From: Terriglobia bacterium
GTDB taxonomy: Bacteria > Acidobacteriota > Terriglobia > 20CM-2-55-15
Length of the DNA stretch: 64,000 bases
Assembly: GCA_965198265.1 (NCBI GenBank)
Contig: CBDAPB010000032.1
Location: forward strand, 2,557-66,556
Reading direction: 5' to 3'
In this document: positions 1-64,000 of the stretch, piece by piece
Layout of the letters: the number at the start of each line of letters is the position of its first letter
Position numbering within the stretch: the stretch's first letter is position 1
Notes under the pieces: generated by a model
Told to the model about the DNA's origin: nothing
Seen by the model: the letters and a program-made list of their open reading frames with translations, nothing else
Database searches by the model: none
Program-made: the position numbers and the translations under genes

Positions 1-673
1 GCGCCCTTCAGCTGAGAAACAAGGTTTTCAGGGGTGTCGACGGCGACGACTCGTCCCTTGTCGATGATGACGACTCGATTACAGGTCTGTTCGACTTCAG
101 GCAGGATGTGCGTCGAAAGAAGCACGGTGTGCCGACCGGACCACTCCTTGATGAGCTCGCGGACTTCGTGTATTTGCTTCGGATCCAGGCCGATTGTCGG
201 TTCGTCAAGGATCAGGATCGGCGGATCGTTCAGCAATGCCTGGGCCAGCCCGACCCGCTGTCTGTATCCTTTCGACAGACGACCGATGATCCGGTCTTCG
301 ACCTCGAGCACATTCACCTTGTCCATGACACGAACGATCTCGTCCTCCAGCTCGGCCTTGGGGACGCCTTTGATCTTGGCAACGAAGCGGAGGTATCCCG
401 AAACGTTCATCTCCAAGTAAAGGGGAGGATGCTCCGGCAGGTAGCCGATGCGGCGGCGCACCTCGAGCGGATTCTCGGACACATCGAAACTATCGACCGT
501 GATCCGGCCCGCGGTGGGGGGCAGATAACCCGTGATCGCACGCATCGTCGTCGTCTTTCCGGCGCCGTTGGGTCCGAGAAATCCGAGTACCTCGCCCTGT
601 CCTACGCTGAAGGTGACATCCGCAATCGCGGTTTTCGTGTCGTATCGCTTCGTAAGGTTCTGAACTTCGATCA
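1..673 (-). CDS. ABC transporter ATP-binding protein (partial; 3' end lies beyond window start)
   Basis: Minus-strand translation from the ATG at 673 gives MIEVQNLTKRYDTKTAIADVTFSVGQGEVLGFLGPNGAGKTTTMR..., with Walker A GPNGAGKTT, signature LSKGYRQRV and Walker B ILILDEPT. It is missing from the ORF track because it runs off the window edge; the plus ORFs 34..420 and 108..686 are its antisense. Confidence 0.8.
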
Positions 674-744
674 TGTTTTTCGTTGAAGTAGCGTCTGGTA
701 CCGGAACCGCCAACAAAGCCTCTAGAGTTTAGCGAAGTTGGGAA

Positions 745-785
745 AACAGTGACAAGTGGCGAGTGACGAGTCGGAAGTGAGAAGC
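745..785. repeat. degenerate period-7 repeat array (CAGTGAC/AAGTGGC/GAGTGAC/GAGTCGG/AAGTGAG)
   Basis: Five consecutive heptamers of consensus RAGTGRC are visible between the ABC ATPase start and the rhodanese start. It resembles the GTAGTCA arrays found elsewhere in the window. Confidence 0.35.
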
Positions 786-901
786 GATGGCCAACATCGA
801 GTTGAAGTTCTCGTCGGCGACTGGATATCGGGTAAACTGTCAGAGCCTGCCGCGGATACGCATGACTGCTGTTGAACCTCGATAAAAGGGGAGTCGCCGC
901 T

Positions 902-1720
902 ATGCCTTACACAAACCCACACCTGCTGTGGTCCACCCACGAACTCAAAGAGCGGCAGGATGACCCGAATCTGGTCATCCTCGATCTGAGGCCACCGGAA
1001 GATTACGCGAACGGGCACATCCCCGGTGCGCGTAGTTTCGACGTTTTCGGCATCAGCTTGATCGACACGCGCGAGGGCCCGCTGAAGGCTTTTCTGTGGA
1101 TCATCGAGCACCTGATCGGCGCGAAGGGTGTCTCGGACGACAGCCGGGTCGTCGTACATGACCGGGTCAGCGGGGAAAGGGCAGCGCGCTTGTTCTGGTT
1201 CCTCGAGTTCTTCGGTCATGAAGCGGTTCACATGCTCGACGGCGGCTTCGAAGCCTGGGTCGGGACCGGTCTCCCCATCGGGCGAGACGCGATCGTGCCA
1301 CAGCGCGGCAATTTCAAAGCGAACCCCCAGCGTGAAAGGCTCGCAACCGCGGACGACATCCTGGAGCGGCTGGGCTCGGTAGCGACCTCCATCGTCGACA
1401 CCCGCAGCGAAGCTGAACACAACGCCACACTCGTCCGGTCCGCTCGCGGGGGCCACATCCCTGGTGCCGTCCACCTCGAATGGAAGAACAACCTGAACGA
1501 GGATGGAACGTTCAAGCCGGCCGAAGCACTCGCCGAACAGTACGCACGGCTGGGCGTTACCTCGGACCGGGAAGTCATCCCTTACTGCCAGGGGGGGTAC
1601 CGTTCCGCGAACACGTACGTCGCCCTGCGATTGATCGGATACCCGCAGGTCCGTAACTACCTGGGCTCGTGGGGGGAGTGGGGGAATCGGGAGGAGTTGC
1701 CGATCGAAGGGGGGGGATAA
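902..1720 (+). CDS. two-domain rhodanese (thiosulfate/3-mercaptopyruvate sulfurtransferase family)
   Basis: The protein MPYTNPHLLWSTHELKERQDDPNLVILD... has two rhodanese modules and the active-site loop CQGGYRS. The ATG at 902 gives the typical N-terminus; the ORF track starts at 872. Confidence 0.8.
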   Translation: MPYTNPHLLWSTHELKERQDDPNLVILDLRPPEDYANGHIPGARSFDVFGISLIDTREGPLKAFLWIIEHLIGAKGVSDDSRVVVHDRVSGERAARLFWFLEFFGHEAVHMLDGGFEAWVGTGLPIGRDAIVPQRGNFKANPQRERLATADDILERLGSVATSIVDTRSEAEHNATLVRSARGGHIPGAVHLEWKNNLNEDGTFKPAEALAEQYARLGVTSDREVIPYCQGGYRSANTYVALRLIGYPQVRNYLGSWGEWGNREELPIEGGG

Positions 1721-1812
1721 GAAGTGGTCAGTGGCGAGTGGTTCAGTGGTCAGTTGAAGGCGAGATCGGTAAGTCCCTTCTGGCCACTGACCACTGATCA
1801 CTGCCCACTTGT
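1721..1812. repeat. period-7 repeat array (GTGGTCA-type, ending CAGTTG) followed by an inverted copy, giving a long imperfect hairpin
   Basis: The stretch gaagtggtcagtggcgagtggttcagtggtcagttgaagg ... ggccactgaccactgatcactgcccacttg sits immediately after the rhodanese stop and before the IS1182 left end. Confidence 0.45.
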
Positions 1813-1855
1813 CCCACGCCATTTTCAACCGCTCACGGCCAGCGCCAATGTTAAC

Positions 1856-3400
1856 CTAGGAGTCTGCGCGGCAGAGCGCGAAGAACTCGAATTTATTGGG
1901 ATTTGAGAGGGTCTTCGGAGGAGAACCCATCGATTCTTCCGATACGAGGAGTTCAGAGCTGTACGGATACCAGTAATTGGCCGTGTATCGGGTCTGCTGG
2001 GTTCCGGTTTTCCGGATTATGCCCATTCGATCATCCCGTTCATCCGCCGTAAGTTCACCGCCAGAGTGAGCAGGTTCCACTCACCGGTCACTTTGTCCAA
2101 ACCGCGTAGACTGAACTGTCGGAATCCGAGCACCGACTTGATCCACCCGAAGGGCGGCTCGCCAATGTGCTTTCTGGCCCGGTAGCGGTCGCGCCCACGC
2201 TTGGTTTTCATCTTTCTCATCATCCGGCCAACAGCAGTGTCTTTGGGTGGGAGTGGAACATCGGCCAGATTCTTCTCGCGACCCATGGCAACATACCCGT
2301 CAATCTGACGTTGTTCCAACATCCCTAGATTCGACTCGGATCGATATCCCGCATCGGCCAGTACACGTTCGGGATGCTCTCCCAGGTTGTTGTTCAACGC
2401 ATCCAGGGTCGGTTCCAACTGTCCCGCGTCGGACGCATTGGAACTCACCGTTGTCGCTACGATGATCCGGGCCTCGGAATCCACCACCGCCTGCGCGTTG
2501 TAGCATTGCTGGAACCCTTCAGTGGAGGTTTTCATGATCCGGCTTTCCGGATCTGTGAAGTTGTCCTGGGCCGTCGGTTTGGGCTCGCCCATGGGGCGTT
2601 TGAATGGCTTCTTTCCGCATCCGGGTTTGTCGTCTCCCGGTTCCCGTCCCGCTTCCTGGTCCGCAGCCATCTGACGTTCTTCGAGCCGTTTCATTGCTGC
2701 CTGGATCGTGGCCAATCGCTTTTTGCGGGTCGACAACCCATCGGGCAGTTCGTCTCCGCGCCGGTCCTTGCCGTATCGCTGGTCTTCTTCCTCATCGGTC
2801 GCCGTAGCCCGGTTCAACAGATCCCGAATCTGTTCGCCCAATTCGGTCTCCTGCTTCTTCATCCGTTCATAGCTCATCGCTTTGCGTTTGCTCGCATTCG
2901 CCCGCATCTTGGTTCCGTCCACCGCCACGGTTCCCATCTTCACCAGTCCCGCTTCCCGCGCCATCATCACCACTTGCACAAACAGGTTCCCGAACTCCTC
3001 AAGATGCAGTTTGCGAAAATCCGAGATCGTACGGTGCGCCGGAAAGTTCTCCGCTCCCAACATCCGGAACGCCACGTCGTCGGTCAACTTCGCCGCGATC
3101 TTCCGCGACGAGAACACCCCGGTCGCGTACCCGTAGATCAACACCTTCACCATCATCCGCGGATCGTACGCTTGATTGCCCGGTCCGTCCGTTCCATACC
3201 GCTGCTCAAACGCGCTCAAATCCATGGCGTCCACCGTGTCCGATATGAAGTACGACAGGTGATCTTCGGCCAACCAATCTCTCAGCGACGGCGGCAGCAG
3301 CAGGCTCTGTTCTGGGATATAGGTTCGATATGTTCGTGACATGTCCTATCTTCGATCTCTATCCGCCCAATTCCGGTCCTTCTGCCGCGCAGACTCCTAG
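1856..3400 (-). mobile_element. IS1182-family-like insertion sequence, 1545 bp
   Basis: CTAGGAGTCTGCGCGGCAGA at 1856-1875 is the perfect reverse complement of 3381-3400; the 17-bp core is exact and the inverted repeat extends to 20 bp. These repeats bracket the transposase ORF. No obvious target duplication is visible. Confidence 0.75.
2017..3342 (-). CDS. IS1182-family (IS5 superfamily) DDE transposase
   Basis: The 441-aa ORF contains recognisable IS1182-type motifs (VKVLIYGYATGVFSSRKIA, AVDGTKMRANASK, AVVDSEARIIVATTVSSNASD) and is flanked by terminal inverted repeats. Confidence 0.8.
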   Translation of the reverse strand: MSRTYRTYIPEQSLLLPPSLRDWLAEDHLSYFISDTVDAMDLSAFEQRYGTDGPGNQAYDPRMMVKVLIYGYATGVFSSRKIAAKLTDDVAFRMLGAENFPAHRTISDFRKLHLEEFGNLFVQVVMMAREAGLVKMGTVAVDGTKMRANASKRKAMSYERMKKQETELGEQIRDLLNRATATDEEEDQRYGKDRRGDELPDGLSTRKKRLATIQAAMKRLEERQMAADQEAGREPGDDKPGCGKKPFKRPMGEPKPTAQDNFTDPESRIMKTSTEGFQQCYNAQAVVDSEARIIVATTVSSNASDAGQLEPTLDALNNNLGEHPERVLADAGYRSESNLGMLEQRQIDGYVAMGREKNLADVPLPPKDTAVGRMMRKMKTKRGRDRYRARKHIGEPPFGWIKSVLGFRQFSLRGLDKVTGEWNLLTLAVNLRRMNGMIEWA

Positions 3401-3406
3401 CCCCTC

Positions 3407-5050
3407 ATGCCCAGCATCACGCTCAACGGTCAGGTCTACGACGTCGAGGCCGGAAGAACCATCATCCAGATCGCAGATGAAGTGGGAGTCGAGATACCGC
3501 GCTACTGCTACCACCCCGATATCGGGATCGAAGGCAGCTGCCGGATGTGTTTGATCGAAGCCGAAGGCGCGCCGAAGCTGATGCCGTCGTGCGCAACCCC
3601 GGTCCGGGACGGAATGGTCGTCCGGAGCGACACCGAGCGCGTGAAGGAAGCGGTCCGGTACGCGATGGAATTCCTGCTCCTGCATCACCCCATCGACTGC
3701 CCTGTCTGTGACCAGTCGGGCGAATGCTTCCTGCAGGACTACTACATGGAACACGGCGGTCATGACAGCAGGTATCCGCTGGGTCAGAAGGAGAGGCGGC
3801 TCAAGGCATTCGACCTGGGACCACAGGTCAAACTGGACCGGGAGCGTTGCATCCTGTGTACCCGCTGCGTTCGGTTCACACGCGACGTCACAGAGACGGA
3901 CGAGATCCAGGTTTTCGGCCGCGGCCATAAATCCGAGATCGGTGTCTACGAGGACAAACCCCTGGACAATCCTTATTCGATCAACGTTGTGGATGTCTGC
4001 CCGGTCGGGGCCCTGACGAGTTCTGATTTCCGCTTCAAGGTGCGGTCGTGGTTCCTCCAGGGTACGCCGTCGGTATGCGCCGGGTGCAGCACGGGCTGCA
4101 ACCTCAGGATCGACCATTCGGCCCGGCCGCAGGGTGGGGGAGTTCCCGGCTATAGCGCGACGGATGGCCGGGTCTTCCGGACTGTCGGCCGCCGCAACAC
4201 CGAAGTCAACCGCAGCTGGCTCTGTGACGAGGGACGCCTGAGCTTCCATGCCCTGGAAAAGGGCACACGTCTGGTCGAAGGACGAGCGGGCAATCAGATA
4301 AAGTCAGTGGAAGGCATCCTGCCGGAAGTTCATCGCCGGTTCGAGGAAGTTCGAGCGAGCCACGGCGAGAAATCCGTCGCGGGGCTGTGTTCCGCAACGA
4401 GCACGAACGAAGCCCTGTTCCTGATGAAGCGGTATTTCAACGGCCACGTTGATTTCCGCCTGGACAACGAAGACACGACCTACGCCCGACAACAGGACGA
4501 CATGCTCCGACGCCTGGACAAACACCCCAACACCCGCGGGGCACTCGACCTCGGCCGAGATCCGGAACTGCACGGGCTGGAAGGGCTGTGCGAACTCGCC
4601 GAAGACGGACGACTCAAGGCAGTCTGGATTGCTTTTCATCCCCAACTGGTCGGAGAGGACTCCGAGAACATTGTCGGCAACCTCGAACGGCTGATCTCCG
4701 CCGTCGAGTTCAGCGTCGTGAGTACCACTCACGAACTTGGCTGGGCCGCCAAGGCCTCGGTGCTGTTACCGATAGCGGCATGGTCCGAGGAGCAGGGTAC
4801 CTACACGAATTACGCCGGCCGGCTGCAGATCACAAACCGCGCCGTGATGCCGCTGGGGGAGATTCGGCCATTGCACAGGATCATGGCCGAGTTGTTGAAG
4901 TTGCGTGGAGACGCCGCCGAAACGAAACCGTCGGAGACCTTCGCAGAGATCGCAAAGGCGGTCCCGGCCTATCGAGGCCTGGACTATGAAACGATTGGCC
5001 CGCTTGGCGCGATGTCGGTCGTTTCCGAGCCGCAGGAGGTAGTTGGATGA
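3407..5050 (+). CDS. nuoG: NADH-quinone oxidoreductase subunit G (short form, 547 aa)
   Basis: It has the N-terminal 2Fe-2S ferredoxin-like Cys cluster (CRMCLIE...C), the HPIDCPVCDQSGEC [4Fe-4S] motif and CILCTRCVRF. The start is 6 bp after the IS1182 right inverted repeat. Confidence 0.8.
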   Translation: MPSITLNGQVYDVEAGRTIIQIADEVGVEIPRYCYHPDIGIEGSCRMCLIEAEGAPKLMPSCATPVRDGMVVRSDTERVKEAVRYAMEFLLLHHPIDCPVCDQSGECFLQDYYMEHGGHDSRYPLGQKERRLKAFDLGPQVKLDRERCILCTRCVRFTRDVTETDEIQVFGRGHKSEIGVYEDKPLDNPYSINVVDVCPVGALTSSDFRFKVRSWFLQGTPSVCAGCSTGCNLRIDHSARPQGGGVPGYSATDGRVFRTVGRRNTEVNRSWLCDEGRLSFHALEKGTRLVEGRAGNQIKSVEGILPEVHRRFEEVRASHGEKSVAGLCSATSTNEALFLMKRYFNGHVDFRLDNEDTTYARQQDDMLRRLDKHPNTRGALDLGRDPELHGLEGLCELAEDGRLKAVWIAFHPQLVGEDSENIVGNLERLISAVEFSVVSTTHELGWAAKASVLLPIAAWSEEQGTYTNYAGRLQITNRAVMPLGEIRPLHRIMAELLKLRGDAAETKPSETFAEIAKAVPAYRGLDYETIGPLGAMSVVSEPQEVVG

Positions 5051-5694
5051 GCGGCCCCTACGCGGTCGATGTCCCTGTCATCAACGTCAGCGAGCGAGCC
5101 CGGCAAGAGCCCTCGCACTTCCTCCTGACGTTGCGCGCATTCGGAGTCACACTTCGTCACCTGTACCGGAGCCTCTTCAAAGGCGACCGTCCGACGATCG
5201 AGTACCCCGAACAAACCCGACAGTATTCGGAGCGCTTTCGCGGCACGCACGTCCTGACCGTCCGGGATGACGGCAGTCTCAAATGCGTCGCCTGCTACAT
5301 GTGCGCGACAGCCTGCCCCGCCGAATGTATCTACATCGACGCCGGAGAGCATCCGAATCCCGAGATCGAGAAGTTCCCGACCCGCTTCGACATCGACATG
5401 CTGCGCTGCATCTACTGCGGTTTCTGCGTCGATGCCTGCCCCGAAGAAGCCATCATCATGAGCCGGGAACACCATCAGACGGTTTACGAACGAAAAGACG
5501 CGCTCTATTCGATCGAACAGCTGATGGACCGGCCGGGCATCCACGAGAAAGGCCCCGGTTACCGACCCAGCGAACCTTTGATCCAGGCCAACGTCTACGA
5601 CGGCTCCAAGAACGTCTGCGACTACCCGTCGAAGGTGGAAGAACGCTACTCGCCGGTGTTGTACGAGTCGATGATTAAGAAGAGGGAAGGTTAG
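5047..5694 (+). CDS. nuoI: NADH-quinone oxidoreductase subunit I (2x[4Fe-4S] ferredoxin)
   Basis: Two CxxCxxCxxxCP motifs are present (CVACYMCATACP and CIYCGFCVDACP). It overlaps nuoG by ATGA, and there is no nuoH between G and I. Confidence 0.85.
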   Translation: MSGPYAVDVPVINVSERARQEPSHFLLTLRAFGVTLRHLYRSLFKGDRPTIEYPEQTRQYSERFRGTHVLTVRDDGSLKCVACYMCATACPAECIYIDAGEHPNPEIEKFPTRFDIDMLRCIYCGFCVDACPEEAIIMSREHHQTVYERKDALYSIEQLMDRPGIHEKGPGYRPSEPLIQANVYDGSKNVCDYPSKVEERYSPVLYESMIKKREG

Positions 5695-5727
5695 TAGTCA
5701 GTAGTCAGTTGCGAGTCGTCAGTCCCG
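5692..5727. repeat. GTAGTCA heptamer array ending GTCAGTTG
   Basis: The sequence ttagtagtcagtagtcagttgcgagtcgtcagtcc overlaps the nuoI stop. Confidence 0.5.
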
Positions 5728-5741
5728 AAGACGCTAATAAA

Positions 5742-5828
5742 CGGAGGAAGAGGGATTCGAACCCCCGGTGCCGTTTCCAGCACAGTGGTTTTCAAGACCA
5801 CCGCCTTCGACCGCTCGGCCATTCCTCC
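5742..5828 (-). tRNA. tRNA-Ser (anticodon TGA), 87 nt with long variable arm
   Basis: The minus-strand sequence is GGAGGAATGGCCGAGCGGTCGAAGGCGGTGGTCTTGAAAACCACTGTGCTGGAAACGGCACCGGGGGTTCGAATCCCTCTTCCTCCG. It has a 7-bp acceptor stem, anticodon loop CTTGAAA and T-loop GGTTCGAATCC. Confidence 0.85.
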
Positions 5829-6126
5829 GTAGGGGAAAGCATAGCATCTAAGATCGGTCGGTTTCTTTCAATGGACGAGTCAATTTACGAAACGCGTGTC
5901 TTGATCGACCGGGTGCCTCTGCGCGAGCGGTCTGCCGATCACTGCCGCCGTCGAAGTGGTGAAGTTGGTTTGAAGAACTGAAGGAACGGTGCGGCAGGGC
6001 TCGGCTGATTTCCCCCGGAAATTTCCCCAGAAGCTCCCGTATAGCCTTGTAGGAATTGGTAGGCCCCGGGGAATTTCATCCCGGGCCCCTCAGAGAACTG
6101 CAGGTAATCCACTCAAATCAGGGGAT

Positions 6127-6145
6127 GTGCGGTCATAGACCGCAC
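6127..6145 (-). terminator. short hairpin GTGCGGTC-ata-GACCGCAC downstream of ankyrin copy 1
   Basis: A perfect 8-bp stem sits 23 nt after the stop codon on the minus strand. No clear U-tract follows, so this is a weak call. Confidence 0.25.
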
Positions 6146-6167
6146 CTTCACCTGTTGAAGGCTGGCG

Positions 6168-8090
6168 CTATTTGGGAGGTGGCAGCGTTATGATCGCTCC
6201 CTCGAACGGCGGTACGCCGGCGCCCGCGCACCAGGCTCCGGTGCCACGGAAGTGGGTGTCGATACACCTGAACTCGGCGCCGAGGCTCAACATGTACTTC
6301 ACGGTCTCTGGCATCGGCGAACGACGATGGAATCCGGCTCCCCCGCCGCGGGCCATGTCGACCGTCGACTGGCCAAGCCGGCTGGTTGCGTGCAGATCGG
6401 CGCCTTTCGACAGCAGATAGTCGATGAGCTCGTGGTCGCCCCTGGCCGCCGCGTAGTGAAGCGGCGTGTAACCCCAGGAGTTGGGCACGCTGACGTCGGC
6501 GCCATGTTCCTCGACCAGGTACTTCACCGTATTGAAAAAGTTGTTCGGGATCTGCCGCATGTCGACGGCGACGAACCCCAGCCAACCTCCCCCCGCCGCG
6601 GCGTGTATGGGATACATGTTGGCCGTGCCCTTAGGAAACGGCGGCAGCCCGGAATCATCCGAGCCTCGCCCGTCCTCCTGCCGTGAGCCCCTCATGCCGA
6701 CCTCGTCCCACCGGGTCGGAGTGTTCGCATCGGCACCGTAGGACGCCAGCAACTTCATCGCCTCGATGTCCAGCGCGAAGGCGGCCCGCCAGAACGGGGT
6801 GAGACCGTTGACGTCGAGCCCGACGCGCCCGACGACGAATTCCCAGTACCACAGGTGTCTCGTGGTCGCCACGTTCGGGTCGGCGCCCGCCTCCAGCAGT
6901 GCTCGCAGCACGTCCATGTAGCCACTCTTCTGGTACTCGTGCGCCCGGGGCACCGGGTAACTGGTAAAGTTCGCCCACTGGGTCTGCAACACACCTAAGA
7001 GCGGTGCGACCCGGTCGGTGTGTGTGGCGAGGTTCGGATCCGCGCCGCGCTCGATCAGCACCAGCGCCAGGTCGAAGTGACCGTTCTGCACGGCACTAAC
7101 GAGGGGACTGCTTCCGTCGCCGCCGCTGATCTGGTTGATGTCGGCTCCAGCGTCCAGGAGAACCTCCGCCACTGCGATGTGGCCTTCGCGGGCCGCGTGC
7201 AGCAACGCCGTCAACCCACCCGTCTTCCCGACCAGGGTCTCAAACCACGGTCGTGCCAGGTACTCGACTTCGGTCGCCCTGTACTTTCGGCGGTTCGCCA
7301 CATCGTCGGGATGGAAGTCCACGAGCAACTTCTCGGTCGCCTCATCCGAGCGCAGGAACTCGCGCTGGGCGGCGATGGCCGCCTGCGCCTCCGTGGCGGT
7401 CAAAACCCCGTCCTCTCCCTCGGGAGAGCTCTCGAGGATCTCCTTCTGCGCCTCCTGGAGGCGTGCCTGCGCAGCCTGGTCGATGACCATTCTCTTCAAC
7501 ACATCGACGACTTCGGTGCGGATCGCCGTATCCGCGCCGTGACCGAGGAGTTCGCGGACCGACGCGGTGCGGCCGAACGACGCGGCAAACATCAACGGCG
7601 TCTGTCGGGCCGCGGCCTCCAGGGCATTCACGCTCGCGCCGTGCTCCAGCAGCACCCGAACCGTGCTCTCGCCCTCGAACGCTTTCGCGGCGAGGTGGAG
7701 CGGCGTCACGCCGCTGGCCGTCGTCACCGCGTTCGGGTCGGCGCCGGCCTTGATGAGCGCGCCGACGAGAGAGGACTTGCCAGCGCCGCTGGCGAGGTGG
7801 ATCGGCATGTAGCCGCCGAGGCGCGTCGTCGCCCCGACCTGGGCCCCCGCACCGATCAAGAGCCTAGCGATCTCGAGGTTTCCCGCCTCCGCCGCCATGT
7901 GCAGCGCGGTCAAACCGTCCCCCCGGGCCGCGTTCGGATCCGCTCCGTCGGCCAGAAGCGACCGGACGGCCGCCACGTCACCCCGCTTCGTCGCGTCCAG
8001 GAGCGGCAAGTCGGCCGCCGCAACGGTTCCGGTCAGCAGCGCGACCGCGAGGACCGCAACGGCCAGGCACGTCCCTCTTCCTGGGTTCAT
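6168..8090 (-). CDS. secreted ankyrin-repeat protein (copy 1, 640 aa)
   Basis: It has a signal peptide (MNPGRGTCLAVAVLAVALLTGTVAAA) and multiple ankyrin repeats (G-TALH-AA--G, PLH-A). It is about 98% identical to copy 2. Confidence 0.8.
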   Translation of the reverse strand: MNPGRGTCLAVAVLAVALLTGTVAAADLPLLDATKRGDVAAVRSLLADGADPNAARGDGLTALHMAAEAGNLEIARLLIGAGAQVGATTRLGGYMPIHLASGAGKSSLVGALIKAGADPNAVTTASGVTPLHLAAKAFEGESTVRVLLEHGASVNALEAAARQTPLMFAASFGRTASVRELLGHGADTAIRTEVVDVLKRMVIDQAAQARLQEAQKEILESSPEGEDGVLTATEAQAAIAAQREFLRSDEATEKLLVDFHPDDVANRRKYRATEVEYLARPWFETLVGKTGGLTALLHAAREGHIAVAEVLLDAGADINQISGGDGSSPLVSAVQNGHFDLALVLIERGADPNLATHTDRVAPLLGVLQTQWANFTSYPVPRAHEYQKSGYMDVLRALLEAGADPNVATTRHLWYWEFVVGRVGLDVNGLTPFWRAAFALDIEAMKLLASYGADANTPTRWDEVGMRGSRQEDGRGSDDSGLPPFPKGTANMYPIHAAAGGGWLGFVAVDMRQIPNNFFNTVKYLVEEHGADVSVPNSWGYTPLHYAAARGDHELIDYLLSKGADLHATSRLGQSTVDMARGGGAGFHRRSPMPETVKYMLSLGAEFRCIDTHFRGTGAWCAGAGVPPFEGAIITLPPPK

Positions 8091-8283
8091 ACGGCCCCCC
8101 TCGAATCCACCGACTCCCCGGGGAAGGTCACCGGGAACTCGCCCGTGCTGTCACCGAAGAATTCCATGTCGTCGTGTCCCATTCAGGGTGGATCCGATTG
8201 TCGCGTTGAGGTGGGAGTAGGGCGCTCTAGTGAGCGCCCTGTGTGCGGTCATAGACCACACCTACACCCGTTGAAGGCTGGCG

Positions 8284-10206
8284 CTATTTGGGAGGTGGTA
8301 GCGTTATGATCGCTCCCTCGAACGGCGCCACGCCGGCGCCCGGGCACCAGGCTCCGGTACCCCGGAAGTGGGTGTCGATACACCTGAACTCGGCGCCGAG
8401 GCTCAACATGTACTTCACGGTCTCTGGCATCGGCGAACGACGGTGGTATCCGGCTCCGCCGCCGCGGGCCATATCCACCGGCGTTTGGCCAAGCCGGCTG
8501 ACTGCGTTCAACTCGGCGCCCTTCGACAACAGGTAGTCGATGAGCTCGTGGTCGCCCCTGGCCGCCGCATAGTGAAGCGGCGTGTAGCCCCAGGAGTGGG
8601 GCACGCTGACGTCGGCGCCATGTTCCTCGACCAGGTATTTCACCGTGTTGAAGAAGTTGTTGGGCACCTGGCGCATGTCGACGGCGACGAACCCGAGCCA
8701 ACCGCCCCCCGCCGCGGCGTGTATTGGATACATGTTGGCCGTGCCCTTAGGAAACGGCGGCAACCCGGAATCATCCCCGCTTCGCCCGTCCTCCTGCCGC
8801 GAACCCCTCATGCCGACCTCGTCCCATCGGGTCGGAGTGTTCGCATCGGCACCGTAGGACGCCAGCAACTTCATCGCCTCGATGTCCAGCGCGAAGGCGG
8901 CCCGCCAGAACGGGGTGAGACCGTTGACGTCGAGCCCGACGCGCCCGACGACGAATTCCCAGTACCACAGGTGTCTCGTGGTCGCCACGTTCGGGTCGGC
9001 GCCCGCCTCCAGCAGTGCTCGCAGCACGTCCATGTAGCCGCTCTTCTGGTACTCGTGCGCCCGGGGCACCGGGTAACTGGTAAAGTTCGCCCACTGGGTC
9101 TGCAACACACCTAAGAGCGGTGCGACCCGGTCGGTGTGTGTGGCGAGGTTCGGATCCGCGCCGCGCTCGATCAGCACCAGCGCCAGGTCGAAGTGACCGT
9201 TCTGCACGGCACTAACGAGGGGACTGCTTCCGTCGCCGCCGCTGATCTGGTTGATGTCGGCTCCAGCGTCCAGGAGAACCTCCGCCACTGCGATGTGGCC
9301 TTCGCGGGCCGCGTGCAGCAACGCCGTCAACCCACCCGTCTTCCCGACCAGGGTCTCAAACCACGGTCGTGCCAGGTACTCGACTTCGGTCGCCCTGTAC
9401 TTTCGGCGGTTCGCCACATCGTCGGGATGGAAGTCCACGAGCAACTTCTCGGTCGCCTCATCCGAGCGCAGGAACTCGCGCTGGGCGGCGATGGCCGCCT
9501 GCGCCTCCGTGGCGGTCAAAACCCCGTCCTCTCCCTCGGGAGAGCTCTCGAGGATCTCCTTCTGCGCCTCCTGGAGGCGTGCCTGCGCAGCCTGGTCGAT
9601 GACCATTCTCTTCAACACATCGACGACTTCGGTGCGGATCGCCGTATCCGCGCCGTGACCGAGGAGTTCGCGGACCGACGCGGTGCGGCCGAACGACGCG
9701 GCAAACATCAACGGCGTCTGTCGGGCCGCGGCCTCCAGGGCATTCACGCTCGCGCCGTGCTCCAGCAGCACCCGAACCGTGCTCTCGCCCTCGAACGCTT
9801 TCGCGGCGAGGTGGAGCGGCGTCACGCCGCTGGCCGTCGTCACCACGTTCGGGTCGGCACCGGCCTTGATGAGCGCGCCGACGAGAGAGGACTTGCCAGC
9901 GCCGCTGGCGAGGTGGATCGGAGTGTAGCCGCCGAGGCGCGTCGTCGCCCCGACCTCGGCCCCGGCACCGATCAAAAGCCTGGCGATCTCGAGGTTCCCC
10001 GCCTCCGCCGCCATGTGCAGCGCGGTCAAACCGTCCCCCCGGGCCGCGTTCGGATTCGCGCCGTCGGCCAGAAGCGACCGGACGGCCGCCACGTCACCCC
10101 GCTTCGTCGCGTCCAGGAGCGGCAAGTCGGCCGCCGCAGCGGTCCCGGTCAGCAGCGCGATTGCGAGGACCGCCGCCCTCAGGCACGTCCCTCTTCCTGG
10201 ATTCAT
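8284..10206 (-). CDS. secreted ankyrin-repeat protein (copy 2, 640 aa)
   Basis: Same architecture as copy 1. Its start overlaps the DUF1552 stop (ATGA), so it is co-transcribed with the PSCyt pair. Confidence 0.8.
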   Translation of the reverse strand: MNPGRGTCLRAAVLAIALLTGTAAAADLPLLDATKRGDVAAVRSLLADGANPNAARGDGLTALHMAAEAGNLEIARLLIGAGAEVGATTRLGGYTPIHLASGAGKSSLVGALIKAGADPNVVTTASGVTPLHLAAKAFEGESTVRVLLEHGASVNALEAAARQTPLMFAASFGRTASVRELLGHGADTAIRTEVVDVLKRMVIDQAAQARLQEAQKEILESSPEGEDGVLTATEAQAAIAAQREFLRSDEATEKLLVDFHPDDVANRRKYRATEVEYLARPWFETLVGKTGGLTALLHAAREGHIAVAEVLLDAGADINQISGGDGSSPLVSAVQNGHFDLALVLIERGADPNLATHTDRVAPLLGVLQTQWANFTSYPVPRAHEYQKSGYMDVLRALLEAGADPNVATTRHLWYWEFVVGRVGLDVNGLTPFWRAAFALDIEAMKLLASYGADANTPTRWDEVGMRGSRQEDGRSGDDSGLPPFPKGTANMYPIHAAAGGGWLGFVAVDMRQVPNNFFNTVKYLVEEHGADVSVPHSWGYTPLHYAAARGDHELIDYLLSKGAELNAVSRLGQTPVDMARGGGAGYHRRSPMPETVKYMLSLGAEFRCIDTHFRGTGAWCPGAGVAPFEGAIITLPPPK

Positions 10207-11618
10207 GCCGCCCCCCTCGAATCCACCGACTCCCCGGGGAAGGTCACCGGGAACTCGCCCGTGCTGTCACCGAAGAACTCCATGTCGTCGTGTCCCATTC
10301 GATGCATCAGGGTCAGGAAGGCATTCGCCATCGGCGTCCCCCTCTCAGCCCTCAGGTGGAGGTTGCCCTCCAGCGCTCCGTTCGCGTGCCCCATCATCAG
10401 CAGCGGGCAGCGAATGTTGTTGTGGGGGTTCCCGTCCCCCATCGCCGAACCCCAGACGATGGCGGTCTTGTCCAGCAGGGAAGCGTCACCCTCCATCGTG
10501 TTCTTCAGCTTTTCTAGGAAGTACGCGAACTGACCCAGGCGGTACCGGTTGATCATGAGGTAGGCCATGATGCCATCGGGCGTGTTTCCGTGGTGCGACG
10601 CCGAGTGCCATGGTTTGTTCGTGCCGCTCTCGGGGAAGGTCATGCTCGAGCGGTCGGCTCCCGGCTTGAAGGTGATCACCCGCGTGAGGTCCGCCTGGAA
10701 CGCCACCAGCTGGAGGTCGAACATCAACTGCATGTGATCCTCCCACCGGTCGGGAACGCCTGAGGGCGCCTCCGGCATCGCCCGCTCCTCGCCGCTGTTG
10801 TTCTGCGCCTCGACCAGCTGGATCCTCCGCTCCATCTCGCGGATGTGGGTCGTGTACTGGTCCAGGGCCCGACGGTCGGTCGCACCCAGCTCCCTCTTCA
10901 GATCGGCCAGCTTCGTCCCGACCCAGTCGAGCAGGCTCCCGGTCGTCTGCCGCCGGGCGGCACGGTCCGCGGCCGAGTCACCGACGCCGAAGAGCTGCTC
11001 GAACACGGTCCTCGGATCGGCGATCGGCTGAAGCGGTTCGGTGGGACCCGCCCAGGCGATCGTCGTCCCGTACGCGCAGTGGTAGCTGTATTCGCAACCG
11101 CCGGGTCCCCCCAGCTCGGTCGTCAGCTCCAGCGAGGGCAACACCGTGTCCTGTCCGAAGCGGTCCGCATGGTACTGGTCCAGCGACTTCCCGAGGTAGA
11201 CAGCGCCCGACTTGCGCAGCGGATGGGCCTGGGTCAGGAACACCGCGGACGCGCGATCGTGGCCGCCGCCGATCTCGTCGGGCGTCAGGGAACTCGCCAT
11301 TCGGACGTCGGTATCGCTGATGACCGTCAGGTAGTCCCGGAACGACTCGAGGGGCTTCAGATGGCTGTCATCTATGAACTCGAAGTCGCGGCCGACCTTC
11401 GCTGGTGCGAAGAAGTGCCGCTCGTCACCCCACTCGTTGCTGCCCGCGCACCCCATCGACTCCTCGACGCCGATCAAGCGCGTGAACTTCTCCGCCGCGG
11501 GGTCTTGCCAGGCTCGGGCGGCCGGTACCATCGACTCCATGAACGGCAGCGCCACCATGACGCCGGCGCCCCTGAGAAAGGTCCGTCGGGGTATGTATTT
11601 TCCAGTGATGTAGGACAT
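10203..11618 (-). CDS. DUF1552-type protein with twin-arginine signal (partner of PSCyt/DUF1592 proteins)
   Basis: The N-terminus RRTFLRGAGVMVALPFMESM is a Tat-type signal. Its size (471 aa) and position directly downstream of a DUF1592-type gene match the conserved pair known from Planctomycetes and Acidobacteria. The family assignment is from memory, not from a search. Confidence 0.65.
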   Translation of the reverse strand: MSYITGKYIPRRTFLRGAGVMVALPFMESMVPAARAWQDPAAEKFTRLIGVEESMGCAGSNEWGDERHFFAPAKVGRDFEFIDDSHLKPLESFRDYLTVISDTDVRMASSLTPDEIGGGHDRASAVFLTQAHPLRKSGAVYLGKSLDQYHADRFGQDTVLPSLELTTELGGPGGCEYSYHCAYGTTIAWAGPTEPLQPIADPRTVFEQLFGVGDSAADRAARRQTTGSLLDWVGTKLADLKRELGATDRRALDQYTTHIREMERRIQLVEAQNNSGEERAMPEAPSGVPDRWEDHMQLMFDLQLVAFQADLTRVITFKPGADRSSMTFPESGTNKPWHSASHHGNTPDGIMAYLMINRYRLGQFAYFLEKLKNTMEGDASLLDKTAIVWGSAMGDGNPHNNIRCPLLMMGHANGALEGNLHLRAERGTPMANAFLTLMHRMGHDDMEFFGDSTGEFPVTFPGESVDSRGAA

Positions 11619-11651
11619 AGTCTGAGTCTCCTCAACGCTTGGGTGATGTGT

Positions 11652-14123
11652 TTAATTGCGGGCCGCTCGGTCCTCGGTCCCGGCCGGCTCCATTCGTTTC
11701 ATCTGGAATGCGTCGCTCTTCACCACTCCCAGGATGAAAGACGACATGTGATATTCGTTGGCTTCAGCCTCTCGGGTGATCGCGCGAATCGTCGGGTGGT
11801 CGAAGTACTCCACGGGCCGGCCGAGCGAATATGACAACAGGTTTTCCGTGAAGTGCCGCACGAGCGGGATCGGACGCGCGAGGAGCGCGCCGACGAGCTC
11901 GCCGGGCGTTCCGATCGGCGTACCGTCGTAGAAGTCGCCGCTCGTGTCGAGCGGTACCATGTTCTCACGGACCCGCCACCTCCCGGTGGCGTCGAAGCTG
12001 TCGAGCGCCAGGCCGATCGGGTCCATGAAGCGGTGGCAGGAGTTACACGCCGGGTTCTCGCGGTGTGCCTCCATCCGCTCGCGGGTGTTCAGAGGGCGGC
12101 CTTCTGCGACCGCCGGAGTATCCTCGAAAGCCGGCACGTTCTCCGGAGGCGGAGGCGGAGGCGACCCTAAGAGCACTTCCAGGACCCACTTGCCCCGCAG
12201 CACCGGGGACGTCCGGTCCGCCATGGAGGTCAGGTGCAGCACGCTCCCGTGGCTGAGAACGCCCCGCCGCCGTTCGTCCGGGTAGGCGACGCGGCGGAAT
12301 TCATCTCCGTAGATCCCCTCGATTCCGTAGTGCTGGGCCACACGCTCGTTGAGGAAGGTGTGGTCGGCGTCGAAGAGCTCGAACAGGGGCCGGTCCTCCT
12401 CGACCAGGTACTGGAAGAGCAGCTCGGTCTCCCGCACCAACGCGTCGGCGAGCTGTCCGGTGAAATCCGGAAAGAGATACGCTTGCGGCCAGATCTCCCC
12501 GACGTCCTCCAGCCTCAACCACTGATGCGCGAAACGGGTGGCCAGCGTCTCGGACCGGGGATCGGCGAGCATCCGCTCGACCTGCTGCTCGAGGACGGCA
12601 GGATTCGAAAGCCGGCCGCTCTCGGCGATCTCGAGAAGTTCCTCGTCCGGGACCGTGGCCCAGAGGAAGAAGGAGAGCCGCGTCGCGAGCTCGACGTCGC
12701 TCAGTCGATAGCTCTCACCCGGCCGGGCGCTCGCGGGCGCCCGCTCCAGGCGGAACAGGAACTCCGGCGATACGAGGATCGACTGCAAACCCTGCCGCAC
12801 TCCCAGTTCGAATCCTTCCTCAGCAGCCCCTTCGTCGTAGAAGTACAGCACGTCCGCCACGTCCTGCGGTGTCACCGGTCGCCGGTACGCCTGGGTCGCC
12901 AGCTCCGTGAGAATCGACTCGGCGCAGGGCCGCTCCTCGACAGGCGACGTCGGGCGGCAGGTGAAAATCTTCTGGCGACTCGCTGTCTCGGACACTCCCG
13001 ACACATTGCTGGGGCCGATGATCCACAGCTCGCTGAGGTGAGTCAGCCCGGTGATTCCGTACTGCTGGCTCGTAATTGGATGGGTGGCCGACCACCTCAC
13101 AGGACTGAACCGATCCTCGTACGGACCGTCGATGAGGTTGACGAACGCCGCCGCCACGCTGTGCTGGCCCGCACGGACGAAGATCGGCTCGGTCTGGATG
13201 CCGACCCGCGCCTCCAGGTCGGCCAGCAAAATGCCGACGTCATCACGCTTGCGCCCCCCTGCGTTGTGTTCGAGCATCAACAGGGCAACCCCCTCGCCGT
13301 CGATGGAAATGTCAAGATCCTCTACAGCCGTCTGATTCCCACTCCCCTGTTTGGTCTTCACCTGGAAGACGTATTCTCCGTCCGCGGGGAAGTCGTGCGT
13401 CACCACGATGCCACCCCTCGTCCCGAACGGCGCGCCTTCGAGCCGATCCCAGGCGTGCTGGGAAACCCGCTCCGGGTTCACGTGCTTGGTCGTGGCGGAG
13501 GCGGCCTCGGGGTTCCCGACAGCCAGCCGCGCAACCTCGGCGGCAGCTCTCAGAAACGAATCCAGGACCGTCGGCGAGAACGGCTGGGCGGCCGACTGGT
13601 TGTCGAAGGCGCCCATTAAAAGGTCGGCGGGGAGCCACTTCCCCGCATCCACATCCAGAGCCACCAGGTCGTGGATCACGCGCTCGTATTCGGCGCGACT
13701 GAGCCGCTGGAACCGATGCGCTCCTGGATCGGGAGCGGCCCGGGCCGCCTCGTCGAGGTTCGACTCCAGGGTCTCCACCAGCGCCAGGAGGGTGTCATCT
13801 GCGGGACGGCTCATGCCGGCAGGCGGCATCATCCCCAGCCGCAGCTTGGCGATCATCTTCTCGGCCAGCTCGGCGCTTTCCTCGACATGCGTGAAGTCCA
13901 GACCGGACATGGTCATGTTGCCGGCCATCTCGACGTCGTCGTGACAGTAAACACAATACTGGTCGACGATCGCCTGTTGGGACTCGGGGGACAACGGAAC
14001 GTCGTTCGCGCTGACCATGCCGACAGCGCTGTCTGTCGCCTGCTGTCCGGCAAGATTGATACCCGCCATGACGAGCAGACACAGGAATACTGCAGCCAGG
14101 GTGAAAGTGCCGCGTCTTATCAT
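11652..14123 (-). CDS. PSCyt / DUF1592-DUF1595-DUF1587-type protein with an N-terminal heme CxxCH motif
   Basis: The 823-aa protein has a signal peptide and the CVYCH heme-binding motif near the N-terminus. The architecture and the pairing with DUF1552 are typical of the Planctomycete-cytochrome-C family. Confidence 0.65.
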   Translation of the reverse strand: MIRRGTFTLAAVFLCLLVMAGINLAGQQATDSAVGMVSANDVPLSPESQQAIVDQYCVYCHDDVEMAGNMTMSGLDFTHVEESAELAEKMIAKLRLGMMPPAGMSRPADDTLLALVETLESNLDEAARAAPDPGAHRFQRLSRAEYERVIHDLVALDVDAGKWLPADLLMGAFDNQSAAQPFSPTVLDSFLRAAAEVARLAVGNPEAASATTKHVNPERVSQHAWDRLEGAPFGTRGGIVVTHDFPADGEYVFQVKTKQGSGNQTAVEDLDISIDGEGVALLMLEHNAGGRKRDDVGILLADLEARVGIQTEPIFVRAGQHSVAAAFVNLIDGPYEDRFSPVRWSATHPITSQQYGITGLTHLSELWIIGPSNVSGVSETASRQKIFTCRPTSPVEERPCAESILTELATQAYRRPVTPQDVADVLYFYDEGAAEEGFELGVRQGLQSILVSPEFLFRLERAPASARPGESYRLSDVELATRLSFFLWATVPDEELLEIAESGRLSNPAVLEQQVERMLADPRSETLATRFAHQWLRLEDVGEIWPQAYLFPDFTGQLADALVRETELLFQYLVEEDRPLFELFDADHTFLNERVAQHYGIEGIYGDEFRRVAYPDERRRGVLSHGSVLHLTSMADRTSPVLRGKWVLEVLLGSPPPPPPENVPAFEDTPAVAEGRPLNTRERMEAHRENPACNSCHRFMDPIGLALDSFDATGRWRVRENMVPLDTSGDFYDGTPIGTPGELVGALLARPIPLVRHFTENLLSYSLGRPVEYFDHPTIRAITREAEANEYHMSSFILGVVKSDAFQMKRMEPAGTEDRAARN

Positions 14124-14388
14124 TATTAGGTCGGCCTCCCTCAGATTCAGAGGTTCTTAGGGGATCGAAGATAAAGTCCGAGATCCTCTGCGTTTTTATC
14201 ACCATACGGCAGGTTGAGCAAGCAGAATCCGTACCCGTTTCCCTACACGGGGCGGTATTCGGGGATAGCAATTGTGACGGCGCCCTGATCCTTGAACGAG
14301 CCTTGAAGGAATCGAACCTTCAACCTGGTGATTACGAATGGGTTCTTGCTGACGACGCTCTTCCTGCTCCTGGAGAAAAACAGAGGCC

Positions 14389-15573
14389 TCAATTGACGTT
14401 CTCGACCGCCAGCGCGATTCCCATTCCACCGCTGATACAGAGAGTCGCCAGTCCGTAACGCGCGTCTCTTCGCCGCATTTCGTGGAGAAGCGTGGTCGTG
14501 ATCCGGGTTCCCGTACAACCGATCGGGTGGCCGAGAGCGATGGCGCCGCCATTGACGTTCAGTTTTTCAGGATCGACTGCCACCTCACGCAGGCAGGCGA
14601 GGACCTGGGCGGCGAAGGCCTCGTTGAGTTCGACCAGGTCGAAGTCGTCCAGTGACATGCCGGTCTTCGCCAGCAGTTTGTGGATCGCCGGAACGGGACC
14701 GATCCCCATGATCTTCGGGTCGACACCGGCGATGGCATAGTCGACAATCCGCGCCAGCGGTTCGAGGTCCCGCTTCTTCATTTCGTCTTCGGACACGAGT
14801 ACGGTAGCAGCGGCGCCATCGGTGATTCCGGACGAGTTCGCGGCCGTCACCGTGCCTTCCTTCGAGAAGACCGGCTTCAGTTTCGCCATGCCTTCAACGC
14901 TCGCGTCGGCCCGAATGTGCTCGTCGGCCTCGAACAGCAGGGTCTCGCCCCGCTTCTTCGGAACCGTCACCGGCGCGATTTCGGCGCCGAACCGTCCCGA
15001 TTGGCGCGCCTTACCGGCTCGGCTCTGGCTTCGGAGTGCGAACTCGTCCTGCTCCGCCCTCGAAATTTCATGGATTTCGGCGAGCTTCTCGGCCGTCCCC
15101 CCCATCACCATGTCGGCCAGTGGACACATAAATCCATCACGGTACATCCCGTCGACGAAATCCTGGTGACCCAACCGCAGACCCCAGCGCGCATTCTCGA
15201 CCAGATAGGGCACGCGGCTCATCGACTCCGTGCCTCCTGCAACGACGATACCGGCGTTTCCGAGCATGATCTCCTGGTAGCCCAGGATGATCGACTTCAG
15301 GCCCGAGCCGCAGGCCTGGTTCACCGTGTAGGCGGGCACTTCCTCCGGAATGGCGGAACGAACGCCGATCTGCCTGGCGGGGTTGGGGCCGTTGCCGGCC
15401 TGGCGGGCCTGCCCGATGATCACCTCCTCGACGTCCGAGGCTTCAACGCCTGCCTTCTCGAGCGCTGCCCCAGTGGCGACGATTCCCAGATCCACGGCGG
15501 TCATTCCGGCCAGGGTGCCGCCGAATCTCCCGATCGGGGTCCGCTGGGCAGACGCGATGTAAACGGATTTCAT
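14389..15573 (-). CDS. acetyl-CoA C-acetyltransferase (thiolase II)
   Basis: Thiolase signatures are present ([10 protein letters not shown], the C-terminal [11 protein letters not shown]... and CISGGMG). Confidence 0.9.
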
Positions 15574-15838
15574 AGCGTTACCTGTCAGTTAAGAGTTTGG
15601 GGCTTTGTCCAACAAATAATGATGTTGGATTTCCGAGGCCGATTCAACGAATCAATTCCAAGGCCGTCCAATATGGGAGCGGGACCGTCGAAACCGCGAG
15701 CGTTCGACCTCTATTGTCACGAAACAGACCCGGATGCTCTTAAGCGGTTCAAAGATCAGGCCGGTAGAACTTGCGACACCGGCTGCGGTCAGGTAGGCTG
15801 TTCACATATCTATCGCGCAATCCCGCAGGAGAGGAAAC

Positions 15839-16885
15839 ATGAAACTGAAACGACTCACTGCAGCCGTCGCGCTGATTCTGTTGGCAGTCGGCTTCTCCGT
15901 GGCCCAGGGCCCGAAGAAGACCGTGGGCCGGAACGTCCCGCTGCCTCCGATTTCCGAGGAGGAAGACAAGAAGCCACCGCGCGAACTGGGTGAGGACGAT
16001 CAGTTTGCCTTGTCGATCGACGTCGACCTGGTGCAATTCGACGTCGTCGTCACCGACGGACGAGGAAACCCGGTTTCCGGTCTCGTGAAAGAACACTTCA
16101 CGATCACCGAGGACAAGGTCGAGCAGACGATCACGAACTTCAGCCCGACCGATGCCCCGATGACCGTCGTTCTGTTGATCGAATTCGGCGACACGTTCGG
16201 CTACTACTACGACGATGTCGTGCGCCCCGCCGCCGGTTTCATCAACTCCCTGCGAGAGGAAGACTGGGCCGCGATCGTCGCCTACGACATCCGTCCGGAG
16301 ATACTGGCCGACTTCACCCAGAATCGGGACCAGCTCTTCGGCGGACTGCGCCGTCTGAGGTATCCGGCCTATCGCGAAACCTCACTCTATGACGCTGTCG
16401 CATTCACGCTGGAGCGCATGGAAAACATCGACGGGAAAAAGGCGATCTTCCTCCTGAGTACGGGTTTCGATACGATCAGCAAGCACAACTACGGCGAGGT
16501 CCTCAAGATGGCCGAGGGCTCCGACACGATGATCTACTCGGTCGGGATGGCCCAGTTGTTCCGAACCATGTATGAAGACCGGATGGGCGGGCTCGCGAGA
16601 ATATCGTTCCTGCAGGCGGAGAATGTCCTTCGTTCACTCGCCAACGCCAGCGGCGGCACCTACTTCTTCCCGAGATTCCAAGGCGAATACCGCGGTATCT
16701 ACGAAACGGTCAGCGCCAACATGCGCAACCAGTACAGCCTTGGGTTTGTGCCGACGAACCAGGAAAAGGACGGAAAGCTTCACAAGATCAAAGTCGAAGT
16801 TCCGCGCCTGGACGTCAACGGCGACGGCAAGCCGGACAAGTTGAAAGTGCGGCACAAGAAGGGATATTACGCGAGAACGAACTAG
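15839..16885 (+). CDS. secreted VWA-domain protein (TIGR03436-like 'VWFA-related Acidobacterial domain')
   Basis: It has a signal peptide, the pattern DVDLVQFDVVVTDGRGNPVSGL and a VWA-like core. The ATG is preceded by a good SD (gcaggagaggaaac). Confidence 0.7.
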   Translation: MKLKRLTAAVALILLAVGFSVAQGPKKTVGRNVPLPPISEEEDKKPPRELGEDDQFALSIDVDLVQFDVVVTDGRGNPVSGLVKEHFTITEDKVEQTITNFSPTDAPMTVVLLIEFGDTFGYYYDDVVRPAAGFINSLREEDWAAIVAYDIRPEILADFTQNRDQLFGGLRRLRYPAYRETSLYDAVAFTLERMENIDGKKAIFLLSTGFDTISKHNYGEVLKMAEGSDTMIYSVGMAQLFRTMYEDRMGGLARISFLQAENVLRSLANASGGTYFFPRFQGEYRGIYETVSANMRNQYSLGFVPTNQEKDGKLHKIKVEVPRLDVNGDGKPDKLKVRHKKGYYARTN

Positions 16886-16902
16886 GCAGCGTTGCTGCCT
16901 AG
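16882..16902 (+). terminator. hairpin CTAGGCAGC-gtt-GCTGCCTAG overlapping the VWA stop codon
   Basis: A perfect 9-bp stem is present, but an IS1380-like element is inserted directly after it where a U-tract would be expected. Confidence 0.3.
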
Positions 16903-18640
16903 CCCGCATATTTCACCAATAGGACCAGAAAAGGCCGCCCTGTCTGGCATAAAGCGTTTTGGAATAAACGTTTAACAAGCCAAACGGAGACGGCCCTGAT
17001 GAGAACAGAGTGTAACCAAGTCACGTTCGAATTTCACGGACTTCTTCAACGAAAAGTGAAGGCGCGTTTTGACGGCGGAAAGATCACCTCCGACGCTGGG
17101 GTTCTGCTGTTGCGGGAAGTGGAAAAGCGAACCGGGTTGATCGACGGACTGGCCCAGTGTTTTACCGATCACCGGGACCAGGGGTTGATCGAACACACGG
17201 TAAAGGAATTGTTGGGGCAGCGTGTCTATGGGCTCTGTTTGGGATATGAAGACCTGAACGATCACGACCAGCTGCGGACCGATCCGATGCTGGCCGTGGC
17301 AGTGGAGAAGGCCGATCCTTTGGGAGAGAGCCGACGCCAGGCCGGGGACCGGGGAAAGGCGCTGGCGGGCAAGTGTACGCTCAACCGGCTGGAGCTGAGC
17401 GGGGCTGAGGCCGATGGCCAGGAGCGGTACAAGAAGATCGTCATGGATGAGGACCGGATCGGGAGCTGGATGGTCGATGCGTTTCTGGCCGCCCACGACA
17501 CGGCACCGGAAGAGATTGTTCTGGACATGGACGCGACCGATGATCCGATCCATGGTCAACAGGAAGGCCGGTTCTTTCACGGCTACTACCGCCGCTATTG
17601 CTATCTGCCTTTGTACATCTTCTGTGGCGGACATCTGTTGTGCGCCCGTCTGCGCCGATCCAATATCGATGGTGCCGATGGAGCGGTGGATGAGTTGAAA
17701 CGTATCATCGGCCAGATCCGTCACGGCTGGCCGGAAGTGAGGATCATCATCCGGGCCGATTCCGGCTTTTGCCGGGATGAATTACTCCGTTGGTGTGAGG
17801 CCCATCAGCTCGATTACGTGATCGGGTTGGCCAAGAACGACCGTCTCAAGCGAGAGATTGCGGAAGAAATGACTCAGGCCGAAGGGGAGTTTAACACCAC
17901 CGGAAAACCGGCGCGGGTGTTTAAGGATTTCCAGTACCGGACCCTGAAGAGCTGGAGCTGCACCCGACGCGTCGTTGCCAAGGCCGAGTTCCTGGACAAG
18001 GGTGCCAATCCTCGATTCGTGGTGACCTCATTACCGACAAAACGCCTCGCCGCCCAAGCTCTCTATGAAGATTTCTACTGCGCTCGCGGTGACATGGAGA
18101 ACCGCATCAAGGAACAACAACTGGATCTGTTTGCCGACCGCACCAGCGCGGCGACGATGCGTGCCAATCAGCTCCGGCTGTATCTATCCTCAGCCGCTTA
18201 CATGCTCATGCATGCACTGCGTCGTCTCGGGCTCAAGGATACCCCGCTGGCCCGCGCTCAATGCCAGACCATCCGCCTGAAGCTTCTCAAGATCGGCGCT
18301 CGCATCCGCCTGACGGTCCGCAACGTCTGGCTCTCGATGTCGGAGGCCTATCCCTACGCCGAAGTCTTTGCGACCATCCTTCGCAACCTGCAGTCGATTC
18401 CTCTGCGGTGCTGACACAGGACCCCGATCCACGGCTCTAAAATAGACTTGTTTCTTTCTCCGACGGAGAGCTCTGCCTGACTACCTTATCCAGGCTTCCT
18501 TCAAACCCCAGAAACAAACCCACTCATGGCCAGCGACACCCTGATTGTCCCCATCCGTGCCTTACCGGAACCCAGACTCTCCCAACGCCCACTCTTCCGC
18601 ACGAAAACGCGCTTCATTCACGATTGGTGAAATATGCGGG
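16903..18640 (+). mobile_element. IS1380-family-like insertion sequence, 1738 bp, with 4-bp CTAG target duplication
   Basis: CCCGCATATTTCACCAAT at 16903-16920 is the perfect reverse complement of 18623-18640. CTAG occurs at 16899-16902 and again at 18641-18644. Confidence 0.8.
16999..18414 (+). CDS. IS1380-family DDE transposase
   Basis: The 471-aa protein carries the C-terminal motif YCARGDMENRIKEQQ and other IS1380-type blocks. Confidence 0.8.
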   Translation: MRTECNQVTFEFHGLLQRKVKARFDGGKITSDAGVLLLREVEKRTGLIDGLAQCFTDHRDQGLIEHTVKELLGQRVYGLCLGYEDLNDHDQLRTDPMLAVAVEKADPLGESRRQAGDRGKALAGKCTLNRLELSGAEADGQERYKKIVMDEDRIGSWMVDAFLAAHDTAPEEIVLDMDATDDPIHGQQEGRFFHGYYRRYCYLPLYIFCGGHLLCARLRRSNIDGADGAVDELKRIIGQIRHGWPEVRIIIRADSGFCRDELLRWCEAHQLDYVIGLAKNDRLKREIAEEMTQAEGEFNTTGKPARVFKDFQYRTLKSWSCTRRVVAKAEFLDKGANPRFVVTSLPTKRLAAQALYEDFYCARGDMENRIKEQQLDLFADRTSAATMRANQLRLYLSSAAYMLMHALRRLGLKDTPLARAQCQTIRLKLLKIGARIRLTVRNVWLSMSEAYPYAEVFATILRNLQSIPLRC

Positions 18641-18650
18641 CTAGTTCGTT

Positions 18651-18691
18651 CAGTAGTCAGTAGTCAGTAGTCAGTAGTCGGTAGTCAGTTG
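18651..18691. repeat. GTAGTCA heptamer array (x5) ending GTCAGTTG
   Basis: The sequence cagtagtcagtagtcagtagtcagtagtcggtagtcagttg supplies the stop codon of the first four-helix-bundle gene. Confidence 0.55.
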
Positions 18692-19032
18692 TCGGAACCG
18701 CTACTCGACAGAGCTCGGCGTAGCCCGGCCAGCATCTTTCGCAATTCCGCAGCCGCATCGCGGACCTTCTCAACTTCCCTGGCACCGCAGAACCCAAGCT
18801 CCTCGCTCAAGACAAGTTGTGTGTCGATTTCGGCAACGGAACCTTGAGCGCATGAAATGAAGCGAATGAATTCGCCCTTCTGGTGCCGGGCTTGACCTTC
18901 GGCGACGTTGGAAGGAATTGAAACGGCCGCCCGCCTCAACTGCATTACCAGGCCAAATCTCTCATGTTTCGGAAATCCGCCTGTAAGTTCATAGACGCAT
19001 TTGGCCAGTTCGACTGACTTCTGCCAAACCAC
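18685..19032 (-). CDS. four-helix-bundle protein (TIGR02436 / 23S rRNA-intervening-sequence protein family), copy 1
   Basis: It matches the family pattern (VWQKSVELAKCVYELTGGFPKHERFGLVMQLRRAAVSIPSNVAEGQAR). The track start is a GTG and the true start is uncertain. Confidence 0.7.
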   Translation of the reverse strand: MVWQKSVELAKCVYELTGGFPKHERFGLVMQLRRAAVSIPSNVAEGQARHQKGEFIRFISCAQGSVAEIDTQLVLSEELGFCGAREVEKVRDAAAELRKMLAGLRRALSSSGSDN

Positions 19033-19086
19033 CAGATCTCGATAGCTCTTCGGGAACGAACTAGGCAGTCGAACTGCCTTGTTCGT

Positions 19087-19497
19087 TCAGTAGTCAGTAG
19101 TCGGTAGTCGGTAGTCAGTTGGGGAATCGCTCTTCGACAGGGCTCTGCGCAATCCTGCTAGCATCTTTCTTAGTTCCTGTACCGAATCAAAGATGTCACG
19201 GACCTCTTCCGGCCGGCAGAAACCCAGTTTCGTGCTCAGTACCAGCTGTGTGTCGATTTCGGCTACAGATCCCTGCGCGTAGGAGACAAACCGAATGAAC
19301 TCTCCCTTCTTACGCCGTGCCTGACCCTCCGCGATGTTCGATGAAACGGAGACGGCCGCGCGTCGTAACTGCATTATCAGGCCAAATCTCTCTTGTCTCG
19401 GAAATCCACCCGTCAGTTCATAGACTCGCTTTGCCAGTTCGAGTGATTTCTGCCACACGAGCAGATCTCGATAGCTCTTCGACTTGTAATCGGTCAA
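19087..19497 (-). CDS. four-helix-bundle protein (TIGR02436 family), copy 2
   Basis: It is a paralog of copy 1 at about 70% identity. The track start is a TTG. The C-terminal tail ...PTDYRLPTTDY* is encoded by the heptamer repeats. Confidence 0.7.
   Translation of the reverse strand: MTDYKSKSYRDLLVWQKSLELAKRVYELTGGFPRQERFGLIMQLRRAAVSVSSNIAEGQARRKKGEFIRFVSYAQGSVAEIDTQLVLSTKLGFCRPEEVRDIFDSVQELRKMLAGLRRALSKSDSPTDYRLPTTDY
19088..19121. repeat. GTAGTCA / GTAGTCG heptamer array ending GTCAGTTG
   Basis: The sequence cagtagtcagtagtcggtagtcggtagtcagttg overlaps the 3' end of four-helix-bundle copy 2. Confidence 0.55.
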
Positions 19498-19562
19498 GAA
19501 AGTGGTCTCAAAAAAAGGGCGGGCAAGAGCCAGTCTACTTCAAAGCAACAACGCTTCGCCAC

Positions 19563-19594
19563 AACTGACTACTGACTACTGGCAACTGACTACT
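19563..19594. repeat. heptamer array in the opposite orientation (CAACTGACTACTGACTACTGGCAACTGACTAC)
   Basis: It is the reverse complement of the GTAGTCA...CAGTTG arrays. It lies between the dehydrogenase stop and the upstream side of four-helix-bundle copy 2. Confidence 0.5.
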
Positions 19595-19597
19595 TCC

Positions 19598-20584
19598 CTA
19601 ATATCCCCTAACCTTGTCCACCTGATTGAGCAAGCCTCGACCGTCGCGGAATCGTCCGATGTTGTCAATGAACATGTCGGTGATGCGGCGCCACATTTCC
19701 GGAGAGGTACCCGCCACGTGAGGGGTCAGGATGAGGTTCTTCGTCGTGAAGAGAGGATGGCCGTCGGGAAGCGGATCCGGGACGAAGACGTCGAGGCCGG
19801 CTCCCGCAATCTGCTCACTCTCCAGGGCGGCGATCAGGGCGTCCTGGTCGACGATCTCGCCGCGGGCCAGGTTGATCAGAAAGGAAGTCGGCTTCATCCG
19901 CTCGAACTGGCGCGCTCCGATCATGTTCTCGGTTTCACCGGTCAGTGGAGCGGCAATGACTAGATAGTCGATTTCAGACAGGTGGTCATCGAGCTCATCC
20001 GGTGTGTAGAGCACATCGGCGAGTTCCGAAGCTTCCCTGGTATCACTCTTGAAACCGATCACTCGCATGTCGAAGCTGCGCGCCCGGCGGGCCACCTCGA
20101 CTCCGATCGCTCCAAAGCCAACCACGCCCAGTGTCTTGCCACCCAGCCCTTCAAACGACGGAACGCGACCGAAAATTTCGGAACGTCCCCAGACAGCCTT
20201 GCGCTGAAAATCCATGCAGTCGTGCAGGCGTCGCGAGAAAGCGAGCATCAACCCCATCGCGTGCTCGCCCATGATGGGCGGATGGACGCCCTTTGAATTC
20301 GAGACAACAACGTCGCTGTCAACGACGGGAGGAATCAAGATGAAGGTCAGGCCCGCCATCCCGGTGTGGATCCACTTGAGTTTGCGCGCTGAACGGAACG
20401 CCTCCTCATTGACCATCCATGTCATGAGGACGTCGGCATCAACGATCTCGTCCGGGATCCGTTCGGCAGACGTCAGCCGAACGAATTCGATGTCCGGAAA
20501 GGCCTCGACCACTTCCTCGGCGCACCACTGCGGCATGGTCCAGGCAGGGAATTCAGAGTGGAAGCAGGTCGATAGAATTTTCAT
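19598..20584 (-). CDS. D-isomer-specific 2-hydroxyacid dehydrogenase, NAD-binding
   Basis: It has the NAD-binding motif GVVGFGAIG and the catalytic region of this family (328 aa). Confidence 0.8.
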   Translation of the reverse strand: MKILSTCFHSEFPAWTMPQWCAEEVVEAFPDIEFVRLTSAERIPDEIVDADVLMTWMVNEEAFRSARKLKWIHTGMAGLTFILIPPVVDSDVVVSNSKGVHPPIMGEHAMGLMLAFSRRLHDCMDFQRKAVWGRSEIFGRVPSFEGLGGKTLGVVGFGAIGVEVARRARSFDMRVIGFKSDTREASELADVLYTPDELDDHLSEIDYLVIAAPLTGETENMIGARQFERMKPTSFLINLARGEIVDQDALIAALESEQIAGAGLDVFVPDPLPDGHPLFTTKNLILTPHVAGTSPEMWRRITDMFIDNIGRFRDGRGLLNQVDKVRGY

Positions 20585-20622
20585 CGGCGCGAGATTGTAA
20601 CATAATGATTTAATGTGGAGTT

Positions 20623-20651
20623 GTCAGTAGTCTGTAGTCTGTAGTCAGTTG
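20623..20651. repeat. GTAGTCT / GTAGTCA heptamer array ending GTCAGTTG
   Basis: The sequence gtcagtagtctgtagtctgtagtcagttg lies in the divergent region between the dehydrogenase and the MEMO1-like gene. Confidence 0.5.
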
Positions 20652-20672
20652 ATCCGGACCAACGATAGGAGC

Positions 20673-21482
20673 ATGCATACACGGACTCCAGCCGTCGCCG
20701 GGCAGTTCTATCCGGCAGATCAGAAAGCCCTCGAGGAAGCGCTTCGGGGTTTCATCAGCGAGTCCCAGGCTCGCCTGGCGGCGCGAGGCGTCGTCGTTCC
20801 CCACGCCGGTTATGTTTACTCGGGCCATGTTGCCGGAGCGGTGTATTCCCGGTTGCGACTGCCGGGTCGCTACATCATCCTCTGCCCGAACCACACCGGG
20901 CGGGGCACGCCTCTGTCGATCATGAGCGCGGGCGCGTGGAAAACGCCCCTGGGCGACGTTCCGATCGATTCACCCCTGGCGGGGTTGCTATGCTCGATGA
21001 ACCCGGAACTTCGCGAGGACCGCTCGGCCCACGAGTTCGAACACGCCCTCGAAGTCCAGCTGCCCTTCCTTCAGTTCCTCGCTTCCGGCGAGATCCGATT
21101 CGTGCCCATCACTGTCGGGACCTCAGACATCGGCACGCTCACACGGCTTGGGAACGCGATGGCAGAGGCAATCGAACAGGCAGGCGAGGAAGTTCTCATC
21201 GTTGCGTCCAGCGACATGAACCACTACGAACCCGACGCGATAACGCGAGTCAAGGATCGGAAAGCAATCGAGCGGATGCTCGCCCGTGACGCGGAGGGAC
21301 TCCACGAAGTTGTCACACGCGAACAGATTTCCATGTGCGGATTCGCCCCGACAACGTCGATGCTGATCGCAGGTAATCAACTCGGCGCGACCCAGGCCGA
21401 ACTGGTCAAGTACGCCACGTCGGGCGACATCTTCGGCGATCGTGAACGCGTTGTCGGCTACGCCGGTGTGATCGTTTCCTAG
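20673..21482 (+). CDS. MEMO1-family protein (AmmeMemoRadiSam system protein B-like)
   Basis: The N-terminus MHTRTPAVAGQFYPADQKALEEAL and the H-rich motif VVPHAGYVYSG match the family. The ATG at 20673 is preceded by the SD gataggagc; the track ORF starts at an upstream TTG. Confidence 0.75.
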   Translation: MHTRTPAVAGQFYPADQKALEEALRGFISESQARLAARGVVVPHAGYVYSGHVAGAVYSRLRLPGRYIILCPNHTGRGTPLSIMSAGAWKTPLGDVPIDSPLAGLLCSMNPELREDRSAHEFEHALEVQLPFLQFLASGEIRFVPITVGTSDIGTLTRLGNAMAEAIEQAGEEVLIVASSDMNHYEPDAITRVKDRKAIERMLARDAEGLHEVVTREQISMCGFAPTTSMLIAGNQLGATQAELVKYATSGDIFGDRERVVGYAGVIVS

Positions 21483-21493
21483 TTCGTTTTTTT

Positions 21494-21647
21494 CACCGCA
21501 AAGGCGCAAAGACGCGAAGATCTTCTTCGCGCATGGGACTGCCGACCCTTCGTCCGCCGTGAGTGATACCCGCCTAGGCGAGAACCAGCTCTCATTGAGC
21601 TCTGGTAGCTAGGGGCTTTTCCTTTGCGTCTTTGCGCCTTTGCGGTG
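21494..21647. mobile_element. MITE-like element: 154 bp bounded by 22-bp perfect terminal inverted repeats
   Basis: CACCGCAAAGGCGCAAAGACGC at 21494-21515 is the exact reverse complement of 21626-21647. The interior is non-coding and contains the palindrome gaagatcttcttc. Confidence 0.4.
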
Positions 21648-21682
21648 AGATCCGACGCTTCTCAGGAACCGATCTGAGGCAG

Positions 21683-22390
21683 CTAGCGTGGGCTGGGAGG
21701 AGGATTTACCGGGGCAGGTGGATCGATGCCGATTTCGAAGCCGTATTGTGGGTCGGTTACGAATATTTCAGGTGTGATCCAGTCCGTTGGATAGACGAAG
21801 GGAGGCGACATGTAGCCTTCCAGGGAACCGGCACGGTATAAGCGGGCCGGGCGGGCGTTGCTTCCCCGGAACACAAGCAACGACGGCTCCACGTTGGCCG
21901 CTTCGAGGCCGCCGGAAGCCACGTAAACTGTCACTTTGTCCCCCTCCACGCCGAACTCCGCCTCAGCCGGCAACTCCGAAAGTGTAAAGTCTCCGGCCGG
22001 TGTCTCAATTCGGATAGGGCCAAGGCCGGACCGCGCGCGCAAAGACCCACTCTCGAGTCTGACGGCAGCCATCACGTCCAACCCGCCGAGCGCGCTCATC
22101 GTCACTGCTGAACGCTCCCCGAGCGTGACCCGGGAACCACCCTCAAAGGCAACCACTGCAAATGACGCCGATCCGGTCCGGACGGTATCTCCCTCGCCGA
22201 GGGATGCGCCGGGAGATCCGGCGCCGTCATCGGAGCGTTCAATCTCTACGGCAGCACCACGGGCAACGATCGACGGAAACGTCTGGGAGTAGCCCCAGGC
22301 GGGCAAGAGCAGCGCAATCGTCCCTGGCAAAAGCAGGGCAATCGTCCCTGGCAAGAGCAGGGAAATCGTGAGTGTGATGACTCGACTCAT
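21683..22390 (-). CDS. secreted protein, FecR-domain-like
   Basis: It has a signal peptide. The pattern GDTVRTGSASFAVVAFEGGSRVTLGERSAVTM resembles the FecR fold, but the match is weak. Confidence 0.45.
   Translation of the reverse strand: MSRVITLTISLLLPGTIALLLPGTIALLLPAWGYSQTFPSIVARGAAVEIERSDDGAGSPGASLGEGDTVRTGSASFAVVAFEGGSRVTLGERSAVTMSALGGLDVMAAVRLESGSLRARSGLGPIRIETPAGDFTLSELPAEAEFGVEGDKVTVYVASGGLEAANVEPSLLVFRGSNARPARLYRAGSLEGYMSPPFVYPTDWITPEIFVTDPQYGFEIGIDPPAPVNPPPSPR
22304..22371 (-). repeat. 24-bp tandem repeat (about 2.8 copies) inside the signal-peptide coding region
   Basis: The DNA ggcaagagcagcgcaatcgtccct / ggcaaaagcagggcaatcgtccct / ggcaagagcagggaaatcgt encodes ISLLLPGT-IALLLPGT-IALLLPAW. 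Confidence 0.7.
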
Positions 22391-22395
22391 GACAT

Positions 22396-23016
22396 TCAGT
22401 CGCTTCCTTCGATCTGCCTCTTCAGACGCGTAGCCGTCTCTCGTGCGAAATTCAGGAGCCTGCGGTCGCCCGCGATCCGGTCGAGCACCGGAATCAAACG
22501 CTTCGCGTCCGCGACACGTCTGGCTCTCAGATCCTTCTCGATCTGCTCGAGTTTCTTCGGAATCGCAAGTCGGTCGAACTGGAGCGCCACGTCGATGTCG
22601 AACATGAGCAACTCCTGAGCGATCAGCCGGTCGAAAAACGTAACGAGCTTCGTTACTTCGCGGCGCGTCGAGAAATTGAATTCCGCTTCCCGCACGCCAG
22701 TCGGACCGGTGAGCGTCAACTTCTTCGCGCCGAGGTTTGCCACGTTGCGGCCCGACTCGTAGTCCGCTCCCTCGGCAAGGTAGTCGGTATCTGCGAGCAG
22801 TTTGACGAACTCCGCCGCGACGTCGGCCGACAGCTCGACCTCTACTTCTATTAGATCGGCATCTCGCGGGATGAACTTGAAGGATCCTTTACCTGCCGGA
22901 TCGAGTTCAAAACACTGGAGTTCCCAGGGACCCCGATTCTCGACACAATAACTGAAAGTTGCGAAATTACTCTGGGGCAGGAGAAACAGGAGAGCGATGA
23001 AAACAGCGTTACTCAT
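22396..23016 (-). CDS. hypothetical secreted protein
   Basis: The 206-aa ORF has an N-terminal signal-like segment and overlaps the ruvC stop by 8 nt. No recognisable family. Confidence 0.5.
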   Translation of the reverse strand: MSNAVFIALLFLLPQSNFATFSYCVENRGPWELQCFELDPAGKGSFKFIPRDADLIEVEVELSADVAAEFVKLLADTDYLAEGADYESGRNVANLGAKKLTLTGPTGVREAEFNFSTRREVTKLVTFFDRLIAQELLMFDIDVALQFDRLAIPKKLEQIEKDLRARRVADAKRLIPVLDRIAGDRRLLNFARETATRLKRQIEGSD

Positions 23017-23506
23017 GGGCCGCCGTCGCCTGCTCGTATCGGTAGCTCTGGGCGTGGCATATCGCCACGGCGAGAGCGTCGGACGCGTCGTGGGGTTCCG
23101 GCGCCACGCGCAACCGTAGTAGAGACCGGACCATCTGCTGCACCTGTGATTTCTCAGCCCGGCCGTATCCGGTCACGGCGCTCTTGACCTCCAGCGCCGA
23201 ATACTCAAACACGGGCAGGTTGGCTTCAGCGGCAGTGAACATCGAAACTCCTCGGACATGCCCCAGCTTCAAAGCACTCTGGGCATTTGCGGCGTGAAAC
23301 ACGCTCTCGAACGCGACGACGTCCGGCGACTGCTTTTGGATCACCTCTGCGAGCGAGCGGTGGATCGCCCGCAGCCGCTCGGCGAGAGAGGCGGAAGCGC
23401 GGAGGCGGATCGCGCCGCAATCGACGAAGCCGTAGTCGGCACCCTTGGTTTCGATGATCCCGTAGCCGGTCACCCTCGAACCGCAATCCACTCCAAGAAT
23501 CCGCAT
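23009..23506 (-). CDS. ruvC: crossover junction endodeoxyribonuclease RuvC
   Basis: The N-terminus MRILGVDCGSRVTGYGII and the acidic catalytic residues are present (165 aa). It lies downstream of yebC, as in many bacteria. Confidence 0.9.
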   Translation of the reverse strand: MRILGVDCGSRVTGYGIIETKGADYGFVDCGAIRLRASASLAERLRAIHRSLAEVIQKQSPDVVAFESVFHAANAQSALKLGHVRGVSMFTAAEANLPVFEYSALEVKSAVTGYGRAEKSQVQQMVRSLLRLRVAPEPHDASDALAVAICHAQSYRYEQATAAHE

Positions 23507-23550
23507 TTCCCGTTCGTCCCCCGGGAGGGTGCCGGCAATGCCGGATCGGT

Positions 23551-24297
23551 TTACATCACTCCAGCCAATTCCGACTCTTCGATGTCGAAATTCGCGTGTA
23601 CGTTCTGCACGTCGTCGTGATCTTCGAGAGCATCCATCAGCCTGATCATCTGCTGGGCGGGTTTGCCTTCGAGCTTCACGTAGTTCTGGGGCACCATCGA
23701 GACTTCCGCCGTCGTCGGCTCGAGGCCTTTCCCCTTCAGCTCAGCAAGAACACCATCGAATGATTCCGGCGCAGTCATGATTTCGTAGTTCCCGCCCTGA
23801 GTCGAAAAGTCCTCCGCCCCGGCTTCGATCGCAACGTTCATCGCGTCGTCTTCGCCGAGTCCCTGGGTCGGGATGAGGATGTAACCCCGCTTGGTGAACA
23901 TCCACGCGACACATCCGTTCTCACCCAGGTTCCCACCGTACTTGTCGAAGACGTGGCGAAGCTCGCTCACTGTCCTGTTCCGATTGTCGGTCAGCACCTC
24001 GACCATGACCGCAACGCCGCCGGGCCCGTATCCTTCGTATGAGATCTCTTCGATCGAGCTGCCGGCGAGTTCTCCCGTGCCCTTCATGACAGCACGCTTG
24101 ATGTTGTCGGCGGGCATGTTCATCCCCTTGGCGTCGCTGATGGCCTTGCGCAGACGGGCGTTCGCCTCCGGGTCTCCGCCCCCCATCCTGGCAGCGACCG
24201 TGATTTCCTTGATCAGCTTCGTGAACATCTTGCCGCGCTTGGCGTCGGTGGCTGCCTTCTTGTGCTTGATACTGTGCCACTTGGAATGGCCCGACAT
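23551..24297 (-). CDS. yebC: YebC/PmpR-family transcriptional regulator
   Basis: The sequence MSGHSKWHSIKHKKAATDAKRGKMFTKL... is the canonical N-terminus of this family. Start taken at the internal ATG of the track ORF. Confidence 0.85.
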   Translation of the reverse strand: MSGHSKWHSIKHKKAATDAKRGKMFTKLIKEITVAARMGGGDPEANARLRKAISDAKGMNMPADNIKRAVMKGTGELAGSSIEEISYEGYGPGGVAVMVEVLTDNRNRTVSELRHVFDKYGGNLGENGCVAWMFTKRGYILIPTQGLGEDDAMNVAIEAGAEDFSTQGGNYEIMTAPESFDGVLAELKGKGLEPTTAEVSMVPQNYVKLEGKPAQQMIRLMDALEDHDDVQNVHANFDIEESELAGVM

Positions 24298-24438
24298 GAG
24301 TTTCTCCTTACGAAACCAGCAAATTGTCACCAGTTTAGCACAGGGCGTAGGGGACGAATATTGGTGGGGCAGAAGAGGTTACAGGGGCTGGATTGCACGG
24401 GCGGTTCGCTGTTCCGCCCGTGCTCGAATTCGGAGAAT

Positions 24439-25326
24439 CTATCCCGGCCCAGGCCCCTTCTTCTTTTTGGCGGCGCCGGGTTCGGTCGGCTTATTCGGAT
24501 CCTCGGAGGGGGACTCTTCATCAGTTTCCGGGTCTTCCTCATCGACCTCGTCACCGAAAGTCAGCTGCACGTCCGCGCCGAACTGTTTATAGTCTTCGTA
24601 CTTGATGACCTGGCGGATCCGCTTCGATCCCGAAGAGAAATTCAGCGTGTCCACGGCCCGGGTGTAGGTGGGGAACCAGAAAACGCCGTCGATCTGTTCG
24701 CGGTACGTCTCGAACCGGGGAAACAGGTTTTCCTGACCGTCCTTGATGATATCCGGGACCGCCTTGCCGAAGGTCTTGACGATCTGCAGGTCGATGTCGT
24801 CGACCCAGATCTTTCCTTCGAAGTACCGCTCGCCCTCTTCAATAACCTTCGGGCTGACCTGGAATACATAGTTGTCGATCTCGTCGATCAGTTCCTTACC
24901 CAGGTAGGTGACGTTGTAGAGGTGGAGGTCATCGGTCGTCAGGACGAAGGGCTGAATCGAGCGGATGTCTTCGAGATCCTGCGGGGTGATCTGTATGCCC
25001 CTGAGCGTGCTCTGGGGAGCATAGACGATCTTTTCCGTCCGGCGGCCCGGCGACTCGAAGAGGATATCGCTGATGACGTGGTACTCCCCCAGGACGCGGT
25101 TGCGGCTGTCCAGTTCCTGGACTTTCACATCCTGCCTGTAAACGTAGTTGCCACGAGCCAGCCGGAACTGGGCTTCTTTGGCCGCGAATTTCTGGATGAT
25201 CTCCGAGACAGGAATCGGGGGCTGCTCATCGCGAAGTCCGCCCTCCTGCGCCAACGCCTCTGACACGGCCACGGCCGAAATCAGCAAGAAGCTGAACAGA
25301 AAAGTGGTTAGCCATTTTCGGGACAT
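24439..25326 (-). CDS. hypothetical secreted protein with a charged, low-complexity C-terminal tail
   Basis: Taking the start at MSRKWLTTFLFSFLLISAVAVSEALAQ gives a signal peptide. The C-terminus is DEEDPETDEESPSEDPNKPTEPGAAKKKKGPGPG. Confidence 0.5.
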   Translation of the reverse strand: MSRKWLTTFLFSFLLISAVAVSEALAQEGGLRDEQPPIPVSEIIQKFAAKEAQFRLARGNYVYRQDVKVQELDSRNRVLGEYHVISDILFESPGRRTEKIVYAPQSTLRGIQITPQDLEDIRSIQPFVLTTDDLHLYNVTYLGKELIDEIDNYVFQVSPKVIEEGERYFEGKIWVDDIDLQIVKTFGKAVPDIIKDGQENLFPRFETYREQIDGVFWFPTYTRAVDTLNFSSGSKRIRQVIKYEDYKQFGADVQLTFGDEVDEEDPETDEESPSEDPNKPTEPGAAKKKKGPGPG

Positions 25327-25549
25327 GTTATCTCCGTCTGATTGCGCCGGGCCCACGGCATGTTTCGACCTCACGGTCCCTCGTGGAGCACTGGCCGGCG
25401 AACGCTGTTGATTTAGGGAACCAAACCCAATAGTCTTGCCATTTTAGACGTCGCTCGGCGTTGGAACGTTTAACAATGAATCTTATGGGACATGCCTCCG
25501 CAAAGGCCAGTGATTTCGTCTCTGGGCACGACCGCACCTAACCCACCGA

Positions 25550-26647
25550 ATGAGAGTCCCTTTCTTCGATCTCCGGAGACAGACAGAGCGGATTCGGGAC
25601 GAGCTGAGGGAGGCCGTCATGGGTGTCGTCGACTCCCAGCGGTTCATCCTCGGACCTGCCCTCGACCGGCTGGAAGAAGAGGTGTCCGAGTGGCTTTCCG
25701 TTCGCAACGCCGTCGGAGTCGCGAACGGTTCCGACGCGCTGATGCTGGCGCTGATGGCGGCAAAGATCGGACCGGGTGACGAGGTCATCGTCCCGGCTCT
25801 CTCGTTTTTCTCGTCCGCCTCCTCGGCCGTTCGGATCGGCGCGAAGGTGGTCTTCGCAGACATCGATTTCGCGACATTCCAGATCGACCCGGAAGAAATC
25901 CGCCGCCGCGTGACGCCGCGGACCCGGGCCGTGATCGTCGTCCACCTGTTCGGCGACTGCGCCGAGATGCTTCGCATCCAGGCGTTCGCGGCCGATCACG
26001 GCGTTTTGATCATTGAAGATGTGGCCCAGGCTTTCGGGGCCCGCCACAGAGACCGTCCCGCCGGCACGATGGGTTTCTGCGGCTGCCTCTCCTTCTACCC
26101 CACGAAGAACCTGGCCGCCATCGGAGACGCTGGAATGGTCGTGACCAACGATGACCGCACCGCCGCACAGCTGCGCCTGCTGCGCGCCCACGGTCTGGAG
26201 AACGACTACGAGCACAACGAGCTGGGTATCAACAGCCGCCTGGACTCCCTGCAGGCGGCCGCCCTGTCGGTACGGTTGAAGTATGTCCGCGAGTGGAACG
26301 AAAGACGACGACAGATCGCCAGCCACTACGACGAGGGGCTCACCGGGGTTGTCACGATTCCGTCTCCCTCGGAGCACAACCACGCGGTCTACAATCAGTA
26401 CGTGATCCGAAGCCCGCAGCGGGACGAGTTGAGGGAGTTCCTCCTGGGTCACGGTATCGGGACGGCGCTCTACTACCCGATTCCGCTGCATCTTCAGAGG
26501 AGCCTGTCGCATGTGGGCGGCTCGGAGGGCAACTTTCCTCGCGCCGAAGAAGCCGCACGGACGTGTCTGGCGCTGCCGATCTTCCCCGAGCTCGAGGAAG
26601 AAGAAGTGGATTATGTCATCCAGAAAATCCGAGAATTCTCTTCATGA
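25550..26647 (+). CDS. DegT/DnrJ/EryC1/StrS-family PLP-dependent sugar aminotransferase
   Basis: Family motifs are present (GPGDEVIVPALSF, a conserved Lys region and FYPTKNL) in a 365-aa protein. Confidence 0.85.
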   Translation: MRVPFFDLRRQTERIRDELREAVMGVVDSQRFILGPALDRLEEEVSEWLSVRNAVGVANGSDALMLALMAAKIGPGDEVIVPALSFFSSASSAVRIGAKVVFADIDFATFQIDPEEIRRRVTPRTRAVIVVHLFGDCAEMLRIQAFAADHGVLIIEDVAQAFGARHRDRPAGTMGFCGCLSFYPTKNLAAIGDAGMVVTNDDRTAAQLRLLRAHGLENDYEHNELGINSRLDSLQAAALSVRLKYVREWNERRRQIASHYDEGLTGVVTIPSPSEHNHAVYNQYVIRSPQRDELREFLLGHGIGTALYYPIPLHLQRSLSHVGGSEGNFPRAEEAARTCLALPIFPELEEEEVDYVIQKIREFSS

Positions 26648-27966
26648 AGCGTGACGAACTGATCGTAAAGATCGAAGCACACGACGCAACGATCGCCGTT
26701 ATCGGCCTGGGTTACGTCGGCCTGCCGCTCGTACTCCGGTTTGGAGAAGTCGGTTTCCCGGTAATCGGATTCGATGTGGATTCGGTGAAAGTAACCGAGC
26801 TCAACGCCGGCCGTTCCTACATCGGCCACATCGAAGGCGAACGGATCGCCGCGTTGCGCGAGGGTTCGAAGTTTGAAGCGACGGCGGACTTCACCCGGCT
26901 GAGGGAGACCGATTGCATCATCGCCTGCGTGCCGACACCCCTGACTTCGAAACGGGAGCCCGATCTCCAGTACATCGAGAAAACGGCGGAATCGATCGCC
27001 GCAACGCTGCGGCCGGGGCAGCTCGTGGTCCTGGAAAGTACGACGTATCCCGGGACGACGGAGGAGGTTTTGCTGGCACGTTTCAAAGAGGGAGATCTGA
27101 GGGTCGGCGAAGACTATTTCCTTGCCTATTCGCCGGAACGAGAGGATCCGGGAAACGAACGCTTTTCCACTCAAACCATCCCGAAGGTGGTCGGCGGGAC
27201 TAGCGCCGACTGCCTGAAGGTCGCCGGAACTCTCTACGGCCAGATCATCGACCAGATCGTAGCGGTTTCCTCGACGCAGACCGCCGAGCTCGTCAAACTC
27301 CTGGAGAACATCTACCGGTCGGTGAATATCGCCCTCGTGAACGAGCTCAAGCTCCTGTGCGACCGGATGGACATCGACGTCTGGGAAGTCATCGATGCTG
27401 CCAGCACGAAACCCTTCGGCTTCACGCCGTTCTATCCCGGGCCCGGACTGGGCGGCCACTGCATCCCGATCGATCCCTTCTACCTGGCGTGGAAAGCGCG
27501 CGAGCATGGCTTCGCCACGCGTTTCATCGAACTGGCCGGCGAGGTCAACACCTCCATTCCCCGATTCGTCGTCGAGAAGATCGCCTGGGGCTTGAACGAC
27601 CATGGCAAGTCGGTCCGCGGAGCCGACATCCTGATCCTCGGCGTGGCATACAAAAAGGATGTCGACGATGTCCGTGAATCTCCTGCGCTCGAGATCATGA
27701 GTCTTCTCCAGGAGAAGGGCGCGAATCTCTCCTACCACGACCCGTTCGTTCCGCGTCTGCGCAAGATGCGCCGCTACGACTTTTCGGAGTTGTCTTCGAA
27801 GGAGTTAACCGAAGAGCTGCTCTGGGAACAGGACGCCGTCGTGATCGCGACCGACCATACGGACATCGACTATCAGTGGATCGTGGAGCACTCGCCGCTG
27901 GTGGTCGACACGCGCAACGCGACACGGGATGTGTCAGACGGGCGCGACAAGATCGTCCGGGCCTGA
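26644..27966 (+). CDS. nucleotide-sugar dehydrogenase (UDP-N-acetyl-D-hexosamine 6-dehydrogenase, WecC/WbpA/TviB-like)
   Basis: It has the N-terminal Rossmann motif IAVIGLGYVGLP and a catalytic Cys region. The start overlaps the DegT stop (ATGA). Confidence 0.8.
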   Translation: MKRDELIVKIEAHDATIAVIGLGYVGLPLVLRFGEVGFPVIGFDVDSVKVTELNAGRSYIGHIEGERIAALREGSKFEATADFTRLRETDCIIACVPTPLTSKREPDLQYIEKTAESIAATLRPGQLVVLESTTYPGTTEEVLLARFKEGDLRVGEDYFLAYSPEREDPGNERFSTQTIPKVVGGTSADCLKVAGTLYGQIIDQIVAVSSTQTAELVKLLENIYRSVNIALVNELKLLCDRMDIDVWEVIDAASTKPFGFTPFYPGPGLGGHCIPIDPFYLAWKAREHGFATRFIELAGEVNTSIPRFVVEKIAWGLNDHGKSVRGADILILGVAYKKDVDDVRESPALEIMSLLQEKGANLSYHDPFVPRLRKMRRYDFSELSSKELTEELLWEQDAVVIATDHTDIDYQWIVEHSPLVVDTRNATRDVSDGRDKIVRA

Positions 27967-28014
27967 TGCGTCGGAGGCCAGGGGCATTCGGGCCCTGACC
28001 CCGGTGTTCCGCCC

Positions 28015-28452
28015 TCAGCGTCTCTGTGCCGAATCCACATCAATCACATGAAACTTTTTGTTTCTACCCCATCTGTATACGTTGAAATCGGAATCGAACG
28101 TCAGGATTCGCGATTCCTGGTACATCTCAGCACATCGGACAAGGCATGCGTCAGCCAGCGACACTGGCCGATCCGCATACTTTCGTAGAAGCGCTTCAAT
28201 CCCGGACCAGTGGTCCACCAGTGAAATCAAAATCTCATACATACCCTTCTGTCCGAGAGCGATCACTTCTGCGGGACCTGCGGGGTCCACTTTTCTCATC
28301 AGAAAGCAGGCTTCGGCAACCACCGCTTCACAGCATCGAAAGGGTGGGAGGCTTTCAGAGAACAACCGCGTGGCACGAATATGGTCGACATCATTCTCCG
28401 AGAGGAGGGCGACCAGCGGACCAGTATCCAAAAGGATTCCCGCCCGGTTCAC
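28015..28452 (-). CDS. PIN-domain toxin (VapC-like)
   Basis: The sequence (V)NRAGILLDTGPLVALL... has the conserved acidic PIN residues. The GTG start overlaps the antitoxin stop (GTGA). Confidence 0.65.
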   Translation of the reverse strand: MNRAGILLDTGPLVALLSENDVDHIRATRLFSESLPPFRCCEAVVAEACFLMRKVDPAGPAEVIALGQKGMYEILISLVDHWSGIEALLRKYADRPVSLADACLVRCAEMYQESRILTFDSDFNVYRWGRNKKFHVIDVDSAQRR

Positions 28453-28688
28453 TTGCCGAAGCCCTCCAGATGCTTCCGGTTTCGGGCCAGATCCCGAGGA
28501 CCTTTCTTGAACTTGCCCACGCTCGTTCCGGCGACGTCCAGCGCGCTCGGCCGTTGCCCCACCTCCTGGAGGACCAGGCGCAAACCGCGGCGAATCAGTT
28601 CCGACTCCGAGCAACCCGTGGATTTTTTCAGATCCTCGAGAACCGCTCGATCTTCTTTACTGAGGCGGGCATGGATGTAGGCCTTCAT
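28449..28688 (-). CDS. ribbon-helix-helix (CopG/RHH-type) antitoxin
   Basis: The 79-aa protein MKAYIHARLSKEDRAVLEDLKKSTGCSESELIRRGLRLVL... sits directly upstream of the PIN gene. Confidence 0.65.
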   Translation of the reverse strand: MKAYIHARLSKEDRAVLEDLKKSTGCSESELIRRGLRLVLQEVGQRPSALDVAGTSVGKFKKGPRDLARNRKHLEGFGK

Positions 28689-28967
28689 GGTTCCAATGTA
28701 GCACAATATTTCTAAATGTGCGACGCAACGTTCTCTGCCCCCGGCGCAAAGAGCAGCGTCGTACGTCGCTCGTGGTTGCTGATCGATACGCGGATAATCA
28801 CCCCGTCTGTGCACCACACCCCTAATCGATGATGGGAAGGGATGGCCAGCTTCGCAGGGGTGGTGGTGCATCCACTCCTCCTGAATTCAGGAGGAGTGTG
28901 CGAGAGGTGGGTGACGCGAAAAGATTATTCGGGCCTGAGGTGACTCCACCTCAACTGCCCGGTAGCC

Positions 28968-31900
28968 CTACTGGGGTAGTTCTGCGCCCTTGCGCACCTG
29001 GTGGTTCAAACCGTCGATGATGAACAGGTTGGTACCGTTGCCGACGATGTCCATCGGGCTGTTGAACCGGGCCGACGTGCCGCTGGAGTTGACGAAGCCG
29101 GATGTGGGCGCCGATCCGGCGATTGTCGTCACGACGCCGGAAGAGATCACGACCTTTCGAATCACGTGGTTGTCCCTGTCGGCGACGTAGACATTGTCTC
29201 CGTCGGTAGTGATCCCGTGCGGGAAGTTGAACTTGGCCGACGCTCCAGTCGCATCCGTCGAGCCAGACGTGCCGGCGCCGGCGAGCGTCGTCACCGCGCC
29301 CGAGGAGATCGTGATCGCCCGGATCGCATGGTTGTTGCCCTCGCTCACGTAGACGGTGGTGCTCGTAGCCGTGATGCCGAGAGGCAGATCGAAGCGTGCG
29401 GCGGTTGCGGTCGCATTGGTGAATCCATTCGATCCGGCCGAACCCGCAAACGTCGATACGACCGCGGTGGATAGCACGATTTTCCGGATGGTGTGATTGT
29501 CTTTGTCCGCCACGAACAGAGACGTGCCGTCGCTGGCAATCGCGTGGGCGGAACTGAACGTGGCGCCCGTACCCGTGCCGTCTGCGGATCCGCTCGTTCC
29601 GGCCTGTCCGGCGAACGTCGTCACGACTCCAGTTGTCACGTTGACCTTCCGAATCGTGTGGTTGCCGACGTCGGCCACGTACAGGAAGTTACCGACAACA
29701 ACACCGCTTTCAGGGAGGTTGAACTGCGCCCCCGTTCCGGTCCCGTCGGCCGTCCCTGCGGTGCCGGAAGACCCGGCGAGTGTCGTGACGGCCCCCGTTC
29801 CGGATGCAACCTTCCGGATCACGTGGTTGTTCGTGTCGGAAACATAGATGTTGCCCGCCGCATCGATCGCCGCTCCCTGCGGGAAGTTCAGCCGGGCCGC
29901 CGAGCCCGTCGCGTCGACCGATCCGCTCTTGGGGTTGGGGCTTCCGGCCAGCGTCGAGAAGTTAAAACCCTCGCCCAGATCGGTCTTCCGAATCGCATGG
30001 TTCTTCTCATCGGAAACGTACAGGGTGCCGCCGGATATGGACAGGAACCCGGGTTGGTTGGACCGTACGTTACTGGCCGTGCTGCCCCCCACAAACCCGG
30101 AGGTTCCGGCGGTGCCCGCGAAGGTGGTTACCGCCTGGTTCGACATCTGGATCTTCCGGATCGTATGGTTGAGCCGGTCGCCGACGTACAAATTGGTCGC
30201 GTCCGTAGCGATGCCGACCGGGCCGTTGAATCGGGCCGCCGTGCTCGTGCCGTCTGCGGAACCCGAGACACCGGACGCGGGGCCGGCGAAGGTCGTCACG
30301 GTGTGTGTCCCGCCGGTTGTGACCTTCCGTATCACGTTGTTGCCCGAATCCGCTACAAAGAGAACATCGCCGCTCGCTTCGACGAGACCCTTGGGCGTAT
30401 TTAATTTCGCGAGGTTATCATCCGCATCCACGAACCCTGGCGTTCCGGCTACCCCCACCGGGGTCGTCACGACACCGGAGGAGATGACGACCTCCCGGAT
30501 CGAATGATTGCCGCTATCGGTGACGTAGAGCGATGGGGGAGAACTACCGCAACAGGAAATGCCGAACGGAAGGTTGAATAAGGCCCCAGTGCCGGTTCCG
30601 TCAGTCATCCCGCTGCTGCCCGCCGAACCGGCAAGCGTCGTCACGACACCGGTCGCAACCACGATCTTCCGGATCGTGTGGTTGAACTGATCCGTGACAA
30701 ACAGGTTCCCGGTGCCATCGCTCACGACACCGGTCGGACCGTTCAACCGGGCTGCGGGACCCGTCCCGTCCGTCGTCCCGCTGTTGCCGGCTGAACCGGC
30801 AAGCGTCGTCACGACACCGGTCGCGATCACGATCTGACGGATCGTGTGGTTGGCGAAGTCCGCGACATAGATGTTGTTGTTGTAGACGGCGGTTCCGTTT
30901 GGTGTGTTGAACGCCGCCGCCGATCCGGTCCCGTCTTCGGTCCCAAAACCCTGGCTTCCGGCCAGGGAGCTGATCACCAGCGAGCTTGCACTCGTGATGC
31001 TGCTGGCGTTGATCGTAAAAGCGACTGAGTTGACTGCTCCCGCAGAATTCGTGACGCTGATAAACTTACCCCCGCTCGACGCTGTCAGTCGGAGGACCGC
31101 GCTGATCTCGGTATTGCTGTTCACCGTGAAGGACAGGACGATGATTCCGGCACTGGGGTTGACCGATTGCGCGCTGGTGAATTGGTTCCCGGTAATCGTG
31201 ACGGGAACGATCGCGCCCTGGATCCCCGAGTTCGGTGTGACCGACGTGACGGTCGCCATGTCGTTCACGATCGTGAACCCGGCAGTGCCGCTCTGGCCGT
31301 TGGCCGTCGTCACCTTGAAGGTGTACGGACCGGAGTGGCCCGAGGTGATGCTGATCGTAACCTTCAACGTGGTCGAACTGACGAACTCCACGTTGGTCAC
31401 GGTTACCGAAATCTCCAGGCCGCCGGCGAGCGTTACAGTTGATCCAGGAGTAAAATTCGTCCCGGTCAGGGTCATCACGACCGACTGGCCTGCCACCGGA
31501 TTCGTCGGCGATACCGACGTCAGTGTCGGAACGGCGGTCGGGATCGAGTCCGTGGTGACCTTCAGCGCCGCGGCCAGAACCGCCGTTCCAGCTTGGGTGA
31601 TGTTGCTGTCATCCCGTTCCTTGAACAGGAAGGTGTCCTGGGAGTCGAGTGGATTGATCTCCGACGCAATAGCATGCTCCAACCCGGTCAGGCCCGTCAT
31701 CACCTGGTGACCGGTCGTGTTCAGGCTGGCGGCCGGCAACGTGGTGACGGTGTTGTCAAAGCTCCCACCCTTGATCAGGCTCTTCGTCCCCATGTCTTTC
31801 AAGAACACATTCGCCACGGTTGAAATCGAGTCGTAGGTTCCGGCCTGCTCCCCGACAAAGACGATTCGGCCGCCGTCGGCTACGAACTGCTTCATCGTGT

Positions 31901-34900
31901 TGATCTCGACACCCGTGAAGATGACACGCGGCAGCCACAGGAACAGGACTTTGACGTTCGACGGGATGCTGGTCATGCTCCCGGAGGTGGAGTTGACGAC
32001 AGTCGTCGTCAGGCCCGCACTCGTAAACTCGGCCTTCATGAGATCTGTCTCAGAAGTACATGCGGACGAGTACCCCGAGGATCGACCGCAGTCAAACTGG
32101 ACGACGGTTCCGGAGTTTCGGGAACCCGAAGAGGTGAACGAAACCAGGTTTCGGGCCAGGAGCTTGTTGTTCGGATTGGCACCACCCGGGGATTCCTCGT
32201 AATCGTCGTCCATGCCTTCGCTGTCAAAGATGTCGACGTCGTTGAAGACGAGGATTTCGTTGGGAACGAAGGCTACGGTTCCCGTGGTAAAGGAGTAGGT
32301 CGACGTCCCACCGCCCCCGGCGGCCGTGGCGACGTTGATAGCCTTGAGGATATGCTCCCCATCGGCGAACGCGGGCGCAACGATGGTCACGGTCCGGGTA
32401 TCCAACTGCGTAAAAGTTAGAGGTCGGTCATCCAGGACCAGCTGGGTTGTGTCGCCGAAACCCTCCAGGATGATGGTCAACAGTTGGCCGGCTTTCGCCG
32501 TAGAGGGGTCCGGCGTGACCGAGACGATCCGCACAGTCGGGGCGGGGGCCTCGAAGTCCGTGAAATCCACGGCGTTGGATTCGGCTCCGTCCGGGTTCTT
32601 CACCGAGATCGATCGGGTGCCTGCGGGCGCGGGCGGAAGCGTCACCGACATCGACGTAGACCCGTTGAACCGGCCGCCGCCGGGCTGTCCGTCAACCAGA
32701 ACATCCGCCCCTTCGATGAAGTTCTCACCGTTGACCTCGACGCTGTGGTTCTCGCCAGCCACTCCGCGGTCGGGCTGGACACTCGACACAATGGGAGGCC
32801 GGGCGGTGACCCTCAGCGAAACGCTGTTGGATGTCACCTGGTTCGTTACCGTAACGTCGTGGTCTCCCGCTGCCGTCCCCGCCGCCAGATCGAACGTCAG
32901 GGTGTTGGCATCGACGAAGACGCTCGCCACCGGGCTGCCATCCAACTCCACTACGGAGTCGGCTTTAAAGCCGCTTCCCGTCAGCGTGATCGTCGTCGAC
33001 GCAGAGCTATTGAAGGGCACCGTATCCGGGTCGGCCGCGTCGATCTTTGGGACGAGGTCGCGAATCGTGAACGTCACCGCGTCCGAGGTCCCCCCGCCCG
33101 GCTCCGGAGTCACCACCGTCACCGACAGCGTCCCGGCCCCCGATACGGCCAGGAACGACGGTATCGAGCCGCCATCCACCGACAGCAACGTCTGGATTCC
33201 CGGCCCGCGCGTCAAATCAAAGGCCAGGCTCGTCGTGTTGAGATAAGTCGTATCGACCGGCGACCCGTCCACATGCACCATCGAGGCCCGAACGAAGTTC
33301 CGTCCCGTCACTGTCACCCGGATGGGAAAATCTGCCAGGCTTGCCTCCGACGGCTCCAGCCCATCGGCTACTGGCGCCGGATTCCGGATCACAAGCGGCT
33401 GAACCGCCACCGCCTCCCCGCCTAGCGGCACAATCACTCCGATCGTCAGACTGCCCGGCAACCGGGTGAACGCTCCCGGTATCGTCCCCGTCACCGTCGT
33501 CGCATCCCCGAAGTCAGTCGATATCCGCGTCCCGTCCACCGTAATCATCGTGTCCGGCGTGAAGTGCTCTCCCGTCACCGTCACGGCGACCGAGTCGCCT
33601 CCCGCCGGGGCTTCGATCGGATCGATTCCACTGATCGACGGCGCCTGCGGCACCACGCTGATCGAAAACGAGGCCGTCTTCCCTAGCGAGTCCAAAAGTC
33701 CCGACAGTGTCCCTGCAGTTTCGAACAGTTCGTCCGGCACCGACGCTTCGATCGAATCCTCCGTGACCGTCGCATCCAACGTCCGACCCCCGAGCGTCAC
33801 CTCCGTGATGCCTGGTGCGAATCCTCCACCCGAAACATTCAAAACCACCGATCGCGATCCGACAAATACGGACGACGGCGACACCGACTCAATCACCGGG
33901 TTCTCTACCTTGGGCTGCGGCGCGGCGATCTTAAACGTTAGGGACTGACTCGTCCCTCCGCCGAGAGACTGGCCGTCGACCACAACCGCCGGGTTCTCCA
34001 GGAATACGGCCACATCGCCCGGTTCACTCAGTGCCGAGCCCGGAATATCTACCGTCATCTCGGTCGCCGACGTCTCGCTCCCGGGAAGCTCGAGCCCCCC
34101 GAAGTGCACGATCGTGTTCCCGGTGATCCCCTGCCCCCTCAGCGTCAGGCTCGTCGAAGTCCCCACTTCCCCCTCGGTCGGCTCCATCGTAAACAAGGAC
34201 ACCCCGGTCGGCAGCGTCAGAATCCGGGTCGCCAGCGGGTCCGCCGGCGGCTCAGATACTTTGTCTCCGGTCACGACCCCGAACACCAGCGGAGCCGTCG
34301 CGTCAAAACGGACCGGCTGCGCGTCGTCGGCCGATATCGAGCTCACCTGCAGCAGCTGCTCCAGCAATTCCCCGGACAATATCGCCCGCAACTCCGTCGT
34401 GCTGACGAACGTCGTCGGCAGCGGCTGCCCGTTCAGCGTCACCACCGATATCGGCGCAAAACCCGTCCCCGTCACCGTGATCTCGTGCTCCACAGCTCCG
34501 GGCGGAAGCGTCTTCGGCTGCACATCGGTCAACCGCGGCGTCGCGAACGGCACCCGGATCAGCGTCACATCGTTGCTACCGAAGTTGGCCACCACCGCCA
34601 TCTGCGACGCTTCATCCACGTCCACCCCGAATGCCGCGCTCCCAACCGGCACGTCCTCTACCAGTTCCTCCCCTTCCAGGTCGACGATCGATACCGTCGT
34701 CAACCCTCCCAAATCTGTCGACCCCCGCACCAGCCCGCTGTTGCTCACCACCGCATGGCTCGTCAACTCGTGGATGCCCACTCCCGTCGGTGCCGTCCCC
34801 ACATCGAGATTGCGGATCAACTGCCGGGACCCCAGGTCGATCAAACTGATCGTGTTGCTGCTGGCGTTGGCCACTACCGCCAGGTTCTTCCCTTCATGGA

Positions 34901-37430
34901 TCGACACTCCCCGCGGAAACCCTCCTTCCACCGGTATCGTCGCCACGTTCGTTCGCGCATCCAGGTCGATCAGCGACACGTTGTCGTTCCCCCGGTTCGC
35001 CACCACCGCGATCCCCAGCCCCGAATGGATCGCCACCCCCGCCGGTCGGTCCCCTACGGCAACCTCGAACACCACTTCCGGTGTCGGCAGGTGGATGAGC
35101 GACACGTTCCCGTCTTCTCCGTTCGTCACCACCGCCAGCTCTCGTGTCTCGTCGATCGCCACCCCGACCGGAAACCGTCCCACGTCCAGCGTCGCCGTTA
35201 CTTCCATCGTCTCCAGGTCGATCACGCTCACGTTGTCGCTGCCCACGTTGGCCACCACCGCCAGGTCCCGCCCTGCATGGATGTCGATCCCTTCTCCCGG
35301 ACTCCGACCCACTGCGATCGTCTCGACCACCTCCTGGGCCTCCAGGTCGATCACGCTCACGTTGTCGCTGGATTCATTCGTCACCAACGCGATCTTCCGC
35401 GTCGGATGGATCGCCACCCCCGCCGGGAACGACCCCACCGTCACACGGCCTTCGATCAACGGGTTGTCCGGTACCGCGATTACCACGAACGCGGCCGGCA
35501 TCGACGTCCCCCCTCCCGGAGGCGGTGTCCTGACCGTGATCTCGGCAGCCCCGACCTGGGTGGGTGAGCTCGACGCAATCACCGCCGCCAGCTCGACCGA
35601 ACTGACGAACGAGGTCTGCAATGCCGTCCCGTTGAACTCGATCACCGTCGACGGGGTGAAGTTCGTCCCGATGATCTTCAGGTTCGTCAACGCAGTGCCC
35701 ACGAATGTCGACGACGGCGTGATGAAACTCAGCGACGGCGCGTCCGAGGCCACCACGCCCCCAGCCGTGAAGTCCTCGTCGGTCACGTTCTCCAGCCCCA
35801 GCTCCACCGTCCGCTCCGCCGGCACCACCTGGGCTCCGAGGCGGGTCGCACTCAGCGTGTAGGTCCCCGCCGGCAACTGCCCGAAGATGTATCTCCCCTC
35901 CGCGTCGGTCGTCGTCGTCGTCGCCACCGGCCCCGTCAAGCTCACCGTCACGTCGTCGACCCCGACTCCGTCCTGGCGCACCGTCCCCGTGATCGCCGCC
36001 GCTACCTGTGCCGGCGGGATGAAGTCCGTGCTGATCGCTTCGGCCGGTACATTCGCCAGCGCAAACCCGTTCGTCCCCCCAAACAGCACCGCGCCTACCA
36101 CTTCCACGCTCGATCGCAGATACGCCCAGCCGCCCACCTGCCCCAGCGCCGCCGGCAGCAACTCCCGGTACAGCCGGCCCACCCGGCCGTTTGCCGGCAC
36201 CGTCAACGTCGACTTCCCGACCGTCGTCCCGTCGGGTCGCAACGTGAAAAACTCGATCGTCGCTTCGCTCATGCTGGGGTTCGCCACCGTCAGCCCTGTG
36301 AAGAGAAGGCCCCCTTCGGCCACCTGCGAATACACCTGCAGCTTCGATGCGGCCGTATCGTCCACACCGCCCACCAGCGCAAACGACGCCGTCGCCTCGT
36401 TCCCGAACCCGATGTAGGACGTCAGAAAACCTACCGGCGTCGCGATGTCGATCCATCCGGCACGGAACTGCGCCGCCCCGTCCGTGATCCCGAACAGCTC
36501 GGCCACTGTCCCCCGCCATCCCCCGTTCGCTCCCAGCGTCACCGTCTTCGGGTTCTCCGGCAGATCCCACGCCGTCCCGTCATCCATCCGCGCCGTCAGC
36601 ACGACGTCCTGCGATGTCGCCGCCGTGTTCACCAGCCCCAGGAACGACAGCCACCCCGCTCCGGTCACGAACTGCGGCAGTATCTGTCGTGTCGACCCCG
36701 TCGGCGTCCGCCCTCCCACCGCGATCGTCTCCCGGCGGAACGTCGGCACCGCCACCTGGAAGTTCGCCACGATCTCGTGCGCCACCAGCGCCCGGTCTCC
36801 CTGTACCACCACGTGCGACGTCGTTTCCAGACTCGCTCCCGGAAACACCCCCGCCAGCGTCTGCCGCGTCAACGTCTTTGCCGGCAGCGTCACCGTCCCC
36901 GTTCCCAGTACCGATCCATCGCTCCCATGCAGCGTCAGCGTCGCCGTCGCCGTCTCGTCTCCGGGGTTCACTACCGTCAGCTCGGTCTTCTCCGTCGCAT
37001 CTTCTGCCGCGAACGGCAACACAAACTCCACCCCTGCCGCCAGCGCTAGCGCTCCGTCCAGATCCGTTAGTGCCGGGTTCGCGTTCAGGAAGAATCCGGT
37101 CAAACCCCCGCTTGCCGAGGTCGCCTGCACCCACCCGTTGAAGTCCGCAGTCCCGAACAGCTCCGAATACTGCCGCGCCAGCTGGCCCCCGGCCGCGATC
37201 ATCTTCGTCGTCGGGTTCTCTACGCCCCCTCCCGTCACCAGGCTCCCGTCCGCTCCGTACGCGGTGAACGTCACCGTCACCGCTCCCGCCGTCGGGTTCC
37301 CCACTGCCAGACCCGTAAACACCTGGTCTGATGAAATTACTCGCGGAAAATTAAGGATGGATTGCGCAGATAGGACGGAAGGAAGGCCGGATCCCAGCAA
37401 CGCCAGTAGGGCCAATCGCTTCAAACACAT
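28968..37430 (-). CDS. giant secreted surface protein (2820 aa): N-terminal YVTN-type beta-propeller, central IPT/TIG Ig-like array, C-terminal NHL-repeat beta-propeller
   Basis: Start taken at MCLKRLALLALLGSGLPSVLSAQ (signal peptide). YVTN-like repeats are visible (AVVANVGSDNVSVIDL...), as are many IPT-like modules (VTGTGF, LTGSGF, VNGENF, VTGEHF) and about 17 NHL repeats (LYVAD--NHTIRKI). Confidence 0.85.
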   Translation of the reverse strand: MCLKRLALLALLGSGLPSVLSAQSILNFPRVISSDQVFTGLAVGNPTAGAVTVTFTAYGADGSLVTGGGVENPTTKMIAAGGQLARQYSELFGTADFNGWVQATSASGGLTGFFLNANPALTDLDGALALAAGVEFVLPFAAEDATEKTELTVVNPGDETATATLTLHGSDGSVLGTGTVTLPAKTLTRQTLAGVFPGASLETTSHVVVQGDRALVAHEIVANFQVAVPTFRRETIAVGGRTPTGSTRQILPQFVTGAGWLSFLGLVNTAATSQDVVLTARMDDGTAWDLPENPKTVTLGANGGWRGTVAELFGITDGAAQFRAGWIDIATPVGFLTSYIGFGNEATASFALVGGVDDTAASKLQVYSQVAEGGLLFTGLTVANPSMSEATIEFFTLRPDGTTVGKSTLTVPANGRVGRLYRELLPAALGQVGGWAYLRSSVEVVGAVLFGGTNGFALANVPAEAISTDFIPPAQVAAAITGTVRQDGVGVDDVTVSLTGPVATTTTTDAEGRYIFGQLPAGTYTLSATRLGAQVVPAERTVELGLENVTDEDFTAGGVVASDAPSLSFITPSSTFVGTALTNLKIIGTNFTPSTVIEFNGTALQTSFVSSVELAAVIASSSPTQVGAAEITVRTPPPGGGTSMPAAFVVIAVPDNPLIEGRVTVGSFPAGVAIHPTRKIALVTNESSDNVSVIDLEAQEVVETIAVGRSPGEGIDIHAGRDLAVVANVGSDNVSVIDLETMEVTATLDVGRFPVGVAIDETRELAVVTNGEDGNVSLIHLPTPEVVFEVAVGDRPAGVAIHSGLGIAVVANRGNDNVSLIDLDARTNVATIPVEGGFPRGVSIHEGKNLAVVANASSNTISLIDLGSRQLIRNLDVGTAPTGVGIHELTSHAVVSNSGLVRGSTDLGGLTTVSIVDLEGEELVEDVPVGSAAFGVDVDEASQMAVVANFGSNDVTLIRVPFATPRLTDVQPKTLPPGAVEHEITVTGTGFAPISVVTLNGQPLPTTFVSTTELRAILSGELLEQLLQVSSISADDAQPVRFDATAPLVFGVVTGDKVSEPPADPLATRILTLPTGVSLFTMEPTEGEVGTSTSLTLRGQGITGNTIVHFGGLELPGSETSATEMTVDIPGSALSEPGDVAVFLENPAVVVDGQSLGGGTSQSLTFKIAAPQPKVENPVIESVSPSSVFVGSRSVVLNVSGGGFAPGITEVTLGGRTLDATVTEDSIEASVPDELFETAGTLSGLLDSLGKTASFSISVVPQAPSISGIDPIEAPAGGDSVAVTVTGEHFTPDTMITVDGTRISTDFGDATTVTGTIPGAFTRLPGSLTIGVIVPLGGEAVAVQPLVIRNPAPVADGLEPSEASLADFPIRVTVTGRNFVRASMVHVDGSPVDTTYLNTTSLAFDLTRGPGIQTLLSVDGGSIPSFLAVSGAGTLSVTVVTPEPGGGTSDAVTFTIRDLVPKIDAADPDTVPFNSSASTTITLTGSGFKADSVVELDGSPVASVFVDANTLTFDLAAGTAAGDHDVTVTNQVTSNSVSLRVTARPPIVSSVQPDRGVAGENHSVEVNGENFIEGADVLVDGQPGGGRFNGSTSMSVTLPPAPAGTRSISVKNPDGAESNAVDFTDFEAPAPTVRIVSVTPDPSTAKAGQLLTIILEGFGDTTQLVLDDRPLTFTQLDTRTVTIVAPAFADGEHILKAINVATAAGGGGTSTYSFTTGTVAFVPNEILVFNDVDIFDSEGMDDDYEESPGGANPNNKLLARNLVSFTSSGSRNSGTVVQFDCGRSSGYSSACTSETDLMKAEFTSAGLTTTVVNSTSGSMTSIPSNVKVLFLWLPRVIFTGVEINTMKQFVADGGRIVFVGEQAGTYDSISTVANVFLKDMGTKSLIKGGSFDNTVTTLPAASLNTTGHQVMTGLTGLEHAIASEINPLDSQDTFLFKERDDSNITQAGTAVLAAALKVTTDSIPTAVPTLTSVSPTNPVAGQSVVMTLTGTNFTPGSTVTLAGGLEISVTVTNVEFVSSTTLKVTISITSGHSGPYTFKVTTANGQSGTAGFTIVNDMATVTSVTPNSGIQGAIVPVTITGNQFTSAQSVNPSAGIIVLSFTVNSNTEISAVLRLTASSGGKFISVTNSAGAVNSVAFTINASSITSASSLVISSLAGSQGFGTEDGTGSAAAFNTPNGTAVYNNNIYVADFANHTIRQIVIATGVVTTLAGSAGNSGTTDGTGPAARLNGPTGVVSDGTGNLFVTDQFNHTIRKIVVATGVVTTLAGSAGSSGMTDGTGTGALFNLPFGISCCGSSPPSLYVTDSGNHSIREVVISSGVVTTPVGVAGTPGFVDADDNLAKLNTPKGLVEASGDVLFVADSGNNVIRKVTTGGTHTVTTFAGPASGVSGSADGTSTAARFNGPVGIATDATNLYVGDRLNHTIRKIQMSNQAVTTFAGTAGTSGFVGGSTASNVRSNQPGFLSISGGTLYVSDEKNHAIRKTDLGEGFNFSTLAGSPNPKSGSVDATGSAARLNFPQGAAIDAAGNIYVSDTNNHVIRKVASGTGAVTTLAGSSGTAGTADGTGTGAQFNLPESGVVVGNFLYVADVGNHTIRKVNVTTGVVTTFAGQAGTSGSADGTGTGATFSSAHAIASDGTSLFVADKDNHTIRKIVLSTAVVSTFAGSAGSNGFTNATATAARFDLPLGITATSTTVYVSEGNNHAIRAITISSGAVTTLAGAGTSGSTDATGASAKFNFPHGITTDGDNVYVADRDNHVIRKVVISSGVVTTIAGSAPTSGFVNSSGTSARFNSPMDIVGNGTNLFIIDGLNHQVRKGAELPQ

Positions 37431-37597
37431 TTCGATTCGCGCGCACACTAGACGTTGCTCCCCACCGACACCAGGAGACCGCAAATTTAAACTGATGCTC
37501 GCCGCGTGTAAAGCGTTTACTTCGACTCGGCAAGAGATCGCCCTTTCCCTCCTGCCTGGAACCGGGGGAACAACCAGAGAGAGTCGACCACTATGGC

Positions 37598-38552
37598 TAA
37601 ACGCCTGCGGCAACCAGGTCGTGCAGATGCACCATACCAACCACGACCCCACGATCATCCAGCACCGGCATCACGGCGGTCGGCTTCTTCCGGGCCTTCA
37701 TCAGTTCCAGGCATCAGAAGCTCTGACCTCGGGCAGAACGGTTTCAGGCCCCTTATTCATGATGTCAACGATCGACATCGCCGCTATGTTGTCGCCGCCT
37801 TCCAGCGCCTTGCGAATCTCGTAGTCTGTCACCAATCCCAGCAGCTTTCCTTCTTTGTCGACCACCGAAATACCGCCAACCCGAAACGCTGTGATGGCGA
37901 CTAGCATCTCCCTGACAGACTGTTCGGAGTCCACTATCGGATTCTCGTCGCCTTTGCGCATGACGTCATCGACCCTCAACAGCAAGCGTTTCCCCAACTG
38001 TCCTCCGGGATGATGCCGGGCGGAGTCTTCTTCCGACATCTCGTTCATTCTCATGAACCCCGCGGCCAACGGGTCTCCGATGGCCAGGGCGGCCGTCGTG
38101 CTGGCGGTCGGTGCGAGATTCAGGGGGCAGGCTTCTCGCGGCACGTCAAGATTCAGCACAATAATCGGAGAGCTCAGCCATCGCCGAGGTCGGGTTCGAC
38201 GTGATAGATATGATCGCTACTGCGGACCTTTTCAGTGCTCGTAGCAGGGCGTTCAGTTCGCCGCTCTCCCCGCTCTTACCCACGGCCAGGACGACATCCC
38301 CGGCACGCACGACGCCGAGGTCACCGTGCAACGCGTCCACCGCATGCAGAAAGAGAGCCGGCGTACCGGTGCTGCGGAGGGTGGCCGCAACCTTCTGGGC
38401 AATGATGCCCGACTTGCCGATGCCCCACGAACACCTGGCCCTCGCATTTCGCGATGGCCTCTACCGCGTCCTCGAAATGGCTGCTGAGGCTCTCACGGGC
38501 CGATTGCAGAGCCTCGATCTCTATGTCGAGCCCCGCATGCAATCTCTTCCAT
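37598..38552 (-). pseudogene. kpsF: arabinose-5-phosphate isomerase KpsF/GutQ (SIS + CBS pair) disrupted by at least 3 frameshifts
   Basis: Three minus-strand frames in succession encode ...SHFEDAVEAIAKCEGQVFV | GIGKSGIIAQKVAATLRSTGTPALFLHAVDALHGDLGVV...SDY | VLNLDVPREACPLNLAPTASTTAALAIGD...ASDAWN | LMKARKKPTAVMPVLDDRGVVVGMVHLHDLVAAGV*. Confidence 0.7.
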
Positions 38553-38618
38553 AATATCCATCGATTCGCTCCCACACGGCGTATTGCCCCGACCGCACGA
38601 GGTAGGCTACCATCACTT

Positions 38619-39020
38619 ATGCGTACTTTTCTCCTGATCAGTTTGCTCGCCTTAGGGCACCAGCAGATACCCAAGAGTAATCCGAACGGCGTCTGGCGGG
38701 CTGAGAGTGGACTGGAATTCGAGTTGCGTCTCGTCGGAACCGACGTCGAGGCGCGGATGGTTGCCGGGTCCAATCCTCGTTACCTGGAATACGAGATCGA
38801 CCTGATCGGTACCGAAGAGCCCAATACGTACAAGGGGACGGGCCACTTCAAGGCCAAGCTTGCAAACGGGCGGGAGTGCGAATTCGACACCGATTGGCAC
38901 ATTGTGGTCGTCTCTGACGACCGGATCATCGGTGTCGGCTCCAGAATCGTGCCTGATCCGGACACCTGCGAAATCGTCGAGAAAGGCGACCAGCAGGTCG
39001 ATCTCCAGCGCAAAAACTAG
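38619..39020 (+). CDS. hypothetical secreted protein (133 aa)
   Basis: Signal peptide MRTFLLISLLALG. It overlaps DUF2304 convergently by 4 nt. No family recognised. Confidence 0.45.
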   Translation: MRTFLLISLLALGHQQIPKSNPNGVWRAESGLEFELRLVGTDVEARMVAGSNPRYLEYEIDLIGTEEPNTYKGTGHFKAKLANGRECEFDTDWHIVVVSDDRIIGVGSRIVPDPDTCEIVEKGDQQVDLQRKN

Positions 39021-39430
39021 CGGTTCGGTCCATTCAGGGAACGGACCGTCTCCCGTCCGCTGTCCTCTTTGTCTAGAATCGATGGCGGCGGCACCCTCGG
39101 CAAGGCTTCCTTCAATGCGATTTTCTGGACGACGAGGGTCAGCTTCTGCTCCAGCCCTTCCATCCTCACGTACATTCTGTACATGAGGAAAAACAGGAAC
39201 ACCAGCGCCATACCCAGGAACGTGCCGATACCCGCTCTCCCGCCACCTACCGCGATCATCGAATCGATAATGGATGGGAACAGGGCGACAAGAACAATTC
39301 CGATCCAGGTGAGGGTCCACAGCAGGAACATCTGCGCGGATTCCTTTCGCGCCCGGAAATCAACGTAGCTCTTTGAGATTGCTACGGCGGCGAGAACTAT
39401 CGAAAACAGCTTCGCTACGACAATGAACAC
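39017..39430 (-). CDS. DUF2304-family small membrane protein (companion of GT2 polyprenol-phosphate glycosyltransferases)
   Basis: The 137-aa protein has 3-4 transmembrane helices (FSIVLAAVAISK, WIGIVLVALFPSII, LGMALVFLFFLMY) and lies directly downstream of a GT2 gene. Confidence 0.6.
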   Translation of the reverse strand: MFIVVAKLFSIVLAAVAISKSYVDFRARKESAQMFLLWTLTWIGIVLVALFPSIIDSMIAVGGGRAGIGTFLGMALVFLFFLMYRMYVRMEGLEQKLTLVVQKIALKEALPRVPPPSILDKEDSGRETVRSLNGPNR

Positions 39431-39431
39431 T

Positions 39432-39932
39432 TCAGACGCGCCTCATCATTCTCGTCAGCAGTTGCAGGATGATATTGACGCCGTTTAAGAAGTGCTGTCC
39501 TTTGGCGCGGGAATATGTCGTGTAGACTGGCCGGACCGGAACCGACCTGTACGTCAGTTTCTTGGCAAATACCTCTCCGATCATCTCCGAGCAGATCTCG
39601 TAGCCGTCCGCTTTCAGTTCCATCACCTCGATCGCTTTACGGGACAATGCCTTGAATCCAGATTGGGAATCGGAAACGCTTCCTCCATAACTGACAAGAG
39701 TTATCACGTTCAGCAACCAATTGGCCGCAACTCGTGAAAAAGGCATACCCTTCGGTCGAATGAGTCGGTTTCCGATCGCCACATCGCAAGGTCCATCGAG
39801 AACCGCTCGCGCGAGTCGCTCGACATCGAGAGGATCATGCTGACCGTCAGCATCCATCGTCACGACCACATCCGCACCAAGCGTCTGACTTGCGCGAAGG
39901 CCGGTCCTGGTGGCAGCTCCAACACCCAGGTT
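39432..39932 (-). pseudogene. GT2 polyprenol-phosphate glycosyltransferase, C-terminal fragment (gene split by an IS4-like insertion)
   Basis: The fragment NLGVGAATRTGLRASQTLGADVVVTMDADGQHDP... continues the N-terminal fragment, which ends ...HVINLG. The NLG codons are duplicated as the target-site duplication. Confidence 0.75.
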
Positions 39933-41220
39933 CACTAGTGTCCGGTTAGAAGTCGAATAGAACCAGCTGGTTAGGATCTTGGAGTTCATTGAATTGGGAA
40001 TCAGGCGCGTGAAAGGCCTGCAAAATGGGCTGTTTCTCAAGAATCGTAATGCTGAGAATCTGTAGGATTTGGTAAAGACTCCTATCGATGCCGAGGCGCT
40101 TCCGGATGATGGCGACGAGAACATAAACCGAAATGGCGATCCAGATCTGGGTCTTCACCGCATTCTCGCTGGTGCCGTAGAAGGACTTGATTCGAAGGTG
40201 TTGTTTGATCCATTTAAAGAAAAGTTCCACCTGCCATCGCGACTTGTAGATCTGAGTGATGGTGAGTGCAGGCAACGCGAAGTTGTTGGTCAGGAACTTC
40301 AACCGCTTGTTCGTCCCGGCATCGAAGTAGCTGATACGCCGCAACGGATCGGGATAGGTTTTGGCGGATTTGTTCGTTGTGAGGATGACCGTCTGGTCGG
40401 ATCGCAATCCCGTGGTCGTGTCCACCCGACGGGAGTACCGCCGCTGCAGGACGACGTTCTTCTTGGCACGCACCACAAAGAAAGCGGAACAGAGGGAGAA
40501 GAGAAAGAGCCGTTCAAAATCGATATAGGCGCGGTCCATGACGTAGAAGGCCCCCGCTTCGGGTGCGATCGCATCGAGAACGTTGACGTCATGGACTTTC
40601 CCGTCTTGACGTGGTCGGGAATGAGTCGGTGTATGCCTTGACCGCGGCTTTGTGCCGGCGAAACCGGGCCCATGGGAATAGTGAAAGACACCAATGGTGG
40701 TCGAGTCCAGGGCATATAGGATCCAATCGATGGGGTCTTCGGCATATAACGGCCGCACCATGCCGATCAGGACCTGTGCGAAGTCCGCATAGATCCGCCA
40801 GTCGCGCCGCTCGTTGGCGTCGGCCAGTGTCGTCCGCGCCACCTTGCTTCGGAATCCCATGTGGTAACGCTTTCTGCCGAGGGCGCGTAAGCAGGCTTCG
40901 ATGTCGCGGAGGCTTTCACGATAGGTCAATTGGGCGAATGCCATCGCCAGGAACTGATCCCAGCAGGAAAACCCTTTCTGCTGGTAATCGCCCCGATAGC
41001 GGGCGACACACTTCTGAAACTCGTATCGGGGCGCGTAATCCATGACTTGTGAGAAGACGGTTTGGCCTGAGTTCATGCGCCATTGGTATCACCCCTCTCA
41101 CCGTAATATTGCTAAAAGTGTGATCGGCAGGTTCAAATCGAAAAATCGCAGAATGCCATTCAACTCACTGTTCATCTATAAGTTGCCGGCGGCTGTCGCA
41201 CCGTGTTCCGGACACTAGTG
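39933..41220 (-). mobile_element. IS4-family-like insertion sequence, 1288 bp, with 13-bp perfect terminal inverted repeats (CACTAGTGTCCGG) and a 9-bp target duplication ACCCAGGTT
   Basis: The left end is at 39933 and the right end at 41220. The direct repeat acccaggtt occurs at 39924-39932 and at 41221-41229. Confidence 0.8.
39946..41076 (-). pseudogene. IS4-family DDE transposase with internal compensating frameshifts (likely inactive)
   Basis: Frame 0 reads ALDSTTIGVFHYSHGPGFAGTKPRSRH... The conserved IS4 block LSLFPWARFRRHKAAVK is in frame +2 and IHRLIPDHV in frame +1, returning to frame 0 at DGKVHDVNVLD. The C-terminal motif YKSRWQVELFFKWIKQHL is intact. Confidence 0.55.
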
Positions 41221-41424
41221 ACCCAGGTTAATGACGTGACTGATGACAATCGCGCCGGCGTCTTCGGCGACGCCGGCAGTCTTATCCGTCGAACCGTCAT
41301 CGACGACCAGCTTGAGAACTTTCAGGTCATCAAGGTGCGTCGGAACGTTGGACACAACGTTCCGAATCGCAGCTGCTTCGTTGTAGGCGGGTAGCAGAAC
41401 GACGACAGTGTTTTGACTAGTCAT
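41221..41424 (-). pseudogene. GT2 polyprenol-phosphate glycosyltransferase, N-terminal fragment
   Basis: The fragment MTSQNTVVVLLPAYNEAAAIRNVV...LVVDDGSTDKTAGVAEDAGAIVISHVINLGH is followed directly by the IS end. Confidence 0.75.
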
Positions 41425-41565
41425 GATGTCGGGCCAGACCCTCGGATCGGCCAACAAATTCTAACACTGCTAAGATCTTGAAAACGAGCGTCATGTTGTA
41501 CTACCGCTTGAGTTTCATCGATGATCTTGTTGGCGAACCGATCGATAGCGTCTGACGTGAACCCC

Positions 41566-42732
41566 TTAGCTCGTCGAGCCCGAAACTTGTCGATACACAG
41601 AGTCGGCCTTTCCGGCTACCGCGTCCGACGAAAACTCAGATAGCACAAAGCGCTTCGCTTCGGCTACACCACTTCGCCGCCGGCCGTCCGTCAACGCCGC
41701 GATCAGCTTCGAGCGCAGATCGTCCAGATCGCCGTTCTCGAAAACTGAGATGCCGGGCTTACCTTCAAGTTCAGGAATCACACCACATGCCGACGAGAGC
41801 AGTACCGGCCTCTCGCACGCAAGTGCTTCCAACACGACCATGCCGAAGATCTCGTTGCGAGATGGCACCACGCACAGGTCGGTGTCGACGAGTGCGGACA
41901 GCTTCTCTCTGTGGCGGAGAAAGCCAGTGAAGGTAACCCGATGTCGGGCGTGTGAAGGCACAAGTCGTCGTAGAGACGCTTCCTCACCGTCGTCCGCCCC
42001 AGCCAGCACAAGGTGAGCGTCCGCCGGTATTCCCTGAAATGCGCGAATCAAAAGGTCGATTCCCTTAATCTGATTCAACCGTCCAAGGAAGAGTACGAGT
42101 TTCCGTTCACGAATGCGCCACTTGGCCCTGAAAGAACCGGCGACCGGAAGGGTACGATACTCCTCGACGCGAATCGGGTTTCGCAGCAATCGTATCCGCG
42201 AAGGCTCGACATCGAATGACCGGGCCTGCTCAGCCTCGAGTGAAGAAACCGCCATTACCGCCGCGGCACGACGGATAATGCGGTTTCCCCACACCTTGTC
42301 AAACAGTAGCTTCGCACCGCTCTTGCCCAGATGGAGAAGTCCACCGTGTGGCGACACGACATAGGGAATGTGCAGATCCAGGGCCGCCCGGTACGCTGTT
42401 ACCGTCAACACCGACCTCAATTCGTGCAAATGCACGACGTCGCAGCCCCGGAGTTGCTTTCGGGCATCTATCGAAAAACCTGGCGCTACGAAGATACGAT
42501 GACCAAAAGCCAAATAGTTGGAAAGATTGCGGTAATATCGCACGTCAATGCCGGAGCTTCTACCAAGGCGCTCACTCCCTGTCAAGCGACGGCGGCCGCC
42601 GGAGTCGGTTGTGAGCACTTTGATCTCGATACCTCGCTGGACCAAAGCAAGCGCGAGATCGTGTGCACTGCGCGGAGACCCTCCGTATTCCCACGCCGGA
42701 TAGAAATAAGGGATGACGAAGGCAACCCGCAC
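41566..42732 (-). CDS. glycosyltransferase family 4 (GT-B, group 1)
   Basis: The 388-aa protein has the C-terminal EX7E-type region (NEIFGMVVLEALACERPVL). Confidence 0.8.
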   Translation of the reverse strand: MRVAFVIPYFYPAWEYGGSPRSAHDLALALVQRGIEIKVLTTDSGGRRRLTGSERLGRSSGIDVRYYRNLSNYLAFGHRIFVAPGFSIDARKQLRGCDVVHLHELRSVLTVTAYRAALDLHIPYVVSPHGGLLHLGKSGAKLLFDKVWGNRIIRRAAAVMAVSSLEAEQARSFDVEPSRIRLLRNPIRVEEYRTLPVAGSFRAKWRIRERKLVLFLGRLNQIKGIDLLIRAFQGIPADAHLVLAGADDGEEASLRRLVPSHARHRVTFTGFLRHREKLSALVDTDLCVVPSRNEIFGMVVLEALACERPVLLSSACGVIPELEGKPGISVFENGDLDDLRSKLIAALTDGRRRSGVAEAKRFVLSEFSSDAVAGKADSVYRQVSGSTS

Positions 42733-43941
42733 TCAGCAGGACCTCTCGCGTATCCAGGAAACAAGGCGTCGTGCTATTTCTTGCCAGGCATACCGTTCTC
42801 CGGTTACCGAGGCGCCGTTGCGTCCCAGGCGCGCGATGCGATCAGGGTCAGCAAGCAGGCGCGACATCGAGTCGACGAAACTGTCCAATCGAGCAGTCAC
42901 GAGACCATGCCCCTCTCCACTTAGAAATGGAGTCGTTCCGGGAAGCTCAGTCGCGATGACCGGCTTTCCACACGCTAGATACTGAAAGAGTTTCGTCGGT
43001 AGTATGTCCTTGGTAACCGCATTCAACTCGAACGGGTTGATACACACTTCGCACGACCGAATGATGTCAGGCAACAGTGCGTACGGTAGCAGGCCTGTGA
43101 AAACCACCTCATCCACCACACCTGTTTCCCGACAAAGAGCCTTGAGCCGATCCGCGTCGTCACCTTCTCCGACGATGAGGAGTCGAGCGTTCGGGTGGCG
43201 GGCCAGCAGCGTGGGAAAGTCTCGGATCACCTGATCGAGGCCGCTGAAGGTATAGATCGTGCCCATGAAGAGTATTAGCCGGTGAGAAGGCGCGATTTGC
43301 CATCGAGCCATGAGCTCGTGGTTCGGCAGACCTGGTGAGAACATGTCTCGGTCGACTCCGGAAGGCAGGACTTCGATCCGCTCCTCCGGTACTCCGTAGG
43401 ACTCCACATACGTCTTCAGATGGTGGGTTACGCACGTAATCGCACGTACCCTCTTGTAGACGAATCGTTCGAGCAGTTTCGTGGGCGTCACGAGAAAGGG
43501 GTGCGGTACGAGTCGATGTAACACGTCGATAGAACGGAAAAAGACGGGTACGTCGTATCGTCGAGCGGCTGCCCAAACCTGGAGGCCAACCGTTGGCAGT
43601 CCGTATAGCAGAATGGCGTCGACAGGTTTCGCCCGCAGGGCCCGAACGACCTCCAGAGCAGAGGTAACCGCCCCTGAAACTCTCGAAACGATGGGCATCC
43701 GAATCATGCCCGGTCTCCGAACAGTAACTGATGCATCCGGATAGGCGCGGTGAGTGTCCTCGTGAACCGCAGATCGTAGGACCAACCGGCTGGTGGTCCG
43801 GTCTTCCGCCCAGCTGTCATCGTAGTCCACTACGGTGACGGTGTGCCCCTGCATCGAAAGGATTTCCGGAAGTATCTGGAATTCGTAGATTATTTTCGAC
43901 AGGTAGTTTACCTCGTGAACGATCAGGAGATTCAAACCCAA
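42733..43941 (-). CDS. glycosyltransferase family 4 (GT-B, group 1)
   Basis: The 402-aa protein has the motif LACGKPVIATE and abuts the previous GT4 gene. Confidence 0.8.
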   Translation of the reverse strand: MGLNLLIVHEVNYLSKIIYEFQILPEILSMQGHTVTVVDYDDSWAEDRTTSRLVLRSAVHEDTHRAYPDASVTVRRPGMIRMPIVSRVSGAVTSALEVVRALRAKPVDAILLYGLPTVGLQVWAAARRYDVPVFFRSIDVLHRLVPHPFLVTPTKLLERFVYKRVRAITCVTHHLKTYVESYGVPEERIEVLPSGVDRDMFSPGLPNHELMARWQIAPSHRLILFMGTIYTFSGLDQVIRDFPTLLARHPNARLLIVGEGDDADRLKALCRETGVVDEVVFTGLLPYALLPDIIRSCEVCINPFELNAVTKDILPTKLFQYLACGKPVIATELPGTTPFLSGEGHGLVTARLDSFVDSMSRLLADPDRIARLGRNGASVTGERYAWQEIARRLVSWIRERSC

Positions 43942-44047
43942 ACCTCTCGATCAGACGTTCGGCAAACACGGCGGGACGTCGAGGGCAGGCAGCACACGAT
44001 GTAGTAGGCAGGTATGCGACCGATTGTCGGTGGGATGTCCCCCGCGA

Positions 44048-44998
44048 TCATCCGATCCGCAGGGAGGAGAGTGCATCGCCTATCGTCTCCTCATACACTT
44101 TCTTCATCCAATCCACGGTCCGCGGAATGCCCGCTTCGAGGGTTATCTGGGGATCGTGGCCGAAAGCCTCGCGAGCTTTTTCGATGTCCGGTCTCTTGTT
44201 GACGACATTATGTTTGTCCTCGGGGAGATAGTGTACGAGAGAATCGTCAATTCCAACTTCTTGGAGAATGATGTCGCTCATTTCCTTGACGCTGCGGAAT
44301 TCACTGCCACCTATGTTGTAAACTTCGCCTGGCTCGAAATTCTCCACGACGTTCGACAACGTTGGGATGAAGTCATCGATGTACATGAACACTCGGTGGT
44401 ACCCCATATAAACGTCGTACGGCAAACGATGGAGCGCGCGGTAGGCGAACAGACACACGACGCTTCTGTAGTTGTGGTAGAACTCACCGGGTCCGTACGC
44501 GTTAAAAAAACGGAGTCGGACAACTGGATTCCCGAACCGCTTCTCGAAATTCATCACCTGAATCTCGTTAACCCACTTCGTGACAGCATAGTCGTTGTGT
44601 TGGATGATCGAGTGATTCAGCGGTATGTCTTCCGACAGAATATCCTGGTGTTTGTCCCCGTAAATTTCCGACGATGAAGCGAAAATCAGCTTGAACTTCT
44701 TCTGCTTTTGCAGTTCCAGGATGTTCCGGGTACCGATAACGTTGGTCGTCCACAACGAATCGTAGTATTCCTCGCCGTTGATGCGACCAAATTCCGCGGC
44801 CAGATGGTATACAAAATCGTAATCCTGATCGAAAGCCCGCTCCAATTGGCGGTAGGACGATACGTCGGCTCTGTAGTACTGCTGCTCCGCCTGGTGCTGT
44901 AGGTCCAGACCCCACACCTCATGACCTCGACGCCCAAGCTCCCTCCCTAAGGGTCTGCCCAAGGTTCCCATCACGCCAGTTATCAAGATTTTTGCCAT
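44048..44998 (-). CDS. NAD-dependent epimerase/dehydratase (SDR; UDP-glucuronate decarboxylase / 4,6-dehydratase-like)
   Basis: It has the N-terminal motif ILITGVMGTLG and the catalytic YxxxK (YAVTK). The gene is visibly lower in GC than the window average. Confidence 0.8.
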   Translation of the reverse strand: MAKILITGVMGTLGRPLGRELGRRGHEVWGLDLQHQAEQQYYRADVSSYRQLERAFDQDYDFVYHLAAEFGRINGEEYYDSLWTTNVIGTRNILELQKQKKFKLIFASSSEIYGDKHQDILSEDIPLNHSIIQHNDYAVTKWVNEIQVMNFEKRFGNPVVRLRFFNAYGPGEFYHNYRSVVCLFAYRALHRLPYDVYMGYHRVFMYIDDFIPTLSNVVENFEPGEVYNIGGSEFRSVKEMSDIILQEVGIDDSLVHYLPEDKHNVVNKRPDIEKAREAFGHDPQITLEAGIPRTVDWMKKVYEETIGDALSSLRIG

Positions 44999-45024
44999 CT
45001 AGATCGCTCCTGATCCGCTTTCGC

Positions 45025-47289
45025 CTACCCGCCGAGTTGCTGCCACAGTTGGTTTGCCTCCTGATGTTCCGGTGAGACATCCAGGACAATTCTCAGATGT
45101 TCCCTGGCGACATCCCAATTCGCTCTTCGCATGTAGATTTTTGCCAGGTGCACATGGGTCGAGACATGTTTCGGGAGAATCCGAAGGACTTCCTCGAAAT
45201 GATCAACGGCCTCTTCCAACTGGCCACCCTCCATGTAGATCTGGGCCGCGTTGTGATGGGCCTCGATGAAAAGTGGGTCGACTCGGATGGCCTGCATGTA
45301 CTTCTCGAGCGCGTCGGCGGAACGCCCAAGCCGCCTGAGAGCGTATCCGTAGTTGAACCACGGTAATCTCTTGGACGGGTCGAGCTGAATCGCTAAGTCA
45401 AATTGGTCCGTAGCGGTCTGGAAATCGTCTAGCAGGAACGCCACCTTGCCGAGTATATAACGCGAACGAAATGTCTCCTCCTGCTCGAGCAGTGCCGCTT
45501 GCTCCGCCCAGATTTCCCGACCCTTCCCCAGTTCATAGCTTACGTTGACGTAGCTGTCCAGAGCCGAAAACTGATCCGGATCGATTTCTACGCTCCTTGC
45601 AAAAGCGTCTCTCGCCAGCGTCAGCACTCGCGCCTTTTCTCGCAAGAATTCCTGTTCCGGCATCTGATCTCGTTTCGACCTCAGTTGCTGCCACATGAAC
45701 TGATAGGTCACCCCGAGATTGTTGTAGCCCATGGATTCCTGGACAGGACTCACATCTACAGTCGTCTTGAGAAACGCTTCGGCGGCCTCGTCGATTCTAC
45801 CGAGCCTCAAATAGAGATTGCCAATCGTCTCAAGAAAATCGCGCCGGCCATAAGGAATTCGCTCAAGTCCACGCTCGGCGACTTCCAAAGCCTGTTCATA
45901 TTCCCCACTCTTGAAGTGAGTCATCGCTAGAATGTTGTAGCCACGTGCCTTGTCCGGTGACTTCGAAATGACGTCAGCCCAGAGCCTTCTTTCGTCTCTC
46001 CACACCTCATTACGCAGAATCGTGGCCACCATCAACACCAGGAGCAGTCCAGCACAAGTTTGTACGGTCTTCAGACGAAAGTGGAAACGCTCCTTCACGA
46101 CTCCCCAGACCCGCTCAACGACCAAGGGAAAAGACAAACAAACCCCGACCATCGGCAGGTAGAGCCTATGTTCAAAAATCGTGTCCAAAATCGGAACGAC
46201 GATCGATGTCGGCGCCAGCGTCAAGAAGAACCAGAAGATCGAAAATGAAAAAATCGGTTCTCTTCTCCGGAGGTACCAACCCAGCCCGACCAATACGAGA
46301 ATGACAGCCAGCGACGCTAGCACCGCAGGCTGGGTAAGGAGAAACGAAGGTTTGAAATCGTAATCAACGTTCAGGCCGACGGGCAAGAGAGTGATCTGAA
46401 TATATCGGACAATGACACGTAACTGGGTCAGAAAATAGTTCCACGGCGGCAGATGGCCGACCGCGTCGGCACCCACTGACCCGACCAGGGTGACAGAGAG
46501 CAACCGATAGCCAACTACGACAGCTCCGGCAACGAACGGGAGGTAGAACCTCCAACGAGCAAGTACCGACCGCAGGGAAGCACCGGAAAGGAAAATAAAA
46601 TCGTAGACAAACAAAGTAGCGGGTAGTGAGATAACCGTCTCTTTCGACGCGATACCAAGGAAAAACACGAATGCTACAGCGAGGCTCAGTAAGAACCCGA
46701 TCCTCCGCGTGGGCGTCTTGATAAAGATCAGGACGGCCCCTATGTAGAAAAAAGTGGAGAGCAGCTCCGACCGGCTCGAGACGTAAGTCACGGACTCGGT
46801 CTGGACCGGGTGGACGAGAAAAAAGCCGGCCGCAAGCATCGCGAAGGATCGAGATCGTCGGGAATCCTCCATCACGAGTTCGAGAATATGCCTGGCAACG
46901 AAATAGATCAGGACACCGTTGAGCAGGTGCAGGATGAGATTCACAAGGTGATAGCCCCAGACATCCTGGCCGTGCAAGAAGTAGTTCGCGGCAAAGGTCC
47001 AGTACAGGAGGGAGCGGCCGCTGAGCAGGTTGACGCTAAAGTAATCGCCAAAACGGACCCCCGCGTTTCGTTGTATGGTCAACAGGTCATCGAACACCAG
47101 CGGCACGTCGAAGGAATTCCAGTAAGCCAGGGTTCCCAGGGAAAGCAGGACGAGGATCGGGATGAGATGGGCTGATCCGGGAAAAGTATTCGTTTTGGAA
47201 CGAGCCTTCCGAGGCCTGCGTTTAGCTTTGCTCAAGGCCGGATCCTCTTTCTCAGGAGAAACGCCAGGTTCTTCACGCCGTCGCGCCAC
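45025..47289 (-). CDS. TMTC-like membrane glycosyltransferase (GT-C fold, DUF1736/PMT_2-type N-terminal domain) with C-terminal TPR repeats
   Basis: It has about 10 predicted transmembrane helices. The first-loop motif LVFDDLLTIQRN and the pattern GYHLVNLILHLLNGVLIY are characteristic of TMTC/DUF1736 proteins. The C-terminal 300 aa are TPR-like. A possible TTG start overlaps the GT2 stop. Confidence 0.65.
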   Translation of the reverse strand: MARRREEPGVSPEKEDPALSKAKRRPRKARSKTNTFPGSAHLIPILVLLSLGTLAYWNSFDVPLVFDDLLTIQRNAGVRFGDYFSVNLLSGRSLLYWTFAANYFLHGQDVWGYHLVNLILHLLNGVLIYFVARHILELVMEDSRRSRSFAMLAAGFFLVHPVQTESVTYVSSRSELLSTFFYIGAVLIFIKTPTRRIGFLLSLAVAFVFFLGIASKETVISLPATLFVYDFIFLSGASLRSVLARWRFYLPFVAGAVVVGYRLLSVTLVGSVGADAVGHLPPWNYFLTQLRVIVRYIQITLLPVGLNVDYDFKPSFLLTQPAVLASLAVILVLVGLGWYLRRREPIFSFSIFWFFLTLAPTSIVVPILDTIFEHRLYLPMVGVCLSFPLVVERVWGVVKERFHFRLKTVQTCAGLLLVLMVATILRNEVWRDERRLWADVISKSPDKARGYNILAMTHFKSGEYEQALEVAERGLERIPYGRRDFLETIGNLYLRLGRIDEAAEAFLKTTVDVSPVQESMGYNNLGVTYQFMWQQLRSKRDQMPEQEFLREKARVLTLARDAFARSVEIDPDQFSALDSYVNVSYELGKGREIWAEQAALLEQEETFRSRYILGKVAFLLDDFQTATDQFDLAIQLDPSKRLPWFNYGYALRRLGRSADALEKYMQAIRVDPLFIEAHHNAAQIYMEGGQLEEAVDHFEEVLRILPKHVSTHVHLAKIYMRRANWDVAREHLRIVLDVSPEHQEANQLWQQLGG

Positions 47290-47906
47290 GGCTGCAGTTT
47301 CTTTTCGCCAACCCGCTGCGAGTAGTTGATGAAAATCTCCCTGAAGCCTATTGTCGGATTACGAATGGCTTCGATCTTGATCTCCTCGCTGAAAGCCATC
47401 CCGTCACTGAGCAAGCTCATTCGATCAAGCGAATCCCGTCGGAATACCCACATCCCACTCTGGCTATCATTGACCCAGCGCAAGAACAGAACGGACATCG
47501 TCAGAGACAGGATTCGATTACCGATCCGGTGTTTGAGACCCATCGACTCTCTCGTCAAGGTCGGGAACCGCGACGCCGACAGGAAGCCAACCCCACCATG
47601 CAGGAAGGCCTCGATGAGATAGCTCAACGCGTCGACAGGGTAGGAATGATCGCCGTCGAGTGTGATGACTATGTCTCCGGTCGCAACGGAGAAACCCTTC
47701 TTGTATGCCCGGCCGTAGCCGCGGTGCAGTTCCGTGACAACCAGAGCACCGAGACCCCTGGCTGTCTCTGCCGTCTTGTCGGTTGAGTCGTTGTCGACAA
47801 CGATGGCTTCGTCGACGAACGATGGCAAGGCCTCCAGGACTCGCCGGACCCCCTCCTCTTCGTTCAGACACGGGATGACGACCGTGATACGTCGGCCCTT
47901 GTACAT
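47232..47906 (-). CDS. GT2 polyprenol-phosphate glycosyltransferase (DPM1/ArnC-like)
   Basis: The 224-aa protein has VVIPCLNEEEGV, DNDSTD and TLDGDHSYP (a DxD-type motif). Confidence 0.8.
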   Translation of the reverse strand: MYKGRRITVVIPCLNEEEGVRRVLEALPSFVDEAIVVDNDSTDKTAETARGLGALVVTELHRGYGRAYKKGFSVATGDIVITLDGDHSYPVDALSYLIEAFLHGGVGFLSASRFPTLTRESMGLKHRIGNRILSLTMSVLFLRWVNDSQSGMWVFRRDSLDRMSLLSDGMAFSEEIKIEAIRNPTIGFREIFINYSQRVGEKKLQPWRDGVKNLAFLLRKRIRP

Positions 47907-47909
47907 CAG

Positions 47910-48974
47910 TCAGGGAACGGCTTCTAGTCGGAGGCGGAAGACATAGTCTCGCTTGTTGAACAACGGCTTCTTCAGGACAATGGTTAAACGGTCGGCCACA
48001 GCTCGATCCGCATCCCGTCGCAGATGAATGAACCCTCGTCCACCAGGGGGGATCTCGTCGCTATGACCGAGGATGTCCATCTTGCCGTCGACGCTCACAT
48101 AGGCAACTTGGATCGATTCCTCAGTATTATTGACGATGATGAATCGGTACTCGGCAGGATCGCTGAGCCCTTCCGAGGTCCGTTCCAGGGCGAGAGGTAC
48201 GAACACGCTGCCCTCAACTCTGACAGTGCGTCTTATAGAAACACCCTGGGAATGGATCTCCAGCGGTAGCGGGATGTTGAAGGGGCCATCCCAATCTTCG
48301 GAAGAAACGAGAAGGGCAATATCGCTCGTATCGGAATCGATCAGGCGCGCTGACACGGCGTCGAGAGTCAGGAGCTTCGAAGGCAAAGTCGTGTCGATCC
48401 GCGCGGCGACTGCACCCCTGTATCGGATCGGGACCGAAATCCTCCGGTGCTCTCCTCGAATCAGTGTTCCCAGATCAACATGATCCTGCAAGAGTTCAAA
48501 GTCCAACTCTAACTGTCGCTTCAAGGCGTCGGTGTTGAGCCCTCCCGGGAGATTATCGCTCTCCCAAACGCGACGGAAACCCCGTGTATCGAAGAACCAT
48601 TCGTCACCGACCCATACCCAGTCGTCCTTCACGACGAATTCGCCGGCGGTCGAACCGATCGCTGAGACTGCTCGGACACGGACCCGCACTGTGACCCGGA
48701 AAGGGTCCTCACTCAGGTCGATCCCTACAACACGGGGGGCACGGAACAGCTGTCCCTGCCCTGCCAGGACCCGATTCCTTGCTTCCGGAATGACGTATTC
48801 CTGCGCCTTGATCAGATTCCCCGCTGCAAGCGAGGTTCGAAACTCCTGTGCCCGCTCAAGCAGAGCGTCCAACTGTTGTGGAACAATTAGGCTCTGAGCC
48901 TGGCCAACTGGGCCCGCGGAGAGCAAAAGGCTCAGGATCACTGCCCGAAAACACGATGAATCCTTGGTGATCAT
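47910..48974 (-). CDS. hypothetical secreted protein (354 aa)
   Basis: It has a signal peptide and starts 4 nt after the GT2 gene ends. No family recognised. Confidence 0.5.
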   Translation of the reverse strand: MITKDSSCFRAVILSLLLSAGPVGQAQSLIVPQQLDALLERAQEFRTSLAAGNLIKAQEYVIPEARNRVLAGQGQLFRAPRVVGIDLSEDPFRVTVRVRVRAVSAIGSTAGEFVVKDDWVWVGDEWFFDTRGFRRVWESDNLPGGLNTDALKRQLELDFELLQDHVDLGTLIRGEHRRISVPIRYRGAVAARIDTTLPSKLLTLDAVSARLIDSDTSDIALLVSSEDWDGPFNIPLPLEIHSQGVSIRRTVRVEGSVFVPLALERTSEGLSDPAEYRFIIVNNTEESIQVAYVSVDGKMDILGHSDEIPPGGRGFIHLRRDADRAVADRLTIVLKKPLFNKRDYVFRLRLEAVP

Positions 48975-49080
48975 CGAAACACCGAAAAGAGTAACATCAG
49001 ATGCCGAGGGCTTTCGACCCAGATCAAAAAAGGGGGGGGGCGTATGCCCCCCCCTTCTTCAATGTCAAGAATCGACTCGA

Positions 49081-49917
49081 CTAGAATCCAAGCGATTCGA
49101 GGCCCGTCCTTGGATTTGACGTGGTCTGCCGCACCACCAACATCGGCGAGGCTGACGTAAACGTCGAGAAGTTGGTCACGAACGCTGTGCCGTGCGCCAG
49201 GATAAAGTTCGTCCTTATGAACACATATCCTGTGAAAGCGCCGCTCTGGCTCGCCGCTGTCAGGAGTTCAGACAGCAGCCCAGACCAGGTCCCACCCGAA
49301 GCAAGGGTACCGTCGGTAGCAAACCCGACTCCCGGGGTAGTTCCCGTAGCGGTCGTCAGCGAGAACCAGGTGCCGGCACCCGTCGCGGTCCGCGGGTAGA
49401 AGTCGAAGGTCACGGTCCCGCTCCCTGCCGTCGCACCGCCGTCGGCGTCAGCGAACGGATCCGCGGTCGTGTTCGAAATCGAGATACCCGTGTCAAAACC
49501 TCCGGCCAGACCATCGTAAGTCACAAACGGAACCAGCAGGTTCGTGGTGGCCGCCACAATATCGATGACCGTCACCGCAGCCGTCGCCGCCGCACTGAAT
49601 CGAGGATATCCTCCGGTCACCGTCGGTTGGTCGATCGTTGCAAACGGGGTCGATGACAGAGCGGCACCTTGCGGGGCCATATCGGCAACGCAGGTAATCG
49701 ATGCGGCAGTAAGCGTCGTGCCAGCATCGATCGACATCGCAGTACCCACCGGCGTGTCACCCGCGGCTCCGAGGTCCAGCTGGATGGTCGAGGTCTTGGT
49801 CAGACTGGACGCGGTAATCGTCAACGTGGCTATGTTGGCAGTATCCGTCAGCGTTGTGGGGGCGACTGTGAACGTACTGTCGCTGGAGTTGTCAACCCTG
49901 ATTGGTGTTCGTACCGT
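49081..49917 (-). CDS. Thr-rich ORF in the +1 frame, lacking its own signal peptide and ATG; probably the frameshifted continuation of the preceding gene
   Basis: This frame opens immediately after a stop that lies inside the last codons of the previous ORF, and reads TVRTPIRVDNSSDSTFTVAPTTLTDTANIATLTITASSL... Confidence 0.5.
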   Translation of the reverse strand, partial: TVRTPIRVDNSSDSTFTVAPTTLTDTANIATLTITASSLTKTSTIQLDLGAAGDTPVGTAMSIDAGTTLTAASITCVADMAPQGAALSSTPFATIDQPTVTGGYPRFSAAATAAVTVIDIVAATTNLLVPFVTYDGLAGGFDTGISISNTTADPFADADGGATAGSGTVTFDFYPRTATGAGTWFSLTTATGTTPGVGFATDGTLASGGTWSGLLSELLTAASQSGAFTGYVFIRTNFILAHGTAFVTNFSTFTSASPMLVVRQTTSNPRTGLESLGF

Positions 49918-50668
49918 TCAGTGTTCCCGCTGCGTTCGTTGAAGACTGAGCAGCGGTCCTCCAGGCGTCTGCGGCGCCCTCCGTAATGACAACGGTTGCT
50001 GCTCCGTCACCGATGGTGTTGTTCGTGAAGATCGTCGCGGCACCGAAGCCCGTGCCCCCACTCTCCGCTCCTAGTGCCATACTGGCAATACCTGACACGA
50101 GATTGGTGACGATGGTCGCACTCGTCGTCGACAGTATGTAGTTATTGGCCGTACTACTCAACGACGCTGTTACAGAAGCCGGGGCGGTCAGACCCGTCGC
50201 GTCGATGCGAATACCCACGACCCGGAAAGTACCCGAGTCAGTGTTAGCGGCCGGGAAGGCCCCTGGCAGGGTCAGTTGGATCGTGCCACTAGTGAAATTG
50301 ATCGTGCTTATCGCGGCGCTTGCGAACACACCGGTGGCGCCCTCGATCCGGAGCTGGTCGCCGGCGGGGATTGTGGCGGAGGCGGCGGGCAAAGTGGCAT
50401 CAGTGGGAGAGGATGTGATGTCACCGGGGTATGTGAGGGTCAGCGTTGTGGTTGTTAGAGGGGCACCCGCAATAAGCGATCCCGAAATCAAGATGCCCGC
50501 ACCTAAAGACGTAATGTCCGCGGTTTGTGCGTTTCTGTTGGTCTGAATTTCATTAGTCGACCCATTCGGGAAAAGCTGAATGTTGACCTGGGCGTCCGAC
50601 GTCGGCGCCATTGCCAGCACCATCATCGTGACTACCAGCCCAGATATGATCTTGGACCTCAGTTGCAT
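49892..50668 (-). CDS. Thr/Ala/Gly/Ser-rich secreted protein, N-terminal part carrying the signal peptide
   Basis: Start at MQLRSKIISGLVVTMMVLAMAPTSDAQ. The sequence is low in charge and rich in beta-strand-forming residues. Confidence 0.6.
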   Translation of the reverse strand: MQLRSKIISGLVVTMMVLAMAPTSDAQVNIQLFPNGSTNEIQTNRNAQTADITSLGAGILISGSLIAGAPLTTTTLTLTYPGDITSSPTDATLPAASATIPAGDQLRIEGATGVFASAAISTINFTSGTIQLTLPGAFPAANTDSGTFRVVGIRIDATGLTAPASVTASLSSTANNYILSTTSATIVTNLVSGIASMALGAESGGTGFGAATIFTNNTIGDGAATVVITEGAADAWRTAAQSSTNAAGTLNGTNTNQG

Positions 50669-51049
50669 TTGTTTCTCCTTACGAAAAGTTAGAAGTCTTT
50701 CAACGAGTGCTGTCAAATCCTACCGCCGAGGAAGCCTCACCAGCACCTAACAGGCGGCACCACCCGAAAACTCAACACGAAAAAGCGGGAGCAATACAAC
50801 CTGCCCCGATCATTAAACAAGGGTCGCAAAAACTGACCAGATTATCGCGGTCCAACCCCTTGCCCGGCAACGAGTTGGACAAAAACTTCGGTAACGTAAC
50901 ACGTTGGCTGGCCCCTGTCAAGCAGTTAAGCGCCCTAGAATGATGCCTCTCCGGCCCCTTCAGGCTTTTCGGGAAGGACATCCGTCACCGGCCCAGATAG
51001 GCTGGCGGCAAGGCAACTCGTGCATTTGAGTTGCCAACCGGCGGGAAGT

Positions 51050-51086
51050 CCGGAGAGCTTTCAGCTCAGCAACTTAGTCTCTCCGG
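51050..51086 (-). terminator. hairpin CCGGAGAG...CTCTCCGG with inner GAGCT-gaa-AGCTC, about 50 nt downstream of the gspD stop
   Basis: The stem-loop is visible in the sequence but no U-tract follows. Low confidence. Confidence 0.25.
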
Positions 51087-51136
51087 ATCTGCAAAGATGT
51101 GAGTTCTTCTTACACACCCGCACTCGAACGGTGTGT

Positions 51137-53041
51137 CTATTGGGGCATTTTCTTTATTTCGCGGAGCTTATCGCGGAGTTCTTCGGTGGCCTGGCCGGCC
51201 TCTTCGAAGTTCCGAATGACATGTGGGGTGATCAGAATCACCAGTTCCGTACGATTCTTGGTTGTAGAAGTGCTGCCGAACAGCACCCCCAGACCCGGGA
51301 TGCGACCAAGGAGCGGGATTCTGTTTCTAACCACATCGTTGCTTTCCCGGATGAAGCCTCCGAGCACGATCGTCTGTCCGTCGCGAACGACGACGGTCGA
51401 AGTGACCGCCGATTGCCCGATCACCGGACCGAGAGGGCCCGCGACACCGGCCTGGCTGACTTCCTGGCTGATCTCCAAAGTAACGTTTCCGCTGTCGTTG
51501 ATCTGAGGGAGGACCGACATGATCACGCCGGTCTCGCGACGCTCGATTGTCTGGGCAAAGAGGGTCCCTCCCCCGGGGGCCTGAACGCCGCTGGCCGACG
51601 TCGCAACAGGTACCGGCACCTCCGCTCCTACGGTGAACTGCGCGGTCTTGTTGTCACTGACGAGGACGGAGGGCGCCGAAAGCGTTCGGACCCGGGACCG
51701 GTTCTCCGAAGCGTTGAGGAACACAAAGAGCTCTCTTGAACGACCGATGAACGCAAACGTCTGGGCCGCGAGTGAGGGCGGGTTACCTGCGAATGACGCC
51801 GTCGTCTGGGCCGGCCCGAGAGTGCCCCGATTCTGGAGGATCGCCGACAATCCGAATGCGAGCGAATCGTCCAGAACGACTTCGTAGATCTGGGCATCGA
51901 TCAGCACCTGTCGCGGCAGGACGTCCAGCTGTTCGATCGTATCTTCGATGATGGCGTACTCCTGCGGGGTCGCCTGAATCACGAGCGCATTATTAGACAC
52001 GTCTGCGATGATCTTGACGTTTCCCGTAGGCAGGAATGCGGTCGTGCCTGCCTGCCCCGCAGCAGCCTCGGCGGGGACCTGACCGGCCGGAGGCGGTGTC
52101 AGTCCGATGCCGCCCGTCGGAGTCTGATAGATACTCGAAAGCTGAACTTCGGTACCGTAGAGCTGGTCGAGGACACCTTGGATCTCGCTCGCCCTTGTGT
52201 TTCGGACCCTGTACACGTAGTTGCGGACGCCCGAAGTTTGAAGCGGCTGGTCCAGTCGGTCCAGCCACTTCTGAACTTCATCGAAGACAGCAACGTTCGG
52301 CGAAACCACCAGAACCGAGTTCAGACGTTCGATCGCCACGAACCGGATCGCACCGCGGTTGTCCGACAGCGCGTAGCCCGCGAAAATCGTCCCCAGATCC
52401 TGAACGAGGTCGGTGGCCAGGTTGTTCTCGATCGGAAACAGGCGGACTCGCTCTCCCTCGAAGACGTTCGTGTCAAACACGTCGACGATTTCCAGCAACT
52501 TCAGTAGGTTGCCGCGGCGCTCGCTGATCAGCAGGATGTTTCCGGCTTCGTGCACAACGATACTGGCGCCCTCGCTGAGGTAGGGAGTCAGCAGCTGCGA
52601 CATTTCCGAGGCGGAAACAAACTTCATCCGAACGACCTGGATGACGAACTGATCGTCGACCCTCTGCGGTTGGGCATCGTCCTGGACGGGGAGCGCCAGT
52701 CGCAGCGCGGCGGCCGCCGGAACGATTTCGTAGAAGTTTCCGGTCTGAACAATCGTCGCGCCGTTGATCCTCAGGATGGTCTCCAGGATGGGGAGCAGGT
52801 CGGAGCGCTGAAGGTTCCCCGCCGTGTTGATGTTGACCGTTCCGGCAACCGCCGGATCGACGATGTAGTTGATGCCCAGCGTCTCTCCGATTATCTGGAT
52901 GATCTGGTGGATGTCGGCGTTATCCAGGAACAGCGATATCGGCACCTCATCCTGAGGAGCGGGAGGAGGCTCCTGGGCGCTGAGCGGCATCATACCGGCA
53001 ACGGCAAGCGACAACGAAAGCAAGAGAATAGTTTTCTTCAT
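51137..53041 (-). CDS. gspD: type II secretion system secretin
   Basis: The 634-aa protein has a signal peptide, N-domains and a C-terminal secretin domain (VVVRDGQTIVLGGF ... IPLLGRIPGLGVLFG). Confidence 0.85.
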   Translation of the reverse strand: MKKTILLLSLSLAVAGMMPLSAQEPPPAPQDEVPISLFLDNADIHQIIQIIGETLGINYIVDPAVAGTVNINTAGNLQRSDLLPILETILRINGATIVQTGNFYEIVPAAAALRLALPVQDDAQPQRVDDQFVIQVVRMKFVSASEMSQLLTPYLSEGASIVVHEAGNILLISERRGNLLKLLEIVDVFDTNVFEGERVRLFPIENNLATDLVQDLGTIFAGYALSDNRGAIRFVAIERLNSVLVVSPNVAVFDEVQKWLDRLDQPLQTSGVRNYVYRVRNTRASEIQGVLDQLYGTEVQLSSIYQTPTGGIGLTPPPAGQVPAEAAAGQAGTTAFLPTGNVKIIADVSNNALVIQATPQEYAIIEDTIEQLDVLPRQVLIDAQIYEVVLDDSLAFGLSAILQNRGTLGPAQTTASFAGNPPSLAAQTFAFIGRSRELFVFLNASENRSRVRTLSAPSVLVSDNKTAQFTVGAEVPVPVATSASGVQAPGGGTLFAQTIERRETGVIMSVLPQINDSGNVTLEISQEVSQAGVAGPLGPVIGQSAVTSTVVVRDGQTIVLGGFIRESNDVVRNRIPLLGRIPGLGVLFGSTSTTKNRTELVILITPHVIRNFEEAGQATEELRDKLREIKKMPQ

Positions 53042-53748
53042 GGCGGAGGCTTCGGAACAAGACGGTTACCAAACGGAGTCCTCTGGATCATCAATCCCGG
53101 CGGGACATTGTCTTCGGTGACGGCTCCGGGATTCGCCGTCCCGGATTGACGCGAGGTGTTGCGATTCACGCCCGATTCAACACTCGGTGCAGCCGCCTGA
53201 GCCTGGACGGTAGATACCGGTGGCGCAGCCCCGCTCCGAGCGATCGTCCGACTCTGATCTCTGGGCATCTGCGCAGTCGGGTCGTTCATGATCACGGTCG
53301 TCTCGACACCACCGGAGCGAATGCGCACGGATTTGTCGAGGATCTCGAGGAGTTCCCAGCCATCGATCACTTCTCCGATCCGCACCGGCCGGTACTCGCG
53401 ATTCCCGGCTTCGCCGGTCGCCAGCATGGCCATCGGCTCGTTCCCGAGCGACAGTGTGCCGAACAGGAACGGACGAGGACCTGCGGCGACCGGGCCTTCC
53501 GATGTCTCGATTGCCAGATCGTTCCGGTCGAAGCTGAAAAAGTTCTGTTCCGCGATGGCGGTCCAGTCCTGAACGGATCTAGCCGTTCCATCGGCTTCGT
53601 CTGGAATCCCGAGCGCCTCGCCATCAAACTGGATGCCGGCCGGAGAATGGATTATTTCGAACTCGACCCAGCCCCTGCGTAGTTCCACGGTCGCGCCGAT
53701 CACAGTGAGCGCCAGAATCACGTTGATGATGATCAGTTCTCGTTTCAT
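53038..53748 (-). CDS. GspC/PilP-like secretin-interacting protein (single transmembrane helix + HR-type domain)
   Basis: It has an N-terminal transmembrane helix and a central block RPVRIGEVIDGWELLEILDKSVRIRSGGVETTVIM resembling the GspC HR/PilP domain. Confidence 0.5.
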   Translation of the reverse strand: MKRELIIINVILALTVIGATVELRRGWVEFEIIHSPAGIQFDGEALGIPDEADGTARSVQDWTAIAEQNFFSFDRNDLAIETSEGPVAAGPRPFLFGTLSLGNEPMAMLATGEAGNREYRPVRIGEVIDGWELLEILDKSVRIRSGGVETTVIMNDPTAQMPRDQSRTIARSGAAPPVSTVQAQAAAPSVESGVNRNTSRQSGTANPGAVTEDNVPPGLMIQRTPFGNRLVPKPPP

Positions 53749-53751
53749 CGA

Positions 53752-54360
53752 TCAATCCTCAGCCGGATCGCCTTCAGGCGGGCTGGCCAGAACGGCACCG
53801 ACGGTCAGGTTCACGCGCACATCTTTGAGCAACTCCATCTCATCGCTCACTTCATCCACGACGCTTAGCGGAGCGATTTGAATAGACCTCACTGCGACGA
53901 GTCTCTCCGAGCCACGCAACCCTTTGAGGAACGCGACGAGCTGGCCGGGTGTACATTCGAACCCGAGCGTCATCGTAATCTCATTGAAGAACTCGTCCTT
54001 CCGACTGGCCGCGGACATATTCCTCTGACCCAACTCGATTCCTGTGGCCTCGGCGACTTCTTCGATCATCGTTTGCAGCTCGGCAGAGGCCAGCGACGGG
54101 TTATCGCCGCGGATCAGGAGCGCTTCGCCCTCTTCGACACGCCGGCGGGCTTCTTCGAGCAGCCGCCCATAGTCCGCCTTTCGCACGACCGCGCGGCGAT
54201 ACCGGCGCAATTGGTCTTCCCGATCCAGAGCGATATCAGCGGCTGCGGCCAGCCCGTCGTAAGCAGGGAAAGCGACTTCGGAGAGGACGAGATACAGGCC
54301 CAGCGAGACGCCCAGCAGGAGAAGCGCTCGACGATCTCGCTGTCGAATCTCCAGCTTCAC
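53752..54360 (-). CDS. gspM: GspM/PilO-like T2SS assembly protein
   Basis: The 202-aa protein has a single transmembrane helix after a short cytoplasmic N-terminus. The call rests on this topology and on its position between the gspL-like gene and the GspC/PilP-like gene. Confidence 0.5.
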   Translation of the reverse strand: MKLEIRQRDRRALLLLGVSLGLYLVLSEVAFPAYDGLAAAADIALDREDQLRRYRRAVVRKADYGRLLEEARRRVEEGEALLIRGDNPSLASAELQTMIEEVAEATGIELGQRNMSAASRKDEFFNEITMTLGFECTPGQLVAFLKGLRGSERLVAVRSIQIAPLSVVDEVSDEMELLKDVRVNLTVGAVLASPPEGDPAED

Positions 54361-55469
54361 GACTCACCGCCAACACTGAAACGCAGGGTGAAGCGGTCGC
54401 GCCCGGCGTCATCCCGCGTAACGGTGCTCACGAACTCAGCGTCTTCAAAAAACGGACTCTCTTCGATCAGTCGCTGGATCTCGGAAGCGCTTCCGGAAAA
54501 ACCCGTGATCGTCGCGGCTCCTTCCTGTAGCGAAACCGCGCTCAACCAGGTGTCAGGAGGCAGAACGCGAACCAGTTCCTGGAGCACTTCGAGCGTGGAA
54601 TCGCCTCCCGCCAAGTGCACGCTCAGGGCCCGGTACTTCTCCGAGAGTGCGTTCATCTCCATTTCCTGGTCGGTCAGGTCCCGGACCGTCGGGGCAACGC
54701 TGCGAATGGCGGTCTCCAACCCCGAAGCGTAGACGGACCATTGGTAGGGCGCGCGCAGCCCGAGCGCGGTGCCGACGAGAACTAGCAGCAAAACGAGCAC
54801 AAAGGTCGGCACGAGCTGCGCCTGCTTGCTCCGGTACCTCCGCTCCGATGGGATGACATTCACGGCGAATGGGCTTTCGCCGACGCCGGACAGAGCAGCG
54901 GCCAAGGCTCCAAAGAAACCCCTCGGGCGGTCTACTGTCCCCTCGACCGGTAACCGCGGATTGTCCCCATCCAGGTCTTCGAGCTTCGAACCGTGGGCTA
55001 CGGTGCGTGCGGCTTCGAGGCTCATTACACGAGCCTGGCTGGCGAGTCGCGCGATCATGGACGCGGCTCGCTGGTTGGACGAACCGGCCTCGTCCACCGT
55101 GAGAGACGTCATCCGACCATCATGGACTAGACAGCCCTCGGCGTATTCCGACTCCAGGCCCAACAGAACCATCGGCCGCTCGTCGGGCCACAATGCGGTC
55201 GCCGCGTGAGCACACGCGAGGGTTGAAAGCGTCGCACCTGTCAACGGAAGGCTCGCCGAGGAGAACAGGTCGATCCATGGATCGAGTCCTTCGCGCGTCA
55301 TGATCGCGATCGTCACCCGCAGGGATTTGCCCGGCTTTCCTCGATCTTTCGACGACATGTCCCAATAGATTTCTTCCTTCGGCCACGGCGAAAGGCTCTC
55401 GACTTGGAACTCCACTGCGGATCTCAAGCTCTCGCGAACTTCAACCGGTAGGTCCAGGTACCGCACCAT
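54357..55469 (-). CDS. gspL: GspL-like T2SS protein (cytoplasmic domain + transmembrane helix + periplasmic domain), main 370-aa part
   Basis: A transmembrane segment LVPTFVLVLLLVLVGTALGL follows about 225 cytoplasmic residues. It sits between gspK and gspM. Confidence 0.55.
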   Translation of the reverse strand: MVRYLDLPVEVRESLRSAVEFQVESLSPWPKEEIYWDMSSKDRGKPGKSLRVTIAIMTREGLDPWIDLFSSASLPLTGATLSTLACAHAATALWPDERPMVLLGLESEYAEGCLVHDGRMTSLTVDEAGSSNQRAASMIARLASQARVMSLEAARTVAHGSKLEDLDGDNPRLPVEGTVDRPRGFFGALAAALSGVGESPFAVNVIPSERRYRSKQAQLVPTFVLVLLLVLVGTALGLRAPYQWSVYASGLETAIRSVAPTVRDLTDQEMEMNALSEKYRALSVHLAGGDSTLEVLQELVRVLPPDTWLSAVSLQEGAATITGFSGSASEIQRLIEESPFFEDAEFVSTVTRDDAGRDRFTLRFSVGGES

Positions 55470-55514
55470 CCCACTCGACTCCGGCAGGCTGAGGAATGCT
55501 CTGGCACTGCGGAG

Positions 55515-55700
55515 TTAGTGCCGTTCAGCAACCTTCTCGAGCTCGGCTGTGCGCTCGTCGGTACCCATCCCACCAAAGCCTTCAACGACAAAGGATGAAA
55601 TCAGGCGTCTCCTGTTGAATGCCGCACGAACGACAGTGACACGGAGATCACTCCCGGCGACCTCGAAGCCGGCGATAGTCTTGGGCAGAAAGCTATTCAT
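55515..55700 (-). CDS. 61-aa ORF in the same frame as gspL, separated from it by a single TAA codon
   Basis: The minus-strand reading is ...KVAERH-TAA-LRSARAFLSLPESSG-MVRYLDLPVEV.... Its start overlaps the gspK stop. Confidence 0.4.
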   Translation of the reverse strand: MNSFLPKTIAGFEVAGSDLRVTVVRAAFNRRRLISSFVVEGFGGMGTDERTAELEKVAERH

Positions 55701-56676
55701 ACTGCCACCGGTCGAGCTTCAGCTCCTGTACCCTGCGATAGAAGAGGGGATTGAGAACCAGGATCTGCAATCGCTCTTCCCTCCTCAGGATCAGGCGAAC
55801 ACTACGCGCCACGCCGGAAGGGATCGCCTTGCCTCTCGAAACGATCGTCACCGGACCGTCGTCCTCGAATGTGAAGTAACCCAGAACGTCGCTATCGGAC
55901 AGTACCGGTATCCTCGCGACCAGGTCGGCCCCATCGTCGAAGAATCCGGCCTCCCGTGCCTCGACGATGGTCTCGGCCAGAACCGGGTTGATCCCTGGCA
56001 GCGCATGCAGTACGGCGACGGATGCCTCATTCGGATTCACCTGAGCCGTACCGGAGTCCGTGGTAACCAGTTCCCGAACCCCGGGGACCCGGCTGAAGCC
56101 GCCCGACGTAGGGTCCATGCTCAGTCGGCCGTAGAATAATTCCGGCGTCATTCCCTTCACGAACAGGATGTCGTCGACAAAGCGAAAGACGCCGTTCGCG
56201 GGCAAACGCCTCCCATCGACGGCATCATAGTCTCCGATCTCGGCTCCGTAGAGATGCGGTATGTCGTCGCCGTCTCTCCAGTCCAGGATCGAGTCGACGA
56301 GGCGGTTGCGGGTATCTTGGTCCAGACCCAGGGAATCGAACATCGAAGCCAGCACCATGTCCGACGCCTGGTTGATGTCGATGAGGCCCCGACCGGACTC
56401 GAGTCGGACTCGAACTTCTCCCGCATCGAACGGGAAAACGTACTCTTCGTTCACCAATTCCACCGGTGAGCCCGCAAACAGATCCCCATCTGTCATCAAG
56501 TCCTCGTACATCACCTCCGCAGCTCCACGCGCCATGAAAAAAGCCCGTTCCGAATCGAAGCCGCCCCGCGAGCTCGACATCTCCGTCCGCACGGCGGCCG
56601 CCAGCGACAACGAGATCACCGACAGGATCAACACGACCCAGAGAACGCTCAACAGGATGACACCGCGGTTTTTCAT
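55693..56676 (-). CDS. gspK: T2SS minor pseudopilin GspK
   Basis: The 327-aa protein has the N-terminus MKNRGVILLSVLWVVLILSVISL without the E+5 residue, as is typical of GspK. Confidence 0.7.
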   Translation of the reverse strand: MKNRGVILLSVLWVVLILSVISLSLAAAVRTEMSSSRGGFDSERAFFMARGAAEVMYEDLMTDGDLFAGSPVELVNEEYVFPFDAGEVRVRLESGRGLIDINQASDMVLASMFDSLGLDQDTRNRLVDSILDWRDGDDIPHLYGAEIGDYDAVDGRRLPANGVFRFVDDILFVKGMTPELFYGRLSMDPTSGGFSRVPGVRELVTTDSGTAQVNPNEASVAVLHALPGINPVLAETIVEAREAGFFDDGADLVARIPVLSDSDVLGYFTFEDDGPVTIVSRGKAIPSGVARSVRLILRREERLQILVLNPLFYRRVQELKLDRWQYE

Positions 56677-57254
56677 CGGTAAATCAGGGGAACGATTACA
56701 TAGTCGTCATCAATCCGAACCTGGACAGCGACGGTCAGGCCGGCACCGGATTCCCACTCATCGATCCATTGCAGTCTTCCGTCACGATCCGAGCCGAGGT
56801 AACGGAACTCGACGTTCCGAAACTGCGCCAACAGCTGCCCCTGACGATTCGTAATCTCGTTCGGTTCATGATCAAACAGGAGCTGCTCGTCGTACACGAA
56901 CCCGCCATCCTCTACGGCATAATCGATTTTGCGAGCCTGGACCGCTCCGTCGATCAACGAGTAGGCGGAGACGAACTCGAGCCTCCGGTTATCGCCGGCA
57001 AAAAGGACGAAAGCGCCATCGTCGCCTTCGAACTCCATCGGAGAAGCCAGCGAAAGCTGGCGTCGGAGAAGCCCTTCCACGCGTGCCCGATTCTCGATCT
57101 CCAGGATCTTCCCGGAGGTGCGCTCCCAGGTATCCATCCCGACGCTCAATCCGGAAAACATGAGGGTCATGATCAATCCGACGATCGCGAGGCTGACCAT
57201 CACCTCGATCAGCGTGAACCCGGTCTCTGCCTGGCGCCTGGGATCGATTCTCAC
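56673..57254 (-). CDS. gspJ: T2SS minor pseudopilin GspJ
   Basis: It carries the prepilin motif ETGFTLIEVMVSLAIVGL. The call also rests on size and operon order. Confidence 0.7.
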   Translation of the reverse strand: MRIDPRRQAETGFTLIEVMVSLAIVGLIMTLMFSGLSVGMDTWERTSGKILEIENRARVEGLLRRQLSLASPMEFEGDDGAFVLFAGDNRRLEFVSAYSLIDGAVQARKIDYAVEDGGFVYDEQLLFDHEPNEITNRQGQLLAQFRNVEFRYLGSDRDGRLQWIDEWESGAGLTVAVQVRIDDDYVIVPLIYR

Positions 57255-57269
57255 AGCCTCAGCCTCGAT

Positions 57270-57707
57270 TCATTCCGGAAACACATCGTCGATCGCACGT
57301 TGGAAGTCCTGAGGGGTATAGGTCAGCGCGGACGGCTTCACCGTCTCCACGTCGATGTTTCGCCGCCCGGAACGCCCATCGAACTCAATTTCGACGATAA
57401 TTTTCACGATCGCCTGCTCCGGACGCGCGTCGAAACTCTCGGGAATCCAGGGCTCCACTCTCACCCTCCAGTCCGCATCGATTTGGGTCAGACGGCCGCC
57501 GGCTTGGCCGTCTGCCGGAAGAACAGGCAGCAGGAGGACCCGATTCATGACTTCCGCGGCCGCGAGATGGTAGCGGTGCAGTCTCTCGATCCGTCGGAGA
57601 TTGTCGACCGAGGTGCTGAAAAGGCCGAAAAGCGCGCTCGAAGTCAGCCCCAGTATGGCGACGGCAACGACCACTTCGATCAGGGTGAAGCCTCTCTGAT
57701 ACCTCAC
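57270..57707 (-). CDS. gspI: T2SS minor pseudopilin GspI
   Basis: It carries the prepilin motif QRGFTLIEVVVAVAIL (145 aa). Confidence 0.7.
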   Translation of the reverse strand: MRYQRGFTLIEVVVAVAILGLTSSALFGLFSTSVDNLRRIERLHRYHLAAAEVMNRVLLLPVLPADGQAGGRLTQIDADWRVRVEPWIPESFDARPEQAIVKIIVEIEFDGRSGRRNIDVETVKPSALTYTPQDFQRAIDDVFPE

Positions 57708-58108
57708 TGGAAGGTCACCTCGAAGGGCCCAAGGCGGGACCGCAGCTGGATGACCTGGCCCCGGAGCAGGCCCGAGGGAGGCACGTAGATCGACTCGATG
57801 CCACCTTCGGAATCGGCGACGAGTTCCACCGAAGAAGGTAGTTCCCGTTCTCTCAGGATGTTCATGTCGGGTCCCACCAGGGTTACCGTCGGCCCCCTGC
57901 GATTCAGCACTACGAAATGGGCGAGACTGGACCGCTGAGCCCGGGACCGGGCCATCTCGACGAAACTGCGGATGGTCTGCTCGGCCTGGTATATCTCGAT
58001 GCGGGTCATGCCGGCACCGATTCGGGGGCCGACCAGCCCGACCGACAGGGCGATGATCGCCATCACGATCATCACTTCGACCAGAGACAGTCCTCTCACC
58101 CGGTTCAT
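57704..58108 (-). CDS. gspH: T2SS minor pseudopilin GspH
   Basis: It carries the prepilin-like N-terminus RGLSLVEVMIVMAIIAL (134 aa). Confidence 0.65.
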   Translation of the reverse strand: MNRVRGLSLVEVMIVMAIIALSVGLVGPRIGAGMTRIEIYQAEQTIRSFVEMARSRAQRSSLAHFVVLNRRGPTVTLVGPDMNILRERELPSSVELVADSEGGIESIYVPPSGLLRGQVIQLRSRLGPFEVTFQ

Positions 58109-58208
58109 GTCAGTGATGACGCCTGATGGGCCGGAAAGGACGAACGGGAGGGAAAAATACTGAAATTCAGTGGGATACGGGTATGGAATGCCCCGGCTGG
58201 ACGGGAAA

Positions 58209-58673
58209 CTACTGCCAGCTCACGATGTCGAGGTTCTCATCCTCGCCGCCCTGTTCACCGTCGGCTCCGAGTGACAGGATGTCGAAGTCTCCATTCTCGC
58301 CGGGGTACAAGTAGACGTAAGAATTCCCCCACGGATCCATTGGGACGTTCTTGCCCAGGTACGGACCGTCCCAGTTCCGGATACCGCCTGGGTCGACCCT
58401 CAGGACTTGAAGCCCTTCCGACGCGGTCGGGTAACGGCCCACGTCGAGGCGGAAGAGGTCGAGCACGGTCTCGAATTCTGAAATCTGTGCCTTGGCCGTT
58501 GTCTGGCGGGCCTTGTCGACGTTGCTGAACAGACGCGCGCCGACCAGGGTGGCGAACAACGAGATGATGACCATCACGACGAGCAGCTCGATCAGCGTGA
58601 TCCCCGAATCCCTCCCCCACGCTCGTCCCGCACGTCTATCATCTTGCGTTTCGAAACGACCTGAACTGTTCAC
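58209..58673 (-). CDS. gspG: T2SS major pseudopilin GspG
   Basis: The sequence ITLIELLVVMVIISLFATLV...NWDGPYL...DPWGNSYVYLYPGENGDFDILSLGADG is the GspG signature. The leader length and start are uncertain, and the +1 residue is Ile. Confidence 0.8.
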   Translation of the reverse strand: MNSSGRFETQDDRRAGRAWGRDSGITLIELLVVMVIISLFATLVGARLFSNVDKARQTTAKAQISEFETVLDLFRLDVGRYPTASEGLQVLRVDPGGIRNWDGPYLGKNVPMDPWGNSYVYLYPGENGDFDILSLGADGEQGGEDENLDIVSWQ

Positions 58674-58713
58674 GGCTTCCTCCTGGTTCTCTCTAGAATG
58701 CGATCTCGTTCGT

Positions 58714-59928
58714 CTAGAACGCGATGTCGTTGATGCTGAAAATCGCCATCAGCATCGATAGCACAACGGTCCCGATCAGTATACCCATGACGAGTATGAT
58801 CAGGGGCTCGAAGACGGCCGTTAGCGCCTTAACTGAGGTCTTAACGTCTTTCTCGTAGACGTCGGCCAGTTGGAGCAGCATCGCGTCGAGACGTCCGGTT
58901 TCTTCCCCGACGCCGACCAGGTGCACGGCCAAACCCGGGAACACCCCGGCCTCGCGCATGGGCTTGGACACTCCTTCGCCGCGCTTCGCACCGTCGGCAA
59001 TTTTCGATATCGCCTCCGCCAGGATCTGATTATGGGCGATGTCCTGGACGATGCGGACCCCTGCAATCAACGGGACAGCGCTGCTGATCAACGTACCGAG
59101 GGTTCTTGCAAAGCGTGCTACTTCGACCTTGAGCAACGTCGGACCGAACAGCGGCATCCTGAATTGGACGATATTCCACATCCGCCGCCCTCTCGCCGTC
59201 TGCAACCAACCCCGAATACCCAGAACCAGCAGAGCAAGACCCGCGAGAACCGCCCACCAGTAGTCACGGGTCAAATTAGACATCGTCAGCAGGGCGAGGG
59301 TCGTCGTCGGCATCTCGGCACCGACGTCTTCGAAAATCGTGGCGAAACGTGGAATCACGAAATAAAACAAGATCCCGAAAGACCCGAGCCCGACCAACGT
59401 CAGGAGAATGGGGTAAACGAGCGACGCGATCAGGTACGAACGAAGCTCGTCGGCAGAACGTTCGAACTCCGCCAATCGGTCCAGGATCACATCCAGAACG
59501 CCACCGGCCTCACCCGCGCGGATCATGCTCACGTGAAGACGGGTGAACTGTTTCGGATGCCCTGCCAGAGCCTCGGCCAGTGACTTGCCGCCTTTGATCT
59601 GCTTCAACAGATCGTCGATCACTTCCTTCAGGACCTGTTTCGGTGCCAGTTCGCGAGTGATGCTGAGGCTCCGGTCCAACGGCAGGCCCGCACGTACGAG
59701 CGTCGCCAGTTCCTCGGTAAAGAAAAGAATGTCTTTGCGTGTAACCCTCTGCAGCCGGAGGGTGGGCAGGCTTATGCCGGACGGTTTTGTCGCAGGCTCA
59801 TCGATCGACACGGGAATCAATCCCATGTTCCTGACGCTGAACGCGGCCGCAGAAACGTCGGCGGCCTCGACGCGACCCTGGAAATGCTTCCCCTGAGGGT
59901 TGACGGCTTTGTATGCGAAGGTTCCCAT
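58714..59928 (-). CDS. gspF: T2SS inner-membrane platform protein GspF
   Basis: Start taken at MGTFAYKAVNPQGK, which overlaps the gspE stop (TGATG). It has two GspF repeats. Confidence 0.85.
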   Translation of the reverse strand: MGTFAYKAVNPQGKHFQGRVEAADVSAAAFSVRNMGLIPVSIDEPATKPSGISLPTLRLQRVTRKDILFFTEELATLVRAGLPLDRSLSITRELAPKQVLKEVIDDLLKQIKGGKSLAEALAGHPKQFTRLHVSMIRAGEAGGVLDVILDRLAEFERSADELRSYLIASLVYPILLTLVGLGSFGILFYFVIPRFATIFEDVGAEMPTTTLALLTMSNLTRDYWWAVLAGLALLVLGIRGWLQTARGRRMWNIVQFRMPLFGPTLLKVEVARFARTLGTLISSAVPLIAGVRIVQDIAHNQILAEAISKIADGAKRGEGVSKPMREAGVFPGLAVHLVGVGEETGRLDAMLLQLADVYEKDVKTSVKALTAVFEPLIILVMGILIGTVVLSMLMAIFSINDIAF

Positions 59929-61622
59929 CAGACTTCCTGGGTCACCCGGAGGACTTCGTCCGGCGTGGTGGTCCCTTCCCGCACTTTCTTCCAACCGTCT
60001 TCCTTGAGCGTGCGCATGCCGGAACGAATCGCCTGTTCTTTCAGAACGTTCGCGTCCGGGTTCGAGGTGATGACTTCGCGAAGAGCCTCATCGATATCGA
60101 CGAGCTCGAATATGCCCAGGCGGCTTTCATATCCCGTATAACCGCAATGCTCACAACCGGGCCCTTTCTGCAACTCGACGGAACCCTCGGACTCTTCCAG
60201 CGGAAAGTCCAGATCCCGGGCCGTCTGGACCGATATCCGCTCCGTGCGGCAACACTTCTCGCAGTTGGCACGAACGAGACGCTGGGCCAGGATCCCGATC
60301 AGCGAAGAGGCCAGCAGGTAGTCCTCGACCCCCATGTCGATTAAGCGCGTGATCGCACTGGGAGCGTCGTTCGTGTGGAGCGTGCTGAAAACCAGATGGC
60401 CCGTCAGCGCGGCCCGGATCGCGATCTCGGCTGTTTCCAGATCCCGGATCTCGCCGATCATGATCACATCCGGGTCCTGCCGGACGATATGACGCAGGCC
60501 GGTCGAAAAAGTGAGGCCGATCTGCGTGTTCACCTGGATCTGGTTGATGCCGTCCATCTGATACTCGACCGGGTCTTCGATAGTGATGATCTTTCGATCG
60601 GGAATGTTGATTCTCTTCAGCGCGCTGTAGAGGGTCGTCGTCTTGCCGCTGCCCGTCGGTCCAGTGACGAGCACGATCCCATGGGGTTTGGAGGTCATCT
60701 CGCAGATCTTCGAGTAGAGGTCCTCCGGAAAACCGAGTCGGCGGAGATCAATCAGGTCCGTGTTCGATTTGTCCAGGATCCGCATCACGACGCTCTCGCC
60801 GTACATCGTCGGAAGAGTGGACACACGCAGGTCGATTTCCTTCCCCAGCACCTTCAGCTTGATCCTGCCGTCCTGCGGAAGGCGGCGTTCGGCAATGTTC
60901 AGCTTCGCCATCAGTTTGATGCGCGAGATGATCGCTCCCCGCAGCCGATTGGGCGGAGCATCGACGTTCTGCAACACACCGTCGACACGGTATCGAAGCT
61001 GAAGTTCCTTCTCGAACGGCTCGATGTGGATGTCGCTCGCGCGCGACTCCACTGCTCTCGAGATGATCAGGTTGACCATCCGGATGACGGGCACCTCGGA
61101 GGCGAGGTCTCGAAGCTGGTCGACGTCGTCATCGGTGAGCGTATCGCCGAGCGTCTCGATCAGCTTCTCGTCGCCACCCTCTTCACCGTAGAGCCGGTCC
61201 AGCTGAACGACGACGTCCGACTCGGACGCGAGATTTACCCTCAGGTCATAGCCGGTGCGCAAACGGATCGTGGACAGGGTTTCCGAATCCAACGGATCCG
61301 CCATCACCAGCGACAGGACGTCATCCTCGAGGTGTACCGGAAGGACTTTGAACGGACGGAGAAAACGGTAGGGGAGCTTCTCGGTTTCAATCGGAACCGC
61401 CGGGTATTCTCCACTGAACAGCGGGACGTCGATCTGTCCGCTCAGTACCGACAGAACATCCCGTTCGGAAACGAATCCGAGATCCGTCAGTATTTTTCCG
61501 ATTCGATCGGACCGCTCGGCTTGCAGCGACAGAGCGTTGTTCAGATCCTCGTCGGAAATCAGGTCGCGCTCCTGGAGCAGCTCGCCCAGAAGCTTCCGAT
61601 CGAACGCCAGTAGCGCCTTCAT
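59928..61622 (-). CDS. gspE: T2SS ATPase GspE
   Basis: It has Walker A GPTGSGKTT, a tetracysteine motif (CEKC...CEHC) and the N1/N2 domains (564 aa). Confidence 0.9.
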   Translation of the reverse strand: MKALLAFDRKLLGELLQERDLISDEDLNNALSLQAERSDRIGKILTDLGFVSERDVLSVLSGQIDVPLFSGEYPAVPIETEKLPYRFLRPFKVLPVHLEDDVLSLVMADPLDSETLSTIRLRTGYDLRVNLASESDVVVQLDRLYGEEGGDEKLIETLGDTLTDDDVDQLRDLASEVPVIRMVNLIISRAVESRASDIHIEPFEKELQLRYRVDGVLQNVDAPPNRLRGAIISRIKLMAKLNIAERRLPQDGRIKLKVLGKEIDLRVSTLPTMYGESVVMRILDKSNTDLIDLRRLGFPEDLYSKICEMTSKPHGIVLVTGPTGSGKTTTLYSALKRINIPDRKIITIEDPVEYQMDGINQIQVNTQIGLTFSTGLRHIVRQDPDVIMIGEIRDLETAEIAIRAALTGHLVFSTLHTNDAPSAITRLIDMGVEDYLLASSLIGILAQRLVRANCEKCCRTERISVQTARDLDFPLEESEGSVELQKGPGCEHCGYTGYESRLGIFELVDIDEALREVITSNPDANVLKEQAIRSGMRTLKEDGWKKVREGTTTPDEVLRVTQEV

Positions 61623-61628
61623 GGGACG

Positions 61629-62162
61629 TCAGTATTCCCGGATGTTCACACGGTCGCGGAACGCGGCCGGGCTGATTCTTCGCGCCTCGAGGTCGGCCGC
61701 CGCTTGCTTTCCGACGGAGACGACAACCTGGGTGGGCAGGTCGGGCAAGTCGGCGGGATTCGTGTTCAGCAGGTGAATGACGATCGCAACCCGCTCATCC
61801 GAACCGACCGAGGCCAGTCCAGCCACCCTGTTCTGCAGCAGCTCGACCGCTTTGTCCTTGAGAGCTTCGCGGCGCTCGGCGCTCGACCGACGAATCTCTT
61901 CGGGTTGCTTCACACCGCTAAACGGATTCCGCGGCGGTTCCAGCGCAACCTCGACCGTGACCACGAGTCCATAATCGTCCAGTTGCGTCGCCTTGGATCT
62001 CTGCAACAACGGACCGGGAACGATAGAAGAAACGGCATCATCCAGCGCGGCGGCCATCACCGCCGATTCCTGCCGGAATCGGGAAAGCTGGTCCGTGCCG
62101 GCCTGCGCGGGAAGGATAGCCGGAACGATCATCAACAAAACCAACAGCCGGAGTTTTCTCAT
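61629..62162 (-). CDS. hypothetical secreted protein co-transcribed between the anti-sigma factor and gspE
   Basis: It has a signal peptide (MRKLRLLVLLMIVPAILPAQA) and overlaps the anti-sigma gene by 4 nt. Confidence 0.5.
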   Translation of the reverse strand: MRKLRLLVLLMIVPAILPAQAGTDQLSRFRQESAVMAAALDDAVSSIVPGPLLQRSKATQLDDYGLVVTVEVALEPPRNPFSGVKQPEEIRRSSAERREALKDKAVELLQNRVAGLASVGSDERVAIVIHLLNTNPADLPDLPTQVVVSVGKQAAADLEARRISPAAFRDRVNIREY

Positions 62163-62797
62163 TCACGGACCTCGGTCCTCGCAGCCAAAAGCTGGATCGA
62201 AGACGCATTCTCCAAGGTGTCCCGCAGCGCAGCACGCTGAAGATCGGATAGATACGCCATTTCGGCCCTAAGGCGCTGAACCTCCATGGCATTCGTGCCA
62301 GAGATTGTCTGGATGCGTTCCGCGAACTCGGACTCCAACCACGCCTGCTGTTCGGCCGTGACGCGTGCCACGATCTGCTCGTAGTCCACCGGTTGCGGCT
62401 CGACAACGATAGGTTGAGCGGCCACCTGCAAAGGCTCGGCTTGGGGCAACGCACCAAACGCGATCGTCATGCCGGATTCGTGCCGATCGAAATGAATCGG
62501 TCCCGTAATCACGAGGGCAAGCACCAGCGCCGCGGCCGTCGCGGAAGGCACGAGCCACCGGAGCGGCAGCCACGTCCTGTTCACCGACTTCCGGGACTCC
62601 ACGAAAACCACCCGTCTCGGCACCTCGACGTCGGGAACCGACTCGAGCGCGTGCTGCACTTTCTGGAACTCCGAGACGCGTCCCTGGCACTCCAGGCACT
62701 GAGCAACGTGCCGCCGGGCCTCGTCCATCTCCGACGCCGTCAGTTCTTCGTCGACGAATTCTGCGAGTCTCTCTTCCAGATGCGACATATCAATCAC
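62159..62797 (-). CDS. anti-sigma factor (zf-HC2 type), single transmembrane helix
   Basis: The N-terminal HxxxCxxC motif (HVAQCLECQ) and a transmembrane segment WLVPSATAAALVLALVI are present. It lies immediately downstream of the ECF sigma gene. Confidence 0.7.
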   Translation of the reverse strand: MIDMSHLEERLAEFVDEELTASEMDEARRHVAQCLECQGRVSEFQKVQHALESVPDVEVPRRVVFVESRKSVNRTWLPLRWLVPSATAAALVLALVITGPIHFDRHESGMTIAFGALPQAEPLQVAAQPIVVEPQPVDYEQIVARVTAEQQAWLESEFAERIQTISGTNAMEVQRLRAEMAYLSDLQRAALRDTLENASSIQLLAARTEVRE

Positions 62798-62798
62798 C

Positions 62799-63344
62799 CT
62801 ATGATGTTTGCGACCGATTGAGCGGTTCGCCGCCCAGGACCGACTTCAGTTTCTCGAAACTCATGTAGAGCCGGGACTTGACCGTCGACACGGGAGCACC
62901 CTGGACAGCGGCGATTTCCTCGAATTTCAGGCCCTGGAAAACCTTCAGGACGACGACCTCCCGCTGATCGTCGGGCAACCCCCCGAGCGCTTTTTCCACA
63001 GCCAACCGGTTCACTATCGACGTCGGTTTCATGCCGGGATCGATTTCGAGAGGAACAAAGGTCTTGCCGGCCTCCTTTCGAAAGCGTGAATAGCACACGT
63101 TGTGTGCGATGCGGTACAACCATGCTGAAAACCGGTCCCGGTCCTTGAGCGACCGAAGCTCGCTGAAAGCCTTCATGAAGCTTTCCTGGCAGAGGTCCAT
63201 GGCTTCGTCCGTATTTCCAACCATCCTGAAGATATAGTTGTAGATAGGCTTTTCCCACTGCCAGACGAGCAGGTTGAAGGAGTTGGTATCTCCTTCCAGG
63301 ACTCGCTCGATGATCCGCCGGTCTCCGGCGCGCTCTAAACTCAA
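62799..63344 (-). CDS. RNA polymerase ECF-type sigma-70 factor
   Basis: Region 2 (WLYRIAHNVCYSRFRK) and region 4 (VVVLKVFQGLKFEEIAAVQGAPVSTVKSRL) are present. Confidence 0.85.
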   Translation of the reverse strand: MSLERAGDRRIIERVLEGDTNSFNLLVWQWEKPIYNYIFRMVGNTDEAMDLCQESFMKAFSELRSLKDRDRFSAWLYRIAHNVCYSRFRKEAGKTFVPLEIDPGMKPTSIVNRLAVEKALGGLPDDQREVVVLKVFQGLKFEEIAAVQGAPVSTVKSRLYMSFEKLKSVLGGEPLNRSQTS

Positions 63345-63612
63345 GTCCGGTCCTCACATAACGGAAAGACGCTGCAGGTCGCCGAAAAGACGAGCGGCCC
63401 ATGATCACGTCACGCTTTCCACACCCGAAGCCGCCCTCAGGAAGAAGGACAACCTGCCTGCCGATGTCGTTCAACACCGGAGCCTTATCCAGGTTCGGTT
63501 GACTTCCGAGAGGTGTCTGGGCTTATTCTAGTGACCTGTTACAGGCCACTAACGATATATTGTCTCGGACGACGATTCCAGGAGAGGGGAATCGGAGACG
63601 CTTCGCACCGAA

Positions 63613-64000
63613 ATGCAGATCGCTTTCATCCGGCCCTCAGCCCAGGCCAACGCCTACATCAACAATGTGCCGTTGAACTATGTCCCCCTCTCGGCCTACC
63701 TGCGCGACAACGGGCATGAGGCCGGCATCCTGGACCTCGTGCTGAAGGGCATGACGACCGATCACGTGGATGACTACATCCGAAGCCGCAACGTCCGGGT
63801 GGCAGGAATTGGATGCATGACCTGCGAATTCCCCGACGCCGTCGCCGAGGCGCGTCGACTGAAGCAAGTCCACCCGGGGATCAAGATCGTTTTCGGCGGC
63901 GCGCATGCGTCCGGCGACCCGGAGGAGTGCCTCGAGAGCGGCGTGGTCGACTACGTGATCGCCGGAGAGGGGGAAATCGCGCTCGCCAGCCTCCTGACCG
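63613..64000 (+). CDS. B12-binding-domain radical SAM protein (partial; continues beyond window end)
   Basis: The sequence MQIAFIRPSAQANAYINNVPLNYVPLSAYLRDNGHEAGILDL...IVFGGAHASGDPEE...DYVIAGEGE is the N-terminal cobalamin-binding Rossmann module typical of class B radical SAM enzymes. Confidence 0.65.
   Translation, partial: MQIAFIRPSAQANAYINNVPLNYVPLSAYLRDNGHEAGILDLVLKGMTTDHVDDYIRSRNVRVAGIGCMTCEFPDAVAEARRLKQVHPGIKIVFGGAHASGDPEECLESGVVDYVIAGEGEIALASLLT

Follow-up and report, generated by a model that had tools for sequence, protein, structure and literature searches.

Tandem ankyrin-repeat genes downstream of a PSCyt3/DUF1552 gene pair in a Terriglobia bacterium

The window, which is the entire 64,000-nucleotide stretch of Terriglobia DNA that was analyzed, harbors two tandem ankyrin-repeat genes, AnkU and AnkD, downstream of a PSCyt3/PSD gene and a DUF1552 gene. 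The anatomy of the repeat, the mosaic structure of the copies, the selection acting on both, the single-copy state of syntenic relatives, and the conservation of the three-gene arrangement were all observed directly. The reading that we favor, with a probability of about 0.7, is that the tandem pair is old and part of a three-gene envelope module, that it arose by a complex duplication, and that its members have undergone gene conversion, including conversion with a second, "B" paralog lineage. The features discussed below are as follows.

14187..14264, minus strand: conserved region upstream of the operon, putative promoter/leader (blastn and sequence comparison)
11652..14123, minus strand: PSCyt3/PSD diheme protein gene, 823 aa (Pfam and translation)
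10203..11618, minus strand: DUF1552/HXXSHH protein gene, 471 aa (Pfam PF07586 and translation)
8242..10300, minus strand: repeat unit copy 1, made up of the last 94 bp of DUF1552, AnkU, and 42 bp ending in a hairpin
8284..10206, minus strand: AnkU, upstream ankyrin-repeat gene, 640 aa (ORF and Pfam)
8243..8261, minus strand: hairpin GTGTGGTC-TAT-GACCGCAC, 8-bp stem
8185..8241, plus strand: 57-bp junction filler, MacB/FtsX permease 3' end (translation and comparison)
6126..8184, minus strand: repeat unit copy 2, carrying AnkD
8091..8184, minus strand: DUF1552 94-bp remnant (sequence comparison)
6168..8090, minus strand: AnkD, downstream ankyrin-repeat paralog, 640 aa, intact (ORF and Pfam)
6712..7728, minus strand: probable gene-conversion tract, partner tract 8828-9844
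6127..6145, minus strand: hairpin GTGCGGTC-TAT-GACCGCAC, 3' end of copy 2

Proteins of the operon

All genes of the operon are read on the minus strand, in the order PSCyt3/PSD, DUF1552, AnkU, AnkD. The first protein has a hydrophobic segment at its N terminus (translation) and the domain order PSD3-PSD5-PSD4-PSCyt3-PSD2, with every Pfam match above the cut-offs. The PSCyt and PSD domains reportedly go back to Studholme et al. Two CxxCH motifs, CVYCH at 57 and CNSCH at 693, predict attachment of c-type heme and are both kept in 58/58 near-full homologs. The region upstream of this gene is also kept before the PSCyt-deleted "B" copies of two other genomes (L003 and L002); its role as a promoter remains putative because a search for a consensus sigma-70 site in it found none.

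The DUF1552 gene begins 33 bp downstream of the PSCyt3 gene. Its product matches PF07586 (1.6e-75, 255 bits), contains HSASHH at residues 338-343, and has a twin-arginine motif (RRTF, residues 11-14) that is invariant in the aligned columns and points to Tat export. A search of PDB chains with its sequence found no match. With the structural model (pLDDT 58), the top 50 Foldseek matches in the PDB all belong to the alkaline-phosphatase superfamily (E of 6e-4, TM of 0.33 to 0.36). This superfamily, which includes S1 sulfatases, LtaS, YejM, and phosphonate monoester hydrolases, may represent a weak fold analog, and export (predicted for DUF1552) and conserved His/Asp clusters are common to both. 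However, the resemblance is weak, and a motif search found that the C/S-x-P-x-R formylglycine motif is absent from the DUF1552 N terminus. The sole formal match to the sulfatase motif, SAADR at 215, is misplaced and falls where the model has low confidence.

AnkU and AnkD both give strong matches to the ankyrin models of Pfam (Ank, 1e-64; Ank_2, 1e-57). The AF2 model (pLDDT 83.7) displays paired helices throughout, including a helical insert of 100 residues, and its best PDB matches are ankyrin-R/B and DARPins. On this model, the protein is confidently predicted to be an ANK solenoid in which a catalytic domain is absent. The N terminus, MNPGRGTCLRAAVLAIALLTGTAAAAD, resembles a Sec signal, residues 1-24 are of low pLDDT, and export via Sec is putative. 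The Cys609/Cys621 pair is invariant in the family alignment. No model of a Legionella/Coxiella Dot/Icm ankyrin effector was matched above its cut-off; the best NCBIfam match, AnkY, scores 92 bits where 600 are required and reflects only generic repeat similarity.

Conservation of the triad

The original prediction regarded an ankyrin neighbor of the PSCyt/DUF1552 pair as unusual and suggested a survey of such loci elsewhere. In this DUF1552 subfamily, the neighbor is in fact the rule. Among loci whose DUF1552 proteins are at least 53% identical to that of the window (53-85%; planctomycete and verrucomicrobial DUF1552 loci were left out), an Ank-family gene lies directly downstream of DUF1552 in 71/72, and PSCyt3 lies upstream in all 69 of the 69 surveyed. 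A 4-bp start/stop overlap (NTGA) between DUF1552 and Ank is present in 35 loci, half of the total. Conversely, all Ank-family relatives examined in their genomic context are located directly downstream of DUF1552. The Ank gene is therefore a nearly universal third member of one PSCyt3/DUF1552 operon subfamily, with hosts in the Acidobacteriota (Terriglobia and "Marinacidobacterales"), the Gemmatimonadota, and many metagenomes. The conserved gene order strongly backs the earlier proposal that the exported ANK protein is functionally tied to the pair, and raises the possibility that it is a physical partner or scaffold of DUF1552 and PSCyt3. The three genes would then make up an envelope module of the diheme PSCyt3/PSD protein, a DUF1552 protein exported via Tat, and a 640-aa ankyrin solenoid exported via Sec. 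This third member is apparently undescribed so far; the literature that we found on DUF1552, DUF1592, and PSCyt does not describe an ankyrin partner.

PSCyt3, the group III planctomycete-specific cytochrome c, is known to form a gene pair with DUF1552 (He et al. 2017, PMC5615132). As in that group, PSCyt3 and PSD4 are present here in a single protein, along with PSD2, PSD3, and PSD5; DUF1552 is adjacent, CxxCH motifs are found, and a periplasmic location is predicted. In contrast to the known pair, a third gene, often translationally coupled, encodes an ankyrin protein of ~640 aa that is predicted to be exported, and the hosts are not PVC bacteria but Acidobacteriota and Gemmatimonadota.

In katB-ankB of Pseudomonas aeruginosa, too, the gene for an exported ankyrin protein directly follows that for a heme protein within one operon, export being predicted in our case. 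The periplasmic ankyrin-like protein AnkB is reportedly needed for full activity of the catalase KatB (Howell et al. 2000, cited in PMC12754779). By analogy, the Ank proteins may, like AnkB, act as accessory factors and not as enzymes; the likeness is one of arrangement, and we do not claim homology beyond generic ANK repeats. Whereas AnkB is presumably small, the protein here is a 640-aa solenoid with the 100-residue insert, paired with DUF1552 and a diheme PSCyt3 protein. Accessory proteins of the AnkB type are encoded beside a catalase gene (katB or katA). Here the neighbors are DUF1552 and PSCyt3, and Pfam found no catalase domain in the ORFs on either side of the operon (thiolase, VWA, ferredoxin, NuoG-like, transposases).

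Repeat unit and junction

The tandem repeat had been placed at 6126-8184 and 8242-10300. It is a gapless direct repeat with an offset of 2116, these coordinates are exact, and both ankyrin ORFs (6168-8090 and 8284-10206) are intact. The predicted ATGA overlap, formed by the DUF1552 stop and the AnkU start, is present, as is the DUF1552 3' remnant between the copies, where the last 94 bp of the gene recur at 8091-8184. Within this remnant, a mini-ORF of 31 codons (8182-8087) ends in a TGA that overlaps the ATG of AnkD, so that the native ribosome-binding and coupling context of Ank is kept. A gene caller also predicted this mini-ORF in L014.

The 57 bp at 8185-8241, previously described as a unique junction, are real but not anonymous, as they correspond to the 3' end of a permease gene. 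The plus strand at 8185-8220 encodes RVDPIVALRWE and a stop, the C terminus of a duplicated permease of the MacB_PCD/FtsX type (11 codons), and the same 11 residues end an 808-aa MacB_PCD+FtsX ORF in L003. The permease paralog that donated the junction was not found. The palindrome reported in the junction is also real (AGGGCGCTC-TAGT-GAGCGCCCT, 8219-8240), with a loop of 4 nt and not 3; it has 9-bp arms and is of the kind that follows such permease genes. The hairpin at 8243..8261 coincides exactly with the 3' breakpoint of the repeat unit, and beyond the hairpin at the end of copy 2 comes the ancestral downstream flank, common to the single-copy loci L001 and L101.

The foreign filler at the join and the uneven divergence described below are at odds with a simple head-to-tail segmental duplication. 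We propose that the second Ank copy resulted from a complex, non-clean duplication. One breakpoint would fall within DUF1552, 94 bp short of its stop, which brought the ribosome-binding and coupling context of Ank into the copy, and the other at the hairpin base, 42 bp after the Ank stop; the 3' end of a MacB/FtsX-type permease gene would have served as template for the 57 bp at the join. AnkD is probably co-transcribed with the operon. Its expression might be poor, given the absence of a separate promoter and the two stable hairpins between the copies.

The syntenic loci L001, L101, and L102, whose flanks match on either side, have a single Ank copy; judged from these sequences, one copy is the ancestral condition at this locus. 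The data are metagenomic and of low coverage (5x according to the contig name of a twin assembly), and L102 comes from the same sample, which could suggest that two strain haplotypes of one gene were assembled in tandem or that a repeat was mis-expanded. An assembly artefact is nevertheless an unlikely source of the two copies, and haplotype stacking or mis-expansion strikes us as scarcely credible. The copies differ in a codon-respecting manner. Both of them and the junction recur in a second ENA contig (ERZ25072076 ctg242576_5x_l, 170.7 kb), whose sequence is very close (99.97% identity) without being byte-identical, and analogous tandem pairs are present in three other contigs. The DUF1552 remnant and the permease fragment are not expected from haplotype stacking, and L102, only 92% identical in Ank, is the source of neither copy.

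Divergence between the copies

The identity of the copies, estimated earlier at about 98%, is 96.6% at the DNA level (70 mismatches in 2059 bp) and 96.9% at the protein level (20 differences). The differences had been said to cluster in the C-terminal repeats. They do so in part, with 45 in 6126-6711, but another 24 fall in 7729-8184, and the first repeats and the predicted signal peptide differ too. The central 1017 bp (6712-7728) contain 1 difference (0 in the second assembly), against 69 in the flanking 1042 bp, and the chance of an 804-bp run without mismatch at the mean density is ~1e-9. Correspondingly, dS between the copies is 0.008 in the center, 0.11 in the N-terminal part, and 0.237 in the C-terminal part. 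The last value equals the divergence from the nearest sampled relative, the background dS between the window and L101 being 0.20 for thiolase, 0.245 for Fer4, and 0.23 for NuoG-like.

The 3' third of AnkU matches the "A" lineage (syntenic L001), and AnkD at ~6331-6687 matches the "B" lineage of L003 and L002. In these relatives, B is a dispersed operon copy without PSCyt, consisting of the upstream region, the last ~35 bp of PSCyt, DUF1552, and Ank. At 13 sites in the 3' third, AnkU agrees with L001 and AnkD with L003 and L002, while 1 site has the opposite pattern, and a C-terminal tree likewise joins AnkD to L002/L003 and AnkU to L001. As the 3' third is old (dS of 0.24, trans-specific alleles), the near-identity of the center points to gene conversion. 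The 3' third of AnkU also contains ~15 private or outgroup-like sites, and more than two donors may therefore be involved.

The duplication had been considered recent, with the gene undergoing copy-number amplification. One recent unequal crossover that copied 2.06 kb, followed by 70 point mutations and representing a first amplification step, would fit the head-to-tail, gapless arrangement, the high overall identity, and the restriction of the duplication to one lineage at this locus, as indicated by the single-copy relatives. We consider this very unlikely, as it conflicts with the clustering of differences outside the center, with a dS in the 3' third at the inter-genome background, with the 13 sites to 1 that tie AnkD to B paralogs of other genomes, and with the 57-bp filler, which a clean unequal crossover does not make. 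Moreover, only two copies are present, and both are constrained; they are diverged, selectively maintained paralogs and not an amplifying array.

In the reading that we prefer, the 3' third would date the pair to roughly the time of divergence from the nearest sampled genome. AnkU and AnkD would exchange sequence by gene conversion, leaving the center identical and the 5' part intermediate, and conversion would also occur with, or from, the B lineage. AnkD could be an in situ duplicate that later received a B tract, or it could derive from B and have had its 5' two-thirds replaced. An extended form of the latter is that a copy of the dispersed B locus (permease fragment, promoter, deleted PSCyt, DUF1552-B, Ank-B) inserted ectopically after AnkU and lost the stretch from the permease fragment to DUF1552 codon -31, after which conversion by AnkU overwrote the 5' two-thirds. 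This would explain the B-like 3' tract of AnkD, and in L003 the B copy is likewise preceded by a permease 3' fragment and hairpin, arranged and oriented as they are in the window, with the B locus adjoining a permease that ends in RVDPIVALRWE. It is an unlikely origin, however, because the extreme 3' end of AnkD is A-locus-like (97% to L001 over the last ~150 columns), the downstream flank (6125-5735) aligns to L001, the hairpin and spacer of the window match neither of the permease ends close to the B locus in L003, and B-specific sites are absent from the DUF1552 remnant.

Both copies are under purifying selection, with an overall omega of 0.20; they differ at 37 synonymous and 20 nonsynonymous codons, with no frameshift. 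AnkD might still be a nonfunctional passenger, an unexpressed pseudogene-to-be kept intact by repeated conversion from AnkU and not by selection. The lack of its own promoter, the hairpins upstream, the overwriting of its central tract, and the truncated downstream copy of another tandem pair (L017/L018; 557 aa, with a fast-evolving C terminus) would be in line with this. We find it rather improbable, given that the nonhomogenized regions (dS of 0.11 to 0.24) retain an omega of 0.15 to 0.34, with no stop or frameshift over 1923 bp, and that the translational-coupling context before AnkD is kept.

Concerted evolution is known from bacterial tuf or rRNA copies and from eukaryotic tandem pairs homogenized by gene conversion. 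AnkU and AnkD resemble such paralogs in their near-identical internal tract and diverged ends, and both copies appear to be functional from their sequences; they differ in the foreign filler at the join and in the contribution of alleles by at least one third paralog lineage. Tandem Ank pairs with other breakpoints and junctions are present at L016 and L017/L018, and the L016 pair exhibits the same center-homogenized pattern. In the window, residues 565-576 read DLHATSRLGQST in AnkD and ELNAVSRLGQTP in AnkU, and the two paralogs may offer slightly different terminal binding surfaces.

Anatomy of the tandem ankyrin genes

The minus strand is the coding strand for all four genes of the locus, and their assignments are all supported by Pfam.

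Genes of the locus
14123-11652, minus strand: PSCyt3/PSD protein, 823 aa
11618-10203, minus strand: DUF1552/HXXSHH protein, 471 aa
10206-8284, minus strand: AnkU, the upstream ankyrin gene, 640 aa
8090-6168, minus strand: AnkD, the downstream ankyrin gene, 640 aa

A gapless self-comparison at an offset of 2116 reproduced exactly the predicted coordinates of the two-copy repeat (6126-8184 and 8242-10300). It also confirmed the unique junction at 8185-8241 and the remnant of the DUF1552 gene between the copies, in which the final 94 bp of that gene are repeated at 8091-8184. Two details of the original prediction required correction: the repeat units are 96.6% identical (70 mismatches in 2059 bp) rather than about 98%, and the palindrome in the junction, AGGGCGCTC-TAGT-GAGCGCCCT (8219-8240), has a loop of 4 nt rather than 3 nt. 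The two proteins differ by 20 amino acids, with no indels and no stop codons. The stop codon of DUF1552 overlaps the start codon of AnkU in the sequence ATGA, and the remnant forms a mini-ORF of 31 codons whose TGA overlaps the ATG of AnkD, so that the original coupling context is kept for AnkD. A scan of 5600-14500 gave no promoter-like sites and terminator-like sites at the level of shuffled controls, and neither further PSCyt3-DUF1552-Ank triads nor permease C-termini were found in the remainder of the window.

Positions 8185-8220 of the plus strand encode the peptide RVDPIVALRWE and a stop codon, with the palindrome next. The same peptide is the C-terminus of an 808-aa ORF, a duplicated MacB_PCD+FtsX permease, in L003, a locus of the second, dispersed paralogue lineage (lineage B). 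L003 harbors three junction-like permease fragments, one of them just upstream of its B copy. This indicates that the 57-bp filler is a templated piece of the 3' end of a permease gene. The donor paralogue was not found among the loci examined: the L003 gene at 12031-14457 gave the best coding fit (35 of 36 bases) and the permease end near 14820 in L003 fitted the hairpin, with neither fitting the whole filler. The second breakpoint lies at the base of a hairpin with an 8-bp stem, which is found 3' of both Ank genes. A reading of this hairpin as a dispersed REP element was rejected, since a search returned just the two window copies, the orthologous positions, and a single related hairpin in L003.

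The tandem copies are unlikely to be an assembly artefact. The differences between them respect codons, the join has a specific anatomy, and an independent, non-identical contig from a second assembly (ENA ERZ25072076, ctg242576_5x_l) shares the structure, with three substitutions and one indel over 14.6 kb. Judging from their naming style, the contigs appear to be long-read metagenome assemblies.

Mosaic divergence and origin of the two copies

The differences between the copies are distributed very unevenly, with 24 in 7729-8184, one in the central 1017 bp (6712-7728), and 45 in 6126-6711; at the mean difference density, a stretch of 804 bp free of mismatches has a P of about 1e-9. The predicted clustering in the C-terminal repeats is therefore only half of the pattern, as the 45 differences at the 3' end are accompanied by 24 more at the 5' end. 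Of the 20 amino acid differences, 8 fall in the putative signal peptide and first repeats and 12 in the last repeats and tail. Synonymous divergence was calculated for each segment by the Nei-Gojobori method.

Synonymous divergence (dS) between AnkU and AnkD
N-terminal 125 codons: 0.11
Centre: 0.008
C-terminal 180 codons: 0.237

The dN/dS ratio is 0.20 overall and at most 0.34 in every segment. In a comparison of the window with L101, the nearest sampled relative, the flanking thiolase, ferredoxin, and NuoG-like genes have dS values of 0.20, 0.245, and 0.23, respectively. The 3' thirds of AnkU and AnkD have thus diverged as much as the two genomes, indicating that the identity of the centre is due to gene conversion. 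In the second assembly of the same population, the sole central difference (6924) is missing, and the tandem pair of another locus, L016, displays the same pattern (central dS 0.028, terminal dS 0.14-0.20). Given that the 3' third matches the inter-genome range of 0.20-0.245, the duplication is not recent, nor is it an amplification in progress. It is real but ordinary in kind: a messy rearrangement produced two paralogues, on which purifying selection and concerted evolution act. It provides a clean, small case of concerted evolution between bacterial paralogues, and a caution that the age of a duplication cannot be read from a high average identity.

A genome scan with AnkU, together with look-ups of close homologues, identified four kinds of locus. 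The first comprises the single-copy syntenic loci of lineage A (L001, L101, and L102), with thiolase, PSCyt3, DUF1552, and Ank genes, and in L101 these are followed by ferredoxin, NuoG-like, rhodanese, and ABC genes as in the window. The ancestral state at the locus is thus a single copy. L102 and the window-like contig come from the same sample. The second kind is the B locus (L003 6440-10053, identical to L099; L002), a dispersed copy of the operon from which nearly the whole PSCyt3 gene has been deleted. It retains the operon upstream region, matching window 14187-14264 (putative promoter region), the last ~35 bp of PSCyt3, and complete DUF1552 and Ank genes, which lie directly behind the retained region. 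This suggests that DUF1552 and Ank can persist without their cognate PSCyt3. In L003/L099 the B locus is situated in a toxin-antitoxin-rich stretch and adjoins a MacB_PCD/FtsX permease gene. L099 matches L101 in sample and coverage, so A and B probably coexist in a single genome. The third kind consists of other Ank-Ank tandem pairs behind PSCyt3-DUF1552 (L016 and L017/L018), whose junctions are unlike that of the window: the copies are separated by a DUF1552 remnant of ~160 bp and by at least about 200 bp of flank from downstream, and a permease-type C-terminus is absent at both joins. The fourth is made up of whole-triad repeats, convergent in L004, L012, and probably L088, where just a convergent Ank fragment is visible, and in series in L053, L063, L064, L090, and L092.

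The downstream Ank of L017/L018 (8001-9674) is a truncated copy of 557 aa whose C-terminal part sits on a very long branch, indicating that some duplicates decay. In L003, two pairs of segments (4493-5369 and 10535-11268; 6300-6440 and 12005-12160) represent a duplication spaced ~6 kb that flanks the B copy and includes toxin-antitoxin genes and the 3' end of the adjacent permease gene; the B segment appears to lie where a further tandem duplication is joined. Downstream of the B locus, the intergenic/toxin-antitoxin region also contains 54 bp duplicated perfectly in tandem (11371-11478). Between the window and L101, the dS values of DUF1552 (0.055) and PSCyt3 (0.105) are 2-4 times below those of the flanking genes and Ank (0.20-0.25), and the A and B copies of DUF1552 inside one genome likewise have a low dS of 0.09. 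Conversion or unusually strong synonymous constraint could account for these values.

Among the 45 differences in the 3' third are 13 at which AnkU is identical to L001 and AnkD to both L003 and L002, and the opposite pattern occurs once. Neighbor-joining trees of codons 461-640 place AnkD with L002/L003 and AnkU with L001, and the two are sisters in the centre and N-terminal part. The last ~150 bp of AnkD and its downstream flank are again A-locus-like, and AnkU carries about 15 private or outgroup-like sites. Taken together, these features imply a history with two or more paralogue lineages and multiple conversions. AnkD may have been duplicated in situ and later acquired the B tract, or a B copy may have been relocated here and then overwritten in its 5' part by AnkU.

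Conservation of the ankyrin gene behind DUF1552

All Ank relatives examined in their genomic context, including those from Gemmatimonadota, are located directly after DUF1552. We carried out a reverse survey of 80 metagenome loci with DUF1552 proteins 53-85% identical to that of the window, in which alignments of Ank and of DUF1552 supplied the HMMs for scoring ORFs. Downstream sequence of 200 bp or more was available for 72 loci, and in 71 of them an Ank-family ORF follows directly on the same strand, 35 times with a 4-bp NTGA overlap; PSCyt3 was found upstream in all 69 loci with room upstream. The original prediction had regarded the ankyrin neighbour as unusual and had considered its absence from other PSCyt/DUF1552 loci as evidence against a partnership; the survey clearly demonstrates that such absence does not apply and that the arrangement is the rule within this identity range. 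No Ank-only tandem pair was detected among the 80 loci, which confines the tandem feature to the Terriglobia clade of the window. At one locus (L013, 1037-5515), genes for a TonB-dependent receptor (SusC-like) and a SusD/RagB protein are inserted between PSCyt3 and DUF1552. This pair is the sole functional hint from genomic context and may point to a connection with the uptake of a substrate imported across the outer membrane.

Few gene pairs of unknown function are as abundant in the genomes of PVC bacteria, Acidobacteriota, and Gemmatimonadota as PSCyt/DUF1552 and the related PSCyt/DUF1501, and according to the literature found, nothing is known of what they do. The adjacency of PSCyt3 and DUF1552 has been described, with the function called unknown (He et al. 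2017, PMC5615132), and in Rhodopirellula DUF1552 has been reported to be secreted and to respond to stress (PMC2754498). An ankyrin partner is mentioned neither in these two papers nor in the literature found on ankyrin with PSCyt. The ankyrin gene is thus apparently an undescribed, conserved third member of a large PSCyt3/DUF1552 subfamily. That the pair is really a trio in this subfamily, with a putatively exported, translationally coupled ankyrin solenoid, offers a concrete experimental hook and suggests a periplasmic complex of several proteins instead of a single enzyme.

A possible periplasmic complex, and other features of the window

The PSCyt3 protein contains two CxxCH motifs, kept in 58 of 58 homologues; in DUF1552, the twin-arginine motif RRTF is invariant and clusters of His/Asp residues are conserved. 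The AF2 model of DUF1552 is poor (pLDDT 58); its top PDB matches in Foldseek, with weak scores, all belong to the alkaline phosphatase superfamily (sulfatases, LtaS, and YejM), which we take only as a lead toward a fold of this type, and a PDB sequence search gave no significant match. The Ank model is confident (pLDDT 83.7) and displays an ANK solenoid broken by a conserved helical insert at residues ~190-290; Foldseek retrieved just generic ankyrins and DARPins, with no functional clue. The N-terminus is signal-peptide-like, and the invariant Cys609/Cys621 pair fits an oxidizing compartment. In NCBIfam, none of the three proteins has a model of its own, and the only matches were sub-threshold ones to generic ANK effectors. 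Precomputed Pfam annotation assigns PF28177, which may be a newly defined domain over part of the Ank protein, to some close homologues.

The three proteins may assemble into a complex in the periplasm; the ANK solenoid would then act as a non-catalytic adaptor of the DUF1552/PSCyt3 pair. The one analogue that we can name for such a role is AnkB-KatB: according to the passage of PMC12754779 that cites Howell et al. 2000, AnkB is a periplasmic ankyrin-like protein required for KatB catalase activity. As AnkU and AnkD differ at the putative signal peptide/first repeats and at the last repeats/tail, they may present slightly different terminal surfaces. This raises the possibility, to which we assign a probability of only about 0.3, that the triad is a distinct three-component periplasmic machine, widespread in Acidobacteriota and Gemmatimonadota. 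ANK would be an obligate subunit that docks the Tat-exported, metalloenzyme-like DUF1552 to the dihaem PSCyt3, or that recruits substrate, and the duplications of ANK only (window, L016, and L017), with core converted and terminal repeats divergent, would reflect diversified partner or substrate specificity. If so, this would provide the first functional handle on these paired genes, which have lacked an explanation ever since the Rhodopirellula genome.

The Ank locus is bracketed by two IS insertions. One, at 16889-19051, is an insertion relative to L001, whose flanks are contiguous, and carries a DDE_Tnp_1_4 transposase ORF (16999-18414, plus strand, 471 aa, 1e-160); a transposase of this type also adjoins the B locus in L100. 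The other is a 441-aa transposase (2017-3342, minus strand, DUF772 + DDE_Tnp_1) between the NuoG-like and rhodanese genes, absent from the matching place in the syntenic L101. Convergent with the Ank genes, and kept in L101, is a pair (3407-5694, plus strand) encoding a short NuoG-like protein (547 aa; Fer2_4, NADH-G_4Fe-4S_3, Fer4_Nqo3, and partial Molybdopterin) and a 215-aa 2x[4Fe-4S] ferredoxin. A giant ORF of 2896 aa (28968-37658, minus strand), with CarboxypepD_reg, beta-propeller (YNCE/lactonase-like), several IPT/TIG, and NHL/teneurin-NHL repeat domains, is probably a surface protein.

Follow-up and report, generated by a model that had tools for sequence, protein, structure and literature searches.

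The window analysed here, a stretch of 64,000 nucleotides from a Terriglobia bacterium, carries seven arrays of tandem heptanucleotides, all confined to its first 21 kb, and two genes for four-helix-bundle proteins. These features, with the units of the arrays, are as follows:

748-782, + strand: diverged array AGTGACA AGTGGCG AGTGACG AGTCGGA AGTGAGA, 5' of the rhodanese gene; unit AGTGACG
1723-1754, + strand: array with unit AGTGGTC; inverted partner at 1780-1809
5693-5727, + strand: array AGTAGTC AGTAGTC AGTTGCG AGTCGTC AGTCCCG, given in AGT phase
18652-18693, + strand: array of four AGTAGTC, then GGTAGTC and AGTTGTC; 3' array of gene 1
18685-19032, - strand: four-helix-bundle gene 1, a 5'-truncated second copy without a 5' arm and without a canonical start
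19046-19088, - strand: small near-perfect palindrome GAACGAACAAGGCAG-ttcga-CTGCCTAGTTCGTTC, after the 3' arm of gene 2
19087-19497, - strand: four-helix-bundle gene 2, PF05635 / TIGR02436, the '23S rRNA intervening sequence protein' family
19089-19123, + strand: array of two AGTAGTC, two GGTAGTC and AGTTGGG; 3' arm of the gene 2 module
19560-19594, - strand: array AGTAGTC AGTTGCC AGTAGTC AGTAGTC AGTTGTG; 5' arm of the gene 2 module
20619-20651, + strand: single array AGTTGTC AGTAGTC TGTAGTC TGTAGTC AGTTGAT

All seven arrays had been described in an earlier sequence-only reading of this DNA, and all seven were recovered: Tandem Repeats Finder called period 7 at each of them, and GTAGTCAGTAGTCA, with up to two mismatches allowed, matched the window 15 times against 0.16 expected from shuffles. 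The sequence GTCAGTTG occurs eight times (1.55 expected), in 7/8 cases at the end of an array. The placement at gene boundaries that had been proposed also stood, with 7/7 arrays lying between genes or overlapping last codons. Because the units are contiguous heptamers without spacers, the arrays are not CRISPRs, whose repeats of 24-48 nt alternate with unique spacers. No known RNA family matched the window at the Rfam gathering threshold or the region 18300-21000 at E <= 1; rRNA in particular was matched neither in the window, nor in 18300-21000 (E <= 1), nor in 20 related loci, for which tRNA was the sole Rfam match.

Four of the arrays lie away from the four-helix-bundle genes. The first TAG of array 5693-5727 is the TAG stop of a ferredoxin-like gene (5047-5694), and 13 nt separate the array from a tRNA-Ser gene (5741-5829, - strand). 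The array at 1723-1754 and its inverted partner form, around a 25-nt loop, a gene-less hairpin (1723-1809, + strand) that begins 2 nt past the stop of the rhodanese gene and is followed by TGTCCCACGCC, with no U-tract. The long hairpin suspected at 1721-1812 is borne out by the predicted fold of 1715-1815 (-52.3 kcal/mol, z-score -6.4). Array 20619-20651 occupies the divergent region between a dehydrogenase gene (- strand) and a Memo gene (+ strand); it has a counterpart in one syntenic locus (L117) and none in another (L118). In many metagenomic loci, the unit type of the diverged array at 748-782 is the prevailing one around four-helix-bundle genes. The arrays at 748, 5693 and 20619 are single arms and 1723-1809 is a gene-less hairpin, and all belong to one repeat family.

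Two arrays in opposite orientation flank gene 2. Its protein matches PF05635 at E = 2e-36 and NCBIfam TIGR02436 at E = 8e-35 (the PF05635 matches of the two four-helix-bundle ORFs of the window have E = 2e-36 and 2e-34), and the nearest solved structure is 2GSC. The family is very large, with 6,662 matches at E <= 1e-10 to one query; an SN[IV]AEGxxR motif is strongly conserved in the protein, and many of its residues are invariant. Crystal structures exist for PF05635, and we know of no role for it outside diversity-generating retroelements, in which Avd has nucleic acid and the reverse transcriptase as its binding partners; the four-helix-bundle proteins of the window give weak matches to the Avd profile. 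Neither protein was matched in a PADLOC search for defence systems.

Read along the sense strand of gene 2, the module consists of an upstream stop codon, an AGT-type arm, about 60 nt, the gene and an ACT-type arm. The 5' arm (19560-19594) starts 4 nt past the stop codon of the upstream dehydrogenase gene. The 3' arm (19089-19123) is itself translated: the last 11 codons and the stop of gene 2 are array sequence, which gives the protein the tail ...PTDYRLPTTDY and its TGA, much as the sequence-only reading had claimed that arrays supply stop codons and TDY tails to these genes. The folding of arrays with inverted partners, which the same reading had suggested, predicts that the two arms pair, in both the minimum-energy and the centroid fold. 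The whole-region fold is no more stable than shuffles (z-score -1.2), and its closing stem alone is notable.

Gene 1 lies just beyond this module. Its open frame extends to 19086, continuing the frame of gene 2 across one TGA, and the terminal unit of array 18652-18693, of which the 3' arm of gene 2 is a direct repeat, provides its final Asp-Asn and TGA stop. The dS between the two genes is 1.67. Gene 1 and its array make up an extra, array-bounded unit that is present in the window and in the syntenic locus L116, and is missing from L117 and L118.

The module is conserved in these syntenic loci. The Memo, dehydrogenase and four-helix-bundle arrangement recurs in L117, with a protein 91% identical and AGTAGTC in both arms, and in L118, with a protein 67% identical and AGTGGTC in both arms; the 5' arm is found in L116, L117 and L118. 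The palindrome at 19046-19088 is kept after the 3' arms in L116 and L117, as seen by alignment. Between the four-helix-bundle genes of the window, L117 and L118, dS is 1.6-2.2, so that neutral sequence would be scrambled over such a time. The four-helix-bundle ORFs are under purifying selection (dN/dS 0.09-0.22; 0.22 for gene 2 against its L117 ortholog). L116 is much closer, being 98.9% identical to the window over 4.6 kb, and its array between the Memo and dehydrogenase genes is one heptamer longer, which shows that copy number changes in 7-nt steps. Genes with PSD and PSCyt domains occur in one syntenic locus.

Beyond this lineage, the unit of the family is AGT followed by four variable bases (AGTNNNN), represented in the window by AGTAGTC, AGTGGTC and AGTGACG. 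Over 115 genome contigs, drawn from many phyla, contain the exact 18-mer GTAGTCAGTAGTCAGTTG, and in the genome loci 201/222 arrays fall outside ORFs, though 84% of the sequence is coding. The arrays lie mostly between co-directional, closely spaced genes and also in divergent regions. Unit types switch inside single arrays, and the STRR2 and STRR3 units known from other heptamer repeats occur alongside GTAGTCA arrays in other genomes. Close inverted pairs obey a strict rule: 43 are arranged as AGT, loop, ACT and 0 as ACT, loop, AGT, and very high stability is predicted for their hairpins (median z-score -6.7). The terminal unit singled out by the sequence-only reading holds in part. AGTTG is typical of the window and of L116-L118; as a universal terminal unit it was rejected, being lineage-specific, since in other lineages an array usually closes with AGC, AGA or AGG where a further AGT would have stood.

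That reading had also listed termination or insulation among the possible roles, next to a protein-binding array and a small mobile repeat, which stay among the rival readings considered below. Many arrays do follow stop codons directly, inverted pairs are predicted to form very stable hairpins, and (GTAGTCA)3, read from its sequence, has stop codons in all six reading frames. An intrinsic terminator, however, is a short GC-rich hairpin with a U-tract, and a scan found no array site of that kind: the hairpins are followed by no U-tract, and 0/3 weak terminator-like matches in 18300-21000 coincide with an array, the one at 19063-19079, just beside array 19089-19123, being the core of the palindrome scored on the + strand. 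Moreover, most unit types have no stop codons, arrays sit mainly between closely spaced co-directional genes and even in divergent promoter regions, and a stem that encloses a whole gene is no terminator. We therefore consider terminators or insulators at gene ends a highly improbable explanation.

The link to four-helix-bundle genes, which had been treated as incidental, proved to be the main regularity, the flanking arrays being inverted partners. We surveyed the 80 metagenomic loci with the best protein matches, chosen on the protein only and not independent of one another phylogenetically. Upstream of the gene, 48/77 loci have an arm in AGT orientation and 5 have one in the reverse orientation; downstream, ACT orientation was seen in 43/76 loci and the reverse in 3. 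Of the 80 loci, 31 have the two arms together, and no array could be detected for about one gene in four. A scan blind to sequence counted 1.91 period-7 repeats per kb beside four-helix-bundle genes and 0.155 per kb elsewhere, an enrichment of about 12-fold; strong enrichment was confined to period 7, with a smaller excess at period 8 (0.25 vs 0.027 per kb, from 10 vs 7 segments). The consensus units contain AGT in 31/33 upstream arms and ACT in 36/42 downstream arms.

The two arms of a locus also match one another. Their variable positions agree at 79% within a locus and 37% between loci (0/10,000 permutations reached the observed value), their lengths correlate (Spearman rho 0.53, p = 0.001), and across 34 modules the arms of the predicted stems are 86% complementary. 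The cassettes are wedged tightly between their neighbours, as would suit a piece of an operon transcript: in 39/49 cases, -10 to +16 nt separate the start of the 5' arm from the stop of a long upstream ORF on the same strand, a long same-strand ORF starts no more than 40 nt past the 3' arm in 27/41, and in many loci an ATG follows the 3' arm within 2-14 nt. As in gene 2, arrays are translated in homologs, whose C-terminal tails include VTRH and KTDH, each followed by a stop, and PTRHSSLITHH; some N-termini, such as SVVSGQL, are translated 5' arms.

Selected the other way round, the arrays failed as markers of the genes: four-helix-bundle genes were found in 2/115 array-selected loci by phmmer and in 3/115 by profile, so that the association runs only from gene to arrays. 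Among the mismatches between arms, 33 were sense-compatible, 26 antisense-compatible and 54 transversions, so that changes compatible with G-U pairs are not in excess and do not demonstrate selection specifically on RNA pairing. An arm often resembles other arrays of its locus as closely as it does its partner (identity 0.8-0.9), which means that arm matching could reflect one unit type spreading genome-wide and not pairwise co-variation.

Heptamer tandem repeats have been reported since 1990, when STRR were described, and to our knowledge their function has still not been found. The STRR units are CCCCAGT (STRR1), TTGGTCA (STRR2) and CAACAGT (STRR3). As cited in PMC4692102 and PMC4679880, STRR are heptanucleotide tandem repeats of intergenic DNA in Calothrix. 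TAACTGA repeats occur in Beggiatoaceae, Cyanobacteria and Bacteroidetes, just 5' of start codons (MacGregor, PMC4679880), and GGGAATC (GGGGAYT) repeats form convergent pairs in Xanthomonas (PMC4692102). The window arrays, which the sequence-only reading did not recognise as a described family, thus belong with the STRR, LSSR (long simple sequence repeats, here of 7-nt unit), TAACTGA and GGGAATC repeats and are not an undescribed kind (PMC4679880, PMC4692102). They share with the STRR/LSSR/TAACTGA class a head-to-tail 7-nt unit, an intergenic position, copy number steps of 7 nt and an abundance beyond chance; the class likewise spans Cyanobacteria, Bacteroidetes and other phyla, its Xanthomonas members form convergent inverted pairs, and the position of TAACTGA 5' of start codons resembles that of the ACT-type arrays. 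The units of the window nonetheless match no named repeat (STRR1-3, TAACTGA), the nearest being TAACTGA, which is one base from CAACTGA (the AGTTG terminal unit in reverse complement) and two from CTACTGA. An AGT-invariant consensus, a strict pair orientation and a bracketing of PF05635 genes are not described in the heptamer-repeat papers covered. A search of full-text literature, which leaves out most subscription journals, likewise returned no report of heptamer arrays bracketing free-standing PF05635 genes. This architecture, an AGT unit in oriented inverted arms around PF05635 genes, is well supported and appears to be new.

The closest known parallel is the intervening sequence of 23S rRNA. 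In Leptospira and Coxiella burnetii, these insertions contain an S23p / PF05635 ORF, as the gene 2 module does, enclosed by inverted repeats that form a stem, as the arms of gene 2 are predicted to do, and they are transcribed within their host RNA, as is probably the case for the module. In Coxiella, RNase III cuts a 28-bp terminal stem; between this stem and the ORF, just 5' of the latter, lie tandem heptamers whose copy number varies, and the enzyme cuts at the first of them (PMC4990558). Unlike the intervening sequences, which sit in helix 25 or 45 of the rRNA, the modules described here lie between protein-coding genes, and their stem is built wholly of AGTNNNN tandem units. A second parallel is the (ATCTTTC)n array of the Haemophilus influenzae hmw genes, which is transcribed and makes up one side of a long hairpin that RNase III cleaves (PMC12721329). 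It resembles the present arrays in being a heptamer array, a hairpin arm and variable in 7-nt steps; it differs in being a single locus that serves adhesin phase variation, with G-rich unique sequence as the opposing arm and no enclosed gene.

The best reading, in our view, is that the gene 2 module is a free-standing, within-operon counterpart of a 23S rRNA intervening sequence with a stem that RNase III probably cuts, a reading that we find evenly balanced between right and wrong. The cassette comprises the upstream stop, the AGT-type arm, the four-helix-bundle gene and the ACT-type arm, followed directly in most related loci by the start codon of a co-directional gene. Since it has no recognisable promoter (consensus scans for promoters and terminators yielded site numbers close to those of shuffled sequence) and points in the same direction as its neighbours, we infer that it is transcribed within the host transcript. 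In the cell, the arms would then form, by pairing, an imperfect stem some 30-35 bp long that loops out the small gene. Such a stem would probably be a target of RNase III, or failing that would organise the RNA, and would free or regulate the four-helix-bundle mRNA and rejoin the flanking cistrons. The arrays themselves would evolve by 7-nt slippage and by recombination between arrays, which would account for the truncated second gene copy. Against the RNA stem stands the finding that only 3/115 array-selected loci contain the gene, and a stem alone leaves the invariant AGT and the strict AGT-then-ACT orientation unexplained.

These two features could instead reflect recognition of the DNA. 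The four-helix-bundle protein, pentameric in crystals, could recognise AGTNNNN arrays and maintain or spread them as a REP/RAYT-like system, with a few genes standing between inverted arrays of their own type and gene-less hairpins and single arrays scattered between other genes. The invariant AGT would fit sequence-specific recognition, and the 43 to 0 orientation is that of transposon terminal repeats. Arrays far outnumber genes, yet most genes have arrays; the gene-flanking arms and the other arrays of a locus have the same unit type, which seems to characterise a genome or lineage; the protein has the conserved SN[IV]AEGxxR motif in a family that includes Avd; and the extra gene unit in the window and L116, not in L117 and L118, is bounded by arrays. 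REP elements and REPINs are, similarly, short intergenic hairpin repeats with abundant scattered inverted doublets and few genes flanked by inverted copies. However, a REP consists of one imperfect palindrome some 35 nt long and the window repeats are tandem heptamers, and the gene flanked by REPs encodes a RAYT, an HUH Y1 tyrosine transposase, where here it encodes a PF05635 four-helix bundle with no catalytic domain and no known nuclease or recombinase fold. No target-site duplication was seen at the outer arm ends, and the module keeps one syntenic position in three genomes at dS up to 2.2, which indicates that it is not mobile on that timescale. We regard a DNA-level system of this kind as rather unlikely.

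The arrays might also be essentially passive simple-sequence repeats: heptamers, as the unit length on which polymerase slips most readily, would build up between genes, where they are tolerated, and would supply short homologies for recombination, so that cassettes land between them. Heptamers are over-represented among bacterial simple repeats, with slippage as the proposed cause, in the work cited in PMC4679880 and PMC4692102. The copy difference of one unit between strains 98.9% identical and the switching of unit types within one array are in line with this, and the gene 1 unit has direct arrays at its borders, as array recombination predicts. Slippage alone leaves unexplained the AGT shared across phyla, the 43 to 0 rule, the 12-fold period-specific enrichment, the retention of both arms at dS >1.5 and the tight placement at stops and starts, and we think this reading quite improbable.

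That placement bears on one further possibility, which we think improbable as well: the arrays could be sites for a single-strand RNA-binding protein that controls translation, as was proposed for the TAACTGA repeats (PMC4679880), with ACT-type arrays close before start codons serving as G-poor leaders, without a Shine-Dalgarno sequence, on which ribosomes or a protein would load. For single arrays, the median distance is 19 nt to the downstream start when ACT is on the sense strand and 4 nt to the upstream stop when AGT is, distances that rest on crude ORF calls and are biased because arrays containing TGA or TAG shorten ORFs. The ATG found 2-14 nt past many 3' arms agrees with this view, as do the array at 20619-20651, which is ACT-type on the sense strand of the dehydrogenase gene and ends 35 nt 5' of its start codon, and the like placement of TAACTGA (MacGregor, PMC4679880). 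It would account for the orientation rule as well, a G-poor arm then facing every gene start, but it leaves the complementary pairs around one gene family unexplained.

Three puzzles are tied together here: the heptamer repeats, the PF05635 family and the origin of the 23S rRNA intervening sequences. What ties them is a set of regularities, namely the invariant AGT, the strict orientation, the matching arms and the wedging of the cassette from stop to start. If the stem does loop the gene out, as our preferred reading has it, this would be a general way for a promoterless gene to live in operons without disrupting them. It is also tempting to speculate, on what is so far a slender prospect drawn from our analysis, that AGTNNNN arrays and PF05635 proteins make up one unrecognised cross-bacterial system, in which the protein binds, processes or spreads its own arms, as a RAYT transposase does with REP elements. 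If true, a single mechanism would lie behind the STRR/TAACTGA-type repeats, the free-standing 'S23p' genes and the origin of the 23S intervening sequences.

The heptamer arrays that the sequence-only reading had placed at seven loci are all there: Tandem Repeats Finder reports period 7 for each, and tandem heptamers can also be read directly at every site. With up to two mismatches, GTAGTCAGTAGTCA has 15 matches in the window, while dinucleotide-preserving shuffles predict 0.16; GTCAGTTG occurs eight times against 1.55 expected, seven of these at the end of an array. The informative phase of the unit is AGT followed by four bases. As had been claimed, the arrays sit at gene boundaries, all seven being found at gene edges; the TAG stop of the gene at 5047-5694, for example, is the first TAG of its own array. 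No arrays were found beyond the first 21 kb of the window, which has a G+C content of 60%.

Features of the window (coordinates, strand where given, description)
748-782: array with AGTGACG unit, by direct reading
1723-1809: inverted pair with AGTGGTC unit, by direct reading
Five window arrays: AGTAGTC unit, by direct reading
16999-18414: DDE transposase gene (DDE_Tnp_1_4)
18685-19032, minus strand: gene 1, PF05635 / TIGR02436, '23S rRNA intervening sequence protein' / four-helix-bundle family
19087-19497, minus strand: gene 2, same family
19046-19088: palindrome after the 3' arm, kept in relatives (about 4585-4620 in L116, a near-identical contig; about 8482-8520 in L117, a syntenic relative)
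19598-20584, minus strand: D-2-hydroxyacid dehydrogenase gene, upstream of genes 1 and 2
Divergent from the dehydrogenase gene: Memo-family gene

Two arrays do supply the stop codon and C-terminal residues of the four-helix-bundle genes, as noted from the sequence: the one at 19089-19123 encodes the PTDYRLPTTDY tail and stop of gene 2, and the one at 18652-18693 provides Asp-Asn and the stop of gene 1. Gene 2 is bracketed by the array at 19089-19123, its 3' arm, and an inverted 5' arm at 19560-19594, and the predicted fold of the sense RNA (19080-19600) pairs these two arms, in the centroid as well as the minimum-energy structure. The proteins of genes 1 and 2 are matched weakly by Avd profiles, and the closest solved structures, 2GSC and 2RLD, were each deposited with five chains and no stated function. 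Outside this cassette, the other window arrays comprise three single arms and one gene-less hairpin, all of the same repeat family. The capacity of the 1721-1812 element to form a long hairpin is borne out by the predicted fold of segment 1715-1815 (-52.3 kcal/mol, z-score -6.4).

Several neighbouring features deserve mention in their own right. A tRNA-Ser gene lies just 13 nt from a window array (5693-5829), and in locus L151 (3386-3458) a tRNA gene lies about 10 nt past a four-helix-bundle module's 3' arm. Downstream of the Memo gene, 21494-21648 holds another inverted tandem pair, of period 8 (CGCAAAGN three times plus its complement); its predicted fold (-86.8 kcal/mol, z-score -7.3) closes a loop of about 100 nt with a stem of about 27 bp. 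In the signal-like N-terminal part of ORF 21683-22390, an LLLPGTIA segment is repeated, encoded by a 24-bp tandem repeat at 22302-22369 (2.8 copies, 90% match). Genes with the planctomycete-specific PSD / PSCyt domains are present in one syntenic relative, which was read as pointing to a planctomycete as the probable source of the window.

The pairing of arrays with four-helix-bundle genes extends well beyond the window. In 80 metagenomic loci chosen by protein alignment only, a detector requiring four anchors spaced 7 nt found an AGT-orientation array within 250 nt upstream of the gene in 48 of 77 loci (opposite orientation, 5) and an ACT-orientation array at or just past its 3' end in 43 of 76 (opposite orientation, 3); both arms were present in 31. 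A second, sequence-blind detector, scoring only self-similarity at a given period, returned 1.91 period-7 segments per kb beside these genes, compared with 0.155 per kb in the rest of these loci. The excess at period 8 was much smaller (0.25 against 0.027 per kb, from 10 near and 7 far segments), and with this detector other periods showed essentially no enrichment beside the genes. Since its consensus units nonetheless contain AGT upstream (31 of 33) and ACT downstream (36 of 42), the conserved trinucleotide is not an artefact of the anchor detector. Among the best 120 homologs, translated arrays form the C-terminal end of many (VTRH*, ATRH*, KTDH*, PTRHSSLITHH, TTNH*), and arrays in the opposite orientation form the N-terminus of some (SVVSGQLLGV, MVSGQLWGV). 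The association runs from gene to arrays; searching from the arrays, only 3 of 115 array-selected loci had a PF05635-like ORF.

The variable four bases differ widely among loci (AGTTTCA, AGTCCTG, AGTGGGA, AGTTCTC, AGTAGCT, AGTAAGC, AGTGGAT, AGTCTTC and others), and in the best register they are 79% identical between the arms of one locus compared with 37% between loci, a mean reached in 0 of 10,000 permutations. Overall arm complementarity is 86%, and arm lengths correlate (rho 0.53). Both arms read AGTAGTC in L117 (protein 91% identical) and AGTGGTC in L118, another syntenic relative (67% identical, dS about 1.6), with the syntenic position unchanged. All 43 close inverted pairs (gap under 100 nt) in the array-selected genome loci run AGT-array, loop, ACT-array; the opposite order does not occur. 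These gene-less hairpins likewise have arms that match (0.69, compared with 0.44 between loci; 0 of 5,000 permutations), and their predicted stability is very high (median z-score -6.7). Around four-helix-bundle genes, 39 of 49 5' arms start -10 to +16 nt from the stop codon of a long upstream ORF on the same strand, and in 27 of 41 cases a long same-strand ORF begins within 40 nt past the 3' arm, often at 2-14 nt. The cassette thus forms a wedge between one gene's stop and the next gene's start, co-oriented with both; the window obeys this rule on its upstream side, the dehydrogenase stop being at 19598 and the 5' arm start at 19594. In all comparisons of the four-helix-bundle ORFs dN/dS is 0.09-0.22; the sequence comparisons mark these ORFs as real genes and show the arrays to be maintained. 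One array differs by exactly one heptamer between the window and the 98.9%-identical strain L116, which is a signature of slippage. A purely passive slippage origin leaves the orientation rule, the conserved trinucleotide and the gene-specific enrichment unexplained.

Gene 1 (region 18685-19089) is without a 5' arm, 5' leader or canonical start. Its open frame is in register with gene 2 and starts immediately behind that gene's TGA, so that readthrough of this one stop would yield a tandem two-domain protein. As L117 and L118 have a single four-helix-bundle gene here and genes 1 and 2 are separated by a dS of 1.67, the second unit was probably gained through recombination between arrays, rather than by a recent duplication in place. 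Despite this dS, the 3' arrays of both genes and the small palindrome after each are nearly identical, and the arrays must thus be under selection or else homogenised. The palindrome, near-perfect and of about 15 bp (GAACGAACTAGGCAG-loop-CTGCCTAGTTCGTTC), borders each 3' arm directly on its outer side and explains the 'gttcgttc' before two arrays. An insertion sequence with the DDE_Tnp_1_4 gene (16903-18634), found in the window and not in L116 or L117, interrupts, after GAACGAACTAG, the palindrome that lies behind gene 1's 3' array.

Among the matches listed, more than 115 genome contigs contain the exact 18-mer GTAGTCAGTAGTCAGTTG; they belong to Acidobacteriota, Cyanobacteria (Microcoleus, Calothrix), Planctomycetota, Verrucomicrobiota, Chloroflexota, Bacteroidota and others. 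The flanks of the 18-mer reveal a large degenerate period-7 family whose unit type changes along single arrays (CAGTAGT, CAGTTGT, CAGTGGT, CCGTGGT, CAGTTGG, TTAGTTG and more), and which includes cyanobacterial STRR2- and STRR3-type units. Of the 222 arrays in these loci, 201 fall outside ORFs, though 84% of the sequence is coding. The gene context of arrays in the array-selected loci may be tandem, convergent or divergent; neither these contexts nor a terminator scan support the suggestion that the arrays are terminators.

The repeat class itself is already known. Work cited in PMC4692102 and PMC4679880 describes STRR repeats from Calothrix and, among long simple repeats, heptamers as the over-represented unit. 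Beggiatoaceae, Cyanobacteria and Bacteroidetes carry TAACTGA repeats, often immediately upstream of start codons (PMC4679880), and the GGGAATC repeats of Xanthomonas include 70-75 convergent pairs (PMC4692102); no function is established for any of these repeats. The statement that the arrays belong to no described family was thus only partly right: the heptamer class is on record, while a full-text literature search, with most subscription journals outside its reach, found no description of the AGT-invariant consensus, the strict orientation, the systematic PF05635 bracketing or the stop-to-start wedge. In a minority of modules GAT/ATC replaces AGT/ACT, as in locus L179 (GATGTCA upstream, CATCTGA downstream). 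Such units are similar to the GACAGAT heptamers found in the intervening sequence of Coxiella (PMC4990558) and to a GACAGAA/GACAGAG run abutting a GTAGTCA array in the Accumulibacter contig L058.

The best explanation, in our view, is that the arrays at the focal locus serve as arms of a cassette, a free-standing, within-operon counterpart of the 23S rRNA intervening sequence. Those sequences likewise hold a PF05635-family protein inside a stem of terminal inverted repeats, which is cut by RNase III (PMC4990558), and the Coxiella example has tandem heptamers in variable number between stem and ORF (PMC4990558). In H. influenzae, a transcribed heptamer array was shown experimentally to be one arm of an RNase III-processed hairpin (PMC12721329). 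The modules described here are not in rRNA, and on this one defining feature they fall outside the intervening-sequence family proper.

A plain RNA stem leaves the invariant AGT and the 43-to-0 orientation unexplained. Moreover, arm mismatches show no G-U bias (33 versus 26, versus 54 transversions), and other arrays of a locus are often as similar to an arm as its partner is, so that the match could arise from homogenisation across the genome or from co-evolution with a factor that acts on every array. These observations keep two other readings alive. The four-helix-bundle protein could itself recognise the arrays, as RAYT transposases do REP elements. Alternatively, the arrays could act in RNA binding or translation, as MacGregor proposed; in support of this, single ACT-on-sense arrays adjoin starts and AGT-on-sense arrays adjoin stops, in a measurement biased by crude ORF calls.

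If the arrays are arms of an intervening-sequence-like cassette, the module would be co-transcribed with its neighbours and its arms would pair into a stem, which would then be processed, or at least loop out the small gene and bring the flanking cistrons together. The array at 20619-20651, in the 5' leader of the dehydrogenase gene, is also complementary to the 5' arm at 19560-19594. Within a single transcript this arm could thus form a stem either upstream, around the dehydrogenase ORF, or downstream, around the four-helix-bundle ORF, and these two pairings could constitute a switch between alternative structures.
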